From a virus, in IMG/VR virus record IMGVR_UViG_3300011116_000416, positions 21,615 to 85,614 of that record: DNA of 64,000 nt, one strand, 5' to 3'. Positions 1 to 64,000 of this stretch are shown here, piece by piece. The notes beneath the pieces were generated by a model that saw only the letters and a program-made list of their open reading frames with translations, was not told the DNA's origin and made no database searches. How positions within the stretch are numbered: position 1 is the stretch's first letter; every line of letters starts with the position of its first letter. Both the position numbers and the translations under genes were made by a program.

Positions 1-193
1 TTGTATCCAATAGGCTTTCGCCCTCGTGTGCGTGTTCCATTATTCTTCTCCCTCGCAATTTAAAATTGCTTCTCTCTCTGTGTTGTAATTATTCCAACAA
101 TTATTGTCAAAATATCTAGCATTCATTATCATACCAATAACAACTAATATATTAATAATAACTGATATTATTACTAATGTTTTAATTGTTTTT

Positions 194-544
194 TCACTTA
201 TTTGGTGAGTCATCTTTAAGTAGCCATTCTACTAGTTTTGGGTTGTCTTTAAATACCGCCAATAAACCAGACTCGTACATGGCAATAAAGTAATGTTCCC
301 AAGTTTCAAAATCATCGTCTTTACTTGGCTTAGGCATACCATCATAGCTCATTCTTACAGCATGTAGCACTTCGTGTAGCAGTGTAACCTGTTTCTTACC
401 ATTGCTTGCATCAGAACTTATTACGATAGTGTTAGAATTATCCAGGGTATAGCCATAGGCACCCTCGTTAAGCATACCGTCTTCTTTAGGACTGCGTTCA
501 ACAATAGTGAACTTCTGTGGACCTACCTTAACTGATTTAACCAT
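194..544 (-). CDS. HExxH metallopeptidase-like protein
   Basis: 116 aa ORF containing TLLHEVLHA (HExxH) motif. Confidence 0.55.
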   Translation of the reverse strand: MVKSVKVGPQKFTIVERSPKEDGMLNEGAYGYTLDNSNTIVISSDASNGKKQVTLLHEVLHAVRMSYDGMPKPSKDDDFETWEHYFIAMYESGLLAVFKDNPKLVEWLLKDDSPNK

Positions 545-765
545 TATCTTATCTTTCTAATAATCTCGATTGCTTTTTCCATACCAGCAGTCACATTCTT
601 ATTCTGATTTGGATTGCTTTGAATATTCTTTTGAAGTGTAGCAAGAATTACCTTACGTTGTTCTGCAATTGCTTTCTTTCTACCCACTTCGAATCCCTCA
701 CTCCAACCATCATTATGACCAATAGAATAGCCTAAATTATACCTACGCTTAAAGAATTTTTTCAT
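544..765 (-). CDS. hypothetical protein
   Basis: 73 aa ORF; TAATG overlap with the next gene; promoter directly upstream. Confidence 0.6.
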   Translation of the reverse strand: MKKFFKRRYNLGYSIGHNDGWSEGFEVGRKKAIAEQRKVILATLQKNIQSNPNQNKNVTAGMEKAIEIIRKIR

Positions 766-771
766 AAGTCT

Positions 772-800
772 ATTTTACCCTAAAAGGTCATATGTGTCAA
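772..800 (-). promoter_or_regulatory. sigma70-type promoter (TTGACA-17-TAAAAT), leaderless start at 765
   Basis: Minus strand TTGACA catatgaccttttaggg TAAAAT agactt ATG. Confidence 0.7.
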
Positions 801-1045
801 GCAAATAGGGATAATATCTTATCTTCTGTGGCTGTTCCCTTATGGAAGGTTTCTTTGCCATCTACCTTAGCGATAAAGGCTGGAACTCCAGTAATACCAT
901 GTTCCTGGAAAACGCTTACATCTTTGTCAGCATCATACTTTATATAATTAATGTCTGGATTCTCACTAAGAATCTTATCAATCATAGGCTGCATCTGCTT
1001 ACAAGGCTGACACCAAGTAGCACTAAAATGAATTAGCTCTTTCAT
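797..1045 (-). CDS. thioredoxin family protein
   Basis: FSATWCQPCKQM active-site motif and GVPAF cis-Pro motif, 82 aa. Confidence 0.9.
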   Translation of the reverse strand: MKELIHFSATWCQPCKQMQPMIDKILSENPDINYIKYDADKDVSVFQEHGITGVPAFIAKVDGKETFHKGTATEDKILSLFA

Positions 1046-2283
1046 CGTGCCCTTAATGTTTTTATCTTGTGTCCAACTAGAGTATCTGTTGGCTTGCCAT
1101 CACGATAAATTCTAATAACTGCTGCTGGGTCTTCTGGTGTACCGCTCACAGTGAAGTCAGAGTTTGGAACGTTATATTTACCATTACGAATAATTCTAAC
1201 AATCTTGCCAGTGGCAGTGCCGCCAGACGAATTCCAAGATACCATATCACCAACGCCAACTCCTTTATAAACTAATGTTTCTTCTCTAGAATAATCTTTA
1301 CCAAAATCAGCAAACAGTGCTTTATCTTTCATTCTGTTTACGATTGCTCGTGACCATGTGAAGCCAGCATCGCCGCCCCAAGCGTCCCACATTATTCTAC
1401 CGTTCGAAGGATTGCTTGTGTTATAGAAGTCTTTACCCTTTTTGTCTACCTCGTGACGAGAGAAGAATGAGTACATCCTTCGTACCACGCTTAATGACAT
1501 TGAGCGACCTGCTACAATATCTCTTGCTCTACCCCAACCAACTGGAGTACCTGCACCTGTAGCCTTCCCCTGTTCTTTCCAACGGATAGCACGAGCAGCT
1601 GCTGCCTTCATACCAGAAGTAGGAGTATAGCCTTCAGCCTTATCCATTTCATTTTCCATCTCGTCTTCTTCATCTTCTTCTTCCATCTCTAATTCTAAAT
1701 CTGGAATCTTTTCTGCATCAGACATTAGCATACCAATTGAGTATGCGGTTGGCTCCCAGACACCTTCGTCTTCTTCGAATACTCTAACAGCCATTGCTGG
1801 ATTTTCTGGGGTAGACTGAATAGCATACTCTGTGCCTGGAATACCATACACGCCACCTTCAGTCATTACATGCTCAACAAGACCAACAACCGTACCCTCT
1901 GATGTCATACCACGAACATAATCGCCTTCAGCAATAGGGAGTGCTTTATACATTGCACTAATGGCTGTGCCTCCACTACTTACGGCACCAGAAGCAGACT
2001 GACCATTACCACCCTGCATTCTTTTTGGTTTACGAATCTTAACTTTCTTACCACCACGCATTGAGTCTGGTGTTCTTACTCCAACATTTGGATATTTTGG
2101 ATTAGGGGTAGATGATGGATTTACCCCTGTATCTGCTTTATCAGCTTCAGAAGCGTAAAGGGCTTGCACTTGTGCTGCTGCCTCTGCTTGTGTTGTGTGG
2201 CATCCCATCACTTCGCCACCTTCTTTTACTACTGGATATCCTGAGCATCCGTATGAACCTTTTTGTCCTACTGCATATGGCAT
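1042..2283 (-). CDS. multi-module phage protein with two Tudor/DUF2945-like repeats and a conserved phage head-associated helical domain
   Basis: Repeats EGDYV..G.V..STPENPA..RVF and VGDMV..GK..GTPEDPA..RIY; central GTPVGWGRARD..RMYSFFSRHE..WDAWGGDAG block. Confidence 0.55.
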   Translation of the reverse strand: MPYAVGQKGSYGCSGYPVVKEGGEVMGCHTTQAEAAAQVQALYASEADKADTGVNPSSTPNPKYPNVGVRTPDSMRGGKKVKIRKPKRMQGGNGQSASGAVSSGGTAISAMYKALPIAEGDYVRGMTSEGTVVGLVEHVMTEGGVYGIPGTEYAIQSTPENPAMAVRVFEEDEGVWEPTAYSIGMLMSDAEKIPDLELEMEEEDEEDEMENEMDKAEGYTPTSGMKAAAARAIRWKEQGKATGAGTPVGWGRARDIVAGRSMSLSVVRRMYSFFSRHEVDKKGKDFYNTSNPSNGRIMWDAWGGDAGFTWSRAIVNRMKDKALFADFGKDYSREETLVYKGVGVGDMVSWNSSGGTATGKIVRIIRNGKYNVPNSDFTVSGTPEDPAAVIRIYRDGKPTDTLVGHKIKTLRAR

Positions 2284-2747
2284 TAGTCTTCCATCTCCAT
2301 TTCATTCTCTGGCTCTTCCATGCTTGCACGAAGTTGCCAACAGAATTTCTGAGATGCTGTTTGCCTATCTGCAAAGAAGTTTGCCAATCCATATTGTTTA
2401 GCATTGTTAGCCATATCACTTGCAAGAACAAGGTCTTCGATATGCTTTTCAATTGTGTCATACAGGTCTTCAATCATTGGTTCTGGTTCTCCAACCAATA
2501 CTGGTTCTGATACCGTGCTCAAATCAAAAAAGTCTGCAAGTCTGTATGGTGAATAAGCTTTTAACATACGCAACCATTCTGCGTATTCGTCTGTTGCACC
2601 ATCAAAATCTTCATAAATTTCTGCAAAAAAATCGTGTAATTGTTTAAAGTCATCGGACTCTACGTTCCAGTGATAGCCATGTGCTTTAAATTTAATAGCA
2701 ATATTGTTTGCTAGAAGCACCCTAAGTGCCGATAATAATTGTTCCAT
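2283..2747 (-). CDS. dps: Dps / ferritin-like DNA protection protein
   Basis: HGYHWNV..F.QLHDFF.E.Y...D..AE ferroxidase motif; C-terminal K..W.L. Confidence 0.9.
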   Translation of the reverse strand: MEQLLSALRVLLANNIAIKFKAHGYHWNVESDDFKQLHDFFAEIYEDFDGATDEYAEWLRMLKAYSPYRLADFFDLSTVSEPVLVGEPEPMIEDLYDTIEKHIEDLVLASDMANNAKQYGLANFFADRQTASQKFCWQLRASMEEPENEMEMED

Positions 2748-2802
2748 TTGACAATTATACCATAATAAGTGGGCAGTTTTTAGTCATACCCAGGACCGCT
2801 AA

Positions 2803-3207
2803 TTACTTGATAGTAATAGTCTTGGGCTTCTTTTCCTCTGGAATATTGATAACTAAATCAATAGTCAGAATGCCGTGCTTTAGTTCAGCCTTAGCGACTT
2901 CAGCGTATTCTGGTAGAGTAAATGAACGAGAGAACTTACGACCAGCAATACCCTTATAAACATAGCGGATATCTTCTGGTAGTTCTTTGTCCTCCTTAGT
3001 TTCACCACTGACTGTTAGGACATTCTTGTCTGTAGTGATTGTGATGTCATCTTTCTCAAATCCAGCAAGAGCGAATTCAAGATACCATTCGTTCTTATCC
3101 TTTGAGTAGATTACATTATAGGGTGGGTATGTAGCCTTAATTGGCTGTGCAAACAACTTATCAAATTCCTGACTAAGCGTTGCGAATGGGTCTGTATAGA
3201 TTACCAT
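2803..3207 (-). CDS. small heat shock protein (Hsp20/IbpA-like)
   Basis: YPPYN, ALAGF, GIAGRKFSRSFTL and AELKHGILTI motifs. Confidence 0.93.
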   Translation of the reverse strand: MVIYTDPFATLSQEFDKLFAQPIKATYPPYNVIYSKDKNEWYLEFALAGFEKDDITITTDKNVLTVSGETKEDKELPEDIRYVYKGIAGRKFSRSFTLPEYAEVAKAELKHGILTIDLVINIPEEKKPKTITIK

Positions 3208-3216
3208 TTATATCAT

Positions 3217-3232
3217 CTCCTTATTAAGCGAG
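3217..3232 (-). promoter_or_regulatory. ROSE-like SD-sequestering hairpin in the hsp20 leader
   Basis: CUCGCUU-AAU-AAGGAG: UCGCU motif pairs with the SD leaving a bulged G. Confidence 0.5.
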
Positions 3233-3275
3233 TTATTTTTGTACCCCCAATAGGCAGGTACATATTTATTATAGC

Positions 3276-3302
3276 AAAAAAGGACAGGCTTTGCACCTGT
3301 CC
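3276..3302 (-). terminator. intrinsic terminator
   Basis: GGACAGG-tgcaaag-CCTGTCC followed by T6. Confidence 0.8.
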
Positions 3303-3319
3303 CTCAATGCTTACTAAGA

Positions 3320-3601
3320 CTACTTCTTAGCAGGTGTCTTCTTGGCAGGTGCCTTCTTGACTGGTGCCTTCTTAGGCGTTGCCTTGGCTAGTGCATCCTT
3401 GATGTCACTTTCCTTTGGAACAACACCGAATGCTTTGTCATTTGGATTTACTGCTCTAAGAACTACTGGTAATACAGCAGCGACTAGTGACCATGCTAGG
3501 TCTAGTGGGTCAGTCAGTCCAGCAAGATAAAGAGCTGCGGCTGCTGATAGAACGCTACGACCATATGATGCCAGTAGTGCCTTTAGTTGAACTACGTTCA
3601 T
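3320..3601 (-). CDS. holin-like small membrane protein with basic PAKK tail
   Basis: Two hydrophobic segments, R..NP.D..FG motif, KKAPVKKAPAKKTPAKK tail; AAGGAG precedes ATG at 3601. Confidence 0.55.
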   Translation of the reverse strand: MNVVQLKALLASYGRSVLSAAAALYLAGLTDPLDLAWSLVAAVLPVVLRAVNPNDKAFGVVPKESDIKDALAKATPKKAPVKKAPAKKTPAKK

Positions 3602-3614
3602 TTGTTTCTCCTTG

Positions 3615-4061
3615 TTAGTTGTTTGGTGTTTCATTGTTCTTTGGCAAAAGACTTTGTAGTTTTTTATATGCCAAAGAAATCTCTAATAATCTATCACGAA
3701 ATACGTTGTCCTGAATAGCTGAACCATATGTTTCTGTCCACCTTAAAATTGGAGCAACTATTTCATCAAATTCTTCAAGTGCTTCTTGTACTTCTTCAAT
3801 ATAGTCAAAAGCCCAGTCACGAGAAGTAGAAAGAAACTTTACGAAACCATCACTTTCAGACAGTTCTCGTAATGCCTTTTCTTCTTGCAACGTTGTTATT
3901 TCCATTCCAAGTAGTTTTTTGTCTAGTTCTGCCTGAATGTATCTTGCAAAAAGTTCTTTGTTGTTTACCCTTGCCCTGTATACAAAATATAACAATACCG
4001 AAACAAGAATTGTGTATACAGCATATAAAACTATGTCTATGCTAAAGCCCCATTGAGTCAT
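3615..4061 (-). CDS. membrane-anchored coiled-coil hypothetical protein
   Basis: N-terminal hydrophobic helix; F.KFLS.SRDWAF.YIE motif. Confidence 0.6.
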   Translation of the reverse strand: MTQWGFSIDIVLYAVYTILVSVLLYFVYRARVNNKELFARYIQAELDKKLLGMEITTLQEEKALRELSESDGFVKFLSTSRDWAFDYIEEVQEALEEFDEIVAPILRWTETYGSAIQDNVFRDRLLEISLAYKKLQSLLPKNNETPNN

Positions 4062-4291
4062 TCTTCTAGTGCCTTTCTAACCACAAAGACAACAGTTCCA
4101 AAAGACTCTAAAGTTCTCTTTACATCGTTTACATATTTTACAGCATCTAGTTTAGCTTCATCAGATAGTTTAATTAAATCTTTTGGGTCAACTTCTACTG
4201 TAATAAAATCTGGATTTTCGTATAGAACAACTCCAAATCCTTCTGGTGCCTTGATTGCTTTAAATGCAGATGCCATTTCTGGTGTATACAT
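4058..4291 (-). CDS. hypothetical protein
   Basis: 77 aa ORF with overlaps at both ends. Confidence 0.65.
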   Translation of the reverse strand: MYTPEMASAFKAIKAPEGFGVVLYENPDFITVEVDPKDLIKLSDEAKLDAVKYVNDVKRTLESFGTVVFVVRKALEE

Positions 4292-4581
4292 CAGTATTCC
4301 TTATCTGTTGTTAGATATTGCCAGGTGTTAGCCCAGTCTTGCTTTGTCTTATGTTTATTAAATTCTCTGGATACTTTACCCTTATCAAGATAAATACCGC
4401 CCCAAACCCCATAAGCCTTTTGGGATACTCCAACTGCAAAACATATTCTAGCCATAGGACAAATTGAACAAAGAGAGTCAATCTCTTTTCTTACCTCGAC
4501 ATCTTCTTCATATTTTTCAAAGAATAGTTCGACATCTTCCCCAGCACAAATTGCTTCGTCTTTCCAATTCTCATTCGGCAT
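4291..4581 (-). CDS. whiB: WhiB family Fe-S transcription factor
   Basis: W...A.C, C..C.....C (4 Cys) and GVWGG turn. Confidence 0.93.
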   Translation of the reverse strand: MPNENWKDEAICAGEDVELFFEKYEEDVEVRKEIDSLCSICPMARICFAVGVSQKAYGVWGGIYLDKGKVSREFNKHKTKQDWANTWQYLTTDKEY

Positions 4582-4798
4582 ACTTCTTCACCAACTTGGA
4601 TGGTATGTTCCAACCATCTTTACCAGCTTCAAAGCGATTGGTGATGAACCATTTGTTATTTTTAAACATAGCATTTGGTGACATCCACGCTGTTTGAGAT
4701 ACCCTGGACTCTACTACGGTCCAGCCATCCCATGATAGAGACTTGTTGTTTTCTACAATTATCTCCATCTGCTCTAGTGATTTAATTAACATAATCAC
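4571..4798 (-). CDS. hypothetical protein
   Basis: 75 aa ORF with L.WDGW.V motif, in an operon. Confidence 0.65.
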   Translation of the reverse strand: MIMLIKSLEQMEIIVENNKSLSWDGWTVVESRVSQTAWMSPNAMFKNNKWFITNRFEAGKDGWNIPSKLVKKYAE

Positions 4799-4806
4799 CC
4801 TTTCGT

Positions 4807-5157
4807 TTAGTAACGATATACTCCGACTTCGATATCTTTTGCTTCTGCAAAATCTACCAATTCAGATACTGGCTCTTTTGGTTTGCTAAAATATGCAAAG
4901 TATCCAATATCGTGAATATTTTCTTTTATCCACTTGGGTGGAATCTTAATAAGTTTAATTTTGATATTACGAGCTTTTAGGCTTCTCTCCGAGATATTTC
5001 TAAACTCCATACCCATCTGGTTAATCTGTAGAGGACCAGCGGAAGCAATAACAAACTCTGTGTCATCTTCTTTCATGCTAGAAAGTGCAACACCCATGGC
5101 TCTTAGAAAAACATTGTAATCATTAAAATTCTTTGTTCCTTGAATTGCCACTATCAT
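4807..5157 (-). CDS. hypothetical protein, possible SLOG/YspA-like fold
   Basis: N-terminal IVAIQGTKNFNDY resembles the G(S/T)R.F.DY start of YspA-like proteins. Confidence 0.45.
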   Translation of the reverse strand: MIVAIQGTKNFNDYNVFLRAMGVALSSMKEDDTEFVIASAGPLQINQMGMEFRNISERSLKARNIKIKLIKIPPKWIKENIHDIGYFAYFSKPKEPVSELVDFAEAKDIEVGVYRY

Positions 5158-5533
5158 TGTTATCTCCTTCCGTCAACTTTTCTACAATGAATATTACTCT
5201 ATCTAATTCTACCTTATCAAGGTTATGCGTGTCAACCCTTTTCTTAGAATCTCTATCAATTTGTCCATCTATAAAATCTGCGGTAACTAGATAGCCATCC
5301 TCAATCCAATAAACAGCATCACCATACACCAGTGCACGGTGCGAAGATTTTTTTCTGTTGTTGAGTGATTGAGTGTCATTTGATTTTTTAATAAAATAAA
5401 TTTTGATTAAATCAAACTTCCTACTTTGAGAAAACAAGGGTACTGAAAGTTTGGGACTAATGTTCCTATTAATCTTTATATTAAGAAAAATAAGCGATAG
5501 CAAGGTTATCAGAGAACCCAAGAAATATTCCAT
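5123..5533 (-). CDS. membrane-anchored hypothetical protein
   Basis: N-terminal hydrophobic helix; 136 aa. Confidence 0.6.
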   Translation of the reverse strand: MEYFLGSLITLLSLIFLNIKINRNISPKLSVPLFSQSRKFDLIKIYFIKKSNDTQSLNNRKKSSHRALVYGDAVYWIEDGYLVTADFIDGQIDRDSKKRVDTHNLDKVELDRVIFIVEKLTEGDNNDSGNSRNKEF

Positions 5534-5535
5534 AA

Positions 5536-5757
5536 TTAATCACCTATTTTGCTACGCTCGTCTATAATCTGATAAGCAAATTGGTTCATTGCTTTCTGTG
5601 CTTTCTCATTACTTAGAATACCCTCGTAATGATGGGCACAGAAAAGCAAATCACCTGCTGTTCCAATAGTTTGAACATAGGCTTGTGCATTACAGACATC
5701 GCATCTGTGGGTTGCATCCAAAACCCATTTCTTTTCTTCTATTAGATTATTTGTCAT
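5536..5757 (-). CDS. small zinc-binding protein of actinobacterial type
   Basis: RCDVCNAQAYV...LLFCAHHY motif; likely start ATG at 5757. Confidence 0.7.
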   Translation of the reverse strand: MTNNLIEEKKWVLDATHRCDVCNAQAYVQTIGTAGDLLFCAHHYEGILSNEKAQKAMNQFAYQIIDERSKIGD

Positions 5758-5923
5758 TTGAGTAAAATCCTCCACCATTAAATTTAATTGCTCCAACCGA
5801 GTATACCTTATTCATTGGTATATTGCAAGACTTGCATAGGAATTCTTTATCTGCATCAGAAAAAGACCTCACATCCGTATCAATCTTGTCACACTTAGGG
5901 CATTGAAATTTATAGGTTGGCAT
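5747..5923 (-). CDS. FmdB-family zinc ribbon protein (not in ORF track)
   Basis: Own translation: MPTYKFQCPKCD...CKSCNIPMNKVYS...FNGGGFYSNDK (58 aa). Confidence 0.85.
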   Translation of the reverse strand: MPTYKFQCPKCDKIDTDVRSFSDADKEFLCKSCNIPMNKVYSVGAIKFNGGGFYSNDK

Positions 5924-5928
5924 GATAT

Positions 5929-6393
5929 TTACTTTGCTGAGTTTGCTAGAATGTGCTTTAGTGGGTCAACCAGGTCTTCGTATGGAGCCAAGTGAATGTT
6001 TGGATTGCTCCAAGCCTTATTAGCCTTACCAATAGACATGTGGAGGTGAGCCCCAGTACTGGCTGTACCGCTGGGAGTATTCTTTCCACCGCCCACAAGA
6101 CCAATGGTGTCTCCAAGCTTAACCTTAGCATCTTTCTTCAATGGTGACTGTTCTGCTAGGTGAGCATAAAGCACAAAGTATCCATCCTTTGCTGAGTGAA
6201 CCAGGAACCATCCTAGAACATCAGACCAAGCATTTACGAATACAGTTCCATCAGTGATTGCTGGAATTGGAGACTTCTCCTTTGGTGCCCAGTCCTGACC
6301 ACGGTGTGGTCTACCCTGACGATATGGTGCTAGATTTCCAAATTCATCTCCACGAGTTTTAGCAGGAAATGGCTCTTTGTAAATTACTGTCAT
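5929..6393 (-). CDS. M23 family peptidoglycan endopeptidase (candidate endolysin)
   Basis: HRGQD, YAHL and STGAHLH zinc motifs; SD before ATG at 6393. Confidence 0.88.
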   Translation of the reverse strand: MTVIYKEPFPAKTRGDEFGNLAPYRQGRPHRGQDWAPKEKSPIPAITDGTVFVNAWSDVLGWFLVHSAKDGYFVLYAHLAEQSPLKKDAKVKLGDTIGLVGGGKNTPSGTASTGAHLHMSIGKANKAWSNPNIHLAPYEDLVDPLKHILANSAK

Positions 6394-6459
6394 ATTTCTA
6401 CTTCCTTTCAAAAAGTATTCTATGAACTATTCATAGTAATATAATTATAACATTCTTAC

Positions 6460-6535
6460 TGGAGCTACCTGTGGGATTCGAACCCACCACCTATGCATTA
6501 CAAGTGCATTGCTCTACCGAATGAGCTAAGGTAGC
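6460..6535 (-). tRNA. tRNA-Thr(TGT), CCA encoded
   Basis: Cloverleaf; anticodon arm ATGCA-CTTGTAA-TGCAT; GTTCGAATC T-loop. Confidence 0.93.
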
Positions 6536-6539
6536 GTTG

Positions 6540-6613
6540 CGACTTCGATGGGACTTGAACCCACGACCTGTTGCCTGACAAACAACTGCTCTAACCAACT
6601 GAGCTACGAAGCC
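6540..6613 (-). tRNA. tRNA-Asp(GTC), no encoded CCA
   Basis: Acceptor GGCTTCG/CGAAGTC; anticodon loop TTGTCAG; G discriminator. Confidence 0.88.
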
Positions 6614-6614
6614 T

Positions 6615-6688
6615 TGGAGCGTGTAGGGAGAATCGAACTCCCACTACAACCTTGGCAAGGTTGGGCACTACCATTATGCAACACACGC
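6615..6688 (-). tRNA. tRNA-Gly(GCC), CCA encoded
   Basis: Anticodon arm CAACC-TTGCCAA-GGTTG; GTTCGATTC T-loop; TCCA end. Confidence 0.92.
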
Positions 6689-6692
6689 ATTG

Positions 6693-6764
6693 CTCCCCCT
6701 TCTGGACTCGAACCAGAAACCTTAGAGTTAACAGCTCTCTGCTCTGCCATTGAGCTAAAGGGGA
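6693..6764 (-). tRNA. tRNA-Asn(GTT), no encoded CCA
   Basis: 5' TCCCCTT acceptor; anticodon loop CTGTTAA; GTTCGAGTC T-loop. Confidence 0.9.
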
Positions 6765-6771
6765 ATGCTAG

Positions 6772-7014
6772 TTAAAGTGTGTAGCCACTGTTAGTTGCTC
6801 GCCATACAGACGGAGCATGATTCTCTTCTACAGCCAACTTGGTTGCTTCATCTTCATACAATCTTAGAACATGGATGCAATCATCTGCCCCTTGCTCCCA
6901 TCCAGCATCTTCTTCTGCAGTTGTTGGTAATCCATCGTGGATAGCACAAACAGCAGGACCACAGAATCCAAGGCTAATGCCTTCCTGTAGCCATTCGTCA
7001 AACGACTTTTCCAT
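6772..7014 (-). CDS. hypothetical protein
   Basis: 80 aa; F.EWL..G...G.CGPAVC..HDG.P motif; SD present. Confidence 0.7.
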   Translation of the reverse strand: MEKSFDEWLQEGISLGFCGPAVCAIHDGLPTTAEEDAGWEQGADDCIHVLRLYEDEATKLAVEENHAPSVWRATNSGYTL

Positions 7015-7041
7015 AGAAAAACCCCTTTCAGGTCTATATCA

Positions 7042-7070
7042 ATTATAGGGCACCAAAAGGGGTTTGTCAA
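7042..7070 (-). promoter_or_regulatory. consensus sigma70 promoter (TTGACA-17-TATAAT) upstream of ORF 7014 and the tRNA cluster
   Basis: TTGACA aaccccttttggtgccc TATAAT. Confidence 0.85.
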
Positions 7071-7071
7071 G

Positions 7072-7368
7072 TTATTTCTTAGATGTGCTAGATGTTTGTT
7101 CATCTTTAGCAACATCTTTAAGAGCAACTGTCTGGCGGAAAGCAGCATCAATCTCATTACGAGATAGTTTGCCATCTTCCAGGAATGCTAGGGATAGTAG
7201 TTCTACTACCTTGGCTACCGCCAAAATACCACCCATAACAGCACTGAACCAAACTGGGATATCAATTCCGCTTACACCGCTTGCAACGGTACCAGCACCA
7301 ACTACTCCAAGTGCCGATGCAACGAAAGTTGCAACGATACGCATAAGGACATTACCGAATGTTTTCAT
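7072..7368 (-). CDS. small two-helix membrane protein
   Basis: Two hydrophobic segments; DGKL...EI..AF tail; TAATG-coupled to the upstream gene. Confidence 0.7.
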   Translation of the reverse strand: MKTFGNVLMRIVATFVASALGVVGAGTVASGVSGIDIPVWFSAVMGGILAVAKVVELLSLAFLEDGKLSRNEIDAAFRQTVALKDVAKDEQTSSTSKK

Positions 7369-7547
7369 TAGTCTTCCTCCTTATCTTTAGGGTTTCTGAG
7401 TCTATAGGTCAAAGCCCACAATACAGTGCTACCAAGAATACAGTAGCCTACAACAGTTTTTGCTGAACCTTCAAGAACAATCCAGGCAACAAACATACCA
7501 AGAAGTGTCCATAGTTGGTTAATCATATCACTCAAAAAATCTTTCAT
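7368..7547 (-). CDS. small membrane protein (not in ORF track)
   Basis: Own translation: MKDFLSDMINQLWTLLGMFVAWIVLEGSAKTVVGYCILGSTVLWALTYRLRNPKDKEED; TAATG overlaps at both ends. Confidence 0.8.
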   Translation of the reverse strand: MKDFLSDMINQLWTLLGMFVAWIVLEGSAKTVVGYCILGSTVLWALTYRLRNPKDKEED

Positions 7548-7819
7548 TATGTTCTCCTTCTAGCAGAACCAGACGATGCCGAAGCACTTGCCGCAGCAGC
7601 TGCTTGTGTAGCCATAGCCGCTGCCTGTGTTGCAATCTGTGTAACGATAATTGCTGATACCACAACCTTTTGTGCTTTTTCACGAACTGCTGGTGGTAGG
7701 TCAGCACCGATATTATTCAGAGCATTTAATGCATCAGCAAGCCCTTCAAATACCGCCCCCACTAGTGGGATGTCTGCGACTGGGTTAGTCCCAAACTCCT
7801 TGGGGGGAATTATTTTGGG
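7547..7819 (-). CDS. -1 frame C-terminal extension (membrane anchor) of the PA14 protein
   Basis: Frame is open from upstream of the 7810 stop; no well-spaced SD or start; hydrophobic VVVSAIIVTQIA followed by an Ala-rich stretch and RRR. Confidence 0.6.
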   Translation of the reverse strand, partial: PKIIPPKEFGTNPVADIPLVGAVFEGLADALNALNNIGADLPPAVREKAQKVVVSAIIVTQIATQAAAMATQAAAAASASASSGSARRRT

Positions 7820-9261
7820 TCTGGTACAAATGTTGGTCTAGGAACATATGCTCCATCTGCCATCGGTCTATTCGTCACCTTCTTCGGCTTTCTTTTATCC
7901 TTTGCTGTTGGCTTAGGAATGTTTGCTAAATCTAATTTTGCTTGAGCCAATTGTGCCTCTAATTCATCTACACGATTAACGGCACTCTGAATACCAGCAA
8001 ATGTACTGGCATATTCTGCTTTTAGGTCTCTTAGATTTGCATCTTTAATAGCCTTATCATCACTTCTGAATTGCCATTCATTTTCTGCGTTATTCATTAT
8101 TGTCTCAAATTGTTCTAGTGTATTTCGTTTACTTGCAAGGTCTCCACTCAATGAAACATAAGTTAGCCATTTGCCATCATAAACATTTTCTGCAATGATG
8201 TATGTATTATATTTTTGTTCTTCTACAGCTACTGCAGCAACGAAAGCCGCTGTCTTCTGGTCTAGAACTACTTTCTTTGCAGGGTCTTTTACCCAAGTAG
8301 CAGCAGCATCTTGAGTAAAGAATGAAGTAGGAGCCACTGCCCATTGACCACCTTGTGGCTGATAGTTCAAAGTAGAACATGCACCGCCAGTCCACTCATA
8401 GAACCAAGCGTCAATAGTGTAAGATTTACCACCAGTAAAAGAGAATACACCAGTTGAGTTAGCCCCACAACCTTTCAACGACCAGTCATTAATAATTTGC
8501 TGACCATTAATTTTCATGTAAAAACCATCATCAGCAGGTGCCTGAAAATAAACTTTTGTTGTTGTTGGGTATGTAATGTATCCACGATAATTAAGCATAA
8601 TGTAGTCACCACCACAACCAAAAATACTTCCGCTACCCCAGTTAGCGTTAATGTTGCTTACCGTAACTGTTTTACACTTTGTATATACAACATCAGAACG
8701 ACTTGGTGGATTGCCATTTCTATTAATACCAACATAGATATCGACAACCAGTCCTGGCTGAGTACCCTGACCACCTTCATTAATAAGTTGTGTATCATAA
8801 TTGTTTTGAGCAATATTCATTTCTACTTCTGCATTATCTGCATTAGCCTGTGCAACAAGATAATCATTGTAAGTATTATCTACCACATCAGCGGCTGCAT
8901 TAACATCGACAATTGCTACAGATACTAATTGCTCTGCTTCCTGAACCTGTGCATACCAAGAGTCATAATCACCCTTTTTAGACAAATAATCTGATGAAGC
9001 AATGTCTAATGCTTCTTGTGCTTCTGTAGCCGCTGTCTGGGCTGAGTTAATCAATACCGCTTGGTCATTAGACGAATTTGTCCAGCTATCTAAATTTGCC
9101 TGAGCAGCATTAAGTTGATTTTGTAGGTCTGCAATCTTTGCTTGTGCATCTGCTACCTTGCGATTATAGTCATCTGTTGTGTCTGCATACGCTAAAGGTG
9201 TTGCAATCATAAACAAACAGGATAGGGCTAATCCTACTGTAAATTTAAAAATTTTTTTCAT
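7810..9261 (-). CDS. secreted coiled-coil protein with a PA14 domain
   Basis: Signal peptide ending LAYA-D; heptad regions flank a PA14-type core (NINANWG..YRGYI..ADDGFYMKING..WFYEWTGGA). Confidence 0.8.
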   Translation of the reverse strand: MKKIFKFTVGLALSCLFMIATPLAYADTTDDYNRKVADAQAKIADLQNQLNAAQANLDSWTNSSNDQAVLINSAQTAATEAQEALDIASSDYLSKKGDYDSWYAQVQEAEQLVSVAIVDVNAAADVVDNTYNDYLVAQANADNAEVEMNIAQNNYDTQLINEGGQGTQPGLVVDIYVGINRNGNPPSRSDVVYTKCKTVTVSNINANWGSGSIFGCGGDYIMLNYRGYITYPTTTKVYFQAPADDGFYMKINGQQIINDWSLKGCGANSTGVFSFTGGKSYTIDAWFYEWTGGACSTLNYQPQGGQWAVAPTSFFTQDAAATWVKDPAKKVVLDQKTAAFVAAVAVEEQKYNTYIIAENVYDGKWLTYVSLSGDLASKRNTLEQFETIMNNAENEWQFRSDDKAIKDANLRDLKAEYASTFAGIQSAVNRVDELEAQLAQAKLDLANIPKPTAKDKRKPKKVTNRPMADGAYVPRPTFVPDPK

Positions 9262-9306
9262 GGGGTTCTCCTAGTCAGAGGCATCTGACAAGACTATTAT
9301 ACCATT

Positions 9307-9471
9307 CTATTCGTAAGAAAGGTTATCGTTCTTTTTGCTTGGAGCCATTCGAGTTTGATTTTGATATCTATTTTGGCTCATTTTGTATTGACTGCGTAAC
9401 AGATTTCGTGGTCTTCGTAGATGCCAGTGCTGGCTTTTACGATGGTGAAATGGTGTCACGTTATTAGCCAT
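9307..9471 (-). CDS. small basic hypothetical protein (not in ORF track)
   Basis: 54 aa MANNVTPFHHRK...; GGAG SD and a TGATATAAT promoter upstream. Confidence 0.5.
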   Translation of the reverse strand: MANNVTPFHHRKSQHWHLRRPRNLLRSQYKMSQNRYQNQTRMAPSKKNDNLSYE

Positions 9472-9496
9472 GTTGCTCCATGACTTTATTATATCA

Positions 9497-11293
9497 TTAC
9501 ATTATATTAATGTTGAACTGTTTGAAATAGGCATCCAAGTCTTTTTGTTCTGGTCTATTTCTTTCAATGATTGAACGCTTATCCCATTCGTGCATATCTT
9601 CAACTTTTCTATCCCTAAAGGTATGTATTTCTACCATTTGATTTTGGTTTCTAGGTGTGTGAGATATTGCACCAAAAATTGCACCACAGACAGCATCTGC
9701 CAAGTCTTTTGATGATTTACGAGGGTGGTCAACACGATTACCCTTCATAATCTTAAGTTCTGTTAGTTCGTGAAATAGCAGTTCGATTGCTGGCATTACT
9801 AGACGCTCTTCATAAATAAGCATAGCCATATCTTCATAGTGCTTCTTTGCAACAGAAACAGTTTCGGTACGAATACCCACAGACTTTAGCTCATTCTGGA
9901 TATCAAATGACTGCCAGCGGTCAAAGCTTACCATACCGATATCAAAGCCCAGCCTACGCAGATTTTGAATCCATTGCTTCACTTCTGATAGGTTTACTGG
10001 ACCTTCAATGCGTGGCTCCCACCATACTACTGCATCTACTACTACGATAGGCATTACTTGTGAGTAGTCTTTAACTACCTGGACATTTACCCATTTTTCA
10101 ACGTGAGCAATAGCAACCGCACACTTGTCGTGCTTTTGTGCAAGGTCAGCATGGACAAAGTATTTCTTTTCTGGGTCAGGCTTAAAGGATTCTATAAAAC
10201 TCTTGTTTGTGTCAATTGGATTTACGACAGTCATACAGGCACGAACCTTGTCCTGTTGCTTGAAAAATGCGTCAGACATGTATGTTGGAATACAGGCAAA
10301 ACGCTGCATAGCATCGCCAAGGTCTGTATAAAAGGCTAGTTTAAAATCATCGATTTTACGAGTAGGATTGACCACCCATGTTGGTCTTTTAATGGCAAAC
10401 ATTCCTGGAAACTTGTAGGATAGAATATTGTCTTCTTCCCACTCAATCTCAAGGCTGTTGCCCTCAGCATCTTCGGGTAGGTCTGGATTCATAATAAACT
10501 TATGTTTCTTTACTATGACTTCTTTGTCTGCAATTACCTCGTCATATCTAGTCGAAATAAAGTCTCCAGGGTATCTAGGAAAGGATAGTAGGGCAACTTT
10601 GCCTAAATCTGGAAAACGGCTGTCTACGGAGGCACGGAAGGCTTTATAGATGTTGTCTGCGGTCTTTCCCTGCTCGTTTCCTGTGCCCACCTCTTGTGCA
10701 AAACCAGAAATCTCGTCCAGTACTGCCAAGATAAGGTTAAGACCCTCGTGAGACTCACGTTCTGAGTGACCAGAATAAACAGTAATAGCTTTATTAAACT
10801 CAATGCTGTCTACCTTGGCATAGTATTTACCAGCAAACCATGGGGACTTTTCTACCTTAGTTTTAAAGCCTTTAAAAAACACGTTCTTAGCCTGTTGTGC
10901 GTTAATAGCGATGTTAATAATATCGATGGCATCTCCAGATGGTTTGCCAAAATAGCGAGCAGGGTCTTTCAAACAAAGGAGTTTATAGACCACATAGCAA
11001 CAAGCCACAGTAGATACAAAGTCTTTACCAGAACCCTTACCAAGCTGTAGGATAACCTCATTCTTTGTGTATTTTGCATAATGCTTGCGACCAGCATCAT
11101 CACCCATTACCTCAATTAATTCTTCCAGTTTATAGATTTGGCTCATAGCCTCTACAATGTCATACTGAATATCTGATAGCCCTGGCTGACCCAAAAAGTC
11201 TTCGCCTTCAACAAATGTCTTTACGTCTACTGGCTTTTCTTCGAATACGTTACTCTTAAGTACCTCAATGAAATCATTGAACATCATGGACAA
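9497..11293 (-). CDS. terL: terminase large subunit
   Basis: Walker A GKGSGKD, Walker B AVLDE, nuclease HADLA...D and KDLADA motifs. Confidence 0.9.
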   Translation of the reverse strand: MSMMFNDFIEVLKSNVFEEKPVDVKTFVEGEDFLGQPGLSDIQYDIVEAMSQIYKLEELIEVMGDDAGRKHYAKYTKNEVILQLGKGSGKDFVSTVACCYVVYKLLCLKDPARYFGKPSGDAIDIINIAINAQQAKNVFFKGFKTKVEKSPWFAGKYYAKVDSIEFNKAITVYSGHSERESHEGLNLILAVLDEISGFAQEVGTGNEQGKTADNIYKAFRASVDSRFPDLGKVALLSFPRYPGDFISTRYDEVIADKEVIVKKHKFIMNPDLPEDAEGNSLEIEWEEDNILSYKFPGMFAIKRPTWVVNPTRKIDDFKLAFYTDLGDAMQRFACIPTYMSDAFFKQQDKVRACMTVVNPIDTNKSFIESFKPDPEKKYFVHADLAQKHDKCAVAIAHVEKWVNVQVVKDYSQVMPIVVVDAVVWWEPRIEGPVNLSEVKQWIQNLRRLGFDIGMVSFDRWQSFDIQNELKSVGIRTETVSVAKKHYEDMAMLIYEERLVMPAIELLFHELTELKIMKGNRVDHPRKSSKDLADAVCGAIFGAISHTPRNQNQMVEIHTFRDRKVEDMHEWDKRSIIERNRPEQKDLDAYFKQFNINIM

Positions 11294-11810
11294 TTGTAAT
11301 TACCTCTTGTTCTTTTGATACCGCAGAAAGTCTACGCATAATCTCGTCTCGAATCTCTGGATACTCTGAAGCAACATCTCTTAAAATACCAACAAGAATA
11401 TCTTGCTTGCGTTCAATCTCTACCATCTCTTCTGCAAGTTCTTTATTTTCTAGCAAGCCAGCCTTTTGTAGCATATCAATACGCTTACTTTCAATATCTA
11501 AAACAAGTTTGATTGCACCAGTCTTAGCACCAAGATTTCCATTGGTCGTGGCATCGTCAATAACTTCGTATGCCTTGTTAATAAGTTTATTAAAGTGTGC
11601 GTCAGCACCTGCAAGAGCTTCTTTAGCTCTAGCACGAATAATAGAATTGTCTGCTGCAAGCTGCTTCCACTGATTGATATGAGAAACAACTTTATTTCTT
11701 GATAGCGAAAGTTCTTTAGAAATCTGAGTAGGCTCAACACCCTGGAGATACTTCTCCACAACTTTGTTCATCTCGTCAAGATGTTCAACCGTTAGGTCTT
11801 CAATCGACAT
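11274..11810 (-). CDS. probable terminase small subunit (HTH plus helical domain)
   Basis: N-terminal HTH (PTQISKELSLSRNKV); immediately upstream of terL. Confidence 0.6.
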   Translation of the reverse strand: MSIEDLTVEHLDEMNKVVEKYLQGVEPTQISKELSLSRNKVVSHINQWKQLAADNSIIRARAKEALAGADAHFNKLINKAYEVIDDATTNGNLGAKTGAIKLVLDIESKRIDMLQKAGLLENKELAEEMVEIERKQDILVGILRDVASEYPEIRDEIMRRLSAVSKEQEVITIVHDVQ

Positions 11811-12087
11811 TCTTTTTCCTTCTTCCACGCTTTGTTGGAATTCTCTTTATCCTGTTTGGATAAAATGAACGCCAAGATGAAGGCTTACCCTTATCCAACT
11901 CAAAGCAATCTATCCAAGAAACGCCTGTTTCGGTATTGGTCACAAGGCTATCAAATTGGAACTTTAAGCCATGTTCTCCATCTATTTTAATGATATCACC
12001 TTTGGAGATAGTAAAGTTGCCAAATTGCAACTGGTACTCTCTGCTAAACTTTGTGGTTTGTGGCTTGCTTGCCTTTACTTTTTTCAT
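11800..12087 (-). CDS. hypothetical SH3-like protein
   Basis: KGDIIKI.GE.G..F.F..V.N....WIDC...RSF motif. Confidence 0.6.
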   Translation of the reverse strand: MKKVKASKPQTTKFSREYQLQFGNFTISKGDIIKIDGEHGLKFQFDSLVTNTETGVSWIDCFELDKGKPSSWRSFYPNRIKRIPTKRGRRKKNVD

Positions 12088-12239
12088 CTCTTAGACTTCC
12101 TTAATCCAAACTTGGCTAGATATACATAGATTGTTTCTACGCTGGCTCCGCATTCTTTAGCGATTTCCTCTGCACTCTTCTTGTCTATCCAATAACGTTT
12201 GCGTAGCCATGCTTCATTAGTGTAAAACTTATTTGCCAT
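12084..12239 (-). CDS. small HTH DNA-binding protein
   Basis: WLRKRY...KSAEEIAKECGASVETIYVYL.KFGL; start by TAATG overlap. Confidence 0.75.
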   Translation of the reverse strand: MANKFYTNEAWLRKRYWIDKKSAEEIAKECGASVETIYVYLAKFGLRKSKR

Positions 12240-12805
12240 TAGTACCCTCCAAATGCCTTGGTCCAGTTGTGAATAGCCCAATGCCCAATGGCACAGGCAT
12301 CGGCAACATCATCATCTACCAAGTGTTTATCATAGTTTATATTAACAAAGTTTATTGTTCTTTGCTTGCGAATATTTCGTTCCTCATTTTTAAGCCAGGA
12401 GTTCGACTTCTTAGGGTTGTCTTTCATAATCTGAAGTTTTTCTTCCTTAGTTAGTTTCTTGTTGCCAATAAAGTTTTGCCAAGTTATTGGGGATACAGAG
12501 CCTATGTGCTTTACCCCAGACATAGATGCAGCCCCAAGAAGTGCTCCCTGGACCATAGCCAATTGTGCAGCAGTCTTTGGACTGTTCATAAATACTGTAT
12601 GTTCTATTACAATTGTGTCAAAGTCAAAGTTGTCAAAGAACTGTTTTGTTTTCTTGGCTGCATCCATAACTTTTTCATATGTGCTTGCACCCTCAAACTT
12701 AATCTTGCCACAAGCAGTTATCTTACCATTGTCAAATATTGCAAAGGCTAGGCTGTTAGTGCTAGCATCAATAGCACAGAATTTTTTAGAGTTCAATTTT
12801 ACCAT
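12239..12805 (-). CDS. RuvC-like Holliday junction resolvase
   Basis: AIDAST, IVIE and DDDVADACAI catalytic motifs. Confidence 0.85.
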   Translation of the reverse strand: MVKLNSKKFCAIDASTNSLAFAIFDNGKITACGKIKFEGASTYEKVMDAAKKTKQFFDNFDFDTIVIEHTVFMNSPKTAAQLAMVQGALLGAASMSGVKHIGSVSPITWQNFIGNKKLTKEEKLQIMKDNPKKSNSWLKNEERNIRKQRTINFVNINYDKHLVDDDVADACAIGHWAIHNWTKAFGGY

Positions 12806-13082
12806 TTACAATACCTCTAATTTCTTTAAGAGCATTTTTGACTTCATCTGGAACTACCTCACAAGACTGACAAACAGTTTCTTCTGTATAGATAGACAAT
12901 TGCTTGCCACAGTTTTTGCAAAGTCTAACCTTGCCAATACGCTTCTTAATCTTATTCTTTAAATATTTTTCTGCAATTTTTTGTTTTGTTGCTTGCTCCC
13001 TGCATTCAGCAGAGCAGTATATCTGATAAGATAATGTAGTTTCAAACTGATGGTCGCACCAGCTACAGTGTTTGGTTTTCAT
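12786..13082 (-). CDS. zinc-finger hypothetical protein
   Basis: C..C, YCSAEC, C..C, C..C. Confidence 0.7.
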   Translation of the reverse strand: MKTKHCSWCDHQFETTLSYQIYCSAECREQATKQKIAEKYLKNKIKKRIGKVRLCKNCGKQLSIYTEETVCQSCEVVPDEVKNALKEIRGIVNGKIEL

Positions 13083-13881
13083 CTAACGGCTCCAGAGAAT
13101 TTAGTTTTATCTCTCCAGAACCAGCAGACTCACAGGCTTCCTTAATTGGACATACCTTGCAAATCTTTGAATTAGAACGATAGTTCTTCGTAGGCAAGGT
13201 TTTGTCTTCCCATGCTTTACGAACCTGTCGCATCCATTCAAATGTGTTCTCTACCCACTCATACATGTACTGATTTAGTTCAACAGGGAACACCAACAAT
13301 TCGTGGTTATTCTTGTTTTCATAAATTAGTACAGCTTTGCTCTTGTTCAAAATCTTCATATAGATAAGCAACTGAACTAGGTGTCCAGTTTTTGGCTTGC
13401 CAGCAGCTTTTCTATACTCAAAGCCCTCGTGAGGCATTGTCTTGATTTCTCCAAGTAACTCTTTTTCATCCCAGTTTAGAATAACGTCACCAAATCCGAA
13501 GATTGGTGGGTCATTATATGTCACCTTAAATTCAGAATCAACTAGAAGTCCTGGTACGTTTGCCATTGCTTCCTGTATTCTTTCATGTGACTTAGTTCCA
13601 GCTGTCATATTTGCAGCACCATAGGCATCAGCATTGTCTGTAAATACCGCACCCTCAAACGCAAGATACCAGTATCTAGGACACTCACCAAACGCATAAG
13701 CGATTGTGCTAGGTGCAAACGACTTCTTCTGCTGGAACTTGTCTACACGATTAACTGTGTATCCAGAATTAATTTTTGCAATCAGTTCTTCTTTGTTCAA
13801 GAAAGATGGTTTTGATTCTGGATTAGATTCTACTTTCTTAAGCATAACCTGATTTAATAAGTTTTTAGCCATAGTAGCCAC
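13063..13881 (-). CDS. Cas4-like PD-(D/E)xK exonuclease
   Basis: ECPR..Y, GT..HE, G..D..., EIKT, QL..Y and C-terminal C..C.....C. Confidence 0.85.
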   Translation of the reverse strand: MATMAKNLLNQVMLKKVESNPESKPSFLNKEELIAKINSGYTVNRVDKFQQKKSFAPSTIAYAFGECPRYWYLAFEGAVFTDNADAYGAANMTAGTKSHERIQEAMANVPGLLVDSEFKVTYNDPPIFGFGDVILNWDEKELLGEIKTMPHEGFEYRKAAGKPKTGHLVQLLIYMKILNKSKAVLIYENKNNHELLVFPVELNQYMYEWVENTFEWMRQVRKAWEDKTLPTKNYRSNSKICKVCPIKEACESAGSGEIKLNSLEPLDENQTL

Positions 13882-14195
13882 TAGCGAGTAATATATTTAA
13901 GTGCTGATACCAAGTCATTAATTGCCTCGGCAGCAGTGAAGTAAATATTCTTCTTCGCTCTATCTCCTTTTTCTACATTGACCATCCAAGTGGCTTTAAG
14001 CGACATCTTTGCAGCAATTGCTTGCAAGCGTACTATTTCTATTGTTGCAACGTTTAGTGGAATATCTGGCTTTAGAATTACCTTTGCTACAAAGGTTAAT
14101 GCTGTGGTAAGCTCTTCGTCATTCATAAAGTCAGCAATCTCTGAAAGACCGTTGACCATCTCTAAAGTTGTTTTATTCTGCTCTGTGTTTTCCAT
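13881..14195 (-). CDS. hypothetical protein
   Basis: 104 aa helical ORF ending LVSALKY. Confidence 0.7.
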   Translation of the reverse strand: MENTEQNKTTLEMVNGLSEIADFMNDEELTTALTFVAKVILKPDIPLNVATIEIVRLQAIAAKMSLKATWMVNVEKGDRAKKNIYFTAAEAINDLVSALKYITR

Positions 14196-14221
14196 TTTGT
14201 TTCCTTAATGTTATAATTCTA

Positions 14222-14509
14222 TTATACACTATCATCAAGGATTTGTTCAAGTAGCGATAATTCAATGACTGCCAATCTTGTTTTACTATTACCCTCGCCA
14301 ATAACAACCACAATTGCAGGGTCATTATTGTTTCTTATGGCATCAGTAACAGCCTTAGCCCAAACATCCTTATTTAGAGTAAAAGACTTGCCAACCTCTT
14401 TAAAGTCTACGGTAAAGTTCTCCCAAGACGCATCGCCTTTCTTGATGCCCCTACCAGAGTTTTTGTGCTGTTTAGCACCCAAACGCTTGCTTTCGCCTCT
14501 TTCACTCAT
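14222..14509 (-). CDS. small PD-(D/E)xK nuclease (Hjc-like resolvase)
   Basis: E......NSGRG..KGD.....VDFKE motif. Confidence 0.7.
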   Translation of the reverse strand: MSERGESKRLGAKQHKNSGRGIKKGDASWENFTVDFKEVGKSFTLNKDVWAKAVTDAIRNNNDPAIVVVIGEGNSKTRLAVIELSLLEQILDDSV

Positions 14510-14672
14510 AGTCTTTTTTGCTTTTCTTTGTTTCTAGGCTAACTTCGCTTAGGTGCTTTTCTGGACACATCCAGGTAATCAGCTTCTCTTTTGGATAAAG
14601 TCTGACGGTCTTAACCTCAGTCTTACAGGTGTGGCAAGGAAAGGTGCCTGTATAGATGCTATACTTGCCCAT
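14502..14672 (-). CDS. small zinc-binding protein (not in ORF track)
   Basis: Own translation: MGKYSIYTGTFPCHTCK...WMCPEKHLS... (56 aa); fills the gap between recA and the resolvase. Confidence 0.7.
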   Translation of the reverse strand: MGKYSIYTGTFPCHTCKTEVKTVRLYPKEKLITWMCPEKHLSEVSLETKKSKKDYE

Positions 14673-15669
14673 TTACCTTAGCCTTAATTTCATCCTGTAG
14701 GTCTAGGTCCTCTCGTACTCTTGCTACGAACTTATCTCTACCCTGCAGTTTAGTGCCATCTGGTAGGATATACCAAGCACCTGTACGCTCTACAATACCC
14801 ATCATCTCGGCAGTATCAACCAAATCACCAATGCTGTCAATGCCAACATCACCTCGGAAATAAAAATCGTACTCTCCAGATTGGAAGGCTGGCGATGTCT
14901 TGGAGAACTGGACTTCCCAACGAACTTTCCTACCAATCTTTTCCTCAATGAGTTTATCGCCAACTGCAATCTTGCCTTTAATTGCTTGATTTTCTGATTC
15001 GGAACTGAATAACTTGATAATCGTAGATGAATAAAATTTAGTAGCCTGACCACCAGAAGGCTGTTGACTAGTATACATAGCAGAAATATTGTTACGAGAT
15101 TGCGAAATAAGTACCAAAAGGGTTGGCTTAACTTTGTTATTAGCGTAATTAAGCATCTTCCAAGCATTGCTAAAATCTCTAGACTCCGCACCAATCTGCT
15201 TAGTGTTCTCCAACTGTTTAAGTTCATCTGAATCCTTTTCAAAATAAATTGCTGGTAGTAGTGATGTAATTGAATCAACCACAATCAAATCTACGCCAGC
15301 TGTCATTAGGTTTGTGCCAACATCAACCATCTCGTTGATTGTTCTGGCTTGTGATACGATTAGGTTTGCCGTATCCACTCCAAGAGCCTTAGCCCATTCT
15401 TCTGAGTACGACATCTCTGCATCAATCCAAGCACACAGTTTGCCTTCCTGTTGTGCTAGTGCAATCATCTGTAGACATAGTGAAGACTTAGCGGATGACT
15501 TGCTACCCCAGATAAGTACCTGGCGACCATATGGCAAACCACCATTGAGTGCACGGTTTAGTCCAAAGCTAGGCGTAGCCTGATACTCAGTCTTAAAACC
15601 AACACCAGTAGTAAGGTTCTTGCGAATGCGTGGGTCTAATTGTGCCAAAGCTTCTTCGATAGTTGTCAT
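14659..15669 (-). CDS. recA: RecA/UvsX-like recombinase
   Basis: LNGGLPYGR, P-loop GSKSSAKS, WIDAE, VVDSI, SGG.A.KFYSS. Confidence 0.93.
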   Translation of the reverse strand: MTTIEEALAQLDPRIRKNLTTGVGFKTEYQATPSFGLNRALNGGLPYGRQVLIWGSKSSAKSSLCLQMIALAQQEGKLCAWIDAEMSYSEEWAKALGVDTANLIVSQARTINEMVDVGTNLMTAGVDLIVVDSITSLLPAIYFEKDSDELKQLENTKQIGAESRDFSNAWKMLNYANNKVKPTLLVLISQSRNNISAMYTSQQPSGGQATKFYSSTIIKLFSSESENQAIKGKIAVGDKLIEEKIGRKVRWEVQFSKTSPAFQSGEYDFYFRGDVGIDSIGDLVDTAEMMGIVERTGAWYILPDGTKLQGRDKFVARVREDLDLQDEIKAKVNGQV

Positions 15670-16013
15670 TAGAAACGTACCCCATGCTTTTCTGGACGTG
15701 TCTTGTTGAATCCAGTCTTCTTGTCAAGTGCATAGTCTAAAGAAATATTTGTGTAACCCTGCTCTACCAAACCTGCATATAGGTCAAGTGTGCGGATAAG
15801 TATGTCTGCAAATTCTGCAGCAATCTCTTCTTCGCCTTTGTCTTTGCGGATTGCTTCCATAACCTCGGTTACTTCAGAAACAATCATCATTAGTTGTTTA
15901 GTTACAAAGATATCTACCTGCTCTGCAGAAGCATCATCAATAACTTTCCAGAAACCTTTTTTAACTGCGGTTTCATGCAGTTCCATTGCTAGTTCATCAA
16001 ACATTGAATACAT
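15669..16013 (-). CDS. MazG-like NTP pyrophosphohydrolase
   Basis: SEVTEVMEA.RK...EFADILIRTLD; N..RP.KHG tail. Confidence 0.85.
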   Translation of the reverse strand: MYSMFDELAMELHETAVKKGFWKVIDDASAEQVDIFVTKQLMMIVSEVTEVMEAIRKDKGEEEIAAEFADILIRTLDLYAGLVEQGYTNISLDYALDKKTGFNKTRPEKHGVRF

Positions 16014-19000
16014 CCTCCATTATCGTTGTTCCATCTTTTGTTTTGCCTAATGCAAACTTATAAACATTTCCCTCGTCCAACTTCATGTATGCCTTTGCAA
16101 ACGTAGTTGGAAATACCGTAACGCTGTGAAGCTCTCTAGCGGCATCTGCCAGAACCAGCGAAGCCATCTTCTTCCCAGCCTTAGTCACACGAGGTTTGAA
16201 TGACACTACAAATAGTTCATCATCCTTGTATGGCAATTGCCTAAAGTTTAGCAACTTAATCAGTGCTGACGGATTACCCTTAACTTCATCGGCTGGAATA
16301 GCAGTAACAACCCTATTATCACTTGCTAAAACAATGTATGTTCTACCAGCTTCGATTGTCGTATTCTCGTCATCAAAGATACCTGTGCTACCAGTCTTAT
16401 CTAGTAGTTCTACTCTTGACCATCCCTTGCCACGCTTGATACTCTTAATCATACCCATCAAAACGTATGCACCTTTTTCTTCGTATTCTTCGACATCGTT
16501 GATGAATGCGTGATAGTGCTGTGGAATAGAAATGCTAAACTCTGGCAGATTTAGATACTCGTAAAGATTTTCACGAATTTCTTCATCGTTTCTAGGGTTG
16601 TCATCAAATGTGGCAGCACCTACGAGCCTTAGAGCCTGTAATGCACGACTATTTACGCCATTGCCCTTACCAAATGTAAACGCTTCTAAGTCTTTATATG
16701 AAGCAAATGGTCTAGCCGCAATATACTTATTAGCAATGTTATCACTAATAAACTTGATAGCACTTAGTCCAAATCTAATACCCTTGCCTTCAATCTTGAA
16801 ATCAACATCGGATTCATTGATGTGTGGCAAGCGAACTGGAATACCCATACGCTTTGCTTCGATTAGATATTCTGTACGAGCATCTTTATCGCTCTCATTC
16901 TTAAGTAGCGAATACATGAACTCAATTGGATAGTTGTACTTTAGCCATGCAGTCCAGTAAGATACTGTCGAATAGGCAACAGCGTGAGACTTGTTAAACG
17001 AATATCCAGCGTGAGCCTCAAAGTCATGCCACAGGTCTTCTGCCATGTTTGGTGACAGGTAGCGTGAAGCACCTGCAATAAACTTATCTTGGAATACCTT
17101 AAACTCTTTAGCATCCTTTTTCTTACCGATAATCTTACGAACCTTGTCAGCTTCTGCCATCGTCATACCGCCAAGTTCCACACAGGCAAGCATAACCTGT
17201 TCCTGATACAGAATGCAACCATAAGTTTCTGCTGTAAATGACTTTATGACTTCGTGCTTGTAGTCAATATTTTGCTTACCGTGCTTACGAGCAATATAGT
17301 CTTTACCGATTGTGTTCATAGCACCTGGACGAACCAAGGCGTTAGAAGCCGCCAACTCATTAAAGTTTTTAACAACCATCTTAATTAGTAGGTTGGTGTA
17401 TGGCGTTGCTTCACATTGGAATACACCTTTAGTAAAACCATCAGACAACATACGATAAACATTGGCATCTTCCATATTAATTTTGTGTAGGTCAATGTCT
17501 TCGCCTGTACGCTCTTTAATAATTGCAAGCGTGTCCTGAATAACAGATAGAGTCTTTAGACCCAAAGCATCAATCTTAATTAGACCAATACGTTCTGCTT
17601 CTTCCATGTCCACTGCCACAACTGGAATACGTTCCTTGCTACCTGGAGTTGTTCTAGTCTCTAGTGGTGCATACTTAAAGATAGGCTCTTTAGCAGTAAC
17701 CACACCAGCAGCGTGAATACCTGTACCACGAATACGACCACGAAGTTGTTCTCCATAAAGTTCAATCTCTGGATACTTCTCACGGAATTCAGCAGTAGAT
17801 TTTGATGTTAGGTAGTCATCCCAGTCATCAACCAACTTAAGAACCTTGTTCACATCTGGTAGCGGAATATTTAACACACGAGCAATATCACGAATCATTC
17901 CCTTACCCTTGAACTCTAGGAATGTTGCAATAGAAGCAACGTGACGATACTGACGGACAAGGTAATCCTTTACTTCTTCACGTCTTGAATCCTGAATGTC
18001 TGTATCGATATCTGGGAAGTCATTACGTTCTGGGTTAATAAATCTAAAGAACAGAAGACCATGCTTGATTGGGTCAACATCTGTAATACCGAGAGCATAG
18101 CAGACAAGCGAGCCAGCGGCTGAACCACGACCTGGACCAACCATAATGCCTTCTTTCTTAGCCCAGTTAATCATATTACGAACAACCAAGAAGTATGGTG
18201 CAAAATTCTTGTCTTTAATAATTTGCAGTTCTTCTTCAACTCTAGCGTGGTATGTTGGGTCTAAGTCTAGTCCACGAGCCTTTAAGCCATCTAGCGATAA
18301 CTCATATAGTTCTTGGTCTGGATTCTGATATTGTGCAGGTAGCAGGTCTAAGTAGTCTTTGATATTGTAGTCTTCAACCTTGTTCATAATCTCAACAGTG
18401 TTGTCGTACATGTCCTGTCTTACAATACCCTGGGCTTCCATAGCATTGTGCATCTCTTCGTCAGATAGCAGGTGAATTTCATAATCCCTAAAAGTAATCT
18501 GGCGGTCAGCACCATACAGGTAATCCAACTTGTCCATAAGATTGTCTAGCTTTTGGCTACCAGCAAAAGTAGCATCTTTCTCAATCTTGTTAGAATATGT
18601 GTTTAGGATTAGTTTGAGTTCCTGGATTTCTCTCTGCTCTTTATTTGCGTGATGGCAGTCAGGAGTCACAATTGGCTTGATACCAAATTCATCTGCAAGA
18701 CTTAGAATAGTCTTGTTAATCTCTGGTGGGTTATGTGGCATAACCTCGATGTAGTAGTCATCACCAAATGTCTCTTTAGCCCATTGTAGGTGCGACTTAG
18801 CACTTGCTAGGTCATCCGCTTCAATTGCTTTTGCAAGATAGCCAGATAGACAGCCAGAAGTAATAATAAGTCCTTCTTTATACTTTTCTAGTGAAGCCCA
18901 ATCCATTCTTGGCTTCTTAAAAAATCCTTCTGTCCAAGCAATCTCATTAAGTTTGTTTAGGTTCTCTAAACCTTTTTCGTTTTTAGCAAGAATGATTAGG

Positions 19001-19278
19001 TGGTTATAAACCAAGTCTAGTGGGGTATCTTCTCGTTCATTCTTGTCACGTTGGTCAAATCTGTCCTGTGCAATATATCCTTCAACACCGAGGATTGGCT
19101 TGATACCCTTTTCAATTGCAGCACGATACATCTCACGATGTCCAGATAGCGAACCATGGTCAGTAATAGCGATGGCTGGCATTCCAATCTCGATTGCCCT
19201 GTCCACATATTCTTGTGGTGTCGCAATGCCATCAAATAGCGAATAGTGAGTGTGAACGTGTAGTCCAGCATAACTCAT
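15997..19278 (-). CDS. dnaE: DNA polymerase III alpha subunit
   Basis: PHP domain LHVHTHYS..DG, GPGRGSAAGS, PDIDTD, YSFNKSHA. Confidence 0.97.
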   Translation of the reverse strand: MSYAGLHVHTHYSLFDGIATPQEYVDRAIEIGMPAIAITDHGSLSGHREMYRAAIEKGIKPILGVEGYIAQDRFDQRDKNEREDTPLDLVYNHLIILAKNEKGLENLNKLNEIAWTEGFFKKPRMDWASLEKYKEGLIITSGCLSGYLAKAIEADDLASAKSHLQWAKETFGDDYYIEVMPHNPPEINKTILSLADEFGIKPIVTPDCHHANKEQREIQELKLILNTYSNKIEKDATFAGSQKLDNLMDKLDYLYGADRQITFRDYEIHLLSDEEMHNAMEAQGIVRQDMYDNTVEIMNKVEDYNIKDYLDLLPAQYQNPDQELYELSLDGLKARGLDLDPTYHARVEEELQIIKDKNFAPYFLVVRNMINWAKKEGIMVGPGRGSAAGSLVCYALGITDVDPIKHGLLFFRFINPERNDFPDIDTDIQDSRREEVKDYLVRQYRHVASIATFLEFKGKGMIRDIARVLNIPLPDVNKVLKLVDDWDDYLTSKSTAEFREKYPEIELYGEQLRGRIRGTGIHAAGVVTAKEPIFKYAPLETRTTPGSKERIPVVAVDMEEAERIGLIKIDALGLKTLSVIQDTLAIIKERTGEDIDLHKINMEDANVYRMLSDGFTKGVFQCEATPYTNLLIKMVVKNFNELAASNALVRPGAMNTIGKDYIARKHGKQNIDYKHEVIKSFTAETYGCILYQEQVMLACVELGGMTMAEADKVRKIIGKKKDAKEFKVFQDKFIAGASRYLSPNMAEDLWHDFEAHAGYSFNKSHAVAYSTVSYWTAWLKYNYPIEFMYSLLKNESDKDARTEYLIEAKRMGIPVRLPHINESDVDFKIEGKGIRFGLSAIKFISDNIANKYIAARPFASYKDLEAFTFGKGNGVNSRALQALRLVGAATFDDNPRNDEEIRENLYEYLNLPEFSISIPQHYHAFINDVEEYEEKGAYVLMGMIKSIKRGKGWSRVELLDKTGSTGIFDDENTTIEAGRTYIVLASDNRVVTAIPADEVKGNPSALIKLLNFRQLPYKDDELFVVSFKPRVTKAGKKMASLVLADAARELHSVTVFPTTFAKAYMKLDEGNVYKFALGKTKDGTTIMEDVFNV

Positions 19279-19298
19279 ATTGTTTTTCCTTAAAGTCT

Positions 19299-19336
19299 AA
19301 AAAGTGGGGGCACAGAGCAAATCATGTACCCCCACA
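19299..19336 (-). terminator. intrinsic terminator or attenuator between SSB and dnaE
   Basis: GTGGGGGTACA...TGTGCCCCCAC followed by TTTT. Confidence 0.7.
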
Positions 19337-19342
19337 GCCTGA

Positions 19343-19996
19343 TTACCAGTCTATGTTACTTGATGTAACAGACGGAGTGTCAAAGCCGAAGAAGAAATTC
19401 TCCTGCTCTGCATATGGAACTTCACGAACAACCTTTTCAAGATTGAAAGGCTCGATACCATCCCATTTGAATGGTTCTGTATCTGGCTTAGTTGGAAGCA
19501 AGGTGTAGCTGGTTTCAGTTCCCTGACCATTACGCTTAATCTTCCACTCCAAGTTAGAGATAGAACCAGTTTCCAGTGCATACTCACGAATAGTGTTGAA
19601 TGCAGACTGCTTTGAAATACCCTGAGACCATACAGCAACGTATGTTGGCTCTAGACCATCTTCGATTAGTACGTTTCCGTACCAGCGTAGACGTGCTCTC
19701 CAGCCAGACTTAGGCTCCTTACGAGCCATCTCACAGCCATAGCAACGACCTTCTGATTCGATGGTACAAGCAGCCTTACGCTTGTAGTCCTTTGGGTTAG
19801 TGTGTTCTGCGATTACAACAGAAAGACCACGGCTCTCGTTGTATGTTGCAGAATCGGTGTCCAGTTCCTCGATGAAACGGATTTTTGCAGACTGTCCATC
19901 CGCTAGCTTTACCCAGCGAACTTTCTGTCCAGTGCTTTCATACTTTGGCTTATCAAGTATATCGCTGATATTCTTTAGCCCTTTAATTACGCTCAT
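19343..19996 (-). CDS. single-stranded DNA-binding protein (gp32-like)
   Basis: W.KL.DG....RF, C...C..C zinc site, KR.G.G..T.Y motif, acidic/aromatic tail; lies between primase and polymerase. Confidence 0.75.
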   Translation of the reverse strand: MSVIKGLKNISDILDKPKYESTGQKVRWVKLADGQSAKIRFIEELDTDSATYNESRGLSVVIAEHTNPKDYKRKAACTIESEGRCYGCEMARKEPKSGWRARLRWYGNVLIEDGLEPTYVAVWSQGISKQSAFNTIREYALETGSISNLEWKIKRNGQGTETSYTLLPTKPDTEPFKWDGIEPFNLEKVVREVPYAEQENFFFGFDTPSVTSSNIDW

Positions 19997-20027
19997 AATA
20001 TTCTCCTTATGTTTTTGTAGCGGTATA

Positions 20028-20972
20028 TTAGTTTAGCATACTAGCAATAGTTTTGTCAAATGATTCATCAAGATTCTTAATAGCTTCATCAGACATATCG
20101 CCAATATCCTTATATTGTTTATCTAGTTGTACAACAGATACACGAGAGCCAAGACGTTCAATAATCTTGTCTTTCATATTTCCGCCAGCTTCATCATTAT
20201 CAGCAATAACAATAATGTTATTGAAATACTTCTGAAGTAGGTCTGTTTGGAAGTTGGACACATTTGCACCCAACGTTGCTACCGCTGAAAAACCGCATTG
20301 GTCTAGACGGATAGCATCAAATGATGATTCAACTACATAGACTTTGCTAGAAGTCTTTACACGATGTAAGTTGAATAAAGTCTTTGCTTTCGGCAATCCT
20401 GGTGTATTCTTGAAGTCCTTGCCTTCAATGGAACGACCAACAAAGCCAACAGGTATGCCATCTGGAGAGTGAACAGGGATAGTGACCATATCTTGCTTTT
20501 CACTAAATCCAAGGTCAAACTTCTTGATTGATTCTTCTGTTATTAGTCTGCCACTGTAATATCTCAATGCCCTTGGCGATTCCAATGCCTGTTGATTTAA
20601 ACGTCTAATCTGCAACTCGTCATATGGGATATAGTCTGGCTTAGTCACCAATGTTTGATTAATTTGATACTCTAGGTCAGTTTCTGTTTCTTTGGACTTG
20701 ATAAAGCGTACTGCCTCAAAGTATGTTCTAGCGGATGTTTGCATAACCAATGCAACTAAATCACAAACATGTTGGCAAGAGAAGCAATAGAACATACCAG
20801 AACGCTTGTCAACTTCCCCAGCTGGTGAGCGGTAGTTGTTGTGAAATGGACAGAAAATGATATAATCAGAGTCTACTTCGTTTTCGACTGTGATGCCTGA
20901 CCCTGCAATAACTCTTTTAATTTGTTCTTTTGAGTAGGAACCAGTTGAGTTCCGTCTATTCCTGATATCCAT
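20028..20972 (-). CDS. dnaG: DNA primase (CHC2 zinc finger plus TOPRIM)
   Basis: CPFH...CFSC, VVESSFDA, DNDEAG, KDIGDM. Confidence 0.92.
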   Translation of the reverse strand: MDIRNRRNSTGSYSKEQIKRVIAGSGITVENEVDSDYIIFCPFHNNYRSPAGEVDKRSGMFYCFSCQHVCDLVALVMQTSARTYFEAVRFIKSKETETDLEYQINQTLVTKPDYIPYDELQIRRLNQQALESPRALRYYSGRLITEESIKKFDLGFSEKQDMVTIPVHSPDGIPVGFVGRSIEGKDFKNTPGLPKAKTLFNLHRVKTSSKVYVVESSFDAIRLDQCGFSAVATLGANVSNFQTDLLQKYFNNIIVIADNDEAGGNMKDKIIERLGSRVSVVQLDKQYKDIGDMSDEAIKNLDESFDKTIASMLN

Positions 20973-21217
20973 AAAGCCTTTTTCTTTCCTATGTATGTTC
21001 CGTATACTGTTAATGTGAATTCAAAGTAATCGTGTTCGTTATTATATTTTATCGTAAACTGTGGGTCTATGTCAAGTCTTGGAATATAGCCCAGTTCACA
21101 CATTTCAAGGTTCTTTAGTCTAACTAATTCGAGCCTGAGCCTTCCGATAGCAGCATCATTCTTGATGATACCATCAAAAGTAAAGTTCTTAATAGGCTTG
21201 TGATATAAATTGTCCAC
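20873..21217 (-). CDS. hypothetical protein
   Basis: 114 aa; GY.P.LDIDP.F motif; TATAAT 5 nt before the GTG. Confidence 0.65.
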   Translation of the reverse strand: MDNLYHKPIKNFTFDGIIKNDAAIGRLRLELVRLKNLEMCELGYIPRLDIDPQFTIKYNNEHDYFEFTLTVYGTYIGKKKALWISGIDGTQLVPTQKNKLKELLQGQASQSKTK

Positions 21218-21229
21218 AATCCATTATAA

Positions 21230-22450
21230 CTAGTTATCTTCATAATCCTTGTATTTATACCAGCCCTTGTCAAAGTCAACCTGAACCAGGAACTCGCCCA
21301 TAAAGCCATTACGGTTTTTACGGAATACGCACTCGATAATGTCTGAATTTGTCCCACGACCTAGAGCCATTACCCAGTCAGCATCGTAGGCAATCTGGCG
21401 TGACCAAGCGGTTTGCCCCAAAGTAGGAACAGTATCTAACTTGGTAACGTCATCTGGTGTAGCAGACGAAATTGCAATAATCGGCACTTCTTCTGCGATA
21501 GCCATAAGCTTTAGTTCACGAGATAGGTTCTTCATACGAACTGTTTCGTTGTCTGACTTTTGGTTTGGAGACATAAGTTGCAAATAGTCCACAATAATAA
21601 AGTCTGGCTTGTACTGGTCAATCTTGCCACGAATAACCGATGGAGTAACTTCTCCACCAGAATCATTAGAGATGATATGGAATTCTGGCTTGCCAGCAAG
21701 CTCTTTGCCATGCCAACGCTTTAGGTCATCAATCTCTACCTGACCATTACTTAGTTTACGGTGTGACCATAAACCATCACCCATAATCGTAAAGACACGA
21801 TTACGAACTTCTGTTTCTGACATTTCTAGCGATATGATTAGTGGTGACTTGCCCTGCTTCCATGCCTGTACCGCAAAATATAGCGATAGCCAAGATTTAC
21901 CAATACCTGGATAAGCAAGGAATACGCCCAATTGTCCTGGCATAATTCCAGCAGGTAGATAGTTATCAAATCCTGGTAGCCCAGTCTTGATACCAACAGC
22001 ACCTAATTCGTTTTGCTTTTGTACTTGCTCAAAGTATGCGACAGCAGAATCAATATCAGTAACGTCAATATCACGAATTACTGCTGTGTTTTTCTTTAGC
22101 TCTGATGTTTTTTGAATAATGTCTTCGAGTGCTTTGCTACCCTGACCAGCCTGAACATCTGTAGCAGTAGTACGCAAGATATCTTTAAGGCTATCATTTA
22201 GGTATTCAGCCTGTAGCTCTTCTAGGTGATATTTAGTTGCACCCACGCCATCTATTGGTGCAAAATCACGGAACTTTTCTACAACCAAAGATACAGGTGG
22301 AACCGTGCCATTGGCTTCAGAATAGTTGCGGATAAATGTCCATATATCATTATGTGTTCTAAGAATGTTCTCGACATTTGCTTGCAGCAAAACGTGAACT
22401 TGTTTGTCTGCCAATACAGCAGATATTAGTTTTGATTCTGTATTATTCAC
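21230..22450 (-). CDS. dnaB: DnaB-like replicative helicase
   Basis: AYPGIGKS, SLEM, VDYLQLM, YDAD, KNRNG. Confidence 0.93.
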   Translation of the reverse strand: MNNTESKLISAVLADKQVHVLLQANVENILRTHNDIWTFIRNYSEANGTVPPVSLVVEKFRDFAPIDGVGATKYHLEELQAEYLNDSLKDILRTTATDVQAGQGSKALEDIIQKTSELKKNTAVIRDIDVTDIDSAVAYFEQVQKQNELGAVGIKTGLPGFDNYLPAGIMPGQLGVFLAYPGIGKSWLSLYFAVQAWKQGKSPLIISLEMSETEVRNRVFTIMGDGLWSHRKLSNGQVEIDDLKRWHGKELAGKPEFHIISNDSGGEVTPSVIRGKIDQYKPDFIIVDYLQLMSPNQKSDNETVRMKNLSRELKLMAIAEEVPIIAISSATPDDVTKLDTVPTLGQTAWSRQIAYDADWVMALGRGTNSDIIECVFRKNRNGFMGEFLVQVDFDKGWYKYKDYEDN

Positions 22451-22751
22451 TTAGCCACTCCTTAGCCCTTGCCCTACGTTCTGCACGTTCTTCTATATCT
22501 TCTTGTATTTGCTTACGCTTATACACAATGTGGTCTGCATAATTTGCAAAGTATTTCCAGTTTGGTGTTGGTGCTACATCAAAGTAGTATTGTAGTAACT
22601 CATAGCAATCTGGCAAGCCATAGGATTCGATAAGGGCATCTGCTGCCCATTGCTCTACGTTTAAGTTTAGTGATGGCTTTTCTTCGTACCTTGCAGTATG
22701 TAACTTGCTGTAGCGACTAAGCAAAGCCATGCGGTCTTTGCGGTCTGCCAT
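22443..22751 (-). CDS. hypothetical protein (helicase-associated)
   Basis: 102 aa ORF overlapping the helicase start. Confidence 0.65.
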   Translation of the reverse strand: MADRKDRMALLSRYSKLHTARYEEKPSLNLNVEQWAADALIESYGLPDCYELLQYYFDVAPTPNWKYFANYADHIVYKRKQIQEDIEERAERRARAKEWLSE

Positions 22752-22960
22752 TACTTACTTTCTGTTTCTTCTACTGCTTCTGCAACTTTTTCAGATAGCT
22801 TCTGCTCTACAAAAGCATAAACACGCTCAAATGCATCGTTTGTATTTTCACCTTCACGCTTATTATCTGATACAGATAGGTCAATACGCAGGGATTGAAA
22901 GTTGCCTAGATTAAGCGTATAGCCTAGCCCAACTGTTACTTTAGTGTTGTCGTTTTCCAT
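22751..22960 (-). CDS. small conserved phage protein
   Basis: V.LGYTLNLGNFQSLRID motif; SD spacing favours ATG at 22960. Confidence 0.7.
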   Translation of the reverse strand: MENDNTKVTVGLGYTLNLGNFQSLRIDLSVSDNKREGENTNDAFERVYAFVEQKLSEKVAEAVEETESK

Positions 22961-22981
22961 TATTCTCATACCCTTTCAAGG

Positions 22982-23512
22982 CTAAATAGATTCAGACCAG
23001 ACAGGGATAAAACGCCCATCTTCAGTCTTCGTATATGTAAGTATACCATCTCCCATTCGTCTTGTCAACTCCTGTTTGGTAGGTGTTACATCATTTGTAA
23101 TTAGTTTATCTTTTCTTGGTCTACCGTGATGGTAGGAAGCCAGTATATCACGAATTTCCCTAACTTGTGCCTCGGAATAGTAAGAACGAACCTGCCAAGC
23201 CCTCTCTCCGCCCTTCTGTGACCCCATAGGGAAGGGAATAATGCCTTTGAACATTAATTGTGGCATATATTTTTTATGTCTGTTTACGAGCTGTGCAGCC
23301 TGTCCAACGGTATATGCACGAAGCCTATTTTTCTTAAAATCATTAACTAAACAACTTTCGATTCTATCTTTTGTAATATTATAAACAGACATTATTCCAT
23401 TAGAGTTGTTCATATGATAAACACGAACCAAGTCCCCATTCAAAAACCATACCTTTTTGCTTGCTGGTACAACTGGGGCTGAATTATACTCTTCCATTGT
23501 TAGAGCAGCCAT
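22982..23512 (-). CDS. HTH (MerR-like) DNA-binding protein
   Basis: AYTVGQAAQLVNRH....G.IP.P...R.YYSE pattern. Confidence 0.65.
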   Translation of the reverse strand: MAALTMEEYNSAPVVPASKKVWFLNGDLVRVYHMNNSNGIMSVYNITKDRIESCLVNDFKKNRLRAYTVGQAAQLVNRHKKYMPQLMFKGIIPFPMGSQKGGERAWQVRSYYSEAQVREIRDILASYHHGRPRKDKLITNDVTPTKQELTRRMGDGILTYTKTEDGRFIPVWSESI

Positions 23513-23520
23513 TTAAACTC

Positions 23521-23991
23521 CTAAGTAGTAGTTGTAGCTAATTTTCCAATAGCTGTGATAAGAACGCCAAGTGTTTGTGAGTCTGCTGTTTTGGCTGGAC
23601 CACAAACAACCTTAAATGTACAGGAGTCAAGCCCAACGTCTGTAATCACTATACTAGATAAAATATCCTGTGAATTTACTTGACCACCAGAAGCATATAT
23701 TGTTGCCTGAACTATTGGATTTTCTAAAAATCTTATGCCAAAATTAACCTTTTCTTCTCCACTAGTGCTATTTGCAGTAGTTTTTAAAGTAAAGGTTGTT
23801 CTTTGAAAAACAGTAGAAGTTCCCCATTGACCATTTTTTAAAATAGATTTTGTGGTATCTCCATTTTTACCTATTGAAGAGTCGGAGGAGTATTGCAATG
23901 AAGAAATTGCATTAATAGTATTTACTATGTTAGAAAGTACTTGCTGGTCTATTAGTGTACCAGATTGGATTGGTGAAATGTCTTGAGCCAT
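23521..23991 (-). CDS. small tail-tip protein (H-type-lectin-like C-terminus)
   Basis: V.F...F...P.V.AT ... ITAIG pattern; last gene of the tail block. Confidence 0.5.
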   Translation of the reverse strand: MAQDISPIQSGTLIDQQVLSNIVNTINAISSLQYSSDSSIGKNGDTTKSILKNGQWGTSTVFQRTTFTLKTTANSTSGEEKVNFGIRFLENPIVQATIYASGGQVNSQDILSSIVITDVGLDSCTFKVVCGPAKTADSQTLGVLITAIGKLATTTT

Positions 23992-24025
23992 AACTCTATT
24001 ATACCATTAAATCCTTTGCTTATTA

Positions 24026-24547
24026 TTAAACAATAGACCCTGCATCGAATATGGGTCTAGTGGAGATTCCACCTGTTTGGAAGAGAAGTGCGTTAGTATT
24101 AATAACCTTTAGCCCTGTTGGAATTTGAACAGCAACCTTAACATATTGAGCTAAAACCGATGAAACTATGGGTATCTCAATAAAGTAAGTATATGTATTT
24201 ACCGTATCAGCATATTCAAAATCTGTGTAAGAAGCTCCATTATCATAAGACCAGGCAAAATATATATCAAATTTTTGTCTATCTAAGATTTCGGGAACTG
24301 TCCATCTAACATTCAATGCTGTTCCACCAGATTGAAAAGATGTTACAGAATACTCTGGAGTGTATCCAGCTATTATAGATGAAACGCTATCTTGAGAAGA
24401 TAATGAAAATGTTGACCATTCAGATGCTGTTTCACCATCAGTTGAAACAAGTTTAAATCTATTGAGATAGCTTAAGCTAGATGATGAATTTTCTATTGTT
24501 GCCGAGCCTACCGCTGCTAAAATTGCTGTTGCTATTTGTTCTGCCAT
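24026..24547 (-). CDS. minor tail protein
   Basis: Position in the tail block; beta-rich FN3-like pattern. Confidence 0.5.
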   Translation of the reverse strand: MAEQIATAILAAVGSATIENSSSSLSYLNRFKLVSTDGETASEWSTFSLSSQDSVSSIIAGYTPEYSVTSFQSGGTALNVRWTVPEILDRQKFDIYFAWSYDNGASYTDFEYADTVNTYTYFIEIPIVSSVLAQYVKVAVQIPTGLKVINTNALLFQTGGISTRPIFDAGSIV

Positions 24548-25899
24548 TATGTCACATCCACAACTGCTTTAAATTCCATAAAGTTTGCAGTGTTTTCTTT
24601 TTTAATGATTGGTTGTAAATCGGTTGTTGCTATTTTTGTATATCCTGTTAAACCATAAACGTTACTAAAAGATGATATATTTTCAATTCTCATTGCATCT
24701 AAGGCTACATAGAAGTCATCTGGAGTAGCACCTCCAGAGCCAGTGACATAAACATAAATATGTACAACAGTTACTTCAGACCATTTAAATGAGGCACTTT
24801 TAACTAATTCACTTAATTTTTTAGTTGCAACAACATATCTATTATTTGGATAATCTTGTTGCGTTGTTGATGTTCCATTATCTAAATTCACTACAAAATT
24901 TGCATAGTTTGTTGCAGATTCATCACTTAGGAATCTTACTAATATTTTTACATTGCTTACTGCATCTGTGTTTCCAATTCCACCTTTATTTAACACCGAA
25001 AATGCTAGCTTTAATTCATCATCAGTTGAATTTGAATCAAAATCAAATCCGTTTGGTGTATCTAGATGTAAGTGAGAGCCAGAACTTATTGTAAGATTGC
25101 TTCCGCTAGCTGCTAAAACTGATGTATCTCCTCTTATGATGACTACGTTATTTAGAAATCTCGGTCTTTCATATCTATTAATTCTTGTAGGATATAGTGT
25201 GCTATCAAACAATCCATTATCTGCGTTTGTAAAAAATGCGTCAGAGGTTTCTGTTATGTCATTATTTGCATTTGTTATTGCTCCAAATTTTTCTGGAATA
25301 GAAGTTATGGCTGTTCCTGTATCATATTGCCAAGCTTCCGTTGTGTTAAATAGCATAATGTTTATACTGTCTGAGCCAGTTGCAGTTGGATTTACAAGAG
25401 CTGGATAAAGACCAACCTCTGTAATTTCATATCTATTTAAACTAGGAAGTTCTGCAGTAAAAATTATTTTAGATATTCCATCTTCTGTTACATAAGATTT
25501 TGAAATTATTGGAACCCTTTCCATTTCAAATAGCATAGATGTTTTATTTGCAAAGCTTACTACCGCAGTTCCTGTTGGGCTTACTGCAGTAGAACTAATG
25601 GTTGCCGAAGAAGCAACCGTATAAACTAGTGATGTGTTGCTAGTTCCAGCAATTAATTGATATGTTCCATTAAGTCTAGTATCTACGTTATAAACACTAA
25701 TATAATCACCAACAGCAAGTCCATGTGCAACTGAAGTTGTTAAAGTTGCGGTATTTGATAATAATGCCTTATTGTTAATTGTAAATGTTTGTGTAGAGAC
25801 TGGTTTTGTTCCACAGCCAATAGCCAAATAAGATGCGAACTCTTGTGCCTGACCAACAAGATATTTGCCAATTATCGATTTTCCTGTATTTGTAATCAT
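24547..25899 (-). CDS. minor tail / baseplate-like protein
   Basis: MITNTGK..I.KYL, FE..RVPI, ITEVGLY motifs; contains the repeated AHGL.VGD module. Confidence 0.65.
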   Translation of the reverse strand: MITNTGKSIIGKYLVGQAQEFASYLAIGCGTKPVSTQTFTINNKALLSNTATLTTSVAHGLAVGDYISVYNVDTRLNGTYQLIAGTSNTSLVYTVASSATISSTAVSPTGTAVVSFANKTSMLFEMERVPIISKSYVTEDGISKIIFTAELPSLNRYEITEVGLYPALVNPTATGSDSINIMLFNTTEAWQYDTGTAITSIPEKFGAITNANNDITETSDAFFTNADNGLFDSTLYPTRINRYERPRFLNNVVIIRGDTSVLAASGSNLTISSGSHLHLDTPNGFDFDSNSTDDELKLAFSVLNKGGIGNTDAVSNVKILVRFLSDESATNYANFVVNLDNGTSTTQQDYPNNRYVVATKKLSELVKSASFKWSEVTVVHIYVYVTGSGGATPDDFYVALDAMRIENISSFSNVYGLTGYTKIATTDLQPIIKKENTANFMEFKAVVDVT

Positions 25900-25945
25900 A
25901 TTATCCTAGAATCTATTGTAGCAGATTTAGCCCATACTTTCTTTA

Positions 25946-26479
25946 TCATGGCAACAATGACCCCCAGTTTCCAAAAACTAGCTTCGTTTCTGGGGTTGCT
26001 ATTTGAAGCACAATTTGAGTATTTTTAGGAACACCAGTTGTAGGAACATTAATAGTAATAACCCCAGAGGTGGATGTTGTAGAGCCATAACCCTTGATAT
26101 CCTCTGCATAAATTGCCGCCATTGTTTTAATTGGTATAATTTTTGTAGAACGATTAGACTCGGTTATTTCCCTAATATTCGAAATATTGTCAGTTAGACC
26201 AAGCACTTGAATATTACTATTTATATTATTATTTAAAGCAAGACCAACAATATCTTTTGCACTTATTTCATCAAATAGTGCTTGGGTTATTTGGTCTACC
26301 GTGACTTCTGGCTCATTTTGAATAAATAAATTTGATGTAGCTATCTTAACATCATTTGTCTTTTTTATATCCTTTTTAGGAACTTCTGGTGTTGCCGCTG
26401 TAAGTTCCGCCCTTCTTGGACTTGAAAAACCTGATGCTGATGTCGCTGTTCTTTCTGCAATTCTTGCATTTACTGACAT
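25946..26479 (-). CDS. minor tail protein (hypothetical)
   Basis: Position in the tail block. Confidence 0.5.
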   Translation of the reverse strand: MSVNARIAERTATSASGFSSPRRAELTAATPEVPKKDIKKTNDVKIATSNLFIQNEPEVTVDQITQALFDEISAKDIVGLALNNNINSNIQVLGLTDNISNIREITESNRSTKIIPIKTMAAIYAEDIKGYGSTTSTSGVITINVPTTGVPKNTQIVLQIATPETKLVFGNWGSLLP

Positions 26480-26480
26480 A

Positions 26481-29400
26481 TTACACTACCTCACTTACAT
26501 ATACTAGCATACTTAATCCAGTTTCGTTTTTGCTATGTTCAATTCCATATACAAGAAATTTTGAATTTGGGGATACTTCAAATACATCAGAGCCTGGATT
26601 TGTATAGTTAATTTGAACGATATCTCCCAGTTGCAAAATTGGTAAACCAAAAACATCTATACCCAATACTTGTCTTGGTTTTCTTAATTTATTAATTGTC
26701 CAATCCATAAGTCTATATGCTGTATCGTAGTTTTGAATATATGGTGAATCGATTGTAAACGATTTTGTTCCATATGTTAATCTACTATTTTTAATATCAG
26801 TATATTGCTTTTTGTAAGAGTTTGGGTCTTCTCCAAAATTAAGACCATCATTATAAGATAGGTCGCTTCTCTTAAGGTAGTATTCATCTACCGTTAAATC
26901 GTGAGTTGATTCTTGTGTAAACGCTATTCCTAGAATTCTTAAATAATTTCCAGATGTTGCGTCTAATGAAAGTGCAGAATCAGTAGCGTTAAATACTAAA
27001 AATTCTGCACCATATGGATTATCATTATATCCAGAAACAACGTATCCTCTTTCACCAGTAAATGTTGGTGCAATTTTAGAAAATAGTGCTGGATAAGCTT
27101 TTTCAAATCTAACATTAAAATAAGCCATCTCTCTCATAATTGTTCCAAATTCTTCATAGTATATTGTTGGTGCTGGTTTTCCAGTTGTTCTAATTCCGCT
27201 CAAAGCTGTTGATTGCAAAATTCCACTAAGAGCATATCTATTTGTAGAAATAGTTGCTGAAGATTCTCTAAAAATTGAATTAACTAATTTTATATCCTCT
27301 GTATTGTTGGCGGTTGTGTCTACTGCAAATACGTTTTCAAACATTACTTTTGAGGAACCACGAATAAACAAGCCAACATTTTGAACAAGAGGCAATGGAG
27401 AAGTATCTTCTACTGTGTCGATAAGACTATTATTTAGGTATATATAAAATTTTCTGCGATTACCTACTGTGAGCTCTTGTTCTGCTTGAACCGATAGGTC
27501 GTATACCGTTGGGTTTTGTTCTGCAGATACCCTACCCTGACCCACAAACTGACCATCATCTGTAATGATTGACCTTAAAGAACTAGATAACAATATTGGT
27601 TTTAAGACACCGTTAGTTTTTTGTAACTTTGTGCTTGAAAGTGCAACATAATTGCCATTCTCTGTGGATGGTGATTGTCCAGTTAGTCTGACATAATCTC
27701 CAGCGGTAACTCCAGAAATTGCAGAAGATGCAGTAAAAATATCTCCGCTTAAACTTCCAGCAATATTATCTTTTGTTATTTCATAAGCCACTAGCTTATA
27801 AAATAAAACATTATAAATATCACTAGCAGATGTTATTCCTGTAAGAATTGGATTGCTGTCAGTTAATGCTATGATTTCATAGTAATATCCCTCTCCAGCT
27901 GCATTTGTGTAAAATGACATACCGCCAGACGAACCACCCAAAACCGTAGTTTTGTTTTTAGAATTTGTTAGAGAATATATGTCTATGCTTCCATTTGGAA
28001 ATTGTTTCGATGATGAAGATTCTTTATTTCCAATAATTCTCATTCTGGTTCCAAACGTATCGTATTTTGAGCCAGAAGATGTTAAATTTTTAGTGATTCT
28101 ATTAATTGATGCAGATGCAGAGCTATCTAAAACAAAGCCAGCTCCAGAGAATACCAAACTTGATGATTGCAACATATCTGTAGATGTGTCATATTTTTGT
28201 GTAGACATATTGTATTTTAGTGTAGATAAATAATTTTTAATTGCATAAGTTGCTGTGCCTAATTTTGTTAATGCAGACACATTTTCTGTTATGTTGGTAG
28301 ATTTTTCTTCATTAAACACGTTTGTATAGACACCAGTATTTTCGTTTTTCTTTACATTAAATAAAAACTGGTAGTCGTTCAGGGTTGATTTTATTGTAGA
28401 TGTTTGCCAATCTGTAATATTTGAACTTATTAAATGGTTGGTTATTGTTGTTCCAAATTGACCTCTACCGTGTTTTGCAACATCTCCTTCTTTTAACTTT
28501 CCATCTCTAGTCCATCTAGGTTCTGCATAAATTCTAACTTTTCCAGTCGGATACATTCTTCCACCTGCAGGTAAACTAGCAAAATATTTTTGATAATCTT
28601 CTGTACTTGTAATAAATACTTCATTGTTTAAATAAGCTGTTCCAGATGTGGTTATTGCTCCTGTTGTTGTAGTTTTAAACTTAAATTGTGTTAAATTTGG
28701 AACTGCTGTAATTGTTTGAACTCCACGATATCCAATAGGAACCACATCCATGATTACTATTTCATCCCCAACTTGCAAGTTATGATTTGCGGAAGCAGTA
28801 AAAGTAACTTCTCCAGCTACTGAAACTATGCTAGAGTTATTTGCTGGTGTAATTGATATTGGAGAATTTGGAGATGTTACGTTATATTGTATTGCATCAT
28901 ATTTTATAATTTCACCATTTGCATAGAAATATCCGTTATATCTACTCAGCCAGTAAACGCCATCCCCAAATTCAATGATATTGTTTACAATTTGTCCCTT
29001 ATTGTTTACCTGTGGTACTGAACTCCTTAATACTGCGTTTAACGGTACCGCACTTAAAACATAATTTGATTGAGTGGATAGCTCTTCATTAATGCTTTTG
29101 GTAGTTTGTTCTCCAGAAACTTCCCAAAGTAAAACTGGCTTATATCTCCAAATCCTATCTTTATCTAATTTACTTGCTTGTGTTAATGAACTTATAGATT
29201 TTTGAATATATCTATTTTTATAAATAACCTTACCATCATTAAAGATGTCTTTATTTTCACCTTTTAAATTTATTATATTTGCTTTAATTCCATTTGATAA
29301 ATCATCGCCATATAAAACTATGTTTGTGTCCCTAACATTGCTTGTTTCTGGAACCAAAAATTGTTTGCTCATACAAACAAAATTATTGTCCTCGTCAAAA

Positions 29401-31241
29401 AACATTGCTGTTTGCGTAGAAGTAGCTAGGTCATTTAAAACTTCCATTATTGTTTTGTCTGGTGGTACAAAAAAGTATGGAATAACTGGGTCATATTCCC
29501 CAAAAGCCCTTTTAAAAATATAATTTGTAAATCCAATATTATCTAGCAAAGTTGCTATAATTTTGCTTAGAGTTGCATTATTTAACATAATTCTAGGTGC
29601 TAAAATTGATTCGAAATAAAATGACAAATCTCTTAAATTAAAGGTTACTTCTCTATTTGCATTATCGTATTGAGGATATCCGTCTGTATACATTGTTTTA
29701 ACTGGTAGCATATAGTCTTTAAAACTTGACAAAACTGGAACAGATATCACAGACTCGTAAAACTTAAGTTGTAAATTTTTACTTGCAAAGGTAAATTGTA
29801 ATTCATCTCCTGCATACTTATTTAATATACTAAATTTATTATTTTGATTAAATGCCTGGCTAAAATCAAATAGACTCATTTGTCCAGTTGAAGCTAAAAG
29901 CTGCCCTACTGGAAGGCTTGTCAAGCCGATGTCTGAAGCCATTTTCTTTATTGAATACGACACTACAATATCTGAAATGTCTGCTGTTAATCTTGGAGAA
30001 AGCTCAATCAGGTCAAAGGTTGTATTGACGTTCTTCATTTTTGTTACAGAAAGTCTTAATCCATCGACATAATCGAACTGTCTATATACCCTTGTAGAGT
30101 TAGACATGTAATAATCTACTTTATCTGTTCTATCTTCGGTATCTGTTTTTGGAACTATAAAATCTGTTACATATTGCTGTGTGTTTGTAACAGTTTGTGT
30201 ATTCTTATACCATCCATAGTTAGGAACAACCTGCTCCCAAGAATCTCCATCCCAAATATGTAAAGTTCCAATGCTTTGGTTTGTTGCCTTTAATAAATAT
30301 GCAAAGCCCTTTTCTTTGTCGGATAGATTTGGCAACACAAAATTAGAAGAAACATTATCAATTAATTTAAAATTATTAGTGTATGCAACTGGAATATTTG
30401 TAATTCCATAAGATAATTCTAGATATCCATCTGTTGGAAAATCATCGCCTCCGTTATAAACTGTTGTCCAGGTTGTACCAACCAACTTTTCTAGCTTCCA
30501 TTCAACTGGGGTTGATTTATAATTTGTTGCAGAGCCAGACCAAAATGGGTCATTCGTTCCATCTGGCTTAAGGTCTAGTTTAATATCTCCGACATTTGTT
30601 TGAACCTTAATTACGACTCTATTTGCTGGAATTGAATTTTTATATTTAACAAATGGTGCAACATCTTCAATAAGAAATTCACCAGACTTATTGTAAGAAA
30701 GACCAACAATTTCGGTATCACTTGGTTTAGATAATGATGTTATTCTTCTATAGGAAGACCAGTATTTAAATATATCATCTTTTCCAGCAACATAATATCT
30801 TGGTCTAGAATAAGTTGTTTCATTTGTTGGTGGTATTTTGTTATTAGCATCAAATCTTAACTTATTAATTCCAGAACGTGGTCTAAATCTAGTAAAACAT
30901 GACTCTAGTGACATGAGTAATTTTTGCTGGTCATTTTGCTTTAAGAAAATGGCTGGGGTACTACCATCTTCTTCATAGCCACCATCTATCACTGTATCAT
31001 AGTCTGTTCCACCATAATATCTTGGACTTGTTGTGTTTTCATCCTCTAAAACAAAAGTTGTTGGTAATGTGGCATATGTTGAAACATATCTAGAACTAGC
31101 TGTATCATGTCTATAAAAATAATTACCAATAACATCCAGATTTTCAAATATGTTTAGATTCCATTCGGCAATTATTTTACTTTTTAATTCTACAACACTA
31201 GATGTTTGCAGATGATTTGTTAAATCACTATCTGTATACAT
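26481..31241 (-). CDS. large tail-tip / hub protein
   Basis: About 1586 aa, second gene after TMP; C-terminal LQLGDIV.I.Y motif; start by TAATG overlap. Confidence 0.7.
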   Translation of the reverse strand: MYTDSDLTNHLQTSSVVELKSKIIAEWNLNIFENLDVIGNYFYRHDTASSRYVSTYATLPTTFVLEDENTTSPRYYGGTDYDTVIDGGYEEDGSTPAIFLKQNDQQKLLMSLESCFTRFRPRSGINKLRFDANNKIPPTNETTYSRPRYYVAGKDDIFKYWSSYRRITSLSKPSDTEIVGLSYNKSGEFLIEDVAPFVKYKNSIPANRVVIKVQTNVGDIKLDLKPDGTNDPFWSGSATNYKSTPVEWKLEKLVGTTWTTVYNGGDDFPTDGYLELSYGITNIPVAYTNNFKLIDNVSSNFVLPNLSDKEKGFAYLLKATNQSIGTLHIWDGDSWEQVVPNYGWYKNTQTVTNTQQYVTDFIVPKTDTEDRTDKVDYYMSNSTRVYRQFDYVDGLRLSVTKMKNVNTTFDLIELSPRLTADISDIVVSYSIKKMASDIGLTSLPVGQLLASTGQMSLFDFSQAFNQNNKFSILNKYAGDELQFTFASKNLQLKFYESVISVPVLSSFKDYMLPVKTMYTDGYPQYDNANREVTFNLRDLSFYFESILAPRIMLNNATLSKIIATLLDNIGFTNYIFKRAFGEYDPVIPYFFVPPDKTIMEVLNDLATSTQTAMFFDEDNNFVCMSKQFLVPETSNVRDTNIVLYGDDLSNGIKANIINLKGENKDIFNDGKVIYKNRYIQKSISSLTQASKLDKDRIWRYKPVLLWEVSGEQTTKSINEELSTQSNYVLSAVPLNAVLRSSVPQVNNKGQIVNNIIEFGDGVYWLSRYNGYFYANGEIIKYDAIQYNVTSPNSPISITPANNSSIVSVAGEVTFTASANHNLQVGDEIVIMDVVPIGYRGVQTITAVPNLTQFKFKTTTTGAITTSGTAYLNNEVFITSTEDYQKYFASLPAGGRMYPTGKVRIYAEPRWTRDGKLKEGDVAKHGRGQFGTTITNHLISSNITDWQTSTIKSTLNDYQFLFNVKKNENTGVYTNVFNEEKSTNITENVSALTKLGTATYAIKNYLSTLKYNMSTQKYDTSTDMLQSSSLVFSGAGFVLDSSASASINRITKNLTSSGSKYDTFGTRMRIIGNKESSSSKQFPNGSIDIYSLTNSKNKTTVLGGSSGGMSFYTNAAGEGYYYEIIALTDSNPILTGITSASDIYNVLFYKLVAYEITKDNIAGSLSGDIFTASSAISGVTAGDYVRLTGQSPSTENGNYVALSSTKLQKTNGVLKPILLSSSLRSIITDDGQFVGQGRVSAEQNPTVYDLSVQAEQELTVGNRRKFYIYLNNSLIDTVEDTSPLPLVQNVGLFIRGSSKVMFENVFAVDTTANNTEDIKLVNSIFRESSATISTNRYALSGILQSTALSGIRTTGKPAPTIYYEEFGTIMREMAYFNVRFEKAYPALFSKIAPTFTGERGYVVSGYNDNPYGAEFLVFNATDSALSLDATSGNYLRILGIAFTQESTHDLTVDEYYLKRSDLSYNDGLNFGEDPNSYKKQYTDIKNSRLTYGTKSFTIDSPYIQNYDTAYRLMDWTINKLRKPRQVLGIDVFGLPILQLGDIVQINYTNPGSDVFEVSPNSKFLVYGIEHSKNETGLSMLVYVSEVV

Positions 31242-31876
31242 TATGCCTCCTCTAGTGTCATTTGTATATTCCACATATCGTAATTTGTTCTACCACGTTT
31301 TTCTACGGACCATGTGAAATTTGTTATATACATTTCCAATCTTTCATTATATTGTGTTAGTTTTGTAAAAGATGATGCATCTTTATCTCCACTAACACCA
31401 GCAACAGGAAATTCTGCATAATTGTCATATGCTAAAAAGACCCAAAAGGTTCCATAATGATTGTTGTACCAATCTAAAAGTTCTACTCCACCTGCTCCAC
31501 CATCAACTGTATATTCATCTACCGTGCTAGTTGGTGCACCTGTTGTTGTATTAAAATTAGGGTCTGAGCTATATGCTCTAGATGGTAGCATTTGCCAGCT
31601 AACAGAGAGCTGTCTTTTATCGGCTACCCAATAAGAACGCATACGACCGTTAACCATACGCTGACGATTTTCAATTCTTTGAACGTTAAAATCTAAAGCA
31701 CTTCTGTTATGGTCAGAAAGTATTAAAAAATCTCCATTATTATTTGAGGCGTTTCCTATTTCAAGACCATCTGGAACATAAATACCATTATCAATAGAGC
31801 CAGAACTTTCTGAAAACAGAATAGCTTGAGGTCTTGGGTAGGACTTTCTACCATTGATATATCCTGAAGTAGCCAT
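31241..31876 (-). CDS. distal-tail-like protein
   Basis: Directly after TMP; R..NGRMR....DK...SW..LP motif; ends TLEEA. Confidence 0.65.
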   Translation of the reverse strand: MATSGYINGRKSYPRPQAILFSESSGSIDNGIYVPDGLEIGNASNNNGDFLILSDHNRSALDFNVQRIENRQRMVNGRMRSYWVADKRQLSVSWQMLPSRAYSSDPNFNTTTGAPTSTVDEYTVDGGAGGVELLDWYNNHYGTFWVFLAYDNYAEFPVAGVSGDKDASSFTKLTQYNERLEMYITNFTWSVEKRGRTNYDMWNIQMTLEEA

Positions 31877-34800
31877 TAGATAGTGTTGCCCCTAACTCTC
31901 ATATTGTCAATACGTCTAATTTGTGTCAGAACTGCCTGAGCAATTGTGTCAGGGTTAGAATCAGAACGAACATTGACGTTTATACTATAATTATACACTG
32001 AATCGCCTATGCTTGCTCCATTATTAATACTTCCTAATTTAGCGGCACCTATTCTGTCTACCGCTGACTTCTTAATTACAAATTCTCCTGGGGTAAGCAT
32101 AGCAGGAACAATATCGGTTCCACGAGCAGCCCCACCAAATGCAAAGTATGAGACTAAACCACCTTTAGCAAATGGTTTTCTGGCATATCCAGCAAAACTT
32201 CCAGACCCAAGAGTCTTAGTTAAATCCGCATATTCTAATGCATTTAGCATTTCTTGTAAATCTTGTTTTGTATATTTCTTTCCACCAACAGTTACAGTTG
32301 CACCAGCAAGCTCTGCTTCTCTAGCTGCATTAATTCCAGCCCTTTGGTCTTCAAGTGCGGACTGGGCATTCTGTGCCCTAATTCCAGTAACAATTCCAGC
32401 AGCAGCAGAAATATCTCCACGAGACAAAGCATCCGCAAGGTCAAGCTGTCCTCTTTGCTGTTGAGCAATCTTGTCGTTAGCTTTCTGAATCTCGTCTAAT
32501 TTCTTTAGCCTTGCATCATATTTCTTATTAATGGCATCTTCTTGTTTACCTAACAATGTCATGGCTGCATTTAATCTAGACTGTTTTTTGATTGCAATAT
32601 CTTGAGCAATTTCTGCTGGAGTTTTTTGCTGTTCTAAAGAATCTGTAATTGCATCCATAATTTCGGAAATTGCATTTGTAAGACTATTTCTTGTCCATTG
32701 TTTTGCTGCTTCTTGTACTCTAGGACTTGCACCAGCCAATTTACCCTTGCCACTAAGAATATCGGCTTGGCTCTTAGTTACTTCAATTCCAAGCGAAGAT
32801 GCCTTGATAATCAAAAGTTTATCGTTTATGTCTTTTAGCCCCTGAACAGTTGTTTTAATACTACTTGGAAGATTGTTTACCGCAATGTTTAATAGCTTTA
32901 TTGCAACGCTTTTATCTTTTATGTTATTTAATTTTTCTCCCAGGTTATCAAACTGTGCATTAAAGGCTTTGATGTCTAAAGTGCCTTCTTTAAATTGACT
33001 AGAAAAACCTTTAAGCATAGTCGATAGATTAGCACCAGTTGTATATAATGCCTTGTCAGTTTTTAACTGCTCTGGTGTTCTTTGATTGTTTCCAAAATTA
33101 TACCGACCAAAGTCCTGAGCCTTTGTTCCATAATATCCAGTTTGACCAGATACTGGTTTCGGCATATTTGCTGCCACAATTTTTTCTGCAGTAGATATTT
33201 GATAACCTATATTTTCCTGAACTGCCTTATTGGTTATCTTATTTACATCAAATGCTATATTTGACTTTCCAGAAGATTGCCTTAAAGCATTCATAACTGT
33301 TTGAATCATGTCATCTTTAAATCCCTTGCCTCTTAAGCCTACGGTTAATGATGTCATTAAATTTCTTGTTTCTTCTGCTGTTGCTTTTTTAAGTGCGTCT
33401 ATTGTTGAGCCAAATTCTTTTTTAAATTCTGGTAACCCCAACAGAGCCGCTGTAGATTGCATTTGTCCTACATCTTTAGTTAATCCTGCAGATATTTTAG
33501 CTGTTTCAAGCGGTGATTTTTCATTTGGAGCTATGCCAAAAAAGTCACCCAAAGTTTTTATTTTTTTACTTGTTAGAGTTGCAGCATTTCCTAAGTCATG
33601 TATTGCCTTATACTCCTTTTTCTTTCTCTCCTGCTCTTGATTATATAAAAGTGTTAATCCACCTACCGCTAAAGCTAATCCACCAAAAACTGGTAATAAT
33701 GGAGTTATTGCTGGCAATAAAGCACCAAATCCACTGATTAAGTTTGGGAACATTGATGTAAGTGTTGACATTAACATTACTGGTCCAGCAGCTTGTCCAG
33801 CAATTTGTCCAACTGGACCAGGCATCATAGAAGCCATACCAACAGTAGAGCTAAGACCAAATCCAACACCCATAACTCTATTTCTATCTATTTTCTGCAA
33901 TCCTGCGGACGCTCTTCCTACTCCACTATTTAATGCATAATTAAATCTGGATTTAAATCTTTCTAGTCTTGTTCCCTGTCTAGGACCTTGTAGAATACCG
34001 CCTTGTCCATCAAAATCGGTAGCAAACATTCCAGGAATATATTTTGTTCCAGACGAAGCAGCAATACCATTACGCATACCCTGTGTAGCTGCTGCACCTA
34101 GCTGTTCACCAGTAATAACAGCTTCTTTAATTTTTTTCTTTGCACCAGCGTTAAGACTTTGTCCATAGTTCTGTCCAATTGCATCAGCTTCCCTTGATGG
34201 AGAAGCCATTCTAGTGCTCTTCTTAAATCCTTTTTGAACTCCTTCTTTAGCACTAGCTTGAACCTGCTGAATTATATTTGTGGCAGCAGCTTCTACTATT
34301 GCTTCAACTTCATATGCAAACTTTCCTCTGGAAGCTCCACTACCAGCACCCATCCAAGGTCCCATGAGTTGTACAAGCCTTGCCTGTCTTCTTACATCTC
34401 CTGTTCTTCTTGCAAATCTTTCTGGAGTATATATTTCTGATGTACCAGTTGCCATGGCTCTAGTTGCAAATTTAATTCTGTCTTCTGCTGAAGTTGTTCC
34501 AGAAAAACTTGTAACATTTTTGCCATATGGATTTATAACAGATGGGGTAAGATATGCCAATGCAGATTTTCTTGACAATTCTGAACCAGTAAGACCTTGA
34601 GTCCTAAGTGCTGCAATCTTTTTATCTTGTTCTGTCAGAAGTCTTTCTGCCTCTATTCTTGCTTTTTCTACAGACAAACCTTGTTTTGAAATTAATGATG
34701 CTTCTAATGCTTCTTTTGCTGTTTTTCTTGCAAAAGCAACTCTTTCATTATCTGCATTTGCCACGTCAGCCAGGGCTTTTGAAGCAACTGTCCCCCTATT

Positions 34801-37800
34801 CGACAATTCTTTTAATGCAGAAACTTCTTCTTCTCTAGCCTTAATTTCTCCATTTTTAATTTTTAGCAATCTTTCATCGGCTAACTTCCCTTGCTCAGAT
34901 GATGCTTCTAATGTTGATGCCCTACCCTTGATTCCCAAAGGATTATATGCCATATTAATATTTGCTGCTTCTGGAATAGTTGTACCACCATAAAGTCTTC
35001 CAGTTCCAAATAATGTGCCATATCCTTGTTTAATTGTCTCTAATAAGGTCATATGTCTTTGACGTGCTTCGGTAATTCCCTTTGCACCCTGTTTTATTTC
35101 ATAAACCATTACTTTAGCTTCTGCGATTTCAGGCGATAGGTCTATCATTTCTGATAAAGTTGATGATAAACTTTCTGCTTGTAAAATATCTAAATGTGAA
35201 GCTTGTGCACGAGTTGGGTCATTCGGTCCTTTAATTTTAAGACCTGCAGTTCCTTTTGCAAATTTAGGTAGACTATCTGCAATCATTCCCTTGACAATAC
35301 CAGAATATTTCTGTGCCTGTTTAGCAGGAATAATAGCTTCGCCATTTGATACCATAGCTAAGATAGAGTCTGAAGTGCCTGAGCCTGGACCAGAAATTAT
35401 TCCACCATTAGCAAGATAGTTGTGTTTTGACGTAAACATCTTTCCTAATTCTCTAGAAGATGTTCCAAGGTCAAAAACCGATATGTTTTCTAAACCATTT
35501 TCTTTTAGAAGCTTTTGAACCTCTACTATTTTTGCAGCTGTTCTTTCTGGGAAGTCATTAGAAATACCAATTCTTTCAACATCCTGTATACTAAATCCGC
35601 CTGGCAAATGTGCTTCAATATATGGAATTGCACCCATCTTGCTATCTTTGTATATTGACTTACTGGCTTTCAATGTTTTTGCAAGAGAAGACTTGTTTGT
35701 TTGGAATAATTTCCTAACTAATGGAACTTTCTTGCCAAGTTTTAATGCCTGTTCCCAAATTGTTAGTGTATCTCCAAATGATATAGATGCTCTTGCTAGT
35801 GCTTCTGGTTTTAAGAATAACGTGTTTTCTCCATATTTTCTTAATGCCACGCTTTGAGGATTAATTAGTCTAAGGAACTCTTCCTCAATTCTTTGCTCTG
35901 GAGTAAGTGGGTCGTGGGTGCCAAAGGAGTCTTTTTTCAGTTGTGTTGGCGTTCCACCCTGATACAGGGTTCCATAATAAGTTGGTACCATTTCTTTACT
36001 TGTCAAGAATCCATAAACTGGTCGCTGACCAGCACCAGAACCAACTGGAACACCCATTGTTGCTTTTTCAATAAGGGCTCGCTGTGACTGAGTGTCCTGT
36101 GCTGAACTTCTTACACCATGGAACAAACTCTTATATTGACCTTCTTGAATAAACTGACCTAAAGCATCACCACGCATCTTAAAAGCAAGCGTTGGTGTTC
36201 TACTTGCAGCAGCCTTGCCACCAAAAAGTTGGAAAAGACTTCTTGCATTTGCCATTGCGGTATTAATAACTCCACCAGCAGCAAATCTAGGAAGATTATC
36301 CATAATCATGTTCTGAATTAAACCAGAATATTTTGCTGTCTGTTTTGCTGGAATAACTGCTTCACCATTAGAAAGCATTGCTGGAATTGAATCTGATGTT
36401 CCTGTGCCAGGACCTCTAACAATACCACCCTTAGCAAATGCCTTTCTCTTGGTACCATCTCCAGATACGATTGGTCCCATAAATGCTCGTTGTGCTGCAA
36501 TAGAACGACCGTAGGCTGCTGTTAGTTGGTCAACTGCTTTTGCTTCTACTGTAAATCTTTGCTGCAGTTTAGAGTGTACCTGTTCAAGAGATGCTCCTAC
36601 TGCTGCCGCCTCAATTTGCTTAGTTGTCATATACTTTGTTTGAGAACCAAGGTCAAGAGATGACTTTCCTGTTCTGTTAAAGAAGTCTTTTAGATTAGCA
36701 AATAGCTTAATTAAGTTTGCCACACCGTTAGCAATTAGACCAAATGTCATTAGCAAGACTGGACCTAATCCACCAACACCAGCAACTAGAATCATTGCAA
36801 AGTTTTTAACGGAATCTGGAAGATTATTGAAAGCATTAAGTATCTTGGTAATTCCATCAATAATTGGTGTAACTACCTTCATAAACTGCTCACCAATTGG
36901 AGCCATAGCAGCCTGTAGCTTGGCAACACTTTCCTGGAACTTATACATGGTGGACTCTTGCATCTTTTCCATTTCTTTTTGAGAGATGTATGCAAGTTGC
37001 TGTGGTGTTCTTGCTGCAAGCTCCATTACCCTATTTGCTTGGCTATTTTCATCTGCCACGTTCTTGAACAATGTGGATAGACGAGAGAACTGGAACTTAC
37101 CAAACATCTGCTCAATAGCACGAGCACGGTTTAGAGGGTCTAGAGTGTCAAGTGCAGATGCAAAGTTAAGAACTGTTTGCTTTAGATTTCCTTGGTCCTT
37201 TTCTACGATAGCATTGATGTCAATACCCATCTGCTTCATCATTGCACTCGTTTTAGCTGTTGGGTTAATCAAGGATGCCAGACCAGACTTTAAGGCGTTA
37301 GCACCCTCTGAAGCGTTAACACCACCTTCTTTCATAGCAGTTAGGAAGAACGTTAAGTCTTCTACATCTCCACCAAGCTGTCTAACTACTGGAGCAGCCT
37401 TTGGAATTGCAATTGTTAGGTCTTCAATCGATGTAATGGTTTGGTTTTCTACTGCGTTTAGGAAGTCTATTTTCTTTGTTAGGTCTTCCGCAGAAATACC
37501 AAATGCGTCAACCAAAGAGATTGTTGTTTGAAGTGCTTGCTGTTGGTCAATAGCACCTAGAGTTGCAAGCTTATTTGCCTGTGTTACCTGTGCTAATAGT
37601 TTTGCACCTGTAGCACCAGTGGCAGCAGCGGTAGCAGCCATATCCATGGTATCTTGAACAGTAAGTCCAAACTTGGTAAATTCCATAGCAATCTTTTTGA
37701 TATCATTGAATACCTTGTTTGTTTCTTCTGTTGTTGTAAACATGTCTCCATAGACACGCTTAAACTTGATTGCTGCTTTTTCCATTTCCATGAATGATTT

Positions 37801-38430
37801 TGCAGCCGCTGTACCAGCCATTGTTAGAGGTACGGTAAAACCAACCATAAGCTGACGACCAGCCCATTGTGTGTTTTTACCAAAGTTTAGAAGATTTGTA
37901 GAGCCTTGTTTTAAAAGCTGATTTAATAGTTGCTGTCTTTGTGCTGCAATCTGTGTTTTAGTAGATAAATTCTCCATGTCGAGAATTAAGGGTCTTACCT
38001 TAATTGCTCGCATTGCACCATTTGCATCACGACCAAGTTTGATGTATTGGGTTTGTAGGTCTTTTACTCTTTCACGAGCAACCTTGTTTATTGTTTCAAA
38101 CTCTGTTTTAAAGAATCTTCCAAAAGACCTGGATGATGCACCAGCATATCTAAAATATTCTCCAAGAGAAAGTTTATTCTTTTCAAGTGAATCTGTGAAC
38201 TGTTCAGCAGATGATTTTACTGTTGTCATGCTAGCAGCAAATTTGTTGGTAGCATTAATAGAGTTTATTAAGTTTTGCTGTAGATTTCTTGCTTCCGCTG
38301 CGGCTTGAGCACCGCCTTTGGACATTTGGGTGTGGAAGGCTGAGATTTGAGTCTGAAGTTGCTTGATACTAGCCAATGCAGCACTAGTATCAATATTAAC
38401 TTTAATATTGGACTGAATTTCGTCAGCCAT
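31876..38430 (-). CDS. tape measure protein with an internal enzyme-like cassette
   Basis: 2184 aa; TP901-type core (G..ASEGANALKS.L..L), hydrophobic segments, three FAxGG..D.(I/V).AM...GE motifs. Confidence 0.93.
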   Translation of the reverse strand: MADEIQSNIKVNIDTSAALASIKQLQTQISAFHTQMSKGGAQAAAEARNLQQNLINSINATNKFAASMTTVKSSAEQFTDSLEKNKLSLGEYFRYAGASSRSFGRFFKTEFETINKVARERVKDLQTQYIKLGRDANGAMRAIKVRPLILDMENLSTKTQIAAQRQQLLNQLLKQGSTNLLNFGKNTQWAGRQLMVGFTVPLTMAGTAAAKSFMEMEKAAIKFKRVYGDMFTTTEETNKVFNDIKKIAMEFTKFGLTVQDTMDMAATAAATGATGAKLLAQVTQANKLATLGAIDQQQALQTTISLVDAFGISAEDLTKKIDFLNAVENQTITSIEDLTIAIPKAAPVVRQLGGDVEDLTFFLTAMKEGGVNASEGANALKSGLASLINPTAKTSAMMKQMGIDINAIVEKDQGNLKQTVLNFASALDTLDPLNRARAIEQMFGKFQFSRLSTLFKNVADENSQANRVMELAARTPQQLAYISQKEMEKMQESTMYKFQESVAKLQAAMAPIGEQFMKVVTPIIDGITKILNAFNNLPDSVKNFAMILVAGVGGLGPVLLMTFGLIANGVANLIKLFANLKDFFNRTGKSSLDLGSQTKYMTTKQIEAAAVGASLEQVHSKLQQRFTVEAKAVDQLTAAYGRSIAAQRAFMGPIVSGDGTKRKAFAKGGIVRGPGTGTSDSIPAMLSNGEAVIPAKQTAKYSGLIQNMIMDNLPRFAAGGVINTAMANARSLFQLFGGKAAASRTPTLAFKMRGDALGQFIQEGQYKSLFHGVRSSAQDTQSQRALIEKATMGVPVGSGAGQRPVYGFLTSKEMVPTYYGTLYQGGTPTQLKKDSFGTHDPLTPEQRIEEEFLRLINPQSVALRKYGENTLFLKPEALARASISFGDTLTIWEQALKLGKKVPLVRKLFQTNKSSLAKTLKASKSIYKDSKMGAIPYIEAHLPGGFSIQDVERIGISNDFPERTAAKIVEVQKLLKENGLENISVFDLGTSSRELGKMFTSKHNYLANGGIISGPGSGTSDSILAMVSNGEAIIPAKQAQKYSGIVKGMIADSLPKFAKGTAGLKIKGPNDPTRAQASHLDILQAESLSSTLSEMIDLSPEIAEAKVMVYEIKQGAKGITEARQRHMTLLETIKQGYGTLFGTGRLYGGTTIPEAANINMAYNPLGIKGRASTLEASSEQGKLADERLLKIKNGEIKAREEEVSALKELSNRGTVASKALADVANADNERVAFARKTAKEALEASLISKQGLSVEKARIEAERLLTEQDKKIAALRTQGLTGSELSRKSALAYLTPSVINPYGKNVTSFSGTTSAEDRIKFATRAMATGTSEIYTPERFARRTGDVRRQARLVQLMGPWMGAGSGASRGKFAYEVEAIVEAAATNIIQQVQASAKEGVQKGFKKSTRMASPSREADAIGQNYGQSLNAGAKKKIKEAVITGEQLGAAATQGMRNGIAASSGTKYIPGMFATDFDGQGGILQGPRQGTRLERFKSRFNYALNSGVGRASAGLQKIDRNRVMGVGFGLSSTVGMASMMPGPVGQIAGQAAGPVMLMSTLTSMFPNLISGFGALLPAITPLLPVFGGLALAVGGLTLLYNQEQERKKKEYKAIHDLGNAATLTSKKIKTLGDFFGIAPNEKSPLETAKISAGLTKDVGQMQSTAALLGLPEFKKEFGSTIDALKKATAEETRNLMTSLTVGLRGKGFKDDMIQTVMNALRQSSGKSNIAFDVNKITNKAVQENIGYQISTAEKIVAANMPKPVSGQTGYYGTKAQDFGRYNFGNNQRTPEQLKTDKALYTTGANLSTMLKGFSSQFKEGTLDIKAFNAQFDNLGEKLNNIKDKSVAIKLLNIAVNNLPSSIKTTVQGLKDINDKLLIIKASSLGIEVTKSQADILSGKGKLAGASPRVQEAAKQWTRNSLTNAISEIMDAITDSLEQQKTPAEIAQDIAIKKQSRLNAAMTLLGKQEDAINKKYDARLKKLDEIQKANDKIAQQQRGQLDLADALSRGDISAAAGIVTGIRAQNAQSALEDQRAGINAAREAELAGATVTVGGKKYTKQDLQEMLNALEYADLTKTLGSGSFAGYARKPFAKGGLVSYFAFGGAARGTDIVPAMLTPGEFVIKKSAVDRIGAAKLGSINNGASIGDSVYNYSINVNVRSDSNPDTIAQAVLTQIRRIDNMRVRGNTI

Positions 38431-38449
38431 CCATGAACACCCTCTTTAA

Positions 38450-38767
38450 TTAAATATTACCAAGAAGCGATGTGCCTGACAAATCAATGCCAGATGCTTC
38501 GTTGATAATCTTATAAACCATCGGAAGATTCAAGATTTCTTCCAGGTCAACCTCTTTTTCCAAGAGCTTTGGCTCATATTGTTTTAGTGCAATTTTCACA
38601 CACTCTACAAGCAAAGCCAAAGATTTTTCGTTGTCTTCAGCGACCGCAGAGATTTCATCAAACTTCTTCATAAATTCACGAAGAAGAGAAATCTTCAGTG
38701 GTCTAACTGTGATGGATGTTCCATCAAGTAGTTCTACTGTTGTTGCTTCATTAACAGTTACTGCCAT
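38450..38767 (-). CDS. tail assembly chaperone, short form
   Basis: Between tail tube and TMP; paralogous to the N-terminal half of 38815..39522; AAGGAGG SD. Confidence 0.75.
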   Translation of the reverse strand: MAVTVNEATTVELLDGTSITVRPLKISLLREFMKKFDEISAVAEDNEKSLALLVECVKIALKQYEPKLLEKEVDLEEILNLPMVYKIINEASGIDLSGTSLLGNI

Positions 38768-38814
38768 TATTCCTCCTTTTAAGGTCTTATTAAATTATAA
38801 CATAAATAAGGCTT

Positions 38815-39522
38815 TTATTCTGTCATTACTTCGTAATCAAGTCCCATGCCTATACCAAATCCAAGCTGTTGTGCTCTTACTCCCTGTAGTGCTGTTACAT
38901 CATTAGGATTGCCATCACCAATACCGCTTAATTTTGCCGAAACTCTTGCTTTCATTGCTTCCCAAGGGTCTTCTTGAGCCTTTCCGCTAGCTTCATCAAG
39001 GTCTATGCCTTTTAGTGATGCTGTAAATTTTTTATCTTGATAATCTGATTCTCGTTTAGATTCTAATGTTGCAAATAATTCTGCTAATGATAATGACTTT
39101 TCTAGTTCTTCATAATCCTTCCAAATTCCCAACAAGAATATTTCTGATTCTAACTTTGCTAAATCCAGGGTATCCCAAGTACTTTTACTTTTAGAATCAC
39201 TGTCTATATTATTATTCTCTTTTGAGCCATTTTCGTCAGTTGTAAATTTAATACCAGAACAATATTCAATCAGATTATACATATTCTTCATGTCTAGCGA
39301 ATCTTCTAGCTGTTCTTTGGTTTTTATTATTGGGTAATATTGAGCCATAGCAATTAGGGAGCATTCAATGAGTACATCCAATGGGTCTTCTGTGGTTGGT
39401 TTATCTAATTCGTCAAACTTGTCCATAAACTGCCTTAGATAGTATATCTTTAGTGGACCTATCAAAAGGGCTGTGCCATCAATCAGCTCTATGTACTTTG
39501 TTTCATATATTTTTGTGCTCAT
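38815..39522 (-). CDS. tail assembly chaperone, long form
   Basis: N-half matches the short form; C-half W..LDLA.LE.E.FLLG.WK.Y.ELE is GT-like. Confidence 0.7.
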   Translation of the reverse strand: MSTKIYETKYIELIDGTALLIGPLKIYYLRQFMDKFDELDKPTTEDPLDVLIECSLIAMAQYYPIIKTKEQLEDSLDMKNMYNLIEYCSGIKFTTDENGSKENNNIDSDSKSKSTWDTLDLAKLESEIFLLGIWKDYEELEKSLSLAELFATLESKRESDYQDKKFTASLKGIDLDEASGKAQEDPWEAMKARVSAKLSGIGDGNPNDVTALQGVRAQQLGFGIGMGLDYEVMTE

Positions 39523-39536
39523 TTATCTATTATAGC

Positions 39537-39567
39537 AAAAACTGCCCCAGGAATCCCCAGGGCAGTT
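39537..39567 (-). terminator. intrinsic terminator after the major tail gene
   Basis: AACTGCCC..GG..CC..GGGCAGTT followed by TTT. Confidence 0.75.
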
Positions 39568-39592
39568 CTCTATATTCAATTATTATTAAATT

Positions 39593-40300
39593 TTAGTAGG
39601 TGCGGTCGATAATCTTTCCGTAAGCACCAGAGTCATCTGGTAGAAGGCGGAACTCTACATCGAACATGCTTGCAGCATCACGCTTTGCAGAAACAGTTAC
39701 AGAGCTAATCGAGATAACTCGATATGCAATGTATACACGCTCTGTCTGGTCTGTTGTACCAGCACCAGAAGCAAACGCTGCCTGTGGTCCAGGACCAACA
39801 GCAACCAAGCTTCTTTCTACTGGGTAATCACCCAAGTCACCAGAAGTAAGGTCGATGTATCTACCCTGAGAAGTTGAACCTTCTGTCCACGATGGAACAG
39901 TTACAGTTACAACAGTTCCGCTTGCAGTTGCACCAGTTGTGTAGCTGTTTACGGAACCCTTCTGACCGATAGAAATTAGAAGATTTTCTAATGTTGCCTC
40001 GGCAAAAGATGTTCTCAGAGTTACTGTCATTCCAGACTTGAAAAGCTTTGCTACGTCTAGAAGCTGGTCCACCATTACATCACCAAATGTTGGGTTAAAT
40101 GTAATGTCAACACCATTGCTTGTGTAGCCAACGTTAGTTACGTTAGCTGAGTTTGTACAGATATCCTTGTAAGAAACACCGTTAGTAAAAGCTGGCTGGT
40201 TAGTAGTTGATGTACTAGTCCAAGTTTTATCTGGTTTCGACAAGAATAGAGCAGCAGCACCAACGATGATGTTGGCGTTTGTACCTCTTGAATATGCCAT
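39593..40300 (-). CDS. major tail tube protein
   Basis: NIIVGAA.L, VGYT..G, VDQLLD, AEATLENL, FRLLPD..YGKI.DR; own promoter and terminator. Confidence 0.85.
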   Translation of the reverse strand: MAYSRGTNANIIVGAAALFLSKPDKTWTSTSTTNQPAFTNGVSYKDICTNSANVTNVGYTSNGVDITFNPTFGDVMVDQLLDVAKLFKSGMTVTLRTSFAEATLENLLISIGQKGSVNSYTTGATASGTVVTVTVPSWTEGSTSQGRYIDLTSGDLGDYPVERSLVAVGPGPQAAFASGAGTTDQTERVYIAYRVISISSVTVSAKRDAASMFDVEFRLLPDDSGAYGKIIDRTY

Positions 40301-40366
40301 ATTTTTTCACCTCTTATTCATATGCAAAATATGGGCGTGTTTCCTCTGTATAATTATACCATGCTT

Positions 40367-40891
40367 TTATGGTTGTTCCATCATGTGGTAATCGTAATAA
40401 ATGATTATCTTATTACCAGCATAAGTTCTGGCTGTGCCAAAGTCGATAACGTCTCTGGTTTCTTGCAGCTGAAATACTTTAAAACTATGGAATATAAAGT
40501 TTGGCTCAATTGATGTTCCGTCAACTGTGATTGACCCCTTTGTTCCACACCATCTGTTTAGTTCATCTGCTGTTTCATCTTCACGGTCCATTAACCTTAG
40601 CGTTTCTTCTGTAATCTTTACCATGTTTAATACCGAATTTTCTGCTGTTGCATAGAAATAGTACAGCAACTGTTCGCACTTGATGTGTGGGAATGGACTT
40701 TTACGCATTCTTATCATGCGGTCATAGGTAGCCATTACACCGCTTGATGGGAATGATTCTGTGAGGTTGTTGATTGTGGATGGTACCGATGGAAAAAATG
40801 GCATTGTGTCAAAGCCCAGTGTTTCTAGCTTTTCCTGCAAATATGCATTTATCCATAGCACTGGTGTGTTTAATACCGATGTTTTAGACAT
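40367..40891 (-). CDS. tail terminator / completion protein
   Basis: Position immediately upstream of the tail tube gene. Confidence 0.5.
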   Translation of the reverse strand: MSKTSVLNTPVLWINAYLQEKLETLGFDTMPFFPSVPSTINNLTESFPSSGVMATYDRMIRMRKSPFPHIKCEQLLYYFYATAENSVLNMVKITEETLRLMDREDETADELNRWCGTKGSITVDGTSIEPNFIFHSFKVFQLQETRDVIDFGTARTYAGNKIIIYYDYHMMEQP

Positions 40892-41564
40892 TTAGACCTC
40901 CTGCATTAGCAATCCAATTATATCCTACTTCCAAACCTTTTGCTTTACCTCCAGTTTTTGCGGCACGAAGGTTGTCGTTATATGGCTTGGCGTTTGATAA
41001 ATACTTTCTAATTCCAGTTGCCTCTAGCACGGATTGCCTAAAATGGTCTTTAAAGAAGTTAATAAATATTCTTTCAAATGAGCCAACGACTCTAGTTCCT
41101 CCTGGATTGTCAATAAGCACTGGACCAGAAACAAAGATATCTTCTGTTCCTATGTTAAACTTAAGAGCCTTGGCTGTCTTTGGTTTAATCCTAACAGAGA
41201 TGCCCTTTTCCATAATTGTTGCTTTGTTATAAAATGGAACATTTGAGCCATTCTTGATAGATGTTGATTGCTTTAATGTGCCATAAAACGATATGCCACC
41301 GCCACTAACTGAGTAGTCTATGTCAAACAATCTACCTTCTGGTGAGCCTTCCATGTACCATTCATAGATGTGGTGATACATTTCTGGACTTACCCTGGCT
41401 TGCTGGTCTATAAACTGTTTAAGGATTTCGATAGTGTCTTTTGCTATTGCTTTGGCAAATTCTGGCTTTGCTTTTTCTGCACCCTCTAGAAATCCTTCAG
41501 AGTATCCAAGGATATTCTCCATATCTCTAAAGAATTGCTTATCATCAAACTTAACAGTTATCAT
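40884..41564 (-). CDS. neck / tail completion protein
   Basis: Position in the head-tail block; HH.YEW...G...RLF motif. Confidence 0.5.
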   Translation of the reverse strand: MITVKFDDKQFFRDMENILGYSEGFLEGAEKAKPEFAKAIAKDTIEILKQFIDQQARVSPEMYHHIYEWYMEGSPEGRLFDIDYSVSGGGISFYGTLKQSTSIKNGSNVPFYNKATIMEKGISVRIKPKTAKALKFNIGTEDIFVSGPVLIDNPGGTRVVGSFERIFINFFKDHFRQSVLEATGIRKYLSNAKPYNDNLRAAKTGGKAKGLEVGYNWIANAGGLNV

Positions 41565-42007
41565 AGGTCTACCGCCTGATTGTCTGAACGAGTAATGACT
41601 AATTTGTAGTGGTCAACGTTGCCAAAAGGACCAACTACTGGATTTGATGTCGATAGCTCAAAGATTGTTGGCTGACCCTTTCTTGGTCCTGCTGACTCTG
41701 TGTAAATATAGTTTCCTTGACTATCCCTAATATTAGTGATGACAATGTTGGTTATAGCATATAAGTCATTGCCGTTTGATGCAGTTAAGTCATTTCTTGT
41801 TCTTCCAACATAGGAGTTGTCTATGGTAATGTTTGGCTCTGGTCTAACGTCTTCTTTAAACTTTCTACCTGCTGGATTAAAGAAACAAGCAATTGTTCTA
41901 TCTAAAACCCACTGCTTTTTTAGATTACCATAAGCACCTGTTTCAATTATAGGATAGTAAACATCTGCTAAAAGTGGATAGATAAAATCGGTATTTTCGC
42001 ATATCAT
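41561..42007 (-). CDS. head-tail joining (stopper-like) protein
   Basis: Position after the adaptor; 148 aa, beta-rich. Confidence 0.5.
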   Translation of the reverse strand: MICENTDFIYPLLADVYYPIIETGAYGNLKKQWVLDRTIACFFNPAGRKFKEDVRPEPNITIDNSYVGRTRNDLTASNGNDLYAITNIVITNIRDSQGNYIYTESAGPRKGQPTIFELSTSNPVVGPFGNVDHYKLVITRSDNQAVDL

Positions 42008-43149
42008 TATAGTACTGATGGCTTGAAGTTGCTGCCCTTATAGTTGTTAAGAATCTTATCAACGAGCATGTTGCCAGTTCCTTCCAAGAATTGTGGAGCA
42101 AATTTAATGTTGAATTGGTCAGTGCTATATTGCGTGACGAAACGCTTATAATAGTCGTTTGTACCACATTTTAGCTCTTCTACAAGAATTGTTGCTGCTC
42201 TCTCTACATCTGGTGGAATAGTCTTGTGTCCAGCATCAAGAACAAAGGTGTAGTCGTAGCCTTCTGGGAATGCAACATAGCCACTTCTAGAACCAGAATA
42301 TAGACCCAAGTCTCCAGTAGCAGCTGGTATCCTTAATGGCGTTGATTCACTCCTATTATAAATTCCATTTGCCTCTACCCTCGCAATAGCAGAGCCATCT
42401 AGCAAAGTTTTGTATTCATATTCCCAAATTCTAGTGACAGTACCAGCGGTTGTAATATTGCCTGTTGTAGAGTTTGCAAAACTAAAAGATGTCGTTGTTG
42501 GAACAGCAGTAACTACAAATGTTCCACGATATCCAGTAGGAACAACTGTTGCAATAACTACTACATCACCGACTTCAAAACCATGTGCTGAAGCGGTAGT
42601 TAGGGTTACTGTTCCAGACGATGTGGTTGGGGTTTGAGTATTTAGAGTAATGGCTACATCTTCGCCATTATAAACAAGCACATTGTTTTCGTATACTTTT
42701 AAAACTTTATTAACAGGGTGCCAAATAGGAAAGTAGTCCCCACCCTGACCTTCTTTTACAATAACTAGTTTGTGATTATAAAAATCTGCGTTTCCTAGAT
42801 ATTGGTCCATAATTGACCTTGCAATAATTTCCCACTTTTTATATTCGGCAATGTCTTCTGCTGTAGTTGCAAGGTCATTTGGATTTACATATGGTCTATA
42901 AACCGTCAAGTTGTCATCGATAACTATTTCACCAGACGAATCAGTTACCTTAAATAAAAAGTCTCTGTCATACTGAACTTTTGATTTTGGCAAAACATAG
43001 GAAATCTTTTTGTTAGCATCTGAGGTTAATGTTGTGGTTTCAAATGAGTGGTCCACCAAATCCTCTACATAAACAGAGTATGCTGTATTTGCAGCTGGCA
43101 CTGTCCATTGAGTTGTAATAGGATATGGTGGAACCCTCAAAACTTCCAT
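42007..43149 (-). CDS. head-tail adaptor with an inserted beta-module
   Basis: C-terminal G....P.DV..A..L...GTGN..VD.IL..Y (gp15/gp6-like); insertion at about 42430-42660. Confidence 0.7.
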   Translation of the reverse strand: MEVLRVPPYPITTQWTVPAANTAYSVYVEDLVDHSFETTTLTSDANKKISYVLPKSKVQYDRDFLFKVTDSSGEIVIDDNLTVYRPYVNPNDLATTAEDIAEYKKWEIIARSIMDQYLGNADFYNHKLVIVKEGQGGDYFPIWHPVNKVLKVYENNVLVYNGEDVAITLNTQTPTTSSGTVTLTTASAHGFEVGDVVVIATVVPTGYRGTFVVTAVPTTTSFSFANSTTGNITTAGTVTRIWEYEYKTLLDGSAIARVEANGIYNRSESTPLRIPAATGDLGLYSGSRSGYVAFPEGYDYTFVLDAGHKTIPPDVERAATILVEELKCGTNDYYKRFVTQYSTDQFNIKFAPQFLEGTGNMLVDKILNNYKGSNFKPSVL

Positions 43150-43520
43150 TAACCGAAGACCTCCGCAACCTCAGTTGGAGTTGCTAGTCTAACGCCACGC
43201 TGTGCTACCCAGAAATCTACATGCTTCTGTGGCACAATGTTATAACCAATATTTAGCTTTCCAAATCCTTCTGCGTATAGATTTCTTTCAGAAAATAGGG
43301 CTACCTTTGTGGTCTTTGATGGCTCTACTACTGGTGCTTCTACCTTTGGTGCTGCTTTCTTTACTTTTGCTGTACCGCTAGCAATTGCACCAGTATCTAG
43401 ATTACCGATTGTAGGAACTTCTTTTTCTTTTTCGACTGTTGATTCGATAACTACTTCAGCTGTAACTTTTTCTTCTACAACTGGAGTTTCTACAACGTCT
43501 TTTTCGTTTTTTTCTGACAT
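43149..43520 (-). CDS. hypothetical head-associated protein
   Basis: Low-complexity N-terminus; G.L..GYNIV..W...VRLATP.EVA C-terminal domain; strong SD and own promoter. Confidence 0.7.
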   Translation of the reverse strand: MSEKNEKDVVETPVVEEKVTAEVVIESTVEKEKEVPTIGNLDTGAIASGTAKVKKAAPKVEAPVVEPSKTTKVALFSERNLYAEGFGKLNIGYNIVPQKHVDFWVAQRGVRLATPTEVAEVFG

Positions 43521-43565
43521 GAAAAAACCTCCTTAATTATTTTAATTATACCAGATAAATATGTG

Positions 43566-43595
43566 AAAGGGGGTAGAGATTTTAGTCCCTACCCC
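43566..43595 (-). terminator. intrinsic terminator after the capsid gene
   Basis: GGGGTAG(G/A)GA..TCTCTACCCC followed by TTT. Confidence 0.7.
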
Positions 43596-43620
43596 CAGTC
43601 AAAGGGAACACTAAACAGAA

Positions 43621-44784
43621 TTAGTCTGTTGTTGTGTCTGCGAATGCAACTGCATCCAGTTCTTCCCAGGCAAGCCCGAAACGAACGAAGACAGTGTATT
43701 CAATTGTGTCCTTCTTAGGAACATAGAAACGGTTCACAGTGATGTCTCTCTGGAAGCCCCAAATACGGTTCTGTGGGAATGTAAGGTCTACATAACCAGT
43801 AGGGTAGTAAGGAACTTCTAGAACAGGAACACCTAGAACACGAGTCTGACGAGCACCACCAAATGTTTGGTTAGCACCGCCAATGAACTCACCACGAGTA
43901 CCTTCGGTCGAACCGATAGTTGAGTATACAGTAGCGTTGTTCTTGACAATGTTTGCAAATGTGTCTGTACCAGCATAGAACTTTAGTCCATTAGTGATGG
44001 CACGGTATCTGCGTGGCAAGGCAAGAATCAAAGCTTGCATCCTCTCGGTTGTCCAATCGGTAAATGCTGCGTTAGAACCAACAAGTGTAGTGTTGATTAC
44101 TTCGTGAGCCTTTCCAAGGTTAGTACCAGTTCCAATGTTTGGAGTGGTCTTAACCTGGTTGATGAATCCATTCATAATGCTTAGGAACGAACCTGTAGAA
44201 CCGTCACCGTTAATAGCTAGGTCTTCGATATCGTTACCGAAAGCGTTGGTCATCAAGCGAACCAAGTGGTCCTCAAGAGCAGCACCCTCAAGGTTGTCCT
44301 CAAGAGCCTCAGATGATACTTCCCAGTCAAGGCGTAGCTTCTTTGTGGTAAGCTCTACCTTTGAGAATGTTGCACCTGTGTTGGTGTAAGTTGAAACACC
44401 CTGGCTAGCAGCACGGACTACACGTTCTCCAACGTTAATCTTCTCTAGTTCCATTGTGTTTGCTCTCATTGTTACTCTGCGTCCGTCCTGTGCAAGTGTG
44501 GTTGCGTCCCAAACATAGTCGATAAATCGTCTTGCCTGTTCAGGGCGTAGGATACCAGTACCTGGATAAGTTGGACTTGCAGTAGCCGATGGGTTTACAC
44601 CATTTGCTCCTGTGGTAACACCAAAGTTAGCGGTTGGGCTGTTACCCATGTAAGTACCGTGCTCTGAGAAAGCACCTGTACCTGAAGACACGCTATCTGA
44701 TGTACCGAAAGCACCTTCAGCGTTAGGGTAGTTAGATACTGGGCTAGCACCTGAAGGCATGTTTTTGATAATTTCTTCTGACAT
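43621..44784 (-). CDS. major capsid protein (HK97 fold)
   Basis: GIL.PEQA.RFIDY, E.LEDN.EG, D.EDLAINGD; GGAGGTG SD. Confidence 0.9.
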   Translation of the reverse strand: MSEEIIKNMPSGASPVSNYPNAEGAFGTSDSVSSGTGAFSEHGTYMGNSPTANFGVTTGANGVNPSATASPTYPGTGILRPEQARRFIDYVWDATTLAQDGRRVTMRANTMELEKINVGERVVRAASQGVSTYTNTGATFSKVELTTKKLRLDWEVSSEALEDNLEGAALEDHLVRLMTNAFGNDIEDLAINGDGSTGSFLSIMNGFINQVKTTPNIGTGTNLGKAHEVINTTLVGSNAAFTDWTTERMQALILALPRRYRAITNGLKFYAGTDTFANIVKNNATVYSTIGSTEGTRGEFIGGANQTFGGARQTRVLGVPVLEVPYYPTGYVDLTFPQNRIWGFQRDITVNRFYVPKKDTIEYTVFVRFGLAWEELDAVAFADTTTD

Positions 44785-44808
44785 TTTATTTTTCACCTCC
44801 TGAGTGAG

Positions 44809-46053
44809 TTATTTTAGTAAATCGGATGTTGTGAGGAAACTTCCGCCCCATACTGATTTTTCCACCAGTACTGGTTCCTGAACGACCTCTCCAAGGTCGC
44901 CAGACTTGCGGAAAGCGGTGTCTGCTTCTACTGCATCCAGACGCTTTCCAAGATTGTTGAAGTCTGATTCTGCATCTGCAACTACTGCGGATACATAACC
45001 AAGTGACTTCTTTAGTTCAGCAATTTCATTCTTTAGGGATTCATTTGCATCCGCTAAAGACTTAATAACTGCTGCGACATCGCTAAAGGCTGTTGTTACA
45101 GTCGTGCTAAGTTCAGTAACTGCCTTGGCAATTTCCTCGTCTGAACCATGTACTTCTTCTACAACTTCTTCTACATGTGCTGGCTCGGCTACTTCTGCAA
45201 CCTCTTCAACAACTTCTTCTGTAGCAGGAGCGTCAACAACTTCTGCCTCTGGAGCGACATCTACTGATTCAACGTTTTCGTTTTCAGCCATGTTATCATT
45301 CTCCTTTTTGATAATCTTAGAAGTATTAATGCCTTTAGCACTATCAACTAAGAACTTAATCATGTCGAGTTTTTCATCATCTGATTTCTCAACAAAACCT
45401 ATATTTTGCATAGGCAAACCATTTATTGGACTATTTACAGCCTCTTCTTCAGAAATCGTAACAAGACCAGACTCTTTGTCCCAGAATACATTCTCAATTT
45501 GTGTTTCTGCTACTTGTCCTGTTACTTTATCTACCCCATCAACTTTCTCTACGGAAAGGATATTTGCAAATTGATTTGCTGGGCTATCTACTAGAGATAA
45601 TTCTGTTAGGTCATAATCCTTGATAATTCTAACGGTTGAGTCTGATTTTTCGTCATAGGCATCGTCCCATTTATTCATCTTACCGCCAATAGAAAATCCA
45701 GTAAGTGTTCCATCTAAAACTTTTTCCCAAGTATCTGGTGCACCCTTAGAAACGTATGCAGATACATAAACACCCTGATAAAACTTTTTGCTTTCTGGGT
45801 CAAAGTACTTGTCTTCCTTAAAAGATACCATCTTACCAACTGCTTTAGGTTGGTGCATTTCACGGATGTTTCCACGAAATTTAGCAAAGGCTTTCTTACT
45901 AGCTTCTGGGGTAACGATATCATTTTGTCTATCAACATTGTCCAAGGTAGCAAAGCCTGATACAATACGCTTTTCAGAATCTACCTTGCTGAATGGCATG
46001 GAGATACGAACCTTATCTCCGTCCATATCCCAATTTGCTTTAGAAATGTCCAT
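44809..46053 (-). CDS. prohead protease fused to a scaffold domain
   Basis: R.VSGFAT...D...D, REMH, GFSIGG, ELSLVDSPAN; acidic coiled-coil C-half. Confidence 0.9.
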   Translation of the reverse strand: MDISKANWDMDGDKVRISMPFSKVDSEKRIVSGFATLDNVDRQNDIVTPEASKKAFAKFRGNIREMHQPKAVGKMVSFKEDKYFDPESKKFYQGVYVSAYVSKGAPDTWEKVLDGTLTGFSIGGKMNKWDDAYDEKSDSTVRIIKDYDLTELSLVDSPANQFANILSVEKVDGVDKVTGQVAETQIENVFWDKESGLVTISEEEAVNSPINGLPMQNIGFVEKSDDEKLDMIKFLVDSAKGINTSKIIKKENDNMAENENVESVDVAPEAEVVDAPATEEVVEEVAEVAEPAHVEEVVEEVHGSDEEIAKAVTELSTTVTTAFSDVAAVIKSLADANESLKNEIAELKKSLGYVSAVVADAESDFNNLGKRLDAVEADTAFRKSGDLGEVVQEPVLVEKSVWGGSFLTTSDLLK

Positions 46054-46117
46054 GTATCTAATTATAGCCCCTTTTTATAACGATGTTATACATTTGTTAT
46101 TATACCATCATTTTTAG

Positions 46118-47716
46118 TTACTGGGACCTTCTCCCTTCGCCTCTTGCGTTTCTACCCTGAATAGTTGCTGTGCTATCTGCCTGTGCTTGCTGTCTTTCTG
46201 CATCACGAGTTCTATTTTGAGCATTGTTTGCAGTTGCATCCGCAGCCTGTCTAGCAGATAGCTGAACCATTGAATCGCTCTCTTCACGTTCTGGCAAATT
46301 AAGGATTTCACGAGCCTCGTTAGGAACCATAATTTGGTTCTTTACATAGTTGGTCAGAATTTGTGACTGTGCTAGTTCATCTGTAAGTGTTAACTCGTTG
46401 AACTTAAGTTCTAGAACATCTGTTTTTTCACGAATAATCTTATTGAGAATCTTTTCAAGGTTGCGTTGTGCTGGTCTTGCAACCTGCTCCTTGAATGTTC
46501 TGTCTTGTGCTAGTGCATCTGCAATTGATGTTGAGCTGCTACCGCCAAGTTTTGACAGTGGTACTTGGTGGGCAACCAAAATATCATCACGATTTTGCTC
46601 ACGGTACTTACCAAAAGAGCCTTCCTGAATACCATTCTCAATTGGCTCCATCTTAAACTCAACCTTATTGGTTTCAGAGTCTCCTGGCAATGGAATATAC
46701 AAAGTTCTGTGGGACTGCCCCTTCAAGCCTGTTTGTAGGAAGCGGAATAGCTTGTCTTCTGCTTCTGATGTAAGCTGTGCACCCTTCAGAGTTACTATGT
46801 AACGAGGAACAGCCTTGTTGTTGAAATAATCAATGTTGTACTGAGATGCTAGCATATCTCCCAACAGAGATGGCATCGCTGCAATAATGTCTGGAATACC
46901 ATAGAATGTGTTTAGTGGAGAATACTCTTTGATATGAATAATCTCATTTGGTCTAGGGTCATCTGTAATATAGTTAACGTTCTTAGCACCAAAGTTACGG
47001 AAGTATACAACCTTGTTGGCAATAATCTGTACATAGCCATCACGCAATCTACGGACACGCATGGTAGATGCTGGAATATGACCAATATAGCCAATCTCTC
47101 CTGTTACTGTACGACCAACCTCAATGTATCCGTTACCCATTGCGTGGACATCTGTAAATACCTTTTCAAGAACTGAGGTGAATGACTCGTCTTGGTTTAA
47201 TCCTTCTAGCCAGTCACGAAGTTGAACTTTGAGTCTTTCAATGCGTTTACGAGCACGAGCCATCTGTTCTGGTGTTGCTGCCTCTAGTCTTAGACTTGTC
47301 TTATCAGAAACAATAAAATCGTAGCCAAGACCAACTGTATTCTCAACCTTTGCATCAATAGCAGCGTGGTTGGCAAATGATGTGTCATAGTAACTTGCTA
47401 ATTCATATAGGTTATATGGTGGTGTGATTACGTCAAATAGTGCATAGGCATTTCTAAACACTACTCCTGGATTTATGGCATTTGATTTTGCACCATTAGT
47501 TCCAGTCTGAACGGCTCTAGCAGATTCTAGATAAGCATCATCACCCAAAGCTTTTGCCATTCTAGTGCTTCTACGCTTAAAATTAGTGTTCATGCCAGAA
47601 TAGGACTTTACCTCGTCCCAGGATTTTGTAAATGGGTCTAGGTCAGCAAACTCGCTTCGTTCTTCTGGAACCTCGTCTAGTCTTGCTGGGGTATATGCGT
47701 GTTCATAATAGTTCAT
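46118..47716 (-). CDS. portal protein
   Basis: GNGYIE, EIIH.....P...YG.P, YF.N..VP, IL.AH.VP, PNEARE. Confidence 0.92.
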   Translation of the reverse strand: MNYYEHAYTPARLDEVPEERSEFADLDPFTKSWDEVKSYSGMNTNFKRRSTRMAKALGDDAYLESARAVQTGTNGAKSNAINPGVVFRNAYALFDVITPPYNLYELASYYDTSFANHAAIDAKVENTVGLGYDFIVSDKTSLRLEAATPEQMARARKRIERLKVQLRDWLEGLNQDESFTSVLEKVFTDVHAMGNGYIEVGRTVTGEIGYIGHIPASTMRVRRLRDGYVQIIANKVVYFRNFGAKNVNYITDDPRPNEIIHIKEYSPLNTFYGIPDIIAAMPSLLGDMLASQYNIDYFNNKAVPRYIVTLKGAQLTSEAEDKLFRFLQTGLKGQSHRTLYIPLPGDSETNKVEFKMEPIENGIQEGSFGKYREQNRDDILVAHQVPLSKLGGSSSTSIADALAQDRTFKEQVARPAQRNLEKILNKIIREKTDVLELKFNELTLTDELAQSQILTNYVKNQIMVPNEAREILNLPEREESDSMVQLSARQAADATANNAQNRTRDAERQQAQADSTATIQGRNARGEGRRSQ

Positions 47717-48111
47717 CGCTCGTCATCACCGTATAATTCAAATGTCTTTTTTGCTGCAATTAATGCACCCAGGTCTGTTTCAGAGGCAATTAGACCCTGA
47801 GTCATTCTATCCTTTTGTTCGCTGTATTCTTCATCTGATACTTTACGAACGTTTGCAAAAAAGACTGCTTTACCATCTGGCTGCCCATTCCAGGCTGCTT
47901 CTTTTTGCAATAAATCAATTCTTGTTTGGTCGCCCTTCATAGAGTCAATGCAAAGAGCATTTCCCTGTCCATCGGTAAAGAATTTGCCAGAGGGTAATTG
48001 CCAGACGTAGATTCCATAGTTTGAGAATGGTTCTTCGATTACCTGAACACGAGTCTTACCCACTTGACCCTTCATAACCTTACCAAAATCTTTGTTAATG
48101 TCGATATTCAT
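47713..48111 (-). CDS. conserved hypothetical protein upstream of portal
   Basis: G.YVW..P.G....D..G..L.I motif; leaderless-type promoter before ATG 48111. Confidence 0.7.
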   Translation of the reverse strand: MNIDINKDFGKVMKGQVGKTRVQVIEEPFSNYGIYVWQLPSGKFFTDGQGNALCIDSMKGDQTRIDLLQKEAAWNGQPDGKAVFFANVRKVSDEEYSEQKDRMTQGLIASETDLGALIAAKKTFELYGDDER

Positions 48112-48129
48112 AACCACTAGTATACCATA

Positions 48130-51100
48130 TTATAGGACATCAAGTGTAATTTCGGAGAATTCTACGTTTAAATAACCTAAATATTCGTATCCACCAAGAC
48201 GTAATCCTTGATATTCGTAGTTTGAATCAACTATTGACTTATTTGTACCAGTTAATGTCTTATAAATATCCTTAATATTATTACTATATATCTCAAAATA
48301 ATTTGGAATTGATGAATATTCCCAGGTTCCTAGTGCAATTCCAGCAGTGGTAATTGCACCAGATGGAGCTGTAAGGGATGTAGCCAAATACTTAAAAGAT
48401 GTGGTTGAAGGAATTGCTGTCACATAAGAGTCTGTAGTTGTGTTGTATTCCGTTGGAACTAAATTTCTAACAGCAACTTTTTCTGATAAAAACAGTCTAT
48501 GACTATTGGTTGTTGTAAGTGTAATTTCTTTTACTGATATTGTCGGGGTCTGTGTTGGAATTGGAATTGCCCAGTTATTGCCGCCAATCTCAGACCATAA
48601 AAGCTGTGTTGCTTTTTGCTGTAATTCTATTGGACTTGCTTTGTAGTAAGAAAGATTATTAATTAATAGATTTGACGTTAATTTCAGAACTCCAGACATT
48701 CCAGAAACACTAATTGGTTCTTTAAAGACAATTCCAATCATGTTCCATTCATTAAGACTGATTACTGGATTAGCAACTTTTTTACCATTAATATAATATA
48801 CTGGCTTTATTTCTGAAGATGTTGAAATTCTACCCTTAGTTTTTGCTGTATTGCTAGCAATAATTGAAAATGATATTGAGCCACCATTGCCTTCTAATTT
48901 TAATATTTGCATAGATGATGTTGGAAATTCTTTAAAATCTGCTAAAGCTGCAAACTGTAACGAGGCTATTTTTGCATCCGAATCCAAAGATTCGTTTGTG
49001 TTTACATAAATGCCCCTATCTGTTCCAGAACTATAGGTACCAGCAATTTTTATACCAGAATATTTTGTTAAATATAAGTATGGCATACTTTCTTTAAATA
49101 TTAAATATGGATTTTGGCTTTTATAATTAAATGTTGTTCCGCTTTGAGTATATGGATATATGTTAACAGAATGCTTTGTTCCCAACGCATTTGCTGCATT
49201 TGCATTAAAAGATTGTGCGGCTAGTTGTAGATATCTAAAATTGGTTGGTTTAGTATTAATTCCTGGTATGTTTGATTCAACGTGTATAACCATTGCAAGA
49301 GTGGTTAGGTCCATATCTGTTGGTGGATAAATTATCATATTATTAACAACCTCGTACTTAGTTGTTGCACTAAAAGTTGTTGCGTTTACAACATTATTAG
49401 AATTTGGAGAAACTGTAGTAGTAAATGTTGAGGCTGCTGCATTTGCACCAGAAATAATTGTTTGAAAGCTAACATATGTCTTTACTAGTGATGCCGATGT
49501 GTCGTAGTTTGAGCCAGAATACACCTTTGGCTCTGGGTAGTCAAAGTTAAACTGAATTAAATCTAATGCATAAACGTCATTTCCAGATGCGTCAGAGACT
49601 GTTTTTGCTAACTTGCTAAGTGGAACATAATTTTCCCAGTATGAATTAACAGCAATATCTGGAATTATCTTGCTAAATAGGTTATTTGAAATAAGCGTAT
49701 AGGTTGCTGTTCTTGGAAGAAGACTTGCTACGGATGTAGATAAATTAGATAGATATCCGTTTGCATCAAATAGACTTGTGATGTCTGCAGCATTTCTTGT
49801 AGAGCATAGTCCTACTTTATAAATATTTCCACTAAATGTTTCTGATAGACTTCTGTCTCCACCAATATAGATATCAAGATTTGACTTGTTCTTTAAAAAT
49901 GTTGCTAGATTTCCATTTTTAGAAATTAATTTTGCTACATCTATTCCAACAGCAAATGTTGTATTTGTAGTTATTGTTTGTGCTGGACTAACTAAAAGCT
50001 CTTCCGATAAATTTTGATATTTAAAAAGGTATGAAACTGTTGTTCCTGTTAAAGATATTTTTAAATAATCACCATTTATATTATTTTCTATTTTGATTAG
50101 GATTTGCTCTGAAACCGAATTTTCTATGGCTTTAAAAACACCATACAAGCATGATGTTAAATTTTTGGTTGGGTCATAATTATCTAAAACAATATACCCA
50201 GTATTTGTTGTCCATGACCTACCAGAGCCAGAAACTACGCTAGATGGCTTAAGATTCATAAATGAATTAGACTCTCCAGAAGCCACATTTGTTTCATATA
50301 GGTCAGCTAGCCACAATGCGTTTGAGTAAAGTGAGTTTTGAACTATTGGTTCATTATATGTTGTTGGTGACAAAGTCTCTTTTGCAAGTACCGAAAAATT
50401 ATCTATGCTAGATGCTTGCTCCCATTTTGCATCTGTTCTTGGATAATTATAGTTATTTGCATAATTTGAAAAAGGATAGTCAATAAGTACTGTCTGACCG
50501 TTTGTTGTTGATGCATATTCCTCTGGAATTTTTACACCTTGTGCATACACAAATCTACGTTTTTGTAATGTTTCAGAGACTTTGTATGGATAAATTGCCA
50601 CTGAATCAATATCTACCGATGGTACTGATGTAGCATATGCATAGAAGCCTAGCCAATCTTGGCTTTTAGAGGAGCCATCTAGCTTTGCTGGTAAAGAAAG
50701 AGATGCATTATCTATCGACATTGAAATAACCGTATCTCCATCTAGACAAAGATTTGCAAATCCATCACCTATCTGTATTTGATACAATGTTGGTTTAAAT
50801 AGTTCAGAAGCATAATATGATTCAATATAGTCTCCTACCTTTAAAGTGATGTATTCATTTGTTACATACAATCCATCTGTAGATGCTAATGGTCCGAATA
50901 TGCGTTTTGGTGTTGTTGTATTTGCATTTATCCTGGCTAAAAACTCTATTGTTAATTCTTTATATCTTCCAATCTCATTTAAAAATCCAAATCCAGGAAA
51001 TATAAATGATGGTTGATTTGCAGTAGCATTTGGATATATGGTCATAATATTTAATGAACCATAAGACATTGGAATACCACAATTTTTAGCATATAGCTCA

Positions 51101-52008
51101 TTTCCACTACCAATATAATAGGCACTATAAATTTCATCACCGTATGACTTTGTTTCAATGCCGCTTGTTAGCGTAGTAGATATCGTTGCTGGAAGTGAAA
51201 AAAGTGACTGACCAAATGATTCACCGTTAAATTTTTCTGAATCTTGACCCAGCGTTAATCCATTAATATAATAAATCGGACTTGTATCAAGGTAACTAAT
51301 GTTGAAAATTAGTTTTGCTCCAGATGCAGAATCTTCTGATGTATATGATATTGGAATCCAAGAATTAAATGAATAATTAATTGGATTTATGTCTATAGTT
51401 CCACTAAAAAATTTTGCAGCTATTACTGTACCACCAGTGCCAGAACCAAAATCTGGCACAGATGTATATATTCTAAAAACTGTTGCAGTTAAACCTGTTG
51501 CTGAGACGGTGCCAGACACGTCATAAATTGATTCGCCTCCAGCACTTGTGCCTGAAACTGTAACATATTCTCCAGCAACTAAATTATGATTTCCAGTACA
51601 AGTATATTGCAAATATGTGGATGTTCTTGTAATAGTAGATATCGTTGCTATTTTTCCAGAACCATATCCAATATTTATAAATGCCCTGTTTGATGTTTTA
51701 AGATAAAAAGATACTGTAAAACCAGCACTCGTTGAACTAAAGGTAAATGGCGATACTAGGTATAGATTTGCATTTCCACCATAGGTTGGTGTAGCCGTTC
51801 CTGTAATCTGAGTTACATAACTTGATGAAAATGGTGCGGTTGAATCTGATGTCGATGCTACCGTGGCATTTGTTGCTGTCCATGTTGATAAATCTCTATT
51901 TGTCCCAGATATTAGAGATACATATTCTGCTTCACTATCTAATGACCATAAGGCTAGCGGATGCTCGCTTAGAAGTTTATCTGCATAAAGATTAGATGGA
52001 GTGGACAT
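48130..52008 (-). CDS. large virion structural protein (LamG-like, beta-rich)
   Basis: N-terminal Y...L.EHPLALWSLD; two copies of the repeated beta-module. Confidence 0.6.
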   Translation of the reverse strand: MSTPSNLYADKLLSEHPLALWSLDSEAEYVSLISGTNRDLSTWTATNATVASTSDSTAPFSSSYVTQITGTATPTYGGNANLYLVSPFTFSSTSAGFTVSFYLKTSNRAFINIGYGSGKIATISTITRTSTYLQYTCTGNHNLVAGEYVTVSGTSAGGESIYDVSGTVSATGLTATVFRIYTSVPDFGSGTGGTVIAAKFFSGTIDINPINYSFNSWIPISYTSEDSASGAKLIFNISYLDTSPIYYINGLTLGQDSEKFNGESFGQSLFSLPATISTTLTSGIETKSYGDEIYSAYYIGSGNELYAKNCGIPMSYGSLNIMTIYPNATANQPSFIFPGFGFLNEIGRYKELTIEFLARINANTTTPKRIFGPLASTDGLYVTNEYITLKVGDYIESYYASELFKPTLYQIQIGDGFANLCLDGDTVISMSIDNASLSLPAKLDGSSKSQDWLGFYAYATSVPSVDIDSVAIYPYKVSETLQKRRFVYAQGVKIPEEYASTTNGQTVLIDYPFSNYANNYNYPRTDAKWEQASSIDNFSVLAKETLSPTTYNEPIVQNSLYSNALWLADLYETNVASGESNSFMNLKPSSVVSGSGRSWTTNTGYIVLDNYDPTKNLTSCLYGVFKAIENSVSEQILIKIENNINGDYLKISLTGTTVSYLFKYQNLSEELLVSPAQTITTNTTFAVGIDVAKLISKNGNLATFLKNKSNLDIYIGGDRSLSETFSGNIYKVGLCSTRNAADITSLFDANGYLSNLSTSVASLLPRTATYTLISNNLFSKIIPDIAVNSYWENYVPLSKLAKTVSDASGNDVYALDLIQFNFDYPEPKVYSGSNYDTSASLVKTYVSFQTIISGANAAASTFTTTVSPNSNNVVNATTFSATTKYEVVNNMIIYPPTDMDLTTLAMVIHVESNIPGINTKPTNFRYLQLAAQSFNANAANALGTKHSVNIYPYTQSGTTFNYKSQNPYLIFKESMPYLYLTKYSGIKIAGTYSSGTDRGIYVNTNESLDSDAKIASLQFAALADFKEFPTSSMQILKLEGNGGSISFSIIASNTAKTKGRISTSSEIKPVYYINGKKVANPVISLNEWNMIGIVFKEPISVSGMSGVLKLTSNLLINNLSYYKASPIELQQKATQLLWSEIGGNNWAIPIPTQTPTISVKEITLTTTNSHRLFLSEKVAVRNLVPTEYNTTTDSYVTAIPSTTSFKYLATSLTAPSGAITTAGIALGTWEYSSIPNYFEIYSNNIKDIYKTLTGTNKSIVDSNYEYQGLRLGGYEYLGYLNVEFSEITLDVL

Positions 52009-52029
52009 ATACTCTATTCTACCACATAA

Positions 52030-52062
52030 GAAAATACCCTGCCAAACTATGACAGGGTATCT
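52030..52062 (-). terminator. intrinsic terminator after nrdJ
   Basis: ATACCCTGTCA..TGGCAGGGTAT followed by TTTCTT. Confidence 0.75.
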
Positions 52063-52069
52063 TGCTTAT

Positions 52070-54109
52070 TTAATTTTTATCTGGAATTTTGATTTCACAG
52101 TAATCGGTGGTACAATAGGCTTCGCCTTGTGCTTCCAGATTATCTACTCCATCATAAATAGCAGAGAAGTCAATCTTTGCTAGTCTTCCAATGTAGTAGT
52201 CATATTCTTCTTCTGTGATTTCTGTATATGGTTGCTGTGGATAGACATCGTTACCCATTGATAGGAATGATACCGCCTTTAGCTGACCTTCATACATGTT
52301 CAAAACAGAAGTGATATGCTTTGTTTCCTTTTCCTTGTCAAATGACAGGGTTACAGAAACTCCGTTGTCTGACCAATACTTCTGAGCAGTAGCAGCAAGT
52401 GCTGTCTTCTCAAATAGAGTAACATCCTTTTCTGCTCTCTTGTGTCCAGATGCTATTGGGAAATACACTACGGAGGTATTTGCTGATACTAGGTCTGCCT
52501 CAATCTTATACCCTGCCGCTCTAAACAGATGTAGCATTGGGTCTTGGTTGCTAAAGCGGATTGCTCTTAAATAGAACTTTCCACCTGGACCCCAGTGAAC
52601 ACCAGGGGTAGCACCAGAAAGGATTGACACAGAACCAGATGGTTTGATGGTTGTAACACGGATTGATTCACGCACACATAGCCACTCGGAATATTTGCGG
52701 TCATAGTAGCGAATCTTGTTATATCCTTCATCCATCCAATCACGAACTGTAGGTAGTCCATGGTCATCAGCAAATGATGCGATACCAGTTAGAGATGTTC
52801 CAATTCTTCGGTTTCTCTGCATGATACCGTTTGTTTGTTGCCAGTGAGTAGGAAGTAGTGTAACTGTCTTTCCATACAGATAGGCAAACTTTAACGTACG
52901 CAAGAAGTCTTCCTTAGATTCGTGACGATTTAGGTGAACTTCTACAAGCGTACAAAGCTCGTATGATTCTAGTGGCTGTTCTGCACATGGGTTAAATCCC
53001 ATAACACGATAGTCTTTACCATCTGCAGGGTCTGCCAAACGACCATAGTTGCGAGCAACATCTAGCCAGATAAATCCTGGTTCTCCATTATCTGCAATGC
53101 GGTCAACATACTTTGAGTAATCCATTCCTACTGTTGCAGAAACAGAGTTATTTGACATCCAAGCCCATCCAGGATTCTCAGGGTCATATGAGTTACGCTC
53201 TGGGAATACTTCTGGATTCTTTAGATTTAAGAAGTCATCGTCACTCTCTGCTCCTAAAGCTAGGGTAGCAGAACGTCTAACGTTACCAGATACTACACAA
53301 GTGCCAATTAGGTTTACTAGGTCTACGATGGCACGAGCATCAAGTACCTCGCCAATACGCTGTCCTAGAACATGGCTAATCTTTTCGTGTAGTTTGATTA
53401 GTGGTCCAGGACCTGATGCAATACCGCCAAATCCTTTGATTGGGGCACCTTCTGGTCTAATTAGCGAATAGTCAAACTTCTGGATATTCTGACCTTGACG
53501 AAGATATGAGTTGATTAGCAATCTAGTTGCTTCTACCCAGCCTTCACGAGTGTCTGGTATTTCGTAGATAACTTCTGGCTCTGTTGGTCCATAGATTACG
53601 AAGTTCTTGTCTTTTCCAAGTGTATCAAAGCCAACTCCAATACCAAGCATAAGAGCATCCATAATCCAAGCAAATAGGGCACCTGGGTCATTCTTGTCTA
53701 GGTCTTTAGTAGATACCATGGCACAATTCTGCAACGCTGCAGAGTTACGTTTTTCCATGGTTAGCTGTGTTCCAAATGTCCACATACCACGACCTGGTGG
53801 TGTCCATTTTAGGTTAAACATTCTATCGAATGCCTCCTGTGCTGATTTCTGTGCCTTATAGTCATTCCAAGGGAGACGATTCTCCTTTGCATGGTTTTTC
53901 TGGACAGAATACATACCTTCAATAACTCTGCGTACTACTTCGTACCAGCGTTCTTTAGTTCCGTCATCTTTGACTCGTGAGTAGGTGCGAACAAAGGTAA
54001 TTTCACCTAATGCGTTGCCACCTGCATCCACGAATCCAAAGGGAGATTCCAGGGTTTTGTACTTTTCGACAAAATCTGCTGGGAGTGTAAATGAGAAAAA
54101 ATCTGACAT
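52070..54109 (-). CDS. nrdJ: class II (adenosylcobalamin-dependent) ribonucleotide reductase
   Basis: PPGRG, NCA, GNVRRSA, NPCAEQ.L...ELC, TTIKPSG, C-terminal CTTDYC; no nrdB or nrdG nearby. Confidence 0.92.
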   Translation of the reverse strand: MSDFFSFTLPADFVEKYKTLESPFGFVDAGGNALGEITFVRTYSRVKDDGTKERWYEVVRRVIEGMYSVQKNHAKENRLPWNDYKAQKSAQEAFDRMFNLKWTPPGRGMWTFGTQLTMEKRNSAALQNCAMVSTKDLDKNDPGALFAWIMDALMLGIGVGFDTLGKDKNFVIYGPTEPEVIYEIPDTREGWVEATRLLINSYLRQGQNIQKFDYSLIRPEGAPIKGFGGIASGPGPLIKLHEKISHVLGQRIGEVLDARAIVDLVNLIGTCVVSGNVRRSATLALGAESDDDFLNLKNPEVFPERNSYDPENPGWAWMSNNSVSATVGMDYSKYVDRIADNGEPGFIWLDVARNYGRLADPADGKDYRVMGFNPCAEQPLESYELCTLVEVHLNRHESKEDFLRTLKFAYLYGKTVTLLPTHWQQTNGIMQRNRRIGTSLTGIASFADDHGLPTVRDWMDEGYNKIRYYDRKYSEWLCVRESIRVTTIKPSGSVSILSGATPGVHWGPGGKFYLRAIRFSNQDPMLHLFRAAGYKIEADLVSANTSVVYFPIASGHKRAEKDVTLFEKTALAATAQKYWSDNGVSVTLSFDKEKETKHITSVLNMYEGQLKAVSFLSMGNDVYPQQPYTEITEEEYDYYIGRLAKIDFSAIYDGVDNLEAQGEAYCTTDYCEIKIPDKN

Positions 54110-54143
54110 AGTGTTTCCACCTTTCCATAACTGTGATGTATCA

Positions 54144-54171
54144 AGTATACCACAGTTTTAGAAAATGTCAA
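54144..54171 (-). promoter_or_regulatory. sigma70-type promoter for nrdJ
   Basis: TTGACA-16 nt-TATACT with an extended TG. Confidence 0.7.
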
Positions 54172-54174
54172 ACA

Positions 54175-54303
54175 CTACTTATTTTTAATGTTTTCTACTT
54201 CTTGAATCAATAATAAAATTGCTTGATATGCCTTTTCTAGTGCATCGGGATTTGTAATACCATCACTTTTCCACTGCTCAATGAGGTCTTTTATTTCATT
54301 CAT
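54175..54303 (-). CDS. small hypothetical protein (not in ORF track)
   Basis: 42 aa MNEIKDLIEQWKSDG...; TAATG-coupled to the tail fibre gene. Confidence 0.55.
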   Translation of the reverse strand: MNEIKDLIEQWKSDGITNPDALEKAYQAILLLIQEVENIKNK

Positions 54304-57300
54304 TATGCCCACGCTCCTACAGTAGTTACTGTTCCGTTACCAATTGGGGTAAGTTTAAAAATCAGTCCGCTTTGCATAGTTACACCATTGTCACCTACAA
54401 CTGAAGAAGTAAGAGAAGGATATACCTTGGCACTACCAGTACCTGTAACTCTAATGGTTCCCCTAACTCTGTATGTAGAGAATCTGTTACCAGTGCTAAT
54501 TGCAGCAGCAACAACAACACCAGTAGCAGTTACAGACCTAACAGTGCTCATAGTTACTGCCCCAGTAAAACCTGTTGTATTTGAACCATAATCAATAGTT
54601 TGAGTATAAGCAACAGTTGGAGAGCCGCTTACAGTGCTAGAAGTAAAGTTGTGAGTTAACGTCATTGTAGTTGCTGAAATAAATGACATTTGAACTGACG
54701 CTAATAATTCAAATTCATAGGTTGTTCCAGCAGCCAAAGTTATACCAGTAGTAGTACCACCCAAAATAGATTGAGCAGCAGCTGAACCAGAGAAATCAAG
54801 TGAATAGGTGGAATTAGATACATAAATATAGTTTTGAGTTTTTAATGCTCTACCTGGTGTTGTATTGGCTGTTTGATAGAATACCGTGCCATCATAGTCC
54901 ATTGTTCCAGATGTTGCTGTTGGTGTTCCAGCATTTGTTTGAAAAGTTATGGGGTAAACAGAAGTATTTCCAGCAACAAGAGTTAGGTTACTTGTTAATG
55001 TTCCGCCAGTAAATGACCCTCCACCACCAACTAAGTTAGTTCCAGCAGATGTTGCACCAGTAGAAATATCAATATAGAATCCACGGTTAGTTCCACCAGT
55101 TTCAAAAAAGCGTAATCTGTTTTGATAAACGTCAATAGAAACACCAGTTGTTAAAGTTGTATTTGTAACTGATTTTGCAAGGTCAATCTGACCTCCTTCA
55201 TCTCCAGAAGATTGATTAGATTTTAGTATTGCAGAGGTAGATATGTCTCCAGATGCTGTAAATGCACCAGATGGAGAAACTGACGCAACAGTTGTTGGTG
55301 TATTAGTCTGCCATTCTTGAAGATTGGCTGTCTGAGATGCGGCACCACGAATAACGGCACCTATTGATGAAGCTCCACCAACAGTATCTGTATTAACTGC
55401 AAAAGTTGTTCCTGTTATAAGTGAACCAATACCAATTTGTCCACCTGGACGAACTCTAGCTGTTTCGGTGGCATCACTTAATTGCCAAGATTGTAGGTTT
55501 GCTGACTGACTTGCCGCTCCACGAACAAGAACACCAATAGTTGCAGCTGCTCCAGAAACAACTCCAAGTTGTGCCAATGAACTTGTAGTTCCAATCGAAA
55601 GTGTTCCAGAACCTGTAATACGCATACGTTCTGAGCGACCAGTTGTTCCATCTGTTGCTGTTTCAAATAGTATTGCTGAACCTAATCCAGTAGTAGTAAA
55701 GTTTTCGTTTGCAATCATTCTTAGGGCAGCTGAGTTTCCACCAAAAGCCGATGCGTTATTGTATCCTTGAGCAAAAAGACCAAATAGTAAATCGTTTGCC
55801 TGGACCTGAGTTGGAGATGCTATTGTACCTCTTGCACGTCTTCCTGTAATGCCTGGACCAGTTCCAGCGGTATCGCTAACTGTAGTATCTATATAGTTGC
55901 TACCTGTGCTAGATGATGTTCTTATTTGACCTGTAGCGGCTTGAGTTGTTCCAGCAATTTCAGTTCCAACAGTTAATCCGCCAGTCGCTGAAACAGATGC
56001 AACGGTGGTTGGTGTACTCGTCTGCCACTCAGTAAGATTCGCAGTATGTCCAGCTGTACCACGAATAGCAAGACCTACCTGAGTTGTTCCATATGCGGTT
56101 GATGAAATCAGGGCATTTGAAATAACGGATGAACCACCTACAACTAAAAATCCGTTTTGGTCTACTTTTAGAAGTGTGCTAGGTGTGTTGTTTTGTATTT
56201 GCAATAAGTCAACGCTTTGACCAGAAGCACCACGAATAGTAACACCAACTGCACCAGAACCAGAGTTCATAACTCTAAGAGTTCCACCTAATGATGATAG
56301 AGCTGTTCCACCCACACCAAGAATTGGCAATTGTGTATTTCCAACCGATGATATACTTCCTAAAATAGCACCAGCACTTGACTGTAGCTCCATAATATTT
56401 GCTGCTTGAGATGCCGCTGCTCTAACAACTAATGGAGTATTGTTAGCAGAAAGAGCTGTAATTCCAACTTGAGAATTTTGCGTAACAGTTCCAGCAACAG
56501 TAATTGCACCAGGATTCGAACCAATACCTATAACAAGTGTTGAACCAGTTGTTCCTCCTCTAGCAACCCATGTACCATTGTATCCAGCAGGTGTTATACC
56601 AGCAATAACAACTGTTTGACCAACAGATATACCGTGAGCTGTTGCTGTTGTAATAGAAATATCTGTAGTTCCAGTTGGTGTCTGTGTGTTGATTGCAACT
56701 GTTGTAGTTCCCTGTATTGGAGTTGTTCCGCCTGTAAAAAATTGACCTTGTGCATTTACTCCAGCAAGAACAGTAGAAGCATTTTCCCAAGTTTGAAGAT
56801 TTGCACGGTAGTTAGCAACAGAGTGTCTTGCTCTTATTGCGTTTACTGTTACATCTTGAGCTGATGAAGTAATAGACCATATGGCAGAAATTGCTGGAGC
56901 AACAATATCACCAGCTGCTGTAATGTATGTTTGTGTGCTACCACCAGAGTTAATATATCTAAATACGTCTGTCGCATTTCCAGATGTTCCAGCACCTTTA
57001 ATAACTAATCCAACAGCTCCTGGGTGTGGTTGTTTAAAAAATCCTGCTGGTTCAACTGCAATGGTTCCAGTTGCTGTAAGAGCACCACCATTTGTAAATG
57101 GAGTAGTTGTTCCAGGAGCAACAATTGTAACTGTCCAAGCACCGCTAGAGCCACCAACCGCTGTAGTAATCCAAGAGCCATTGTATTGTGCTTGGCTTGC
57201 ACCAGAAACAATAATCTTTTGACCAGCTGCAAATGGGTTATATGTCTGAACTGTGCTTACTGTAAAAGTTGCTGTGCTGCTTGTTAGAAATGGGTTTGTA

Positions 57301-58103
57301 GCACTTAAGTTATAAGTTGGATTATTTTCAAATCCTGTAGAACCAGCCCATAACAATCCTCTAGCGGTTCTACCACCAGTAACCGTGGAATCGTTCAACG
57401 AGTATTGAAGAATATTTCCTGTATAGTTTGCACCATTACGAACAGCAACGGATAGCTGTTGATTAGCGTGAAATGTGTTAGTTCCGTAAGCTGTAAAGTT
57501 TCCATTAACTGTTGCTGTAGTTCCTACTTGTAAACCTGCGGTAGTAGTGATGTTTCCACCAGAAGATATGTTTGCTACAGTGGTTGCCGTAGTACCGTTC
57601 CAAGTTTGCCACTCTTGCATATTAGCAGTCTGACCGTTAGCACCACGGATAGTCGCAACGACAATGTTTGTGGCTGAAGTCTGAACACCTAAAACGCTGA
57701 TACCAGATGGAAAACCACCTAAGTTTGCAGATGATTGTGACATGATACGACCAGTTGAGTCGATAGATAGTCTTACGGAACCAGAACTATCTTTCCACTG
57801 TTGTAAATCTGCTGTCTGTCCTGCAAAACCATTAATAATTAAGGGAATTGTTCCAGTAGCATTATTATTAATAATGTGTCCACCAACGCTAAATGTATTT
57901 GGAAAGGCTAATCTGGCGTATCCAGATGTAAGTTCTGATGGGGTTAATGTTGCATATGCAAGGCTATTCCATGCTGTGCTTCCAGTACCGATTTTAAATT
58001 TGTTGGTATCGGACTCCCAACCAACTTCTCCAGCCTCAAGAGTGGGATTGAGCGAAGTCCACTGACTAGCTGTCCCCCTCTTGTGCTGAATTATAACTGA
58101 CAT
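54303..58103 (-). CDS. long tail fibre / receptor-binding protein
   Basis: Mtd_N/hyaluronidase-like N-terminus (IQHKRGTASQW...NP.L..GE.G.E.DT.KFKIG); about 10 internal repeats; Gly/Thr/Ser-rich. Confidence 0.8.
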   Translation of the reverse strand: MSVIIQHKRGTASQWTSLNPTLEAGEVGWESDTNKFKIGTGSTAWNSLAYATLTPSELTSGYARLAFPNTFSVGGHIINNNATGTIPLIINGFAGQTADLQQWKDSSGSVRLSIDSTGRIMSQSSANLGGFPSGISVLGVQTSATNIVVATIRGANGQTANMQEWQTWNGTTATTVANISSGGNITTTAGLQVGTTATVNGNFTAYGTNTFHANQQLSVAVRNGANYTGNILQYSLNDSTVTGGRTARGLLWAGSTGFENNPTYNLSATNPFLTSSTATFTVSTVQTYNPFAAGQKIIVSGASQAQYNGSWITTAVGGSSGAWTVTIVAPGTTTPFTNGGALTATGTIAVEPAGFFKQPHPGAVGLVIKGAGTSGNATDVFRYINSGGSTQTYITAAGDIVAPAISAIWSITSSAQDVTVNAIRARHSVANYRANLQTWENASTVLAGVNAQGQFFTGGTTPIQGTTTVAINTQTPTGTTDISITTATAHGISVGQTVVIAGITPAGYNGTWVARGGTTGSTLVIGIGSNPGAITVAGTVTQNSQVGITALSANNTPLVVRAAASQAANIMELQSSAGAILGSISSVGNTQLPILGVGGTALSSLGGTLRVMNSGSGAVGVTIRGASGQSVDLLQIQNNTPSTLLKVDQNGFLVVGGSSVISNALISSTAYGTTQVGLAIRGTAGHTANLTEWQTSTPTTVASVSATGGLTVGTEIAGTTQAATGQIRTSSSTGSNYIDTTVSDTAGTGPGITGRRARGTIASPTQVQANDLLFGLFAQGYNNASAFGGNSAALRMIANENFTTTGLGSAILFETATDGTTGRSERMRITGSGTLSIGTTSSLAQLGVVSGAAATIGVLVRGAASQSANLQSWQLSDATETARVRPGGQIGIGSLITGTTFAVNTDTVGGASSIGAVIRGAASQTANLQEWQTNTPTTVASVSPSGAFTASGDISTSAILKSNQSSGDEGGQIDLAKSVTNTTLTTGVSIDVYQNRLRFFETGGTNRGFYIDISTGATSAGTNLVGGGGSFTGGTLTSNLTLVAGNTSVYPITFQTNAGTPTATSGTMDYDGTVFYQTANTTPGRALKTQNYIYVSNSTYSLDFSGSAAAQSILGGTTTGITLAAGTTYEFELLASVQMSFISATTMTLTHNFTSSTVSGSPTVAYTQTIDYGSNTTGFTGAVTMSTVRSVTATGVVVAAAISTGNRFSTYRVRGTIRVTGTGSAKVYPSLTSSVVGDNGVTMQSGLIFKLTPIGNGTVTTVGAWA

Positions 58104-58108
58104 TTTTC

Positions 58109-58345
58109 TTAGTCAGTCTCTCCCAATGAGTCTAGTTCCTGCTTGTAAACAGAAATCATTTGGTCAAGCAAATTAAGATTATTGTTAATCTCGGTTAGTG
58201 CTTGCTCATTTGGTTCTTCCTGTGCATTGAGTACGTTTAAGTTAAGACTTAGCTGATATGCTTCGACTGCTAGTTGCTGTACTCTCTGAGTTACTACCGC
58301 TTTTCTCTCGTCCACGGTAAGTAGTGAATTAAAATCAATAGACAT
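58109..58345 (-). CDS. small coiled-coil protein (fibre chaperone candidate)
   Basis: 78 aa heptad pattern; GAAAGGTAGG SD. Confidence 0.65.
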   Translation of the reverse strand: MSIDFNSLLTVDERKAVVTQRVQQLAVEAYQLSLNLNVLNAQEEPNEQALTEINNNLNLLDQMISVYKQELDSLGETD

Positions 58346-58394
58346 GATTTCCTACCTTTCAATATAGTAAATCTATTATAGCATAGATAGGCTA

Positions 58395-58424
58395 TTGCCA
58401 AAAGACCCCAAATGGTGGTATAAT
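58395..58424 (+). promoter_or_regulatory. promoter for the NlpC/P60 gene, back-to-back with a minus-strand TGCTATAAT at 58375-58383
   Basis: TTGCCA-18-TATAAT with an extended TG. Confidence 0.65.
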
Positions 58425-58476
58425 TTATATACTACACCCTTAAGCAAGGTGTTTTTCCATTACTAGGAGGAAAAAT

Positions 58477-59013
58477 ATGAAGAAGTTCAAAAAGATACTC
58501 ACCGTGGGAATCATGTGCTTGACTTTGACTGGTTGTATTACCCCTCAAGCCCAGGCAAGAGAGATGCAGCCTACACCTATTGTAAAAAAAATAGATGTTG
58601 GTGTTAGATTGGTTTATCAATCTAAAATAAGAAATAATACAGAAAGAATGCAAGAGATTGTTCAGAAACTTATGCGTAGAGTTCATAAAACTCCGTATGT
58701 ATTTTCTGGGTCTAACACTTATGGCTGGGATTGTTCTGGAATGGTGGTGTGGGCTTATGAACATTTTGGCATTACCCTTCCACATTCTGCAACTGCTCAG
58801 GCAGCCGTTGGAAAAAGAGTTAAAACCCCAAAATATGGCGATATTGTAATCTTTGGATATAAAGGATACAAGAGTTTTTATCATTCAGCAATCTATATTG
58901 GAAAAGGCAAGGTAGTTAATGCAAACTCAGGAGCAGGAACTACAATAATTGAGCCAATAAGCAATTATAAAAATAATCGTATTGTTTATGTTAGGATTGT
59001 TCCTACAGCTTAA
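58477..59013 (+). CDS. NlpC/P60 peptidoglycan hydrolase with a lipoprotein-like signal
   Basis: PYVFSG....WDCSG, GDIV.F, HSAIY.G; basic N-terminus plus LTGC lipobox; AGGAGG SD. Confidence 0.9.
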   Translation: MKKFKKILTVGIMCLTLTGCITPQAQAREMQPTPIVKKIDVGVRLVYQSKIRNNTERMQEIVQKLMRRVHKTPYVFSGSNTYGWDCSGMVVWAYEHFGITLPHSATAQAAVGKRVKTPKYGDIVIFGYKGYKSFYHSAIYIGKGKVVNANSGAGTTIIEPISNYKNNRIVYVRIVPTA

Positions 59014-59888
59014 GCCCAGTTGCCAGCAATTAGAGTTTGTGTGCTAGAGCCAAGTTTTTCTACCTCAAGCCACGAACCTGCTATCATTATGGTGGAAGCT
59101 CCAGTCGTTGACATCTGGAATTGTGGTGTTAGTGTGCTTGTCGCTGATGCGTTGCTTGTAAAATATCCTTCAAACTCTATTACATAGTTTGCTGTTGCTG
59201 TAACGTCAGCACTGACATTCGATGCGGATGCGACTGTAATAATTCCTACTTGGTCCATGGTAGTAGCTGAAGATGACTTAAAAGTTTTAAAGTGATATTT
59301 AATTGCTACTGGGGCATTTGAGAATGCAAACAATAGTTGAATGTCTGGAGTTCCAGAAGTCCAGGTTGCTGTTGCGTAGTACACGCCCTTAAATCTATAA
59401 AGTTTTGCAGCCTCTAAAGATGACAAAACATCGTTTGCTGCTGCAAATACGTTTACTGGAGTAGTTGTTGTGGCTGCAGATGAATTTGCTAACGAGAATA
59501 CCATTTGTGGTGCACGGATTAATCCTCTACCTGGTCCGTTAGCAACTGTTGCATAGAAACCTTCTACAGATGCTTCAACTGCATTAGCTAGTGGTGTTGT
59601 CAATAAGTTTGCCTGAGATGACTGACCAATTCTTAAAGGTGCTACAGTTGTTGTACCTGCTGTTAGCGTTACTGTTCCAGTAAAAGTTGGAGAAGCCAGA
59701 TTTGCTTTAGATGTAGTAAGGTCTCTAATCTTACCAAAAACTGAGTTTGCCGAAATAGCTGCGTTATTTGCTGGGTCTGTAGACGAACCATAGGCAAGCA
59801 ATCTCATTGCTACCTGAATATCCGCAATTTCGTTCAATGCTGGTGCGGTAGCCTGATAAGATGTTGCTGGTCCAATAGTGATAGTCAT
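59010..59888 (-). CDS. short tail fibre / receptor-binding protein
   Basis: KANLASPTFTG fibre motif; C-terminal domain paralogous to that of 54303..58103. Confidence 0.65.
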   Translation of the reverse strand: MTITIGPATSYQATAPALNEIADIQVAMRLLAYGSSTDPANNAAISANSVFGKIRDLTTSKANLASPTFTGTVTLTAGTTTVAPLRIGQSSQANLLTTPLANAVEASVEGFYATVANGPGRGLIRAPQMVFSLANSSAATTTTPVNVFAAANDVLSSLEAAKLYRFKGVYYATATWTSGTPDIQLLFAFSNAPVAIKYHFKTFKSSSATTMDQVGIITVASASNVSADVTATANYVIEFEGYFTSNASATSTLTPQFQMSTTGASTIMIAGSWLEVEKLGSSTQTLIAGNWA

Positions 59889-59907
59889 AAGTTAATTATA
59901 GCATAGC

Positions 59908-60948
59908 CTAATCATTGAATATTTTAAAATTGTGAGCTATGGCTGATTCTATGTTTAGTTCACGCTTGTTTTGCTTATATTTCTTGGTAAACTTAAACAT
60001 TTTTCTGTTTTGTTTTGCTACAGCTAGCAGGTTATCAAGAAGATATCCGTGTGCAAACTTGTTCATAAGCAAGCTTGATGGCTTTAGGTTTATCTCAATT
60101 CCCTGCTTTGCATACTTGTAGCATTTGTTCCATTTCTGCTTTTTAAAATAATAAATTGCCAACTCTAAGAATGTCTCTCTGCTTTTTTTAATCTTTAATG
60201 ACTTCTTGAGATATTTAACCTTTTTATCATACGAGCACTTGTATAATAACCTCCATGCCGAAGCAATCTCAAAATCTACAATGTATTCGTCTAACTTTAG
60301 ATAGGATTTCCAGACTTCAGCAGCTTCTTCAAATCTATTGAATGCCATAAGCTGAGTTGCCTGATATATGTGAAATCTTGCATTGTTGTAATATTTATAA
60401 GCATCCTCAATCATCTTGTTGTATTGCTCACGAGATTTTTCTCTATCTGGATGGTGAGATACTTCCAGTCCCTCGCAAAATTCTAAGGTATGTTCTTCTA
60501 GCCTATCTGGAAGCAATGCCTCATGAATAAAGTATTCCCATCTAAAACCATGACGCTTATGAATTCTATTGTTGATAAAATATGTGTCTACTACCGTTTC
60601 TGCTTCATCTCGATATGTTAGGTTAAGCTTATACTCTATCTGTGTCGCTGTCATCTTTTCTAAAAGTTCTCTCCAACCTTCGGAAAGTGTTTCATCCATA
60701 TCCATAGAAATACAATAATCTATATCGTCTGGTAGTGCTGCTAGTGCTGCATTTCTGGAATCATCAAATCTCCATGGCTTGACAGAAATTTCTATAACGG
60801 CAATTCCAAGTCTTTCTGCAATTTCAATTGTTCTGTCTGTTGAGCCAGTATCAGCAATCAGCAAATAGTCTGCATCTTTAGCAGACTCGTACCAGCGTTC
60901 GACATGCTTCTCTTCGTTCAAGGCGATTGTGTAAACCGCAATTTTCAT
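59908..60948 (-). CDS. GT2 glycosyltransferase with a TPR-like C-terminus
   Basis: IAVYTIALNE, DTGSTD, RFDDSRNAAL, SMDMDE (DxD). Confidence 0.9.
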   Translation of the reverse strand: MKIAVYTIALNEEKHVERWYESAKDADYLLIADTGSTDRTIEIAERLGIAVIEISVKPWRFDDSRNAALAALPDDIDYCISMDMDETLSEGWRELLEKMTATQIEYKLNLTYRDEAETVVDTYFINNRIHKRHGFRWEYFIHEALLPDRLEEHTLEFCEGLEVSHHPDREKSREQYNKMIEDAYKYYNNARFHIYQATQLMAFNRFEEAAEVWKSYLKLDEYIVDFEIASAWRLLYKCSYDKKVKYLKKSLKIKKSRETFLELAIYYFKKQKWNKCYKYAKQGIEINLKPSSLLMNKFAHGYLLDNLLAVAKQNRKMFKFTKKYKQNKRELNIESAIAHNFKIFND

Positions 60949-61895
60949 TCTTTAATCCTTTGTTCACTACTATTATACCATTTAGCCTGTTGATACATAA
61001 CTGCCATAGGCTCTCCCCAAGCATCATTATCCTTAAGTATGTCAACGGTAATGTCTGTTATTTTTAAGGCTTTTTCACACCACTCTAAACATTCCTGCCA
61101 TCTCTCATGTTCTGCGTACCACTTTGCAATATAGTAATATGGTTCACGCCTGTCTGGTGCTTCACCTAAGCAATACAGCATGTACTCGGTAGTTTTTTCG
61201 GGTATGATTCTTGAAAGAATTCTATAGACATGTGCAGAATCATATTTGCTAAATCCAGGTACTTCCATCATTCTCAGATAGTACTGTTCTGCTTCTTCGA
61301 ATCTCTTCATTGACACTAGGGCATCCGTATAGTATTTATAGTATCTTGTAATATTTGGGTTTTCATCTAATGCCGCTTTGATTAAGTCTAGATATTGGCT
61401 TCTAGGTTTATCTCGATTTGGTATATGGGTTACTTCTATGGTGGGACAGAATTCTATAATAGGCTCGGTTCTGTCTTGTACGATACCTTCGTGCATTAGG
61501 AATTTCCAGCGGTATCCGTGTCTAGAATGAATGCGGTTATTAACAAAACTATATTGTTCATGGTCGTTGTTAAAGACATAGGTGATTTGGTTGCCAGTCA
61601 TTTTTTCTAATTCTGCTCTCCAACCCTCAGAAATAACTTCATCCATGTCAAGAGATACGCACATATCGATATCGTCTGGTATAAGAGCTAGGGCTGCGTT
61701 ACGAGCATCATCAAACCTGAATGGCTTGATTGATAAATTAAATACGTTGATTCCAAGAGACCTGGCTATTTCCACGGTACGGTCAGTAGAGCCTGTATCG
61801 CCAATAAGAATATAATCGGCATCCTTAACAGAGTTATACCATCTCTCGACAAACTCTTCTTCATTTAGTGCAATTGTATAAACTGCAATTCTCAT
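60945..61895 (-). CDS. GT2 glycosyltransferase with a TPR-like C-terminus (paralogue)
   Basis: IAVYTIALNE, DTGSTD, RFDDARNAAL, SLDMDE; P.RRE.Y TPR motif. Confidence 0.9.
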   Translation of the reverse strand: MRIAVYTIALNEEEFVERWYNSVKDADYILIGDTGSTDRTVEIARSLGINVFNLSIKPFRFDDARNAALALIPDDIDMCVSLDMDEVISEGWRAELEKMTGNQITYVFNNDHEQYSFVNNRIHSRHGYRWKFLMHEGIVQDRTEPIIEFCPTIEVTHIPNRDKPRSQYLDLIKAALDENPNITRYYKYYTDALVSMKRFEEAEQYYLRMMEVPGFSKYDSAHVYRILSRIIPEKTTEYMLYCLGEAPDRREPYYYIAKWYAEHERWQECLEWCEKALKITDITVDILKDNDAWGEPMAVMYQQAKWYNSSEQRIKE

Positions 61896-61909
61896 ACCCA
61901 AATCTCTTT

Positions 61910-62548
61910 CTATGATGCTGAAATATATGTTCCGTTAACGTAAAGTCTACTAACAGTTGTAAGTGTTGTTGGATTACCCTGAGACAAAATTGTTTCGATA
62001 ATTGGCTTAGGGTTAGATGTTGTTGCCATTAGCCAGTGAAAATCTAGCGTTGACGAACCAGCAATGTGGTCAGCTGCAATCTGAATATGTCCATTTAAGT
62101 CATCTGGTGGCAATGCTGGATTAGCCCACAACCAACCAAAGAAGTGATTTGATGATGTCGCTAATGCTGGAAATGGTAGGTCAACCTTAAACTGACCAGT
62201 ACCAAAGTTGGTTACTGTAGTAAAATCTATTTGAATCCAAAAAGAAACAAGCTGTCCAGATTTTACATAGTAAGAATTATATGTTGGATATGTTGTTCCA
62301 GAGCCTGTAAAGGTCAGACCTGTTGCTTGAAAGGTTGGAGACCATCGAACTGCGGTTGGTGGATTTGTCCACTGTGTATTGTAGTCAGTTCCGTTTACTT
62401 TTGTAAGAAACTGTCCAGCGGTACCTCCAGCAGGGACACCAGGTCCAGTTGGTCCAGTGGCACCAGTTGGTCCAGGTTGACCAGCAGTCAAAACTGTTTT
62501 AACAACAGCACTTTGCGTAGTATCTGGGACAATCTTGATGGTTGTCAT
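61910..62548 (-). CDS. collagen-repeat fibre protein
   Basis: GQPGPTGATGPTGP, GG..GQ.L.K....DY...W linker, C-terminal Y.K.G.LV..DLPF domain. Confidence 0.75.
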   Translation of the reverse strand: MTTIKIVPDTTQSAVVKTVLTAGQPGPTGATGPTGPGVPAGGTAGQFLTKVNGTDYNTQWTNPPTAVRWSPTFQATGLTFTGSGTTYPTYNSYYVKSGQLVSFWIQIDFTTVTNFGTGQFKVDLPFPALATSSNHFFGWLWANPALPPDDLNGHIQIAADHIAGSSTLDFHWLMATTSNPKPIIETILSQGNPTTLTTVSRLYVNGTYISAS

Positions 62549-62940
62549 AGAGCACTTCCTGTGATATCAGGTCTGACGACAATTGTTCCTAGAATCGGTG
62601 TCCACTTTTCTCCAGAAATAGTTACCTGTAGGTCAAAAATAAGCTCGGCGACAATAGAGGAACTTCCTGTGCCCCAATCGTCTGTCATTGTGCTAAGAGC
62701 ACTAACTGTGACGTATCCAGCACCAGATGTTGTAGTCAAAGTATATTTGGTTGCTGTTTTAGGGTCATAGGCACTTGATGCAAATGTCCATCCTGTGGTA
62801 TTCTTAGCAGTAACACCATCGTCTTCATAGAATTCAAAGGTAGTGGAAATATCGTCACCACGAACTATATTCCATTTAACGTTTACAGGTTCAGCACCGA
62901 TACTAATCGGGGAATTTGAAGAGCAAGTTGAACAAGACAT
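62545..62940 (-). CDS. BppU-like fibre-anchoring protein
   Basis: I.RGD....F ... FDLQV......T...G...V..DIT pattern; leaderless start at 62940. Confidence 0.6.
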   Translation of the reverse strand: MSCSTCSSNSPISIGAEPVNVKWNIVRGDDISTTFEFYEDDGVTAKNTTGWTFASSAYDPKTATKYTLTTTSGAGYVTVSALSTMTDDWGTGSSSIVAELIFDLQVTISGEKWTPILGTIVVRPDITGSAL

Positions 62941-62959
62941 ATAAACATTATACACCATA

Positions 62960-63017
62960 AATAAGGAACCAGTGCCTGAAAGTGGGTATGAGAGAGATAT
63001 TCAGACACTGGCTCTAT
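62960..63017 (-). ncRNA. candidate small hairpin RNA with its own promoter
   Basis: 15 bp stem with two G-U pairs on the minus strand only, 19 nt loop, TGATATAAT at 63023-63031. Confidence 0.5.
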
Positions 63018-63106
63018 GATAGATTATATCATTTTTAATGGGTTTCTGTGTTTTATTTGACAAATTTGAAAAAGTGTGATACCCTTTTAATACCTTTTGG
63101 TTGGGG

Positions 63107-63170
63107 ATATATAATATATATAAATATATTAATATATAGTATAGTTTTATATATAAATAATAATAATCAA
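63107..63170. other. extremely AT-rich tract (TA repeats), candidate origin unwinding element
   Basis: atatataatatatataaatatattaatatatagtatagttttatatataaataataataat in an intergenic region. Confidence 0.35.
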
Positions 63171-63460
63171 AGTTCGGTTTTTTCTGACTTGCTTTTCTTT
63201 TGTGTTTTGACACCATCTGTAATAAGAACATTATATAGATTATCTATCTTCTCTTCTAATCTATTGGTTTTTTCTTCTAGCCTAGAAACCTGGTCTTTCA
63301 TTGATGACCCATGATTAGGTTTTAGCTCTGACAAGTCTTCTTTAAGTTCGGTTGATAGGACTCTAAGTTCAGCGGTAACGAACCAACGGATTCCGCCAAC
63401 GGTAATAGCAACAATGGATAATATAGTTAGTATTAATCCAGCCCAATCTGTAACAGACAT
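63167..63460 (-). CDS. membrane protein with a coiled-coil tail
   Basis: N-terminal TM helix; ELKPNHGSSMKDQV.RLE motif typical of actinophage membrane proteins; likely start 63460. Confidence 0.75.
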   Translation of the reverse strand: MSVTDWAGLILTILSIVAITVGGIRWFVTAELRVLSTELKEDLSELKPNHGSSMKDQVSRLEEKTNRLEEKIDNLYNVLITDGVKTQKKSKSEKTEL

Positions 63461-63680
63461 AATAAGATAATTATACACTACGTTTTTAGCAGTGTTTTGT
63501 GATTTTAAAAACGGTCGAAATAGAGACACCCAAACCACCAAAAACCCAAATAGGCAACAAGGTTGCCAAATGGGTCAAATAACGGTTTAAATGCCCCTAC
63601 AAGCCGTTTACATACAAAAAACATATCTCAATGCCCCCCAAATATGATATACTTGATATTCAAGCAAATTAAGGAGAGAT

Positions 63681-63857
63681 ATGCGAATAATTAAAAGAAT
63701 AAAACTATTATTTAAGTTATTCAAAAGAAACCACCAATGTACCCTGCCAAATCCTGTATACTATCATTCAAACAGCGATTGGCAATGTTTCATCTGCAAA
63801 GCATACTGGTATAAAAAGTATGACAGATACGGTGGATATTTTATCAAAAGAACCTAA
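63681..63857 (+). CDS. small hypothetical protein (not in ORF track)
   Basis: 58 aa MRIIKRIK...H.C..P...WQCFICK; AAGGAG SD and TGATATACT promoter upstream. Confidence 0.6.
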   Translation: MRIIKRIKLLFKLFKRNHQCTLPNPVYYHSNSDWQCFICKAYWYKKYDRYGGYFIKRT

Positions 63858-64000
63858 ACTTTTGTGTACCCTCCAATTTTTCATACCATCGAAATCTGAA
63901 AAAATTTTTAAAAACCAGATTTAACAAAATCTGAATATTTTGCTAAGATGTATGATATGGGTTTTACTACACACCACCCAAAACTCTTAGTGAGCACACA

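Follow-up and report, generated by a model that had tools for sequence, protein, structure and literature searches.

The window, by which we mean the whole stretch of 64,000 nucleotides that was analysed, appears to come from a freshwater actinobacterial phage, and the host is actinobacterial on the basis of WhiB and TerL. Between TerL and a group of genes for small membrane proteins and an M23 peptidase lies a gene for a protein with a PA14 domain. Its open reading frame of 483 aa is laid out as a signal peptide, a coiled coil, the PA14 domain, a further coiled coil and a Lys/Pro-rich end, and the 3' end reads GAC CCA AAA TAA. The features of the locus are as follows.

7810..9261, minus strand: PA14 open reading frame, the putative short (unanchored) form, 483 aa (homologue comparison, Pfam, hydropathy)
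9184..9261, minus strand: candidate Sec-type signal peptide, aa 1-26, cut between ...AYA and D (signal-peptide rule)
8392..8691, minus strand: PA14 carbohydrate-binding domain, aa 191-290 (Pfam PF07691)
7813..7819, minus strand: slippery heptamer C_CCA_AAA, an X_XXY_YYZ motif in phase with the zero frame (sequence and 47 junctions)
7810..7812, minus strand: zero-frame stop TAA directly 3' of the heptamer (sequence)
7756..7806, minus strand: candidate stimulatory hairpin (folding, relatives, subgroup covariation)
7547..7819, minus strand: -1 frame extension, 90 codons plus stop (open frame, homologues, coding signature)
7610..7666, minus strand: predicted transmembrane helix, extension residues 52-70, VVVSAIIVTQIATQAAAMA (hydropathy)
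7550..7561, minus strand: basic C-terminal tail RRRT, the Arg codons of which contain AAGGAG at 7559-7554 (sequence)
7368..7547, minus strand: tm59, a 59-aa membrane protein whose start overlaps the extension stop (ORF list, tblastn)
7072..7368, minus strand: tm98, a 98-aa membrane protein and the second small hydrophobic gene of the cluster (hydropathy, PHROG)
5929..6411, minus strand: Peptidase_M23 protein, likely an endolysin, at the end of the conserved cluster (Pfam, E 7.9e-18)

Much of this cluster recurs elsewhere. By tblastn, tm59 is found in 100 of the 122 loci with any match, tm98 is present in 81 loci and the M23 protein, which matches PHROG endolysin families, in 70. The match of tm98 to PHROG 26427 (E 4.7e-20) carries the label 'nuclease', which does not fit a hydrophobic protein of 98 aa. 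A tail assembly chaperone pair of the G/GT kind was considered and rejected, as no chaperone family was found in Pfam or PHROGs and the neighbours are non-tail genes. The first-pass annotation had stressed that the site lies outside the tail genes. The neighbours agree with this, but such a location is not new in itself, since phage frameshifts in lysins, methyltransferases, polymerases and capsids are listed in passages of the PRFect paper (PMC10885494).

The PA14 protein has homologues in 45 viral loci at 40-81% identity. Its match to PF07691 at aa 191-290 (E 6.2e-7, 29.8 bits against a cut-off of 24) places it in the PA14 family, and a family profile gives the PA14 module of RsgI3 (6qe7, E 3.7e-13) as the nearest solved relative. 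The candidate signal peptide has a basic n-region and a hydrophobic core (KD19 1.78), and its A-x-A cleavage site, judged by rule, is kept in the 18 listed homologues whose N-termini were compared. A lipoprotein or unimolecular spanin reading was rejected. The signal peptide contains a Cys in the window and in L029 only among 19 N-termini, and all 19 have A-x-A sites in place of a lipobox Cys. Because this Cys is not conserved, that of the window is not a lipobox. The PHROG spanin match to the window protein is weak (E 0.0053). The actinobacterial host, which is without an outer membrane of the Gram-negative kind, was also set against a spanin. Membership of the PrgA/Sec10 surface-exclusion family (TIGR04320) was likewise tried and not found: the homologues P0006 and P0020 reach 15.8 and 15.9 bits where the model requires 70, and the NCBIfam search returned no TIGR04320 match for the window protein. 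We treat its PrgA/Sec10-like architecture only as a lead. The locus is carried by no cultured relative among 50,697 phage records, against which blastn of 7300-9400 gave no match; tblastn of the PA14 protein gave nothing beyond a partial match of 19% in Pelagibacter phage HTVC008M. The PADLOC defence-system models gave nothing meaningful.

The heptamer C_CCA_AAA, noted earlier as standing flush against the stop codon, is confirmed in the sequence at 7819-7813. A comparison with homologues had been proposed as a check, and it found an in-frame X_XXY_YYZ heptamer 0 or 1 codon 5' of the stop in all 47 distinct junctions (related viral contigs plus the window), a count much of which reflects shared descent, since the heptamer type switched only about two times on the tree; in other loci the two parts are fused in frame. 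The tree omits L040, the ORF of which is cut by a contig end. Left out of the junction counts are L011, L023, L030, L031 and L037, which run off their contigs before the stop, and outside the 47 stands L113, a fused homologue with an in-frame TAG replacing a Tyr codon. The heptamer is CCCAAAA in 29 junctions and also in L063 (where the site reads CCCAAAAAAG), TTTAAAA in 16 and AAAAAAA in one, with no intermediates. The stop follows it at 0 codons in 39 of the 47 junctions and at one codon, always past a CCCAAAA heptamer, in the other eight, L063 counted. In alignment A1 the AAAA is invariant, and the first triplet varies only as a block (CCC, TTT, AAA), which alters the residue in both frames and keeps the slippery pattern. 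The clade that bears the heptamer is deep; the proteins of the window and of the divergent branch are about 46-58% identical. Within the window itself, 2 of the 93 open frames of at least 100 codons have an in-frame X_XXY_YYZ motif 0-2 codons from the stop, and only one of these, the PA14 frame, has a long -1 continuation (90 codons versus 13); in-frame heptamers occur at 0.45% of codon positions. These comparisons indicate that the heptamer is conserved among the homologues beyond coding need. The Z base is A rather than G except in L063, and no SD-like enhancer is visible upstream of the heptamer in the window sequence. In E. coli, according to passages of PMC4066793, -1 shifting could be measured on C_CC.A_AA.A, and X_XXA_AAA motifs are weaker than X_XXA_AAG.

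The -1 frame was described earlier as open across the site to 7547 and as encoding a hydrophobic helix with a basic end, and both statements hold. The frame runs from 7819 to a stop at 7549-7547 with the product PKIIPPKEFG...VVVSAIIVTQIA...ARRRT, in which a linker is followed by a conserved module (..IPxxGA..GLADAxNAL.NIGADLPPAVR..), the hydrophobic helix, a Ser/Ala-rich stretch and RRRT. In 19 of the 47 junctions the opening of the frame coincides exactly with the heptamer, with an overlap of 7 or 10 nt, and in no junction does it lie more than 82 nt before the zero-frame stop. Differences at codon positions 1, 2 and 3 number 10778, 4969 and 28190 in the core of the frame, and 5699, 4423 and 8369 in its first 17 or so codons. 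The gaps between heptamer and core in A1 span 3, 6, 9 or 24 columns, all multiples of three, and extension residues upstream of codon 19 are conserved. The pattern of substitutions and gaps indicates that the extension evolves as a coding sequence under purifying selection.

The first-pass annotation also stated that this frame has no well-spaced SD or start of its own. This is borne out in the window, where the sole in-frame start candidate before the conserved core is a GTG at codon 19 with no SD-like motif upstream. No ATG, GTG or TTG stands ahead of the invariant GAD motif in 3 of the 47 sequences, and only 8 have a start candidate preceded by an SD-like motif (39 have none). In several loci the first candidate comes only at codons 22-34, inside the conserved block. 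As far as the alignments tell, the -1 frame has no conserved initiation signal of its own and would continue the upstream protein, as expected of a frameshift cassette.

The helix has a mean KD19 (Kyte-Doolittle, 19 residues) of 1.78, being the only 19-residue segment of the extension that reaches at least 1.6, and alignment A5 retains its column pattern V-V-x-[ST]-A-[IV]-[IV]-V. A sortase-type (LPXTG) signal was rejected, as no LPXTG-like motif precedes the helix in A5. The AAGGAG in the tail codons is an SD for the next gene, spaced 6 nt from its ATG, and 42 of 46 loci have an SD-like motif in the codons of the tail. A7547 belongs both to the extension stop and to the start codon ATG of the next ORF (7547..7368). 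This TAATG overlap, once taken to imply that the extension is translated, is real; on its own it is no proof of translation, because the next gene has its own SD in the Arg codons of the tail.

The conserved module forms the very C-terminal end of many long proteins (279 matches at E<=1e-3); among these, P0006, P0007 and P0010 have signal peptide, coiled coil, PA14 domain, coiled coil and module in one ORF. In-frame fusion of the module to PA14 proteins occurs in 26 other phage loci. In two of these, L101 and L116, a fused allele occupies the same slot beside a TerL that is 88-89% identical to that of the window. In fused relatives the module always forms the C-terminal end and never has a natural N-terminal start, and tm59 comes after it in frameshifted and fused loci alike. 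It sits on PA14, fn3 and SUEL-lectin ectodomains. It is absent from Pfam, NCBIfam and PHROGs; searches with P0001 returned 0 NCBIfam families at E<=1 and 0 Pfam families at E<=0.1. A host origin of the module was also considered, but a scan of 185,579 prokaryote genomes with one pattern matched 47 stretches, none of which was confirmed as the module, though distant relatives could be missed by a single pattern. We suggest that the module is an uncatalogued C-terminal anchor, widespread in uncultured freshwater actinophages.

Downstream of the heptamer, an outer stem pairs CCCCCA (7806-7801) with UGGGGG (7761-7756), 6 nt past the heptamer, and encloses inner pairings. A self-complementary stretch had been pointed out here from the outset. 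It is real, and the CCCCCA/UGGGGG pairing is kept in relatives, but the other pairings that were listed are local to the window. When the 78 nt past the heptamer are folded, the minimum free energy structure in nearly all 47 sequences is an extended hairpin that begins 5-7 nt downstream, and the sequences that form it differ between lineages. The mean z-score over the 47 loci is -2.2, that of the window's own hairpin is -1.27 on 106 nt, and in all but 2 of the 47 loci some other segment of the gene is more stable than that with the hairpin. No covariation signal was found in the whole-set alignment of 36 sequences (model R1), which scored 0.060 against 0.069 in shuffles, with 83.3% paired against 82.9%. 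Nine divergent sequences were analysed apart because this alignment kept them one column out of register. In these a 9-bp stem is 90.1% paired and its covariation score of 0.179, against 0.076+-0.024, was reached by 2 of 500 shuffles, though the stem was predicted from the same nine sequences on which it was scored, which favours it. One of its pairs links two synonymous Pro third positions (AU 5, UA 2, CG 1). Overall, folding, together with covariation in the divergent subgroup, lends no more than moderate support to the candidate stimulatory hairpin 5-7 nt downstream of the heptamer. The hairpin was also considered as a transcription terminator and rejected, since the only terminator-like site that the scan gave there, at 7789-7805, is on the plus strand and none is on the minus strand.

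We suggest that a programmed -1 frameshift, yielding unanchored and membrane-anchored forms of the PA14 protein, is the best explanation of the locus, and we consider it likely. The comparison with relatives supports the central proposal of the first-pass annotation, namely that a -1 frameshift adds a hydrophobic, basic-tailed C-terminus to an exported PA14 protein. Most ribosomes would stop at the TAA right after C_CCA_AAA and release the 483-aa precursor, the product of which, after signal-peptide cleavage, would have no membrane anchor. A fraction would slip back by one base, with the P-site CCA re-pairing to CCC and the A-site AAA to AAA, probably aided by the hairpin 5-7 nt downstream. 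These ribosomes would read 88 more codons and add the phage-specific C-terminal module, that is, an N-x-G-A-D-x-x-P-x-x-R motif, one hydrophobic helix, a Ser/Ala-rich stretch and an Arg/Lys end. The extension should fix the protein in the cytoplasmic membrane so that the PA14 part faces outwards and the basic tail stays on the inner side, a topology predicted from hydropathy and the positive-inside rule. Since only a fraction of ribosomes would slip, two forms of one surface lectin-like protein would be made in a set ratio. The slippage and its efficiency are inferred here, and the secreted and anchored locations and the isoform ratio would follow from them; the fixed ratio of released and anchored subunits put forward in the first-pass annotation is likewise a proposal.

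The same arrangement could arise in other ways. The -1 frame might be a separate gene for a membrane protein of about 70 aa, begun at an internal GTG/TTG or a non-canonical start, with the heptamer kept for some other reason. SD-less starts are tolerated in actinobacteria, GTG or TTG is common at codons 17-20 of the frame, and gene callers do give stand-alone proteins of 69-87 aa from it (P0002, P0003, P0004, P0008 and P0014). We nevertheless find two genes quite improbable, given the three junctions with no start candidate before the GAD motif and the 39 with none preceded by an SD-like motif, the conserved residues 5' of codon 19 with gaps in multiples of three, and the strictly C-terminal position of the module in fused relatives. 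The block changes among CCC, TTT and AAA would also be left unexplained. Alternatively, an ancestral indel may have split a fused gene, with efficient slippage now restoring the anchored protein, so that the short form is a by-product without a role and no ratio is regulated. Fused alleles stand in the same slot of close relatives (L101 and L116), and with 26 fused loci in all the full-length anchored protein is evidently the ancestral or common state. Such a corrective frameshift is unlikely in our view, because the split form lasts across a deep clade with the stop always 0-1 codon from the heptamer, and within this clade there is no return to a fused ORF, though one single-base insertion would do. 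This persistence suggests that the short form is selected. In addition, passages of PMC4066793 place X_XXA_AAA heptamers outside the most efficient group in E. coli.

RNA polymerase rather than the ribosome could be the slipping enzyme, adding or dropping an A so that edited mRNAs encode the long form. There is an A-run at the site, with seven A in L032 and six in L063. Transcriptional slippage, as reportedly reviewed by Atkins et al., usually needs runs of about 7-9, and 45 of the 47 junctions have only four consecutive A, far under the runs usually needed; nor would an A-run alone demand a homotriplet XXX in the zero-frame phase. We regard this as very improbable. An indel from assembly or sequencing, or a decaying pseudogene, is scarcely credible. 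Homopolymer-adjacent sites are error-prone on some platforms, but the arrangement is common to 47 distinct junctions from many metagenomes, and the extension is under purifying selection. At the contig level, the indel check that had been advised for the site agrees with this, as Logan contigs from four independent runs in four studies have no indel, and no SNP at 7810-7819, though contigs hide rare variants, indels in RNA and heterogeneity among reads.

For the frameshifted protein, we can only propose what the two forms might do. The role could be related to the envelope or to lysis, or could lie in exclusion or receptor masking. Tentatively, and with some doubt, the frameshift may be the stoichiometry device of an undescribed phage envelope system that tethers a lectin-like stalk to the membrane of the infected cell. 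In such a system the default, unanchored form would be released into the wall or medium, and the module would always be followed by tm59. Since the tm59 start overlaps the extension stop, shifted ribosomes could feed tm59 translation and tie its amount to that of the anchored form. The two forms could mask or bind wall glycans, resulting in superinfection exclusion or in progeny being kept off debris. Alternatively, the two forms might work together with the holin-like proteins and the M23 peptidase when the cell is lysed.

Most of the ribosomal frameshifting known in phages concerns tail chaperones, with a few structural or enzyme genes besides, and the site described here seems to be a well-conserved instance in the gene of an exported envelope protein that binds sugar. 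Recoding would here decide membrane anchoring, an outcome otherwise known from Ebola GP and from eukaryotic alternative RNA processing. Anchoring by frameshift appears to be an unusual use of a well-known recoding trick. Because close relatives have a fused, always-anchored allele in the same slot, they offer a natural control, and the value of having two forms is directly testable. Gene callers now split or truncate such genes, as the 69-87-aa 'proteins' in public collections illustrate. Our literature search found no paper describing this frameshift site and no frameshift that switches between an unanchored exported and a membrane-anchored form; the passages of PMC10885494 considered here describe none.

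A known phage frameshift is that of the lambda G/GT tail chaperone, where a heptamer near the 3' end of the upstream ORF gives a short major and a C-terminally extended minor product, an arrangement that is conserved across phages though its sequence is not. The PA14 gene shares with it the position of the heptamer and, by proposal, the short and extended products. The G/GT gene class is discussed in passages of PMC10885494. Unlike G/GT, it lies outside the tail module, its product has a signal peptide and a PA14 domain, and the extension is a predicted membrane anchor rather than a tape-measure-binding domain. In its overall layout, the putative long form resembles another group of proteins. 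LPXTG/sortase and PrgA/Sec10 proteins likewise have a signal peptide, a coiled-coil stalk with a globular domain, a C-terminal hydrophobic segment and a basic tail, but the helix here has no LPXTG-like motif before it and no NCBIfam model covers the module. Among non-tail cases, the major head protein of Lactobacillus phage A2 (reference 41 of PMC10885494, from its passages) and the lysin, polymerase and methyltransferase genes similarly involve -1 recoding outside the chaperone pair with C-terminally extended variants. For E. coli dnaX and for IS3/IS911, passages of PMC4066793 describe a heptamer that is followed, after a short spacer, by a stem-loop or pseudoknot. These systems and the window share the X_XXA_AAN motif class, whereas they use A_AAA_AAG-type motifs, often with an upstream SD-like enhancer, an element that the window is without. 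A parallel in outcome is the Ebola GP gene, in which, according to passages of PMC5009743, soluble sGP is the default and recoding at a short homopolymer yields transmembrane GP in a set proportion. In both cases one gene would give a soluble default and a recoded anchored form, in the phage by proposal. The difference is that Ebola GP depends on transcriptional slippage by the viral polymerase of an animal RNA virus, whereas the site described here, in a DNA phage, is built like one for ribosomal -1 slippage.

The PA14 ORF ends in a heptamer of the -1 frameshift type, and the junction contains the following features.

9261..7810, minus strand: PA14 ORF, 483 codons, 3' end GAC CCA AAA TAA
7819-7813, minus strand: slippery heptamer C_CCA_AAA (X_XXY_YYZ), in phase with the PA14 ORF and directly adjoined by its stop codon

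Starting with the heptamer's first C, the -1 frame runs on for 90 open codons up to a stop codon (7549-7547) that overlaps the ATG of the next ORF (7547..7368) by one base. The window has 93 open frames of 100 codons or more; only two of them carry an in-frame slippery heptamer no more than two codons from the stop, and only the PA14 ORF has a long -1 continuation. The arrangement is thus as the first-pass annotation described it, i.e., a heptamer at the stop, an open -1 frame and a TAATG overlap. The annotation had also wanted an assembly indel checked for. The junction (7736-7924 or more) is covered by contigs from four runs of four studies; at the contig level these have no insertion or deletion there and no substitution at 7810-7819, and they differ from the window elsewhere nearby.

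There is no DNA match to cultured phage records. Related loci came from two scans of IMG/VR viral contigs, 45 from one and 80 from the other, and were sorted into classes with an HMM built from the extension and run on all three forward frames of each locus; five first-scan loci, where the contig ends before the stop, were left out. In the frameshifted class (47 distinct junction sequences, including that of the window) the PA14 ORF ends and the module goes on in the -1 frame. In the separate fused class of 26 loci, the module is the C-terminus of a single ORF of 514-1183 codons. In this comparison of homologues, which had been proposed along with the frameshift, an in-frame X_XXY_YYZ heptamer near the stop is kept in 47 of 47 junctions, none of them with a mixed first triplet.

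Heptamers at the 47 distinct junctions
CCCAAAA at the stop: 22 junctions
TTTAAAA at the stop: 16 junctions
CCCAAAA one codon 5' of the stop: 7 junctions
AAAAAAA at the stop: 1 junction
CCCAAAAAAG, which holds both C_CCA_AAA and A_AAA_AAG (locus L063): 1 junction

Many fused-class proteins (P0007, P0009, P0010 and P0020 among the search matches; L104, L106 and L122 among the loci) share an N-terminal MLRPxRGEGER-like motif before a hydrophobic segment. One fused-class homologue, at locus L113, was counted in neither class. It has an in-frame TAG (L113:3276-3278) where its relatives have a Tyr codon (YIP*IEPEP versus YIPYIEPEP), and its module downstream is open and conserved. The TAG may reflect a nonsense variant or an error, or be a site of read-through.

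When 46 PA14 proteins are placed on a maximum-likelihood tree, two switches of heptamer type suffice, so the count of 47 in 47 is largely inheritance. Branches of the frameshifted clade differ at about half of their residues, the codons flanking the heptamer vary freely, and a single-base insertion could have restored a fused ORF. In our reading, purifying selection keeps both the signal and a stop at that place. In 19 of the 47 junctions a -1 frame stop codon lies directly 5' of the heptamer, which is thus the only stop-free place to change frame.

Judged from its sequence, the extension is translated as part of the PA14 protein. In the -1 frame of the conserved core, differences among the 47 sequences fall at codon positions 1/2/3 as 10778/4969/28190, and over the approximately 17 codons between heptamer and core as 5699/4423/8369, with gaps in the latter region of 3, 6, 9 and 24 columns only. 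No conserved initiation site was found among the 47 sequences. In three of them no ATG, GTG or TTG precedes the invariant G-A-D motif, in several the first candidate falls inside the conserved block, and a candidate preceded by an SD-like 4-mer occurs in only eight, which bears out the earlier remark that the extension has no well-spaced SD or start of its own. Searched against 1.84 billion representative proteins, the 90-residue extension had 279 matches (E<=1e-3), mostly to the final 60-80 residues of proteins of 130-1148 aa. In three of these (P0006, P0007 and P0010), one ORF encodes a signal peptide, a coiled coil, a PA14-like domain, a second coiled coil, a Pro-rich linker and the module; other carriers have fn3 or SUEL-lectin domains.

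The PA14 ORF itself begins with a signal-peptide-like N-terminus with an A-x-A site. Its PA14 domain (aa 191-290) scores above the Pfam cut-off and has weak matches to coiled-coil families on both flanks. The extension has a single hydrophobic stretch above the usual hydropathy threshold of 1.6, then a Ser/Ala-rich stretch and RRRT; signal peptide and membrane helix were assigned by simple rules. The module has no match in Pfam, NCBIfam, PHROGs or PDB, a pattern scan of 185,579 prokaryote genomes detected no copy, and Atlas clusters near P0006 bear viral labels. The module is uncatalogued and apparently phage-specific.

Support for a downstream structure is moderate. The proposed 3' structure holds in so far as the 78 nt after the heptamer, folded to minimum free energy, form an extended, irregular hairpin in nearly all of the 47 sequences, with its start 5-7 nt downstream. 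A covariance-model alignment of 36 sequences has no covariation above shuffles (the close group is near-invariant and the divergent ones are one column off register). In 30 of 36 sequences, CCCCCA(A)/(U)UGGGGG is the best simple helix with its 5' arm just past the heptamer; the spacer measures 5-6 nt and the 3' arm falls on Leu/Val-Gly-Ala codons. Divergent lineages build the hairpin from different sequences.

Alternative stems at related loci
L034: CCCAGC/GCUGGG
L032: CCGAA/UUCGG
L061: CCCAACAGA/UCUGUUGGG
L090 and L091: helix of -35 kcal/mol

The mean z-score is -2.2 against mononucleotide shuffles, and -1.27 for the window's own 106-nt fold. The hairpin is typically in the most stable tenth of the gene's 70-nt windows and ranks top in only 2 of 47. 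For nine divergent sequences, RNAalifold places a 9-bp stem at the corresponding position, where 90.1% of cells pair, compared with 35-48% when the partner is slid. One of its pairs, between the third bases of two Pro codons, occurs as A-U (5), U-A (2) or C-G (1). The covariation score of 0.179 (shuffles 0.076±0.024, matched by 2 of 500) is supportive and not decisive, because the stem was derived from the same nine sequences. No terminator-like site was found on the minus strand at the junction. On the plus strand, the complement of the hairpin (7789-7805) scores as terminator-like, with a stem followed by GGAATTATTT; this is probably incidental.

The TerL matches and a WhiB-family gene identify the host as an actinobacterium. 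TerL is 52-54% identical to Streptomyces phage terminases, and its 365 matching records are mostly Streptomyces or Gordonia phages; the WhiB-family gene (4393-4566, minus strand; G000:C1:26007-26180 of the phage record) scores 44.6 bits, above the cut-off. The metagenomes come from freshwater, river, wastewater, sediment and soil. The conserved gene order is TerS, TerL, the PA14 gene with its module, the 59-aa and 98-aa membrane proteins, a small ORF, tRNAs in this phage, and an M23 peptidase.

6460-6764, minus strand: four consecutive tRNA genes (Thr-TGT, Asp-GTC, Gly-GCC, Asn-GTT), flanked by the small membrane-protein genes on one side and the M23 peptidase gene on the other

Upstream of the PA14 gene, on the minus strand, are an extended -10-like element TGGTATAAT (9304-9296), absent from the consensus promoter scan because no -35 fits, a 6-bp hairpin GTCAGA/TCTGAC 3' of it (9289-9274), and GGAG six bases before the ATG. 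The 98-aa hydrophobic protein (7072-7368, minus strand) matches PHROG 26427 (E 4.7e-20), whose family label, "nuclease", seems misapplied to a small membrane protein. Of the 122 loci with any match, 100 have the 59-aa gene, and it follows the module in all 21 loci for which the order was listed, which belong to both classes. Its SD, AAGGAG, lies within the tail Arg codons AGA AGG AGA (7550-7561, minus strand), and 42 of 46 related loci have an SD-like motif within the tail's Arg/Lys codons. Given this and the start/stop overlap, its translation may be, but need not be, coupled to shifted ribosomes.

In two close relatives, L101 and L116, TerS and TerL share 79-89% identity with those of the window (TerL alone, 88-89%). 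Their slot after TerL (L101:2396-4045, L116:2417-4030) encodes a much more divergent PA14 protein, of 30-36% identity to the window's, to which the module is fused in frame; the same small membrane-protein genes come next. Thus, the slot holds either an always-anchored or a frameshifted allele in closely related phages, and on these comparisons we regard it as a hypervariable locus with two expression modes. The fused alleles are a natural control for the frameshifted one.

We propose that termination at the stop adjoining the heptamer would be the default, giving an unanchored exported PA14 protein, and that some ribosomes, helped by the hairpin, would slip back one base on X_XXA_AAA (-1 frameshifting) and make a less abundant form anchored in the membrane by its C-terminus, with its ectodomain outside and its basic tail inside. 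From the sequence evidence, we consider the frameshift as such highly probable; the full proposal, with unanchored and anchored forms and their localization, is likely to a somewhat lesser degree, and the localization is less certain than the frameshift. In E. coli, C_CC.A_AA.A gives measurable shifting and the strongest motifs are X_XX.A_AA.G (PMC4066793), so a modest efficiency is plausible by analogy with a different host. In architecture the protein recalls stalked surface proteins, for example surface-exclusion proteins, with model matches far below the cut-off. Its neighbours, holin-like genes and a gene for an endolysin-like peptidase, would also be in keeping with an action at lysis.

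Among full-text papers open without subscription, none turned up that describes a membrane anchor being added by frameshifting in a phage, or this PA14 family in actinophages. Phage frameshifts outside the tail genes are already recorded in PMC10885494, for lysins, polymerases, methyltransferases and capsids. The PA14 junction does not belong to the tail chaperone class, and it has the same anatomy as the classical -1 cassettes of lambda G/GT, dnaX and IS3. The closest parallel in outcome is Ebola virus GP, where one gene yields soluble and transmembrane products (PMC5009743), by transcriptional slippage there as against the ribosomal slippage proposed here.

Follow-up and report, generated by a model that had tools for sequence, protein, structure and literature searches.

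Introduction

Tape measure proteins (TMPs) of siphophages are known as rulers, with the length of the protein setting the length of the tail, as channel formers and as carriers of cell-wall enzymes; some of those of mycobacteriophages carry Rpf-like and peptidase motifs. Host-modifying enzymes delivered by the virion are known mainly from the heads of myoviruses (T4 Alt, MuF fusions). To our knowledge, SopF-type ADP-ribosyltransferases have so far been characterised only as animal-cell effectors.

T4 Alt and the MuF-VIP2 fusions are, according to the passages cited, packed in the virion and delivered together with the DNA (PMC9503650, PMC7302621; see also PMC5576092), and the MuF polymorphic toxins are described there as variable effector domains on a conserved structural scaffold, an organization that recurs in the locus presented here. 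These enzymes are carried in the head by MuF or portal-associated proteins and are members of Alt/VIP2-type ADP-ribosyltransferase (ART) families, whereas our locus holds a predicted SopF-type domain as an internal cassette of a tail TMP, bracketed by repeats. The words "tape" and "SopF" are absent from a 2022 survey of viral NAD+/ADP-ribose systems. A comparable concentration of functions is seen in the polyvalent proteins, which in the sections cited are large virion polypeptides with several predicted early effector domains (Iyer et al. 2017, PMC5512222). A processing metallopeptidase is typical of them, whereas none was found by Pfam (E<=1) in our protein, whose scaffold is a TMP with defined repeat-bounded slots; the term "tape measure" does not occur in the text of that paper. 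Finally, the peptidase of T5 pb2 is an example of a TMP with an enzyme acting on the host at entry, and the T5 TMP carboxypeptidase is mentioned in the cited part of the JBD30 paper. However, the TMP enzymes of T5 and of mycobacteriophages attack peptidoglycan outside the membrane, while the cassettes considered here are predicted to be NAD+- or nucleotide-using or phosphatase-type and would need cytoplasmic substrates.

DUF3626 is the domain of the Salmonella T3SS-1 effector SopF (PMC6682159). SopF is an ADP-ribosyltransferase with a catalytic "I-Y-E" triad, the structure 7DN9 is its NAD complex, and the protein requires an ARF GTPase, which is eukaryotic, as activator in order to modify Q124 of ATP6V0C of the V-ATPase; by the account cited, it is the sole characterised member of the family (PMC10333799). 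As both the ARF activator and the eukaryotic target are absent in bacteria, the activity of SopF is not simply transferable to a phage protein. In its animal pathogen SopF occurs as a free effector of 374 aa (PMC6682159 and PMC10333799, in the parts cited) that is pushed into the target cell by an injection machine, as is predicted for our domain. The latter, in contrast, forms part of a phage TMP, has a subfamily insertion of ~50 aa, gives no direct Pfam match, and would act on a bacterial target with no ARF required.

TMPs are released ahead of the DNA, as the cited portions of two papers describe (PMC13033339, PMC11445458). In the relevant part of the JBD30 paper, TMP residues 1022-1066 are predicted to form a hook that anchors the protein in the baseplate once the C-terminal domain has been released, cleavage at residue 1066 is speculated upon, and the TMPs of some phages are described as processed, with T5 as the example. 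The anchoring and cleavage role of the hook in JBD30 is itself a prediction.

Results

Tape measure gene and its surroundings

The window, which is the whole stretch of 64,000 nucleotides that we analysed (IMG/VR record IMGVR_UViG_3300011116_000416, positions 21,615 to 85,614), contains a long gene within a tail gene neighbourhood:

39593-40300, minus strand: Ig-domain protein, major tail protein candidate (phrog_2175, E 1.2e-31; phrog_885, major tail protein, E 3.3e-4)
38450-39522, minus strand: two genes upstream of the TMP gene, in the tail chaperone position; the N-termini of both match phrog_10504
31876-38430, minus strand: TMP gene (P0001), a single ORF of 2184 aa with PF10145, TIGR01760 and PHROG matches
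36439-38430, minus strand: constant N-terminal region of the TMP, aa 1-664
36697-36810, minus strand: hydrophobic stretch 1, aa 541-578 (Kyte-Doolittle, 19-aa window, >=1.5)
33640-33741, minus strand: hydrophobic stretch 2, aa 1564-1597 (Kyte-Doolittle)
31879-34230, minus strand: C-terminal part of the TMP, aa 1401-2184, the last ~220 aa constant
26481-31876, minus strand: tail genes downstream of the TMP gene, one of 211 aa that takes the distal tail position and one for a minor tail protein of 1597 aa (phrog_1194; phrog_10359, E 1.9e-55)

The 2184-aa ORF is a TMP of the TP901 type. PF10145 matches aa 252-444 (E 1.7e-24, 87.3 bits against a cut-off of 33.2), TIGR01760 matches aa 200-557 (E 1e-30, 107 bits against a cut-off of 28.8), and the best of the PHROG tape measure families reaches E 5.7e-96. 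The protein has two hydrophobic stretches and shares a motif with the TMP chains of Douge and JBD30, which are resolved in tail tips, and its gene is flanked by tail chaperone and distal and minor tail genes, the chaperone and distal tail calls being positional. Within the whole TMP, Pfam at E<=1 gave PF10145 only, with no processing peptidase or metallopeptidase domain and no DUF3626. No Rfam match was found on either strand between 31000 and 39000.

Motif copies and the slots that they border

A block of about 55 aa had been noted twice inside this protein, with a third, diverged copy near the C-terminus. Both observations hold, and the copies together with the segments that they delimit can now be placed exactly; the C-terminal copy lies at 32074-32172, where ~32030-32170 had been given:

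36271-36438, minus strand: motif copy 1, aa 665-720, bounding slot 1 on the left
35416-36270, minus strand: slot 1 cassette, predicted DUF3626/SopF-like domain, aa 721-1005, 285 aa (profile searches, homologues)
35251-35415, minus strand: motif copy 2, aa 1006-1060, bounding slot 1 on the right and slot 2 on the left
34231-35244, minus strand: slot 2, variable segment, aa 1063-1400
32074-32172, minus strand: short C-terminal motif copy, aa 2087-2119 (BLASTP to copy 1)

The likeness among the copies is far above chance: copies 1 and 2 match by BLASTP with E 2e-21 (29/42 identical in the scored stretch), and copy 1 matches the C-terminal region with E 4e-6 (18/34 identical). At the DNA level copies 1 and 2 have a mean column identity of 85%, with many synonymous differences and no long identical stretch, therefore the duplication is old, and a recent tandem duplication is ruled out.

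The motif is a widespread TMP element. It matches residues 1018-1049 of the gp46 TMP of Pseudomonas phage JBD30 (8RK3, E 2.4e-7) and, twice, the TMP gp16 of mycobacteriophage Douge (8ZDO, residues 963-1028 and 1411-1450, E 6.9e-13), and it corresponds to the predicted JBD30/T5 hook and to the repeated element of Douge. Among cultured phages it was found in 1190 records at 1235 places, with TMP annotations in the rows listed. The position near the C-terminus that the preliminary description gave for the motif needs qualification, as the JBD30 copy lies ~110 residues before the C-terminus, within the predicted hook, and not at the very end. In cultured phages the motif is nearly always single, whereas here and in 74 of the 120 relatives listed there are two or three copies marking cassette borders.

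Relation of the slot 1 insert to DUF3626 and SopF

Between copies 1 and 2 a domain of ~270 aa had been described, with six ordered motifs taken to be those of DUF3626. The insert is present, at a length of 285 aa, and all six motifs are found in that order: YKSLF (766-770), R784..E788, RPVYGFL (803-809), YGENTLFLK (866-874), SISFGDT (882-888), and YIEAHLPGG (937-945) with DVERI (950-954). Neither the insert (aa 721-1005) nor the repeat-insert-repeat piece retrieved any Pfam family at E<=10, PF12294 included, an NCBIfam scan of the insert gave no match, and among PHROGs the insert matched only phrog_8314, an unnamed family (E 1.4e-6). In crude amino-acid composition the cassette could not be told apart from the helical parts of the TMP.

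The family assignment comes through the homologues. A phmmer search with the insert among 1.84 billion representatives gave 68 matches at E<=1e-3, and PF12294 was found in 36 of 40 short or mid-length homologues (best E 3.9e-25); of ten homologues scanned singly, six scored above the 27-bit gathering score of PF12294. Moreover, when the window subfamily was compared with 20 DUF3626-like proteins by hhalign, the probability was 99.5% (E 9.1e-23, 164 columns). The window subfamily has an insertion of ~50 aa between the RPVYGF and YG blocks which most family members lack. Four of the 40 homologues have an additional Phage_Mu_F domain and one has WXG100_2; these two domains are delivery scaffolds. 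In other phages DUF3626-like genes occupy virion-associated positions; in the lake phage DSL-LC01 such a gene lies directly after the portal gene.

A profile of 32 rows that includes the window insert (profile A3) matched the PDB chains of SopF (7dn8_C, E 4.5e-6; 7dn9_A, E 1.8e-4). The match spans only the C-terminal ~124 profile positions, and the N-terminal part of SopF lies outside it. Neither the single insert nor a 3-row subfamily profile retrieved SopF from the PDB at E<=10, thus the link is transitive, via distant homologues. A SAP54-like PDB match of the 3-row profile (E 0.0015) lies in the subfamily insertion and was treated as chance. In the A3 alignment the RP-V-Y, Y-G, D and Y-I-E blocks of the window align with RPIY, YG, D and YIE of SopF, so that RP-[IV]-Y, Y-G, D and Y-I-E are common to both; V805/Y806, Y866 and E939 align at the level of the RPIY, YG and YIE blocks. 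The glutamate of the last block is encoded as follows:

35614-35616, minus strand: codon of E939 (Y-I-E), aligned to a SopF residue that is Glu in 7DN8 (YIE) and Asp in 7DN9 (YID)

E939 is invariant in all 32 rows of profile A3. It is also one of eight positions, with R784, E788, Y806, G807, Y866, G867 and D887, that are invariant in all 48 TMP-embedded DUF3626-like copies, which have an overall identity of ~25%. The window copy keeps all 17 invariant or nearly invariant columns of the family. By profile, the slot 1 domain falls within the SopF/DUF3626 family. The DUF3626 assignment of the preliminary description is supported by the homologues in spite of the missing direct Pfam match, and its ART-like reading by the identity of DUF3626 with the SopF domain and by the match of a window-containing profile to 7DN8 and 7DN9.

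By tblastn the insert had no match in 50,697 cultured phage records, a pattern scan of viral contigs with the insert produced 17 candidate stretches of which none was confirmed, and PADLOC gave no match for the insert, two homologues or slot 2.

Cassette exchange among relatives

Among 8000 candidates scored, 4664 proteins belong to the TMP family at E<=1e-10; the slots were analysed in the 120 relatives listed, which range from 1659 to 3814 aa. All 120 align to the constant region (aa 1-664) with 61-87% identity, share the N-terminal 720 aa and have copy 1 before aa 700; at least two long copies are present in 74. Copy 2 aligns in about 106 and aa 1961-2184 in 105-115 of the 120. Slot contents were grouped with stricter clustering, as single-linkage merged nearly everything. 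A DUF3626-like domain occupies slot 1 in 19 of the 120 relatives, stands elsewhere in the TMP in 30 and is missing from 71, and the other slot contents comprise class B (37 slots), class C (15) and class D (3).

In the nearest relatives the identity is 75-97% until copy 1 ends, falls to 10-27% over the insert and is back at 82% with the first residue of copy 2. The flanks of the nearest relative are 87% identical, while its slot 1 module is unrelated and the breakpoints fall at the repeat edges. Compared with the relative P0070, the breakpoints coincide with the final residues of copy 1 and the first ones of copy 2, and further ones lie just past copy 2 and at aa ~1401, where the identity returns; in the relative P0007 both motif copies stand in tandem with nothing between them. 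Different modules fill the space between the repeats in most relatives, and unrelated domains are exchanged at a fixed position of a conserved scaffold, as in the MuF-type polymorphic toxins. The comparison supports the view that the repeat-bounded slot 1 holds interchangeable cassettes, and the earlier suggestion that the motif forms a cassette border agrees with the loss of identity at the end of copy 1 and its return at the start of copy 2.

The segment that had been left unassigned after copy 2 proved to be a second variable slot. It aligns in only 4-20 of the 120 relatives. Its identity to P0070 is 10-17%, but over 377 aa it reaches 64% to P0076, which pairs class B in slot 1 with a slot 2 of the window type. 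In the TMPs compared, slots 1 and 2 assort independently. Slot 2 has no Pfam or PDB match. The sibling cassettes include nucleotidyltransferase-like, HAD phosphatase and class B modules. Class C matches a cytidylyltransferase-like Pfam family weakly (E 0.0085, below the cut-off), and in the nearest relatives the class B cassette matched nothing in Pfam or the PDB. By eye only, class B has a kinase-like look (VFIKP, AEMR, DKDLGAGNL).

Source and assembly

Contigs of a river metagenome from a separate study cover 35015-35884, 35864-36185 and 36165-36586 with 0 differences and bridge both junctions. An assembly chimera is ruled out by these identical independent contigs, and the repeat-cassette-repeat arrangement is accordingly no assembly artefact. 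The phage and its variants are present in river and lake metagenomes of several studies.

The source is an uncultured siphophage of freshwater whose host is probably an actinobacterium, as judged only from the nearest cultured phages, which infect actinobacteria. Of 240 TMP matches among cultured phages, 231 belong to phages of Streptomyces, Gordonia, Rhodococcus, Tsukamurella or Nocardia, at <30% identity; the capsid protein is ~40% identical to capsid proteins of Streptomyces phages, and megablast of the TMP gene returned only matches of 44-56 bases, to TMPs of Streptomyces phages. Pfam found replication and virion genes among 53 ORFs of the window and no host marker among the 25 families listed out of 39, and a scan of genome contigs with the N-terminal region confirmed 0 of 506 candidate stretches, yielding no prophage or host.

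Discussion

Our data point to a TMP that carries exchangeable cassettes, and we consider it on balance probable that the one in slot 1 is a SopF-type ADP-ribosyltransferase that leaves with the TMP towards the host, and that the motif copies are the borders of exchange. The domain would most likely be an active, NAD+-using ADP-ribosyltransferase that is synthesised within the TMP and kept in the tail lumen, presumably in an unfolded or extended state. Once the tail tip opens it would exit together with the TMP, and therefore a ready-made host-modifying enzyme would be at or in the cell before phage gene expression. The 55-aa copies would be paralogues of the baseplate-anchoring hook predicted for JBD30/T5 and would serve as conserved borders for cassette exchange by recombination between related phages. 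NAD+ is cytoplasmic, and the domain would have to enter the cytoplasm for such activity. The folded 32-kDa domains of a trimer would hardly find room next to one another in the lumen of the tail tube, so storage and refolding are a difficulty for this mechanism.

A wider interpretation, which we put forward tentatively and regard as possible rather than probable, is that the TMP of this abundant freshwater phage lineage is a polymorphic effector platform, comparable in phages to the polymorphic toxins. Its cassettes (SopF-type ADP-ribosyltransferase, kinase-like, nucleotidyltransferase-like, HAD phosphatase and others) would be shuffled combinatorially among co-occurring phages, and the hook copies would be points both of recombination and of anchoring or processing, at which a cassette is released or brought into position while the TMP passes through the envelope. 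At the site of membrane entry, the SopF-type enzyme would act on a host membrane or cytoplasmic protein, before phage gene expression; by analogy with the proteolipid target of SopF, one candidate would be the c-ring of ATP synthase.

One would argue that the same origin and delivery could go with another chemistry, for example that of an NAD+ glycohydrolase or of a transferase whose substrate is nucleic acid, a small molecule or part of the envelope, with a role in NAD+ depletion control or anti-defence instead of protein ADP-ribosylation. The evidence reaches the family and not the substrate, ART-fold NADases occur among bacterial toxins (cited part of PMC13285283), and bacterial-side DUF3626 members must work differently from SopF because its activator and target are eukaryotic (PMC10333799, passages cited). 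However, that same source describes the one characterised member as a protein ADP-ribosyltransferase, positive evidence for a different substrate is lacking, and PADLOC gave no link to known defence systems, so we hold this reading to be rather unlikely. It is still less likely that the cassette works in the producing cell or on the virion, modifying proteins late or being trimmed off during tail assembly. Processing of some phage TMPs (T5, according to the cited part of the JBD30 paper) and the awkward fit of a folded 285-aa domain in the tail lumen would agree with it, but a late enzyme needs no fusion to a TMP, and the Phage_Mu_F fusions of the four homologues and the post-portal gene of DSL-LC01 point to carriage in the virion. 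Furthermore, several unrelated enzyme-like modules occupy the slot, and such a pattern is that of delivered effectors.

The eukaryotic target of SopF brings to mind a "Trojan horse" toxin that would strike the V-ATPase of protists grazing on infected cells or virions. An anti-grazer role of this kind was reportedly proposed for a phage-borne ADP-ribosylating toxin in a 2017 ISME J paper on freshwater actinophages. The habitat in river and lake water fits, as does the modification of Q124 of ATP6V0C with the help of ARF GTPases (PMC10333799, in the part cited). Yet a domain embedded in a TMP has no obvious route to a eukaryotic cytosol, its nucleotidyltransferase-like, HAD phosphatase and class B siblings are unlike anti-eukaryote toxins, and the N-terminal part of SopF is outside the match; we find this improbable. 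The faintest chance is left to an inert spacer or decayed domain, contributing ruler length only or persisting as a relic without catalysis. TMP length sets tail length, and the relatives do vary from 1659 to 3814 aa, but neither the invariance of eight positions, the Y-I-E Glu among them, in 48/48 copies of ~25% identity nor the retention of all 17 family columns by the window copy is in line with such a role.

What is new is a predicted SopF-type domain in a defined, repeat-bounded slot of a TMP, and in both slots phages with flanks of up to 87% identity have enzyme-like modules unrelated to one another. Our literature search, judged partly from titles and the starts of abstracts, found no paper on a SopF-type cassette between TMP repeats. 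If the cargo has activity and gets into the cell, as in the mechanism that we prefer, pre-made effectors would have a second general route in the TMP, the function of bacterial-side DUF3626 would become testable, and there would be genuine recent domain shuffling in TMPs, of which a 2023 survey of phage protein mosaicism could, in the portion cited, confirm no case (PMC10684548). In the metagenomic runs, where stretches without contig cover (run X4) were given no meaning, contigs diverge inside copy 1, and their pile-up on the copy 1 bin exceeds that on the neighbouring bins in all four sequencing runs.

The tape measure protein and its repeats

A siphophage tape measure protein (TMP) of 2184 aa is encoded on the minus strand, the strand that carries all long ORFs of the 85.6-kb IMG/VR virus record from which the window is taken. 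Residues 252-444 match PF10145 in Pfam (E 1.7e-24), residues 200-557 match TIGR01760 in NCBIfam (E 1e-30), and many PHROG tape measure families are matched as well (best E 5.7e-96). Every string quoted in the preliminary description was located in the translated TMP, and the six motifs of the insert follow one another in the order given there.

Features of the TMP gene and its surroundings
31876-38430, minus strand: TMP gene, single open frame, 2184 aa
36271-36438, minus strand: motif copy 1, aa 665-720
35416-36270, minus strand: insert (cassette of slot 1), aa 721-1005, 285 aa
35251-35415, minus strand: motif copy 2, aa 1006-1060
32074-32172, minus strand: short C-terminal motif copy, aa 2087-2119
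38450-38767 and 38815-39522, minus strand: gene pair in the chaperone position, flanked by the tail tube candidate and the TMP gene
Upstream of the TMP gene: Ig-domain/major-tail candidate, on the basis of PHROG matches
Downstream of the TMP gene: 211-aa gene in the distal tail position
Downstream of the TMP gene: gene for a 1597-aa minor tail protein

Both genes in the chaperone position match phrog_10504 via their N-termini, and the C-terminal end of the longer one has a further match, to phrog_10474; duplication of a chaperone gene seems a better description of the pair than a frameshifted G/GT arrangement.

Copy 1 of the motif matches copy 2 with E 2e-21 and the C-terminal region with E 4e-6 (BLASTP). 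At the DNA level copies 1 and 2 are separated by many synonymous differences, therefore the duplication is old. Both junctions between repeat and insert are covered with 0 differences by river-metagenome contigs of a study separate from the possible source, and three further metagenome runs contain variants that are about 95-97% identical across the cassette. Two hydrophobic stretches of the TMP, aa 541-578 and aa 1564-1597, flank the cassette region, and the Pfam search of the TMP found no peptidase domain. A mechanical ORF listing also gives antisense ORFs inside the cassette, on the plus strand at 35639-35857 (72 aa) and 35893-36087 (64 aa); no Rfam family matches this region.

Profile links of the insert to DUF3626-like proteins and SopF

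As a single sequence the insert has no match in Pfam, NCBIfam or the PDB. Among 1.84 billion representatives, phmmer with the insert gave 68 matches at E<=1e-3 and 15 at E<=1e-30; the strong matches are mostly giant proteins of 2700-3600 aa and the weak ones are 170-700 aa long. PF12294 (DUF3626) is matched by 36 of the 40 scanned homologues of 170-700 aa (best E 3.9e-25), with Phage_Mu_F also present in four of the 40 and a WXG100-like domain in one. When ten homologues were scanned singly, six reached the Pfam gathering score and four missed it. The three-row alignment of the window's subfamily aligns in hhalign with 20 DUF3626-like proteins at 99.5% probability (E 9.1e-23, 164 columns). A 32-row family profile that includes the insert matches the PDB chains 7dn8_C (E 4.5e-6) and 7dn9_A (E 1.8e-4), which are chains of the Salmonella effector SopF with ARF1, plus NAD in 7DN9 (PMC10333799). 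The SopF match is confined to the C-terminal half, the narrow three-row profile does not reach SopF in the PDB, and an insertion of about 50 aa between the RPVYGF and YG blocks is a feature of the window's subfamily. These points, together with the failure of the Pfam model to detect the window's domain, argue against simply filing the insert under DUF3626.

SopF is described as an ADP-ribosyltransferase with an 'I-Y-E' triad, whose target is Q124 of ATP6V0C and which depends on ARF GTPases (PMC10333799); DUF3626 is placed at residues 178-338 of SopF (PMC6682159). In the alignment of profile and PDB chains the family blocks fall on RPIY, YG, D and YIE of SopF, and their counterparts in the window are R803-P-V-Y806, Y866-G867, D887 and Y937-I-E939. 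The 7DN9 chain has YID at the position of YIE in 7DN8, therefore that Glu is the residue altered for the NAD complex. All 17 of the 17 invariant or nearly invariant family columns are retained in the insert.

The domain is carried by 52 of 123 TMPs; 48 of these TMP-embedded copies were aligned to the family profile, the four carriers whose matches spanned more than 450 aa being left out. R784, E788, Y806, G807, Y866, G867, D887 and E939 are invariant in all 48, despite an overall identity to the window's copy of only about 25%. Conservation of this kind would not be maintained in a spacer or a relic.

Exchange of cassettes among related TMPs

Of 8000 candidates scored against the N-terminal 720 aa, 4664 proteins matched at E<=1e-10, and the best 120 of the 4664 were taken for mapping. 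These relatives are 61-87% identical over the N-terminal 720 aa and 1659-3814 aa long, and some have precomputed Pfam matches to acid phosphatase (PF03767), PF00459, LysM and others. Copy 1 lies before aa 700 in all 120, and at least two long copies are present in 74. The DUF3626-like domain occurs in 49 of the 120 (32-row profile, E<=0.01), in the first slot in 19 and further downstream in 30. By BLASTP to representative cassettes, the first slot holds a different module of class B (about 295-307 aa) in 37 relatives, of class C (173-187 aa) in 15 and of class D in three, while nine first slots match none of the representatives. The relative P0007 has two motif copies in tandem (aa 663-768) and an empty slot; its DUF3626-like domain lies far downstream, at aa 2465-2728. 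The proposal that related TMPs hold differing domains between the repeats is supported by classes B, C and D and the DUF3626-like domain.

For class C there is a weak match to a cytidylyltransferase-like family (E 0.0085). Neither class B nor class D matches a Pfam family, and class B has no PDB match either. By eye, the class B cassette (aa 721-1015 of the relative P0070; also in P0113 and P0127) contains the kinase-like blocks VFIKP, AEMR and DKDLGAGNL. In P0113 the same slot continues after class B with residues that include a DFDDT block; this protein has a precomputed PF03767 match.

The nearest relatives, P0070 and P0071, whose N-termini are 86-87% identical to the window's, hold class B. 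Identity to P0070 falls in both slots, the second being the stretch after copy 2 (aa 1063-1400).

Identity of the window's TMP to P0070 in 40-residue windows
aa 1-720, N-terminal region and copy 1: 75-97%
aa 721-1000, slot 1: 10-27%
aa 1001-1040, copy 2: 82%
about aa 1081-1400 (windows from aa 1081), slot 2: 10-17%
aa 1401 onward, C-terminal part: mostly 42-90%, with two lower windows of 15% and 40%

According to the alignment, two breakpoints coincide with the final residues of copy 1 and the first residues of copy 2; two more lie just past copy 2 and at a conserved TR-ASPS-EA block. Along the TMP, the number of the 120 relatives with a BLASTP match is 120 over aa 1-720, 37-59 over the cassette, about 106 at copy 2, 4-20 over slot 2 and 105-115 over roughly the final 220 aa. 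The relative P0076 combines class B in slot 1 with the window's slot 2 (64% identity over 377 aa), therefore slots 1 and 2 assort independently. In one related IMG/VR locus the DUF3626-like domain occupies aa 2240-2488 of a TMP of 3351 aa; the domain is absent from three other related IMG/VR loci. This mosaic pattern supports the earlier suggestion that the motif acts as a border for recombination.

The bin of copy 1 (36256-36474) has more contigs and a higher summed depth than both neighbouring bins in four of four metagenome runs, and several contigs match the window on one side of 36361-36410 and then run on unlike it, diverging within copy 1; the bin of copy 2 has no excess of contigs or depth in the same runs. 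The excess at copy 1 fits a conserved element common to co-occurring phages with different neighbours.

The motif in other phages and the proposed delivery

The motif was found in 1190 of 50,697 cultured phage records, at 1235 places, so that it is nearly always single in cultured phages. In the 1158-aa TMP of Pseudomonas phage JBD30 it matches residues 1018-1049; residues 1022-1066 of that protein are predicted to fold as a hook, made up of two helices plus a hairpin. This hook is likened to the one retaining the T5 TMP in the baseplate tube after the C-terminal domain is expelled, and cleavage at residue 1066 is speculated (PMC11445458). The TMP of mycobacteriophage Douge (gp16, chain S of 8ZDO/8ZDQ) is matched twice, at 963-1028 and 1411-1450 of 1699 aa. 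In the Douge baseplate only TMP residues 1658-1699 are resolved, and TMP release is proposed to gate genome ejection (PMC13033339). With its motif copies about 380 aa apart, the Douge TMP could serve as a laboratory model for the slot. Cleavage at the motif in the window's TMP, an idea borrowed from other phages, is speculation.

The tail lumen is filled by a TMP trimer, and the TMP exits first once the tip opens. The cassette would travel along with it, refold and, with NAD+ of the cytoplasm, modify a host molecule ahead of phage gene expression; speculatively, the flanking hydrophobic stretches might hold the cassette to a single side of the membrane. Difficulties for such delivery are how a 32-kDa domain would fit into the tail lumen when folded, how it would reach the cytoplasm, that no peptidase domain was found in the TMP, and that bacteria have neither the activator nor the target of SopF.

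Known kinds are wall enzymes embedded in TMPs, ARTs packed into heads, toxins fused to MuF, and polyvalent proteins. Judged from the open-access literature searched, a predicted SopF-type enzyme among several interchangeable, repeat-bounded TMP cassettes appears to be a new variant. The survey PMC9503650 mentions neither 'tape' nor 'SopF', and PMC5512222 does not mention 'tape measure'; in a 2023 study, genuine mosaicism of recent origin in TMPs could not be confirmed (PMC10684548).

Host, habitat and free DUF3626-like genes

About ten studies of rivers, lakes and other waters yielded metagenomes that contain the stretch. Among cultured phages, those closest in the TMP N-terminus infect actinobacteria (231 of 240 matching records, each below 30% identity), and the capsid protein is about 40% identical to that of 120-135-kb Streptomyces phages. 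An actinobacterial host is thus probable.

Free DUF3626-like genes occur in 50 cultured phage records, for example at the left ends of mycobacteriophages L5 and D29 and in Nodularia phages; among the 30 matches listed from these records none is a TMP-annotated feature. In cluster A mycobacteriophages the gene has a hypothetical annotation and sits some 1.5-2.1 kb in from the left end; in Actinomycetia phage DSL-LC01 from a lake (OQ999401.1) it lies directly after the portal gene, at 8254-9654.

One of the 53 window ORFs matches Mtd_N, the N-terminal domain of the major tropism determinant (E 8.7e-12), which hints at a target of a diversity-generating retroelement. The Pfam tally of the window also contains a DnaE-type Pol III alpha (PHP, finger and HHH domains), RecA, DnaB, a primase, a B12-type ribonucleotide reductase, Hsp20, a ferritin-like protein, two GT2 glycosyltransferases, an M23 peptidase and a prohead protease.

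Follow-up and report, generated by a model that had tools for sequence, protein, structure and literature searches.

The window, by which we mean the whole stretch of 64,000 nucleotides analysed here, carries on its minus strand a hairpin with a 15-bp stem and a 19-nt loop (63014-62966), directly followed on its 3' side by a U-rich tail. The word TGATATAAT, which has the form of an extended -10 promoter element (hereafter P1), lies 8 nt 5' of the stem, and transcription from it is predicted to begin just ahead of the stem (Table 1). Beyond the tail, the next gene has a -10 element of its own (P2), laid out as TATAAT at 62952-62947, 6 nt, and then the ATG at 62940. On the upstream side are a 124-aa gene (63541-63167), with the hairpin about 150 nt past its stop, and an AT-only tract of about 60 bp lying some 100 bp upstream of the element. 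The original prediction saw here a promoter-driven small RNA whose loop is antisense to phage start regions, and its anatomy of the locus was accurate: the minus-strand promoter word, the 15-bp stem with two G.U pairs on that strand and the 19-nt loop are all where it had placed them, and the arrangement of TATAAT and ATG bears out its claim that the hairpin is not the leader of the next gene.

Table 1. Parts of the hairpin unit, the gene that follows it and candidate partner sites of the loop (window coordinates)
Feature	Position	Strand	Basis or remark
P1, extended -10 promoter element TGATATAAT	63023..63031	-	sequence; promoter activity inferred
Predicted P1 transcript start	~63017-63015	-	1-3 nt ahead of the stem
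Hairpin 5' arm GAGCCAGTGTCTGAA, 15 nt	63000..63014	-	fold and covariation
Apical loop, 19 nt, TATCTCTCTCATACCCACT (RNA form UAUCUCUCUCAUACCCACU)	62981..62999	-	predicted unpaired
Invariant 14-nt loop core UCUCUCAUACCCAC	62982..62995	-	comparison of family members
Hairpin 3' arm TTCAGGCACTGGTTC, 15 nt	62966..62980	-	fold and covariation
U-rich tail CUUAUUUAU, presumed intrinsic-terminator tract	62957..62965	-	sequence; termination inferred
P2, GGTG-TATAAT, -10 element of the next gene	62947..62956	-	6 nt before the ATG; predicted leaderless mRNA
Downstream gene, 131 aa, PHROG 1084	62545..62940	-	syntenic with the hairpin
Weaker candidate target UGGGUAUGAGA, over the ATG (61895) of the first glycosyltransferase	61890..61900	-	loop complementarity
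Candidate target GGGUAUGAGA, just before/over the start of the 69-aa gene (PHROG 5189)	22964..22973	-	loop complementarity
9-nt anti-loop word UGGGUAUGA, spacer between hsp20 and the next promoter	2784..2792	-	one 9-mer expected by chance

The minus strand folds at -26.6 kcal/mol (z -5.3, with none of 200 shuffles as good), against -16.8 kcal/mol and z -1.6 for the plus strand. Across 34 distinct sequences from relatives, 12 of the 14 stem pairs compared change on both sides (10 of 14 in a MAFFT-only alignment) and pairing is kept in 96.2% of stem cells, a value that none of 500 shuffles equalled; whole arms have been swapped between relatives with their complementarity maintained. The inner stem pairs of the family comprise 49 G.U cells and no A.C cell when read on the minus strand, and the fold is therefore specific to that strand, as had been predicted. 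The compensatory change in relatives that the original prediction proposed to look for in the stem is thus present. Judged by these comparisons, the hairpin is a real, selected RNA element of the minus strand, and certainly one beyond chance. With its GC-containing stem and the U tract immediately after it, it also has the form of an intrinsic terminator; a simple terminator scanner missed it, the loop limit of that program being 8 nt. In our reading no open reading frame is conserved across the element, and an antisense mini-ORF was rejected as coding, its length and sequence differing among members. A local pseudoknot between loop and flanks was likewise set aside, only unconserved matches of 4-6 nt being available to it. 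The Rfam 15 models, including 6C (RF01066), gave no match at E <= 1 when both strands of 61000-64000 were scanned with cmscan.

About 60 contigs of uncultured relatives carry the hairpin. They belong to phages of 91-112 kb from many lake and river metagenomes; among sequencing runs screened for the stretch no RNA run contained it, save for a small share in two wastewater runs guessed to be RNA. The hairpin occupies one locus per genome in all 13 whole records examined for copy number (10/10 records, and 3/3 complete genomes reached via an unrelated gene). The same route through an unrelated gene yielded 36 contigs out of 40 that have no hairpin; these are fragments, 19-74% complete, and therefore uninformative on absence. 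Neither the 1.2-kb region nor the 101-nt element had a DNA match in a collection of cultured phages. The 14-nt core UCUCUCAUACCCAC is identical in every member seen except one (L336), in which two additional bases separate the CU run from the conserved AUACCCAC; in another (L335) the loop consists of exactly the 14 core nucleotides. This constancy does not come from searching with the loop: a pattern that specified the stem only found 23 loci, 23/23 with the identical loop, and patterns for each half of the loop matched either family members, always with the second half also intact, or chance sites that lack a hairpin. A promoter-to-tail pattern, TATTTATRGTGTATAAT, lacked specificity: 27 of its 124 matches have the loop, and the others lie in unrelated phages. 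All members have a U-rich tract directly after the stem, reading UUUUUUAUUUAU or UUUUAUUUUUUU in relatives. While the loop core stays constant, the adjoining protein has diverged to 46-54% identity.

The surroundings are conserved along with the hairpin. The motif TGnTAnAnT stands 23-30 nt before the core in 45/45 distinct neighbourhoods, and it is also found upstream of the hairpin in three further genomes (G432, G438 and G441); the P1 variants TATACT, TAGAAT and TACAAT hold the consensus positions. P2 at 6-nt spacing was scored in 31 of the 45 neighbourhoods, and 10 more, the window included, were scored as lacking it with an in-frame ATG inside TTTATGGTGTATAAT chosen as the start; in some relatives the -10 element stands 9 nt before the ATG. 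The same layout of a -10 element and a leaderless start recurs in the window at 59903, 39537, 24006, 9496 and 2762. Promoter, stem, loop, U-rich tail and the next gene's own promoter are thus all conserved across relatives.

The host is, judging from the phage's whiB, its leaderless-type promoters and its Streptomyces-phage-like portal, an actinobacterium; portal and protease are 42-46% identical to those of Streptomyces and Rhodococcus phages. Searches for tyrosine and serine integrases (PF00589 and PF00239) gave no match in G000 or in the complete genome G001, and control genomes were positive; the phage is therefore probably lytic. Actinobacteria are not known to have Hfq, and small RNAs with C-rich loops act in them without a chaperone.

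We think that the unit encodes, as a single-copy mini-gene, a non-coding RNA of about 55-60 nt that most likely acts in trans by base pairing, and would give this reading a probability of roughly 0.5. A trans-acting small RNA would be the most economical account of the unit as a whole: from the sequence we infer that it is transcribed, that transcription ends at the tail, that the loop pairs with other RNAs and that this pairing has a regulatory effect. The host-type P1 would start the RNA 1-3 nt before the stem, and the same stem with its U-rich tract would also end it. An RNA that starts at the base of the stem and ends with it would therefore be, in its entirety, one stable hairpin presenting an unpaired loop. 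The 14-nt core would then pair in trans, needing no chaperone, and pairing of CAUACCC with GGGUAUG over a start codon would block initiation there. Of the candidate targets, the best would be the 69-aa gene that opens the replication module (start at 22960); the glycosyltransferase start would be a weaker, genome-specific one. A host target instead of a phage target seems equally possible. Such an RNA would, we infer, time the translation of dispersed genes. Of the trans-acting RNA originally proposed, the strand-specific, promoter-preceded hairpin has stood well, and its targets in part.

The 11-nt, 10-nt and 9-nt matches to the loop that the original prediction had described are all present on the sense (minus) strand, at 61900-61890, 22973-22964 and 2792-2784, and there are two more that it did not mention, a 12-mer at 27138-27127 inside a 1597-aa ORF and a 9-mer at 16457-16449. 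The seven further pairs that it drew beyond a 2-nt bulge at 22974-22981 exist on paper; six of the seven UUUCAGG bases (UUCAGG) belong to the hairpin's own 3' arm, and the stem would therefore have to melt for them to form. Taken genome-wide, the loop-target matches are at chance level. For the three sites of at least 10 nt in the 85.6-kb genome, the probability of three or more is 0.10 by mononucleotide shuffles, 0.066 by dinucleotide shuffles and 0.26 against real sense-strand 19-mers. Matches of at least 8 nt to the core number 63 in 483 kb of family loci, where about 52 are expected, and are thus not enriched; three complete genomes have 11, 18 and 3 (about 12, 12 and 10 expected). Duplex scans of five whole genomes returned only genome-specific sites or sites in conserved coding sequence. 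GGGTA was not seen as a general intergenic theme, and GGGT-ATG is not enriched at gene starts generally (6/84 against a background of 6.6%). The core has 14 invariant nucleotides, yet the longest pairing at any phage site is 12 nt.

Gene starts taken by themselves look somewhat better. The starts at 22960 and 61895 have the best two duplex energies among the 120 gene-start regions of this genome (-18.1 and -18.9 kcal/mol, respectively), and two duplexes at or below -18 kcal/mol have P 0.037 with a shuffled loop and 0.027 with genomic 15-mers, in a test that is post hoc and whose two sites have the 12-mer GGGTATGAGAAT in common and are therefore not independent. The same two genes rank as the top two of 58 orthogroups, with P values inflated by shared descent and, for the glycosyltransferases, by taking the best of two or three paralogues. 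With P about 0.03 at gene starts and 0.07-0.26 genome-wide, the matches are not clearly more than chance.

It is at the 69-aa gene, two genes upstream of a DnaB-like helicase, that comparison with relatives is most favourable to pairing. Its 10-nt match shrinks across relatives to a word of 7-8 nt, and this word is strongly conserved: GGGTATG, the complement of the loop's CAUACCC, is present in 51 of 64 distinct orthologous start regions. No other 7-mer of these 60-nt regions is as well conserved: the next, which overlaps it, reaches 34, and the best one outside the motif 31. CAUACCC with GGGUAUG over the start codon would accordingly rank as the best-supported pairing word. Three observations temper this. 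In 4 of 14 control genes the modal 4-mer at -4 to -1 is found in at least 62% of members, and conservation at this place is thus not rare. Many start regions have a GAGAGAG ribosome-site word 5' of GGGUAUG, the reverse of the order that a continuous duplex would require. Finally, two genomes (G004, and G432, which is L299) keep the same loop and have no GGGTATG at the 69-aa gene, which therefore cannot alone account for the invariance of the loop.

The other predicted target, over the glycosyltransferase start, has its 11-nt match in this genome alone; the match shrinks to 8 nt (GGGTATGA) in four of six relatives and further in the other two, and the best orthologues in G001, G002 and G012 lack it. 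The word UGGGUAUGA near hsp20 recurs at the orthologous place in G000-G003 (4/5 genomes) and in G012; the hsp20 3' spacer was rejected as a structured partner, its fold being no better than that of shuffles (z 0.70). The covariation of loop and target that the original prediction had suggested seeking in relatives is not found: over about 60 loci the two never co-vary, because the loop never varies.

A more specific proposal, which we put forward tentatively and consider doubtful, is that the loop would be the start-codon-directed seed of a large clade of lake actinophages, occluding AUGs in a GGGU context, with one RNA of 55-60 nt gating translation of the gene that heads the replication module and also, in certain strains, of the tail-fibre glycosyltransferases.

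The alternative that survives best is that the element acts in cis, as a promoter-proximal terminator or leader heading the block of tail-fibre and structural genes, where P1 transcripts would ordinarily end at the hairpin unless a factor of phage or host, bound to the loop of the nascent RNA, permitted read-through, or where the hairpin would insulate P2, the short RNA being a by-product. We regard this as unlikely on balance. The element is always directly ahead of P2, and it resembles a terminator; the divergent early/late switch is about 0.7-1 kb upstream of it, and a one-strand gene block of about 60 kb comes after it; a homologue of the PHROG 1084 protein follows it directly in 14 of the 16 relatives compared, the two exceptions being L024/G004, which has a different gene there, and L010, for which an ORF in the wrong frame had been chosen. 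Moreover, the searches of phages and sampled hosts found no convincing universal target in trans. Against it, the different gene in G004 is itself a difficulty, and the genes downstream of a lambda-type late leader would be promoterless and need read-through for their expression, whereas here the next gene keeps a conserved -10 element whose distance from the ATG, 6 or 9 nt, is that of a leaderless start. About 20 more TGnTAnAAT sites lie on the sense strand of the block, many of them before genes, so that there is no evident need for processive antitermination from P1. An mRNA reading through from P1 would have an untranslated leader with no ribosome site. Recognition of RNA loops by proteins usually requires fewer than 14-17 invariant bases, and the 17 or 14 invariant bases of this loop exceed that usual need.

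Quite unlikely, in our opinion, is that the RNA is a decoy or sponge for an invariant factor of host or phage, which might be a protein that binds RNA, a nuclease or some conserved RNA such as a small RNA of the host. The loop, pyrimidine-rich and predicted to be single-stranded, is constant across phages in which the candidate mRNA sites vary or are missing, and this suggests a partner whose evolution is not tied to that of the phage. In a bolder variant the loop may be adapted to a host molecule that does not change, for which it would be the decoy; the CAU of the loop is flanked as in the anticodon loop of methionine tRNA. Among 401 sampled Actinomycetota genomes, however, 399 have no exact complement of the 14-mer and two have one (against one control match), and no conserved perfect 14-mer host target was found among them. 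A scan of genome contigs with the loop 17-mer gave 15 scattered matches, and the hairpin itself only in an 85-kb phage-like contig (L190) binned in a MAG labelled Bifidobacterium sp. (G006), which has no other site within one mismatch of the 14-mer. The co-conserved GGGTATG would, moreover, have to be a coincidence.

That the element works as DNA is very improbable; in such a reading it would mark an attachment site, a packaging site or an origin of replication, and its inverted repeat would be a protein-binding palindrome around a conserved core. The AT-only tract could be taken that way, as could the two perfect DnaA boxes immediately upstream of P1 in L014 and L033, the repeated GTAAC/ATAAC words upstream in other relatives, and the many contigs that end near the element. 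The contig ends are scattered within the AT-rich tract, and in our reading this fits assembly breaks; the imperfect inner pairs are all G.U on one strand, unlike those of a double-stranded palindrome, and the wholesale replacement of arms preserves complementarity. An attachment site was ruled out because G000 and G001 have no tyrosine or serine integrase. That the hairpin is the ordinary terminator of the 124-aa gene, with TGATATAAT and the loop matches arising by chance, is hardly credible: it is a hairpin with a U-rich tract downstream of that gene, but it lies well beyond the stop, relatives have a separate small hairpin with T5 between that gene and P1 (z -2.5 in L003), P1 is retained in 45/45 neighbourhoods, P1 and the hairpin are both kept in L014 and L033, where the upstream context differs, and an invariant 14-nt loop would be unexpected.

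If we return to the trans-acting small RNA, several known systems offer partial parallels. The 6C (B11) RNA of Actinobacteria (RF01066) is reported to pair with several mRNAs through its loops without an RNA chaperone (PMC6486639). The likeness lies in an actinobacterial-type small RNA with pyrimidine- or C-rich single-stranded hairpin loops, and 6C would be the best functional analogy for a host lacking Hfq. The differences are that 6C has several hairpins, whereas the phage element has one, is phage-encoded and has no Rfam match, and that the loop word here is the anti-start-codon CAU followed by ACCCAC, whereas 6C has a C-run aimed at ribosome sites. Phages themselves make short hairpin RNAs, such as c4 of P1 and P7, CI RNA of P4, oop of lambda and sar of P22, which set timing or immunity by pairing an exposed loop word with the ribosome site or start region of genes of the same phage. 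Like these, the element would be a short phage-encoded hairpin with an exposed loop word and candidate pairing with phage starts. These RNAs, however, act within or beside the operon that encodes them, and several are processed from longer transcripts, whereas the candidate sites here are 1 kb and 40 kb away and the RNA looks like a primary promoter-to-terminator transcript, as predicted from its parts; nor did we find any relation to them by sequence or in Rfam, and the present phage, with no integrase, is probably lytic.

The late leader of lambda (PR', 6S RNA and tR') sets a terminator hairpin after a promoter, and N/boxB is an antitermination hairpin. The element resembles the former in that a long late block is preceded by a constitutive-looking promoter with a terminator hairpin close behind it, and its conserved loop could serve as a recognition element like the latter; it differs from the late leader in that the downstream gene has its own promoter and that many internal promoters are predicted. 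In cluster K mycobacteriophages, start-associated sequences place a short conserved word at or before a subset of start codons, and GGGTATG, seen at starts of the 69-aa gene family and of some glycosyltransferases, is similar. In the present phages, however, each genome has the word at no more than two or three gene families, with no enrichment at starts as noted above, and the same genomes encode a complementary RNA loop.

To our knowledge, phage-encoded small RNAs are known mainly from enterobacterial phages, and we know of almost nothing on RNA-level control in actinophages, above all in uncultured freshwater ones. The element described here would be a compact and very strongly constrained RNA gene, with an invariant 14-nt loop beside proteins of about 50% identity. 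If it is a riboregulator, it would offer a defined seed-target pair, CAUACCC and GGGUAUG at a start codon, and with it a handle on how the replication and structural genes are scheduled in Hfq-less hosts. Should it prove to be a cis-acting antitermination site or a decoy, the invariant loop would mark a conserved contact between phage and host.

We think that the hairpin element is solid in itself, whereas its function is what we infer from sequence, with about one chance in two, in our estimate, that it is a stand-alone small RNA acting through its loop by base pairing. On re-reading of the minus strand, the coordinates and sequence words of the original prediction were all correct. The predicted product would be an RNA of 55-60 nt, essentially a single hairpin, whose fold (-26.6 kcal/mol, z -5.3) is stronger than that of the plus strand (-16.8 kcal/mol, z -1.6).

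Layout of the hairpin element and of the start of the gene that follows it
Feature	Position or length	Strand	Basis and remarks
Extended -10 element P1, TGATATAAT	63031-63023	minus	sequence
Gap from P1 to stem	8 nt	minus	sequence
5' stem arm, GAGCCAGTGTCTGAA	63014-63000	minus	sequence
19-nt loop, TATCTCTCTCATACCCACT	62999-62981	minus	sequence
3' stem arm, TTCAGGCACTGGTTC	62980-62966	minus	sequence
U-rich tail, CTTATTTAT	62965-62957	minus	sequence
P2, GGTG-TATAAT	62956-62947	minus	sequence; then 6 nt, then ATG
131-aa downstream gene, ATG	62940	minus	sequence

All 45 distinct neighbourhoods have an extended -10 element 23-30 nt upstream of the loop core (TGATATAAT in 29, TGGTATAAT in 8, TGTTATAAT in 3, TGATATACT in 2, TGATAGAAT in 2 and TGATACAAT in 1), so that the promoter claimed for the hairpin holds as far as sequence can tell. 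A U-rich tract lies directly 3' of the stem (UUUUUUAUUUAU in a second subfamily of relatives, UUUUAUUUUUUU in the relative G432), and after it a second -10 element precedes the ATG of the next gene by 6 nt (9 nt in some genomes); the promoter of its own claimed for that gene is thus found in the relatives as well. These flanks look like those of a mini-gene. The strongest alternative, which we nevertheless consider rather unlikely, is that the hairpin serves the structural block in cis, either as a promoter-proximal terminator or as a recognition hairpin. The position is indeed similar to that of the lambda late leader, which differs in that its downstream genes need read-through, a dependence not found here, and the cis-acting reading loses weight because the next gene has a conserved promoter of its own.

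Further upstream, about 60 bp made up of A and T only (63105-63165) separate P1 from a 124-aa gene. Two loci of relatives (L014 and L033) carry two perfect DnaA boxes (TTATCCACA) immediately upstream of P1, and in others the sequence upstream of the hairpin contains repeats of GTAAC/ATAAC or the near-palindrome ATTTGTCAAAT; operator or origin-like roles are possible for all of these. In a distant relative (L053, 1501-2300; 38% identity), the gene after the homologue of this 124-aa membrane/coiled-coil protein is lysozyme-like and looks, by eye, like a family 19 glycoside hydrolase, and because of this neighbour the upstream gene may be lysis-related.

The element is present in every relative reached via the downstream protein (6 loci) or via the upstream one (5 close loci). 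Searching with the loop 17-mer gave 39 viral loci, a pattern made of the stem arms only retrieved 23 loci (same loop in 23/23), two half-loop patterns found the second subfamily (17 loci with wholly different stem sequences), and 4 further diverged copies were present in genomes reached via an unrelated gene. A covariance model detects a single locus per record in 10/10 records and also in 3/3 complete genomes (95-112 kb), and the element matches no Rfam family. The loop core UCUCUCAUACCCAC is identical in every member but the locus L336, where two bases are added between the CU run and an intact AUACCCAC; loops otherwise differ only in how long the CU run is and in 0-5 spacer bases, the loop of G432 being precisely the 14-nt core. 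Across these loci the protein encoded next to the loop shows no more than 46-54% identity. The invariance of the loop is what chiefly leads us to propose pairing with another nucleic acid; proteins that read loops usually contact fewer bases than are invariant here. That the element is a decoy for some host or phage factor that does not vary seems to us improbable.

When 23 distinct sequences are aligned with MAFFT, the stem shows compensatory change at 10/14 pairs. In a model-guided alignment of 34 distinct sequences, which is fitted to the structure and hence somewhat favourable to the result, 96.2% of cells are paired and both sides change at 12/14 pairs (0/500 shuffles reach this), so that covariation of the stem, proposed originally as a check, is borne out. 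The 12 inner pairs contain 49 G.U cells and 0 A.C cells, which shows that the helix forms as sense-strand RNA and not as a double-stranded palindrome and, combined with the z-scores of the two strands, agrees with the strand-specific fold first claimed. A DNA-level element is very unlikely, being disfavoured by this one-strand pattern and by the absence of an integrase in this phage and in a complete relative (both searched). Finally, the constraint on the loop is far in excess of a terminator's needs, and a plain terminator whose remaining features arose by chance is hardly credible.

If the element is a pairing RNA, the best candidate target, with about one chance in three of being real, is the start of the 69-aa gene (PHROG 5189) at the head of the replication module, two genes upstream of a DnaB-like helicase, primase, SSB and DNA polymerase. 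In the best 80 of at least 579 confirmed relatives, which yield 64 different start regions of 60 nt, the most conserved 7-mer is GGGTATG (51/64, followed by 34/64 for an overlapping 7-mer and 31/64 for the best word outside the motif), and 46/64 regions have at least 8 nt complementary to the loop core. The motif persists where its ATG serves as the start codon, where that ATG lies upstream in the same frame and also where it is out of frame, so that the constraint acts at the nucleotide level. On the other hand, it is missing at this gene in G004 and G432, two genomes that retain the loop. Conserved bases at -4 to -1 occur in 4/14 genes of a small control, hence are not rare; GGGT-ATG is not a general start context (6/84). 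The 7-pair extension proposed at this site has its bases in place, but UUCAGG is tied up in the hairpin's own stem. As for the glycosyltransferase start, the predicted 11-nt match is real in this genome but is cut to GGGTATGA in 4/6 relatives and to less in 2, and the start regions of the best orthologues in G001, G002 and G012 are unrelated; we regard it as a weaker, strain-specific candidate. The two flagged starts, 61895 and 22966 (minus strand), have the 12-mer GGGTATGAGAAT in common. At the latter, an in-frame ATG-AGA-ATA precedes the ATG at 22960 used by orthologues, so the 69-aa gene may start at 22966 in this genome.

These starts are clearly the best of 120 gene-start regions in this genome (-18.9 and -18.1 kcal/mol; next -16.1) and also top 36 hand-listed starts. 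Two such sites have P = 0.027-0.037, for sites picked after being seen and sharing 12 identical bases, and their families rank first and second of 58 in an orthogroup test on five genomes, whose P values overstate the case because orthologous starts are alike by descent. The three matches of at least 10 nt are unremarkable genome-wide (P = 0.066-0.26, four nulls), those of at least 8 nt show no enrichment, either across 483 kb from loci of the family or in three complete genomes, no phage site is complementary to all 14 nt of the core, and a search of 401 sampled Actinomycetota genomes turned up no conserved perfect complement in a host. A 12-nt match missed originally (27138-27127, minus strand) is the complement of the 5' part of the loop (TATGAGAGAGAT) and lies in frame within a 1597-aa ORF (26481-31274), covering residues I-M-R-E; G002, G432 and G438 have shorter versions at the orthologous position of the coding sequence. 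The spacer that separates hsp20 from the promoter after it (2748-2802, minus strand), conserved in G000-G003 and G012 (TCCTGGGTATGAC...CTGCCCAC), contains a 9-nt anti-loop word and has a weak predicted fold (z 0.70).

The window is the final 64 kb of an 85.6-kb IMG/VR viral record, with all its long ORFs on the minus strand. We take the phage to be a low-GC actinophage of fresh water, on the basis of its WhiB-family protein (ORF 4291-4581, minus strand; domain 4393-4566, 44.6 bits, exceeding the Pfam cut-off), a portal and prohead protease that share 42-46% identity with their counterparts in large Streptomyces and Rhodococcus siphophages, near-identical DNA in freshwater, river and aquatic metagenome runs (about ten studies), and promoters of leaderless type. 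Indeed, sense-strand TGnTAnAAT elements are common before genes, several TGnTATAAT being exactly 6 nt upstream of an ATG (59903, 39537, 24006, 9496, 2762 and others, minus strand). Leaderless mRNAs are frequent in Actinobacteria, a -10 element 6 nt from the ATG being the expected layout, and are predicted for a considerable part of the genes of this phage. A public MAG labelled 'uncultured Bifidobacterium sp.' includes an 85,019-base phage-sized contig with the hairpin (L190), probably either a binning artefact or a hint of an actinobacterial host. A gene resembling class II (B12-dependent) ribonucleotide reductase (52070-54109, minus strand) lies between tail-fibre-like genes and the portal gene.

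The element resembles the classical phage antisense RNAs c4, CI, oop and sar. The closest way of working would be that of the 6C/B11 small RNAs of Actinobacteria, with their C-rich loops (PMC6486639).
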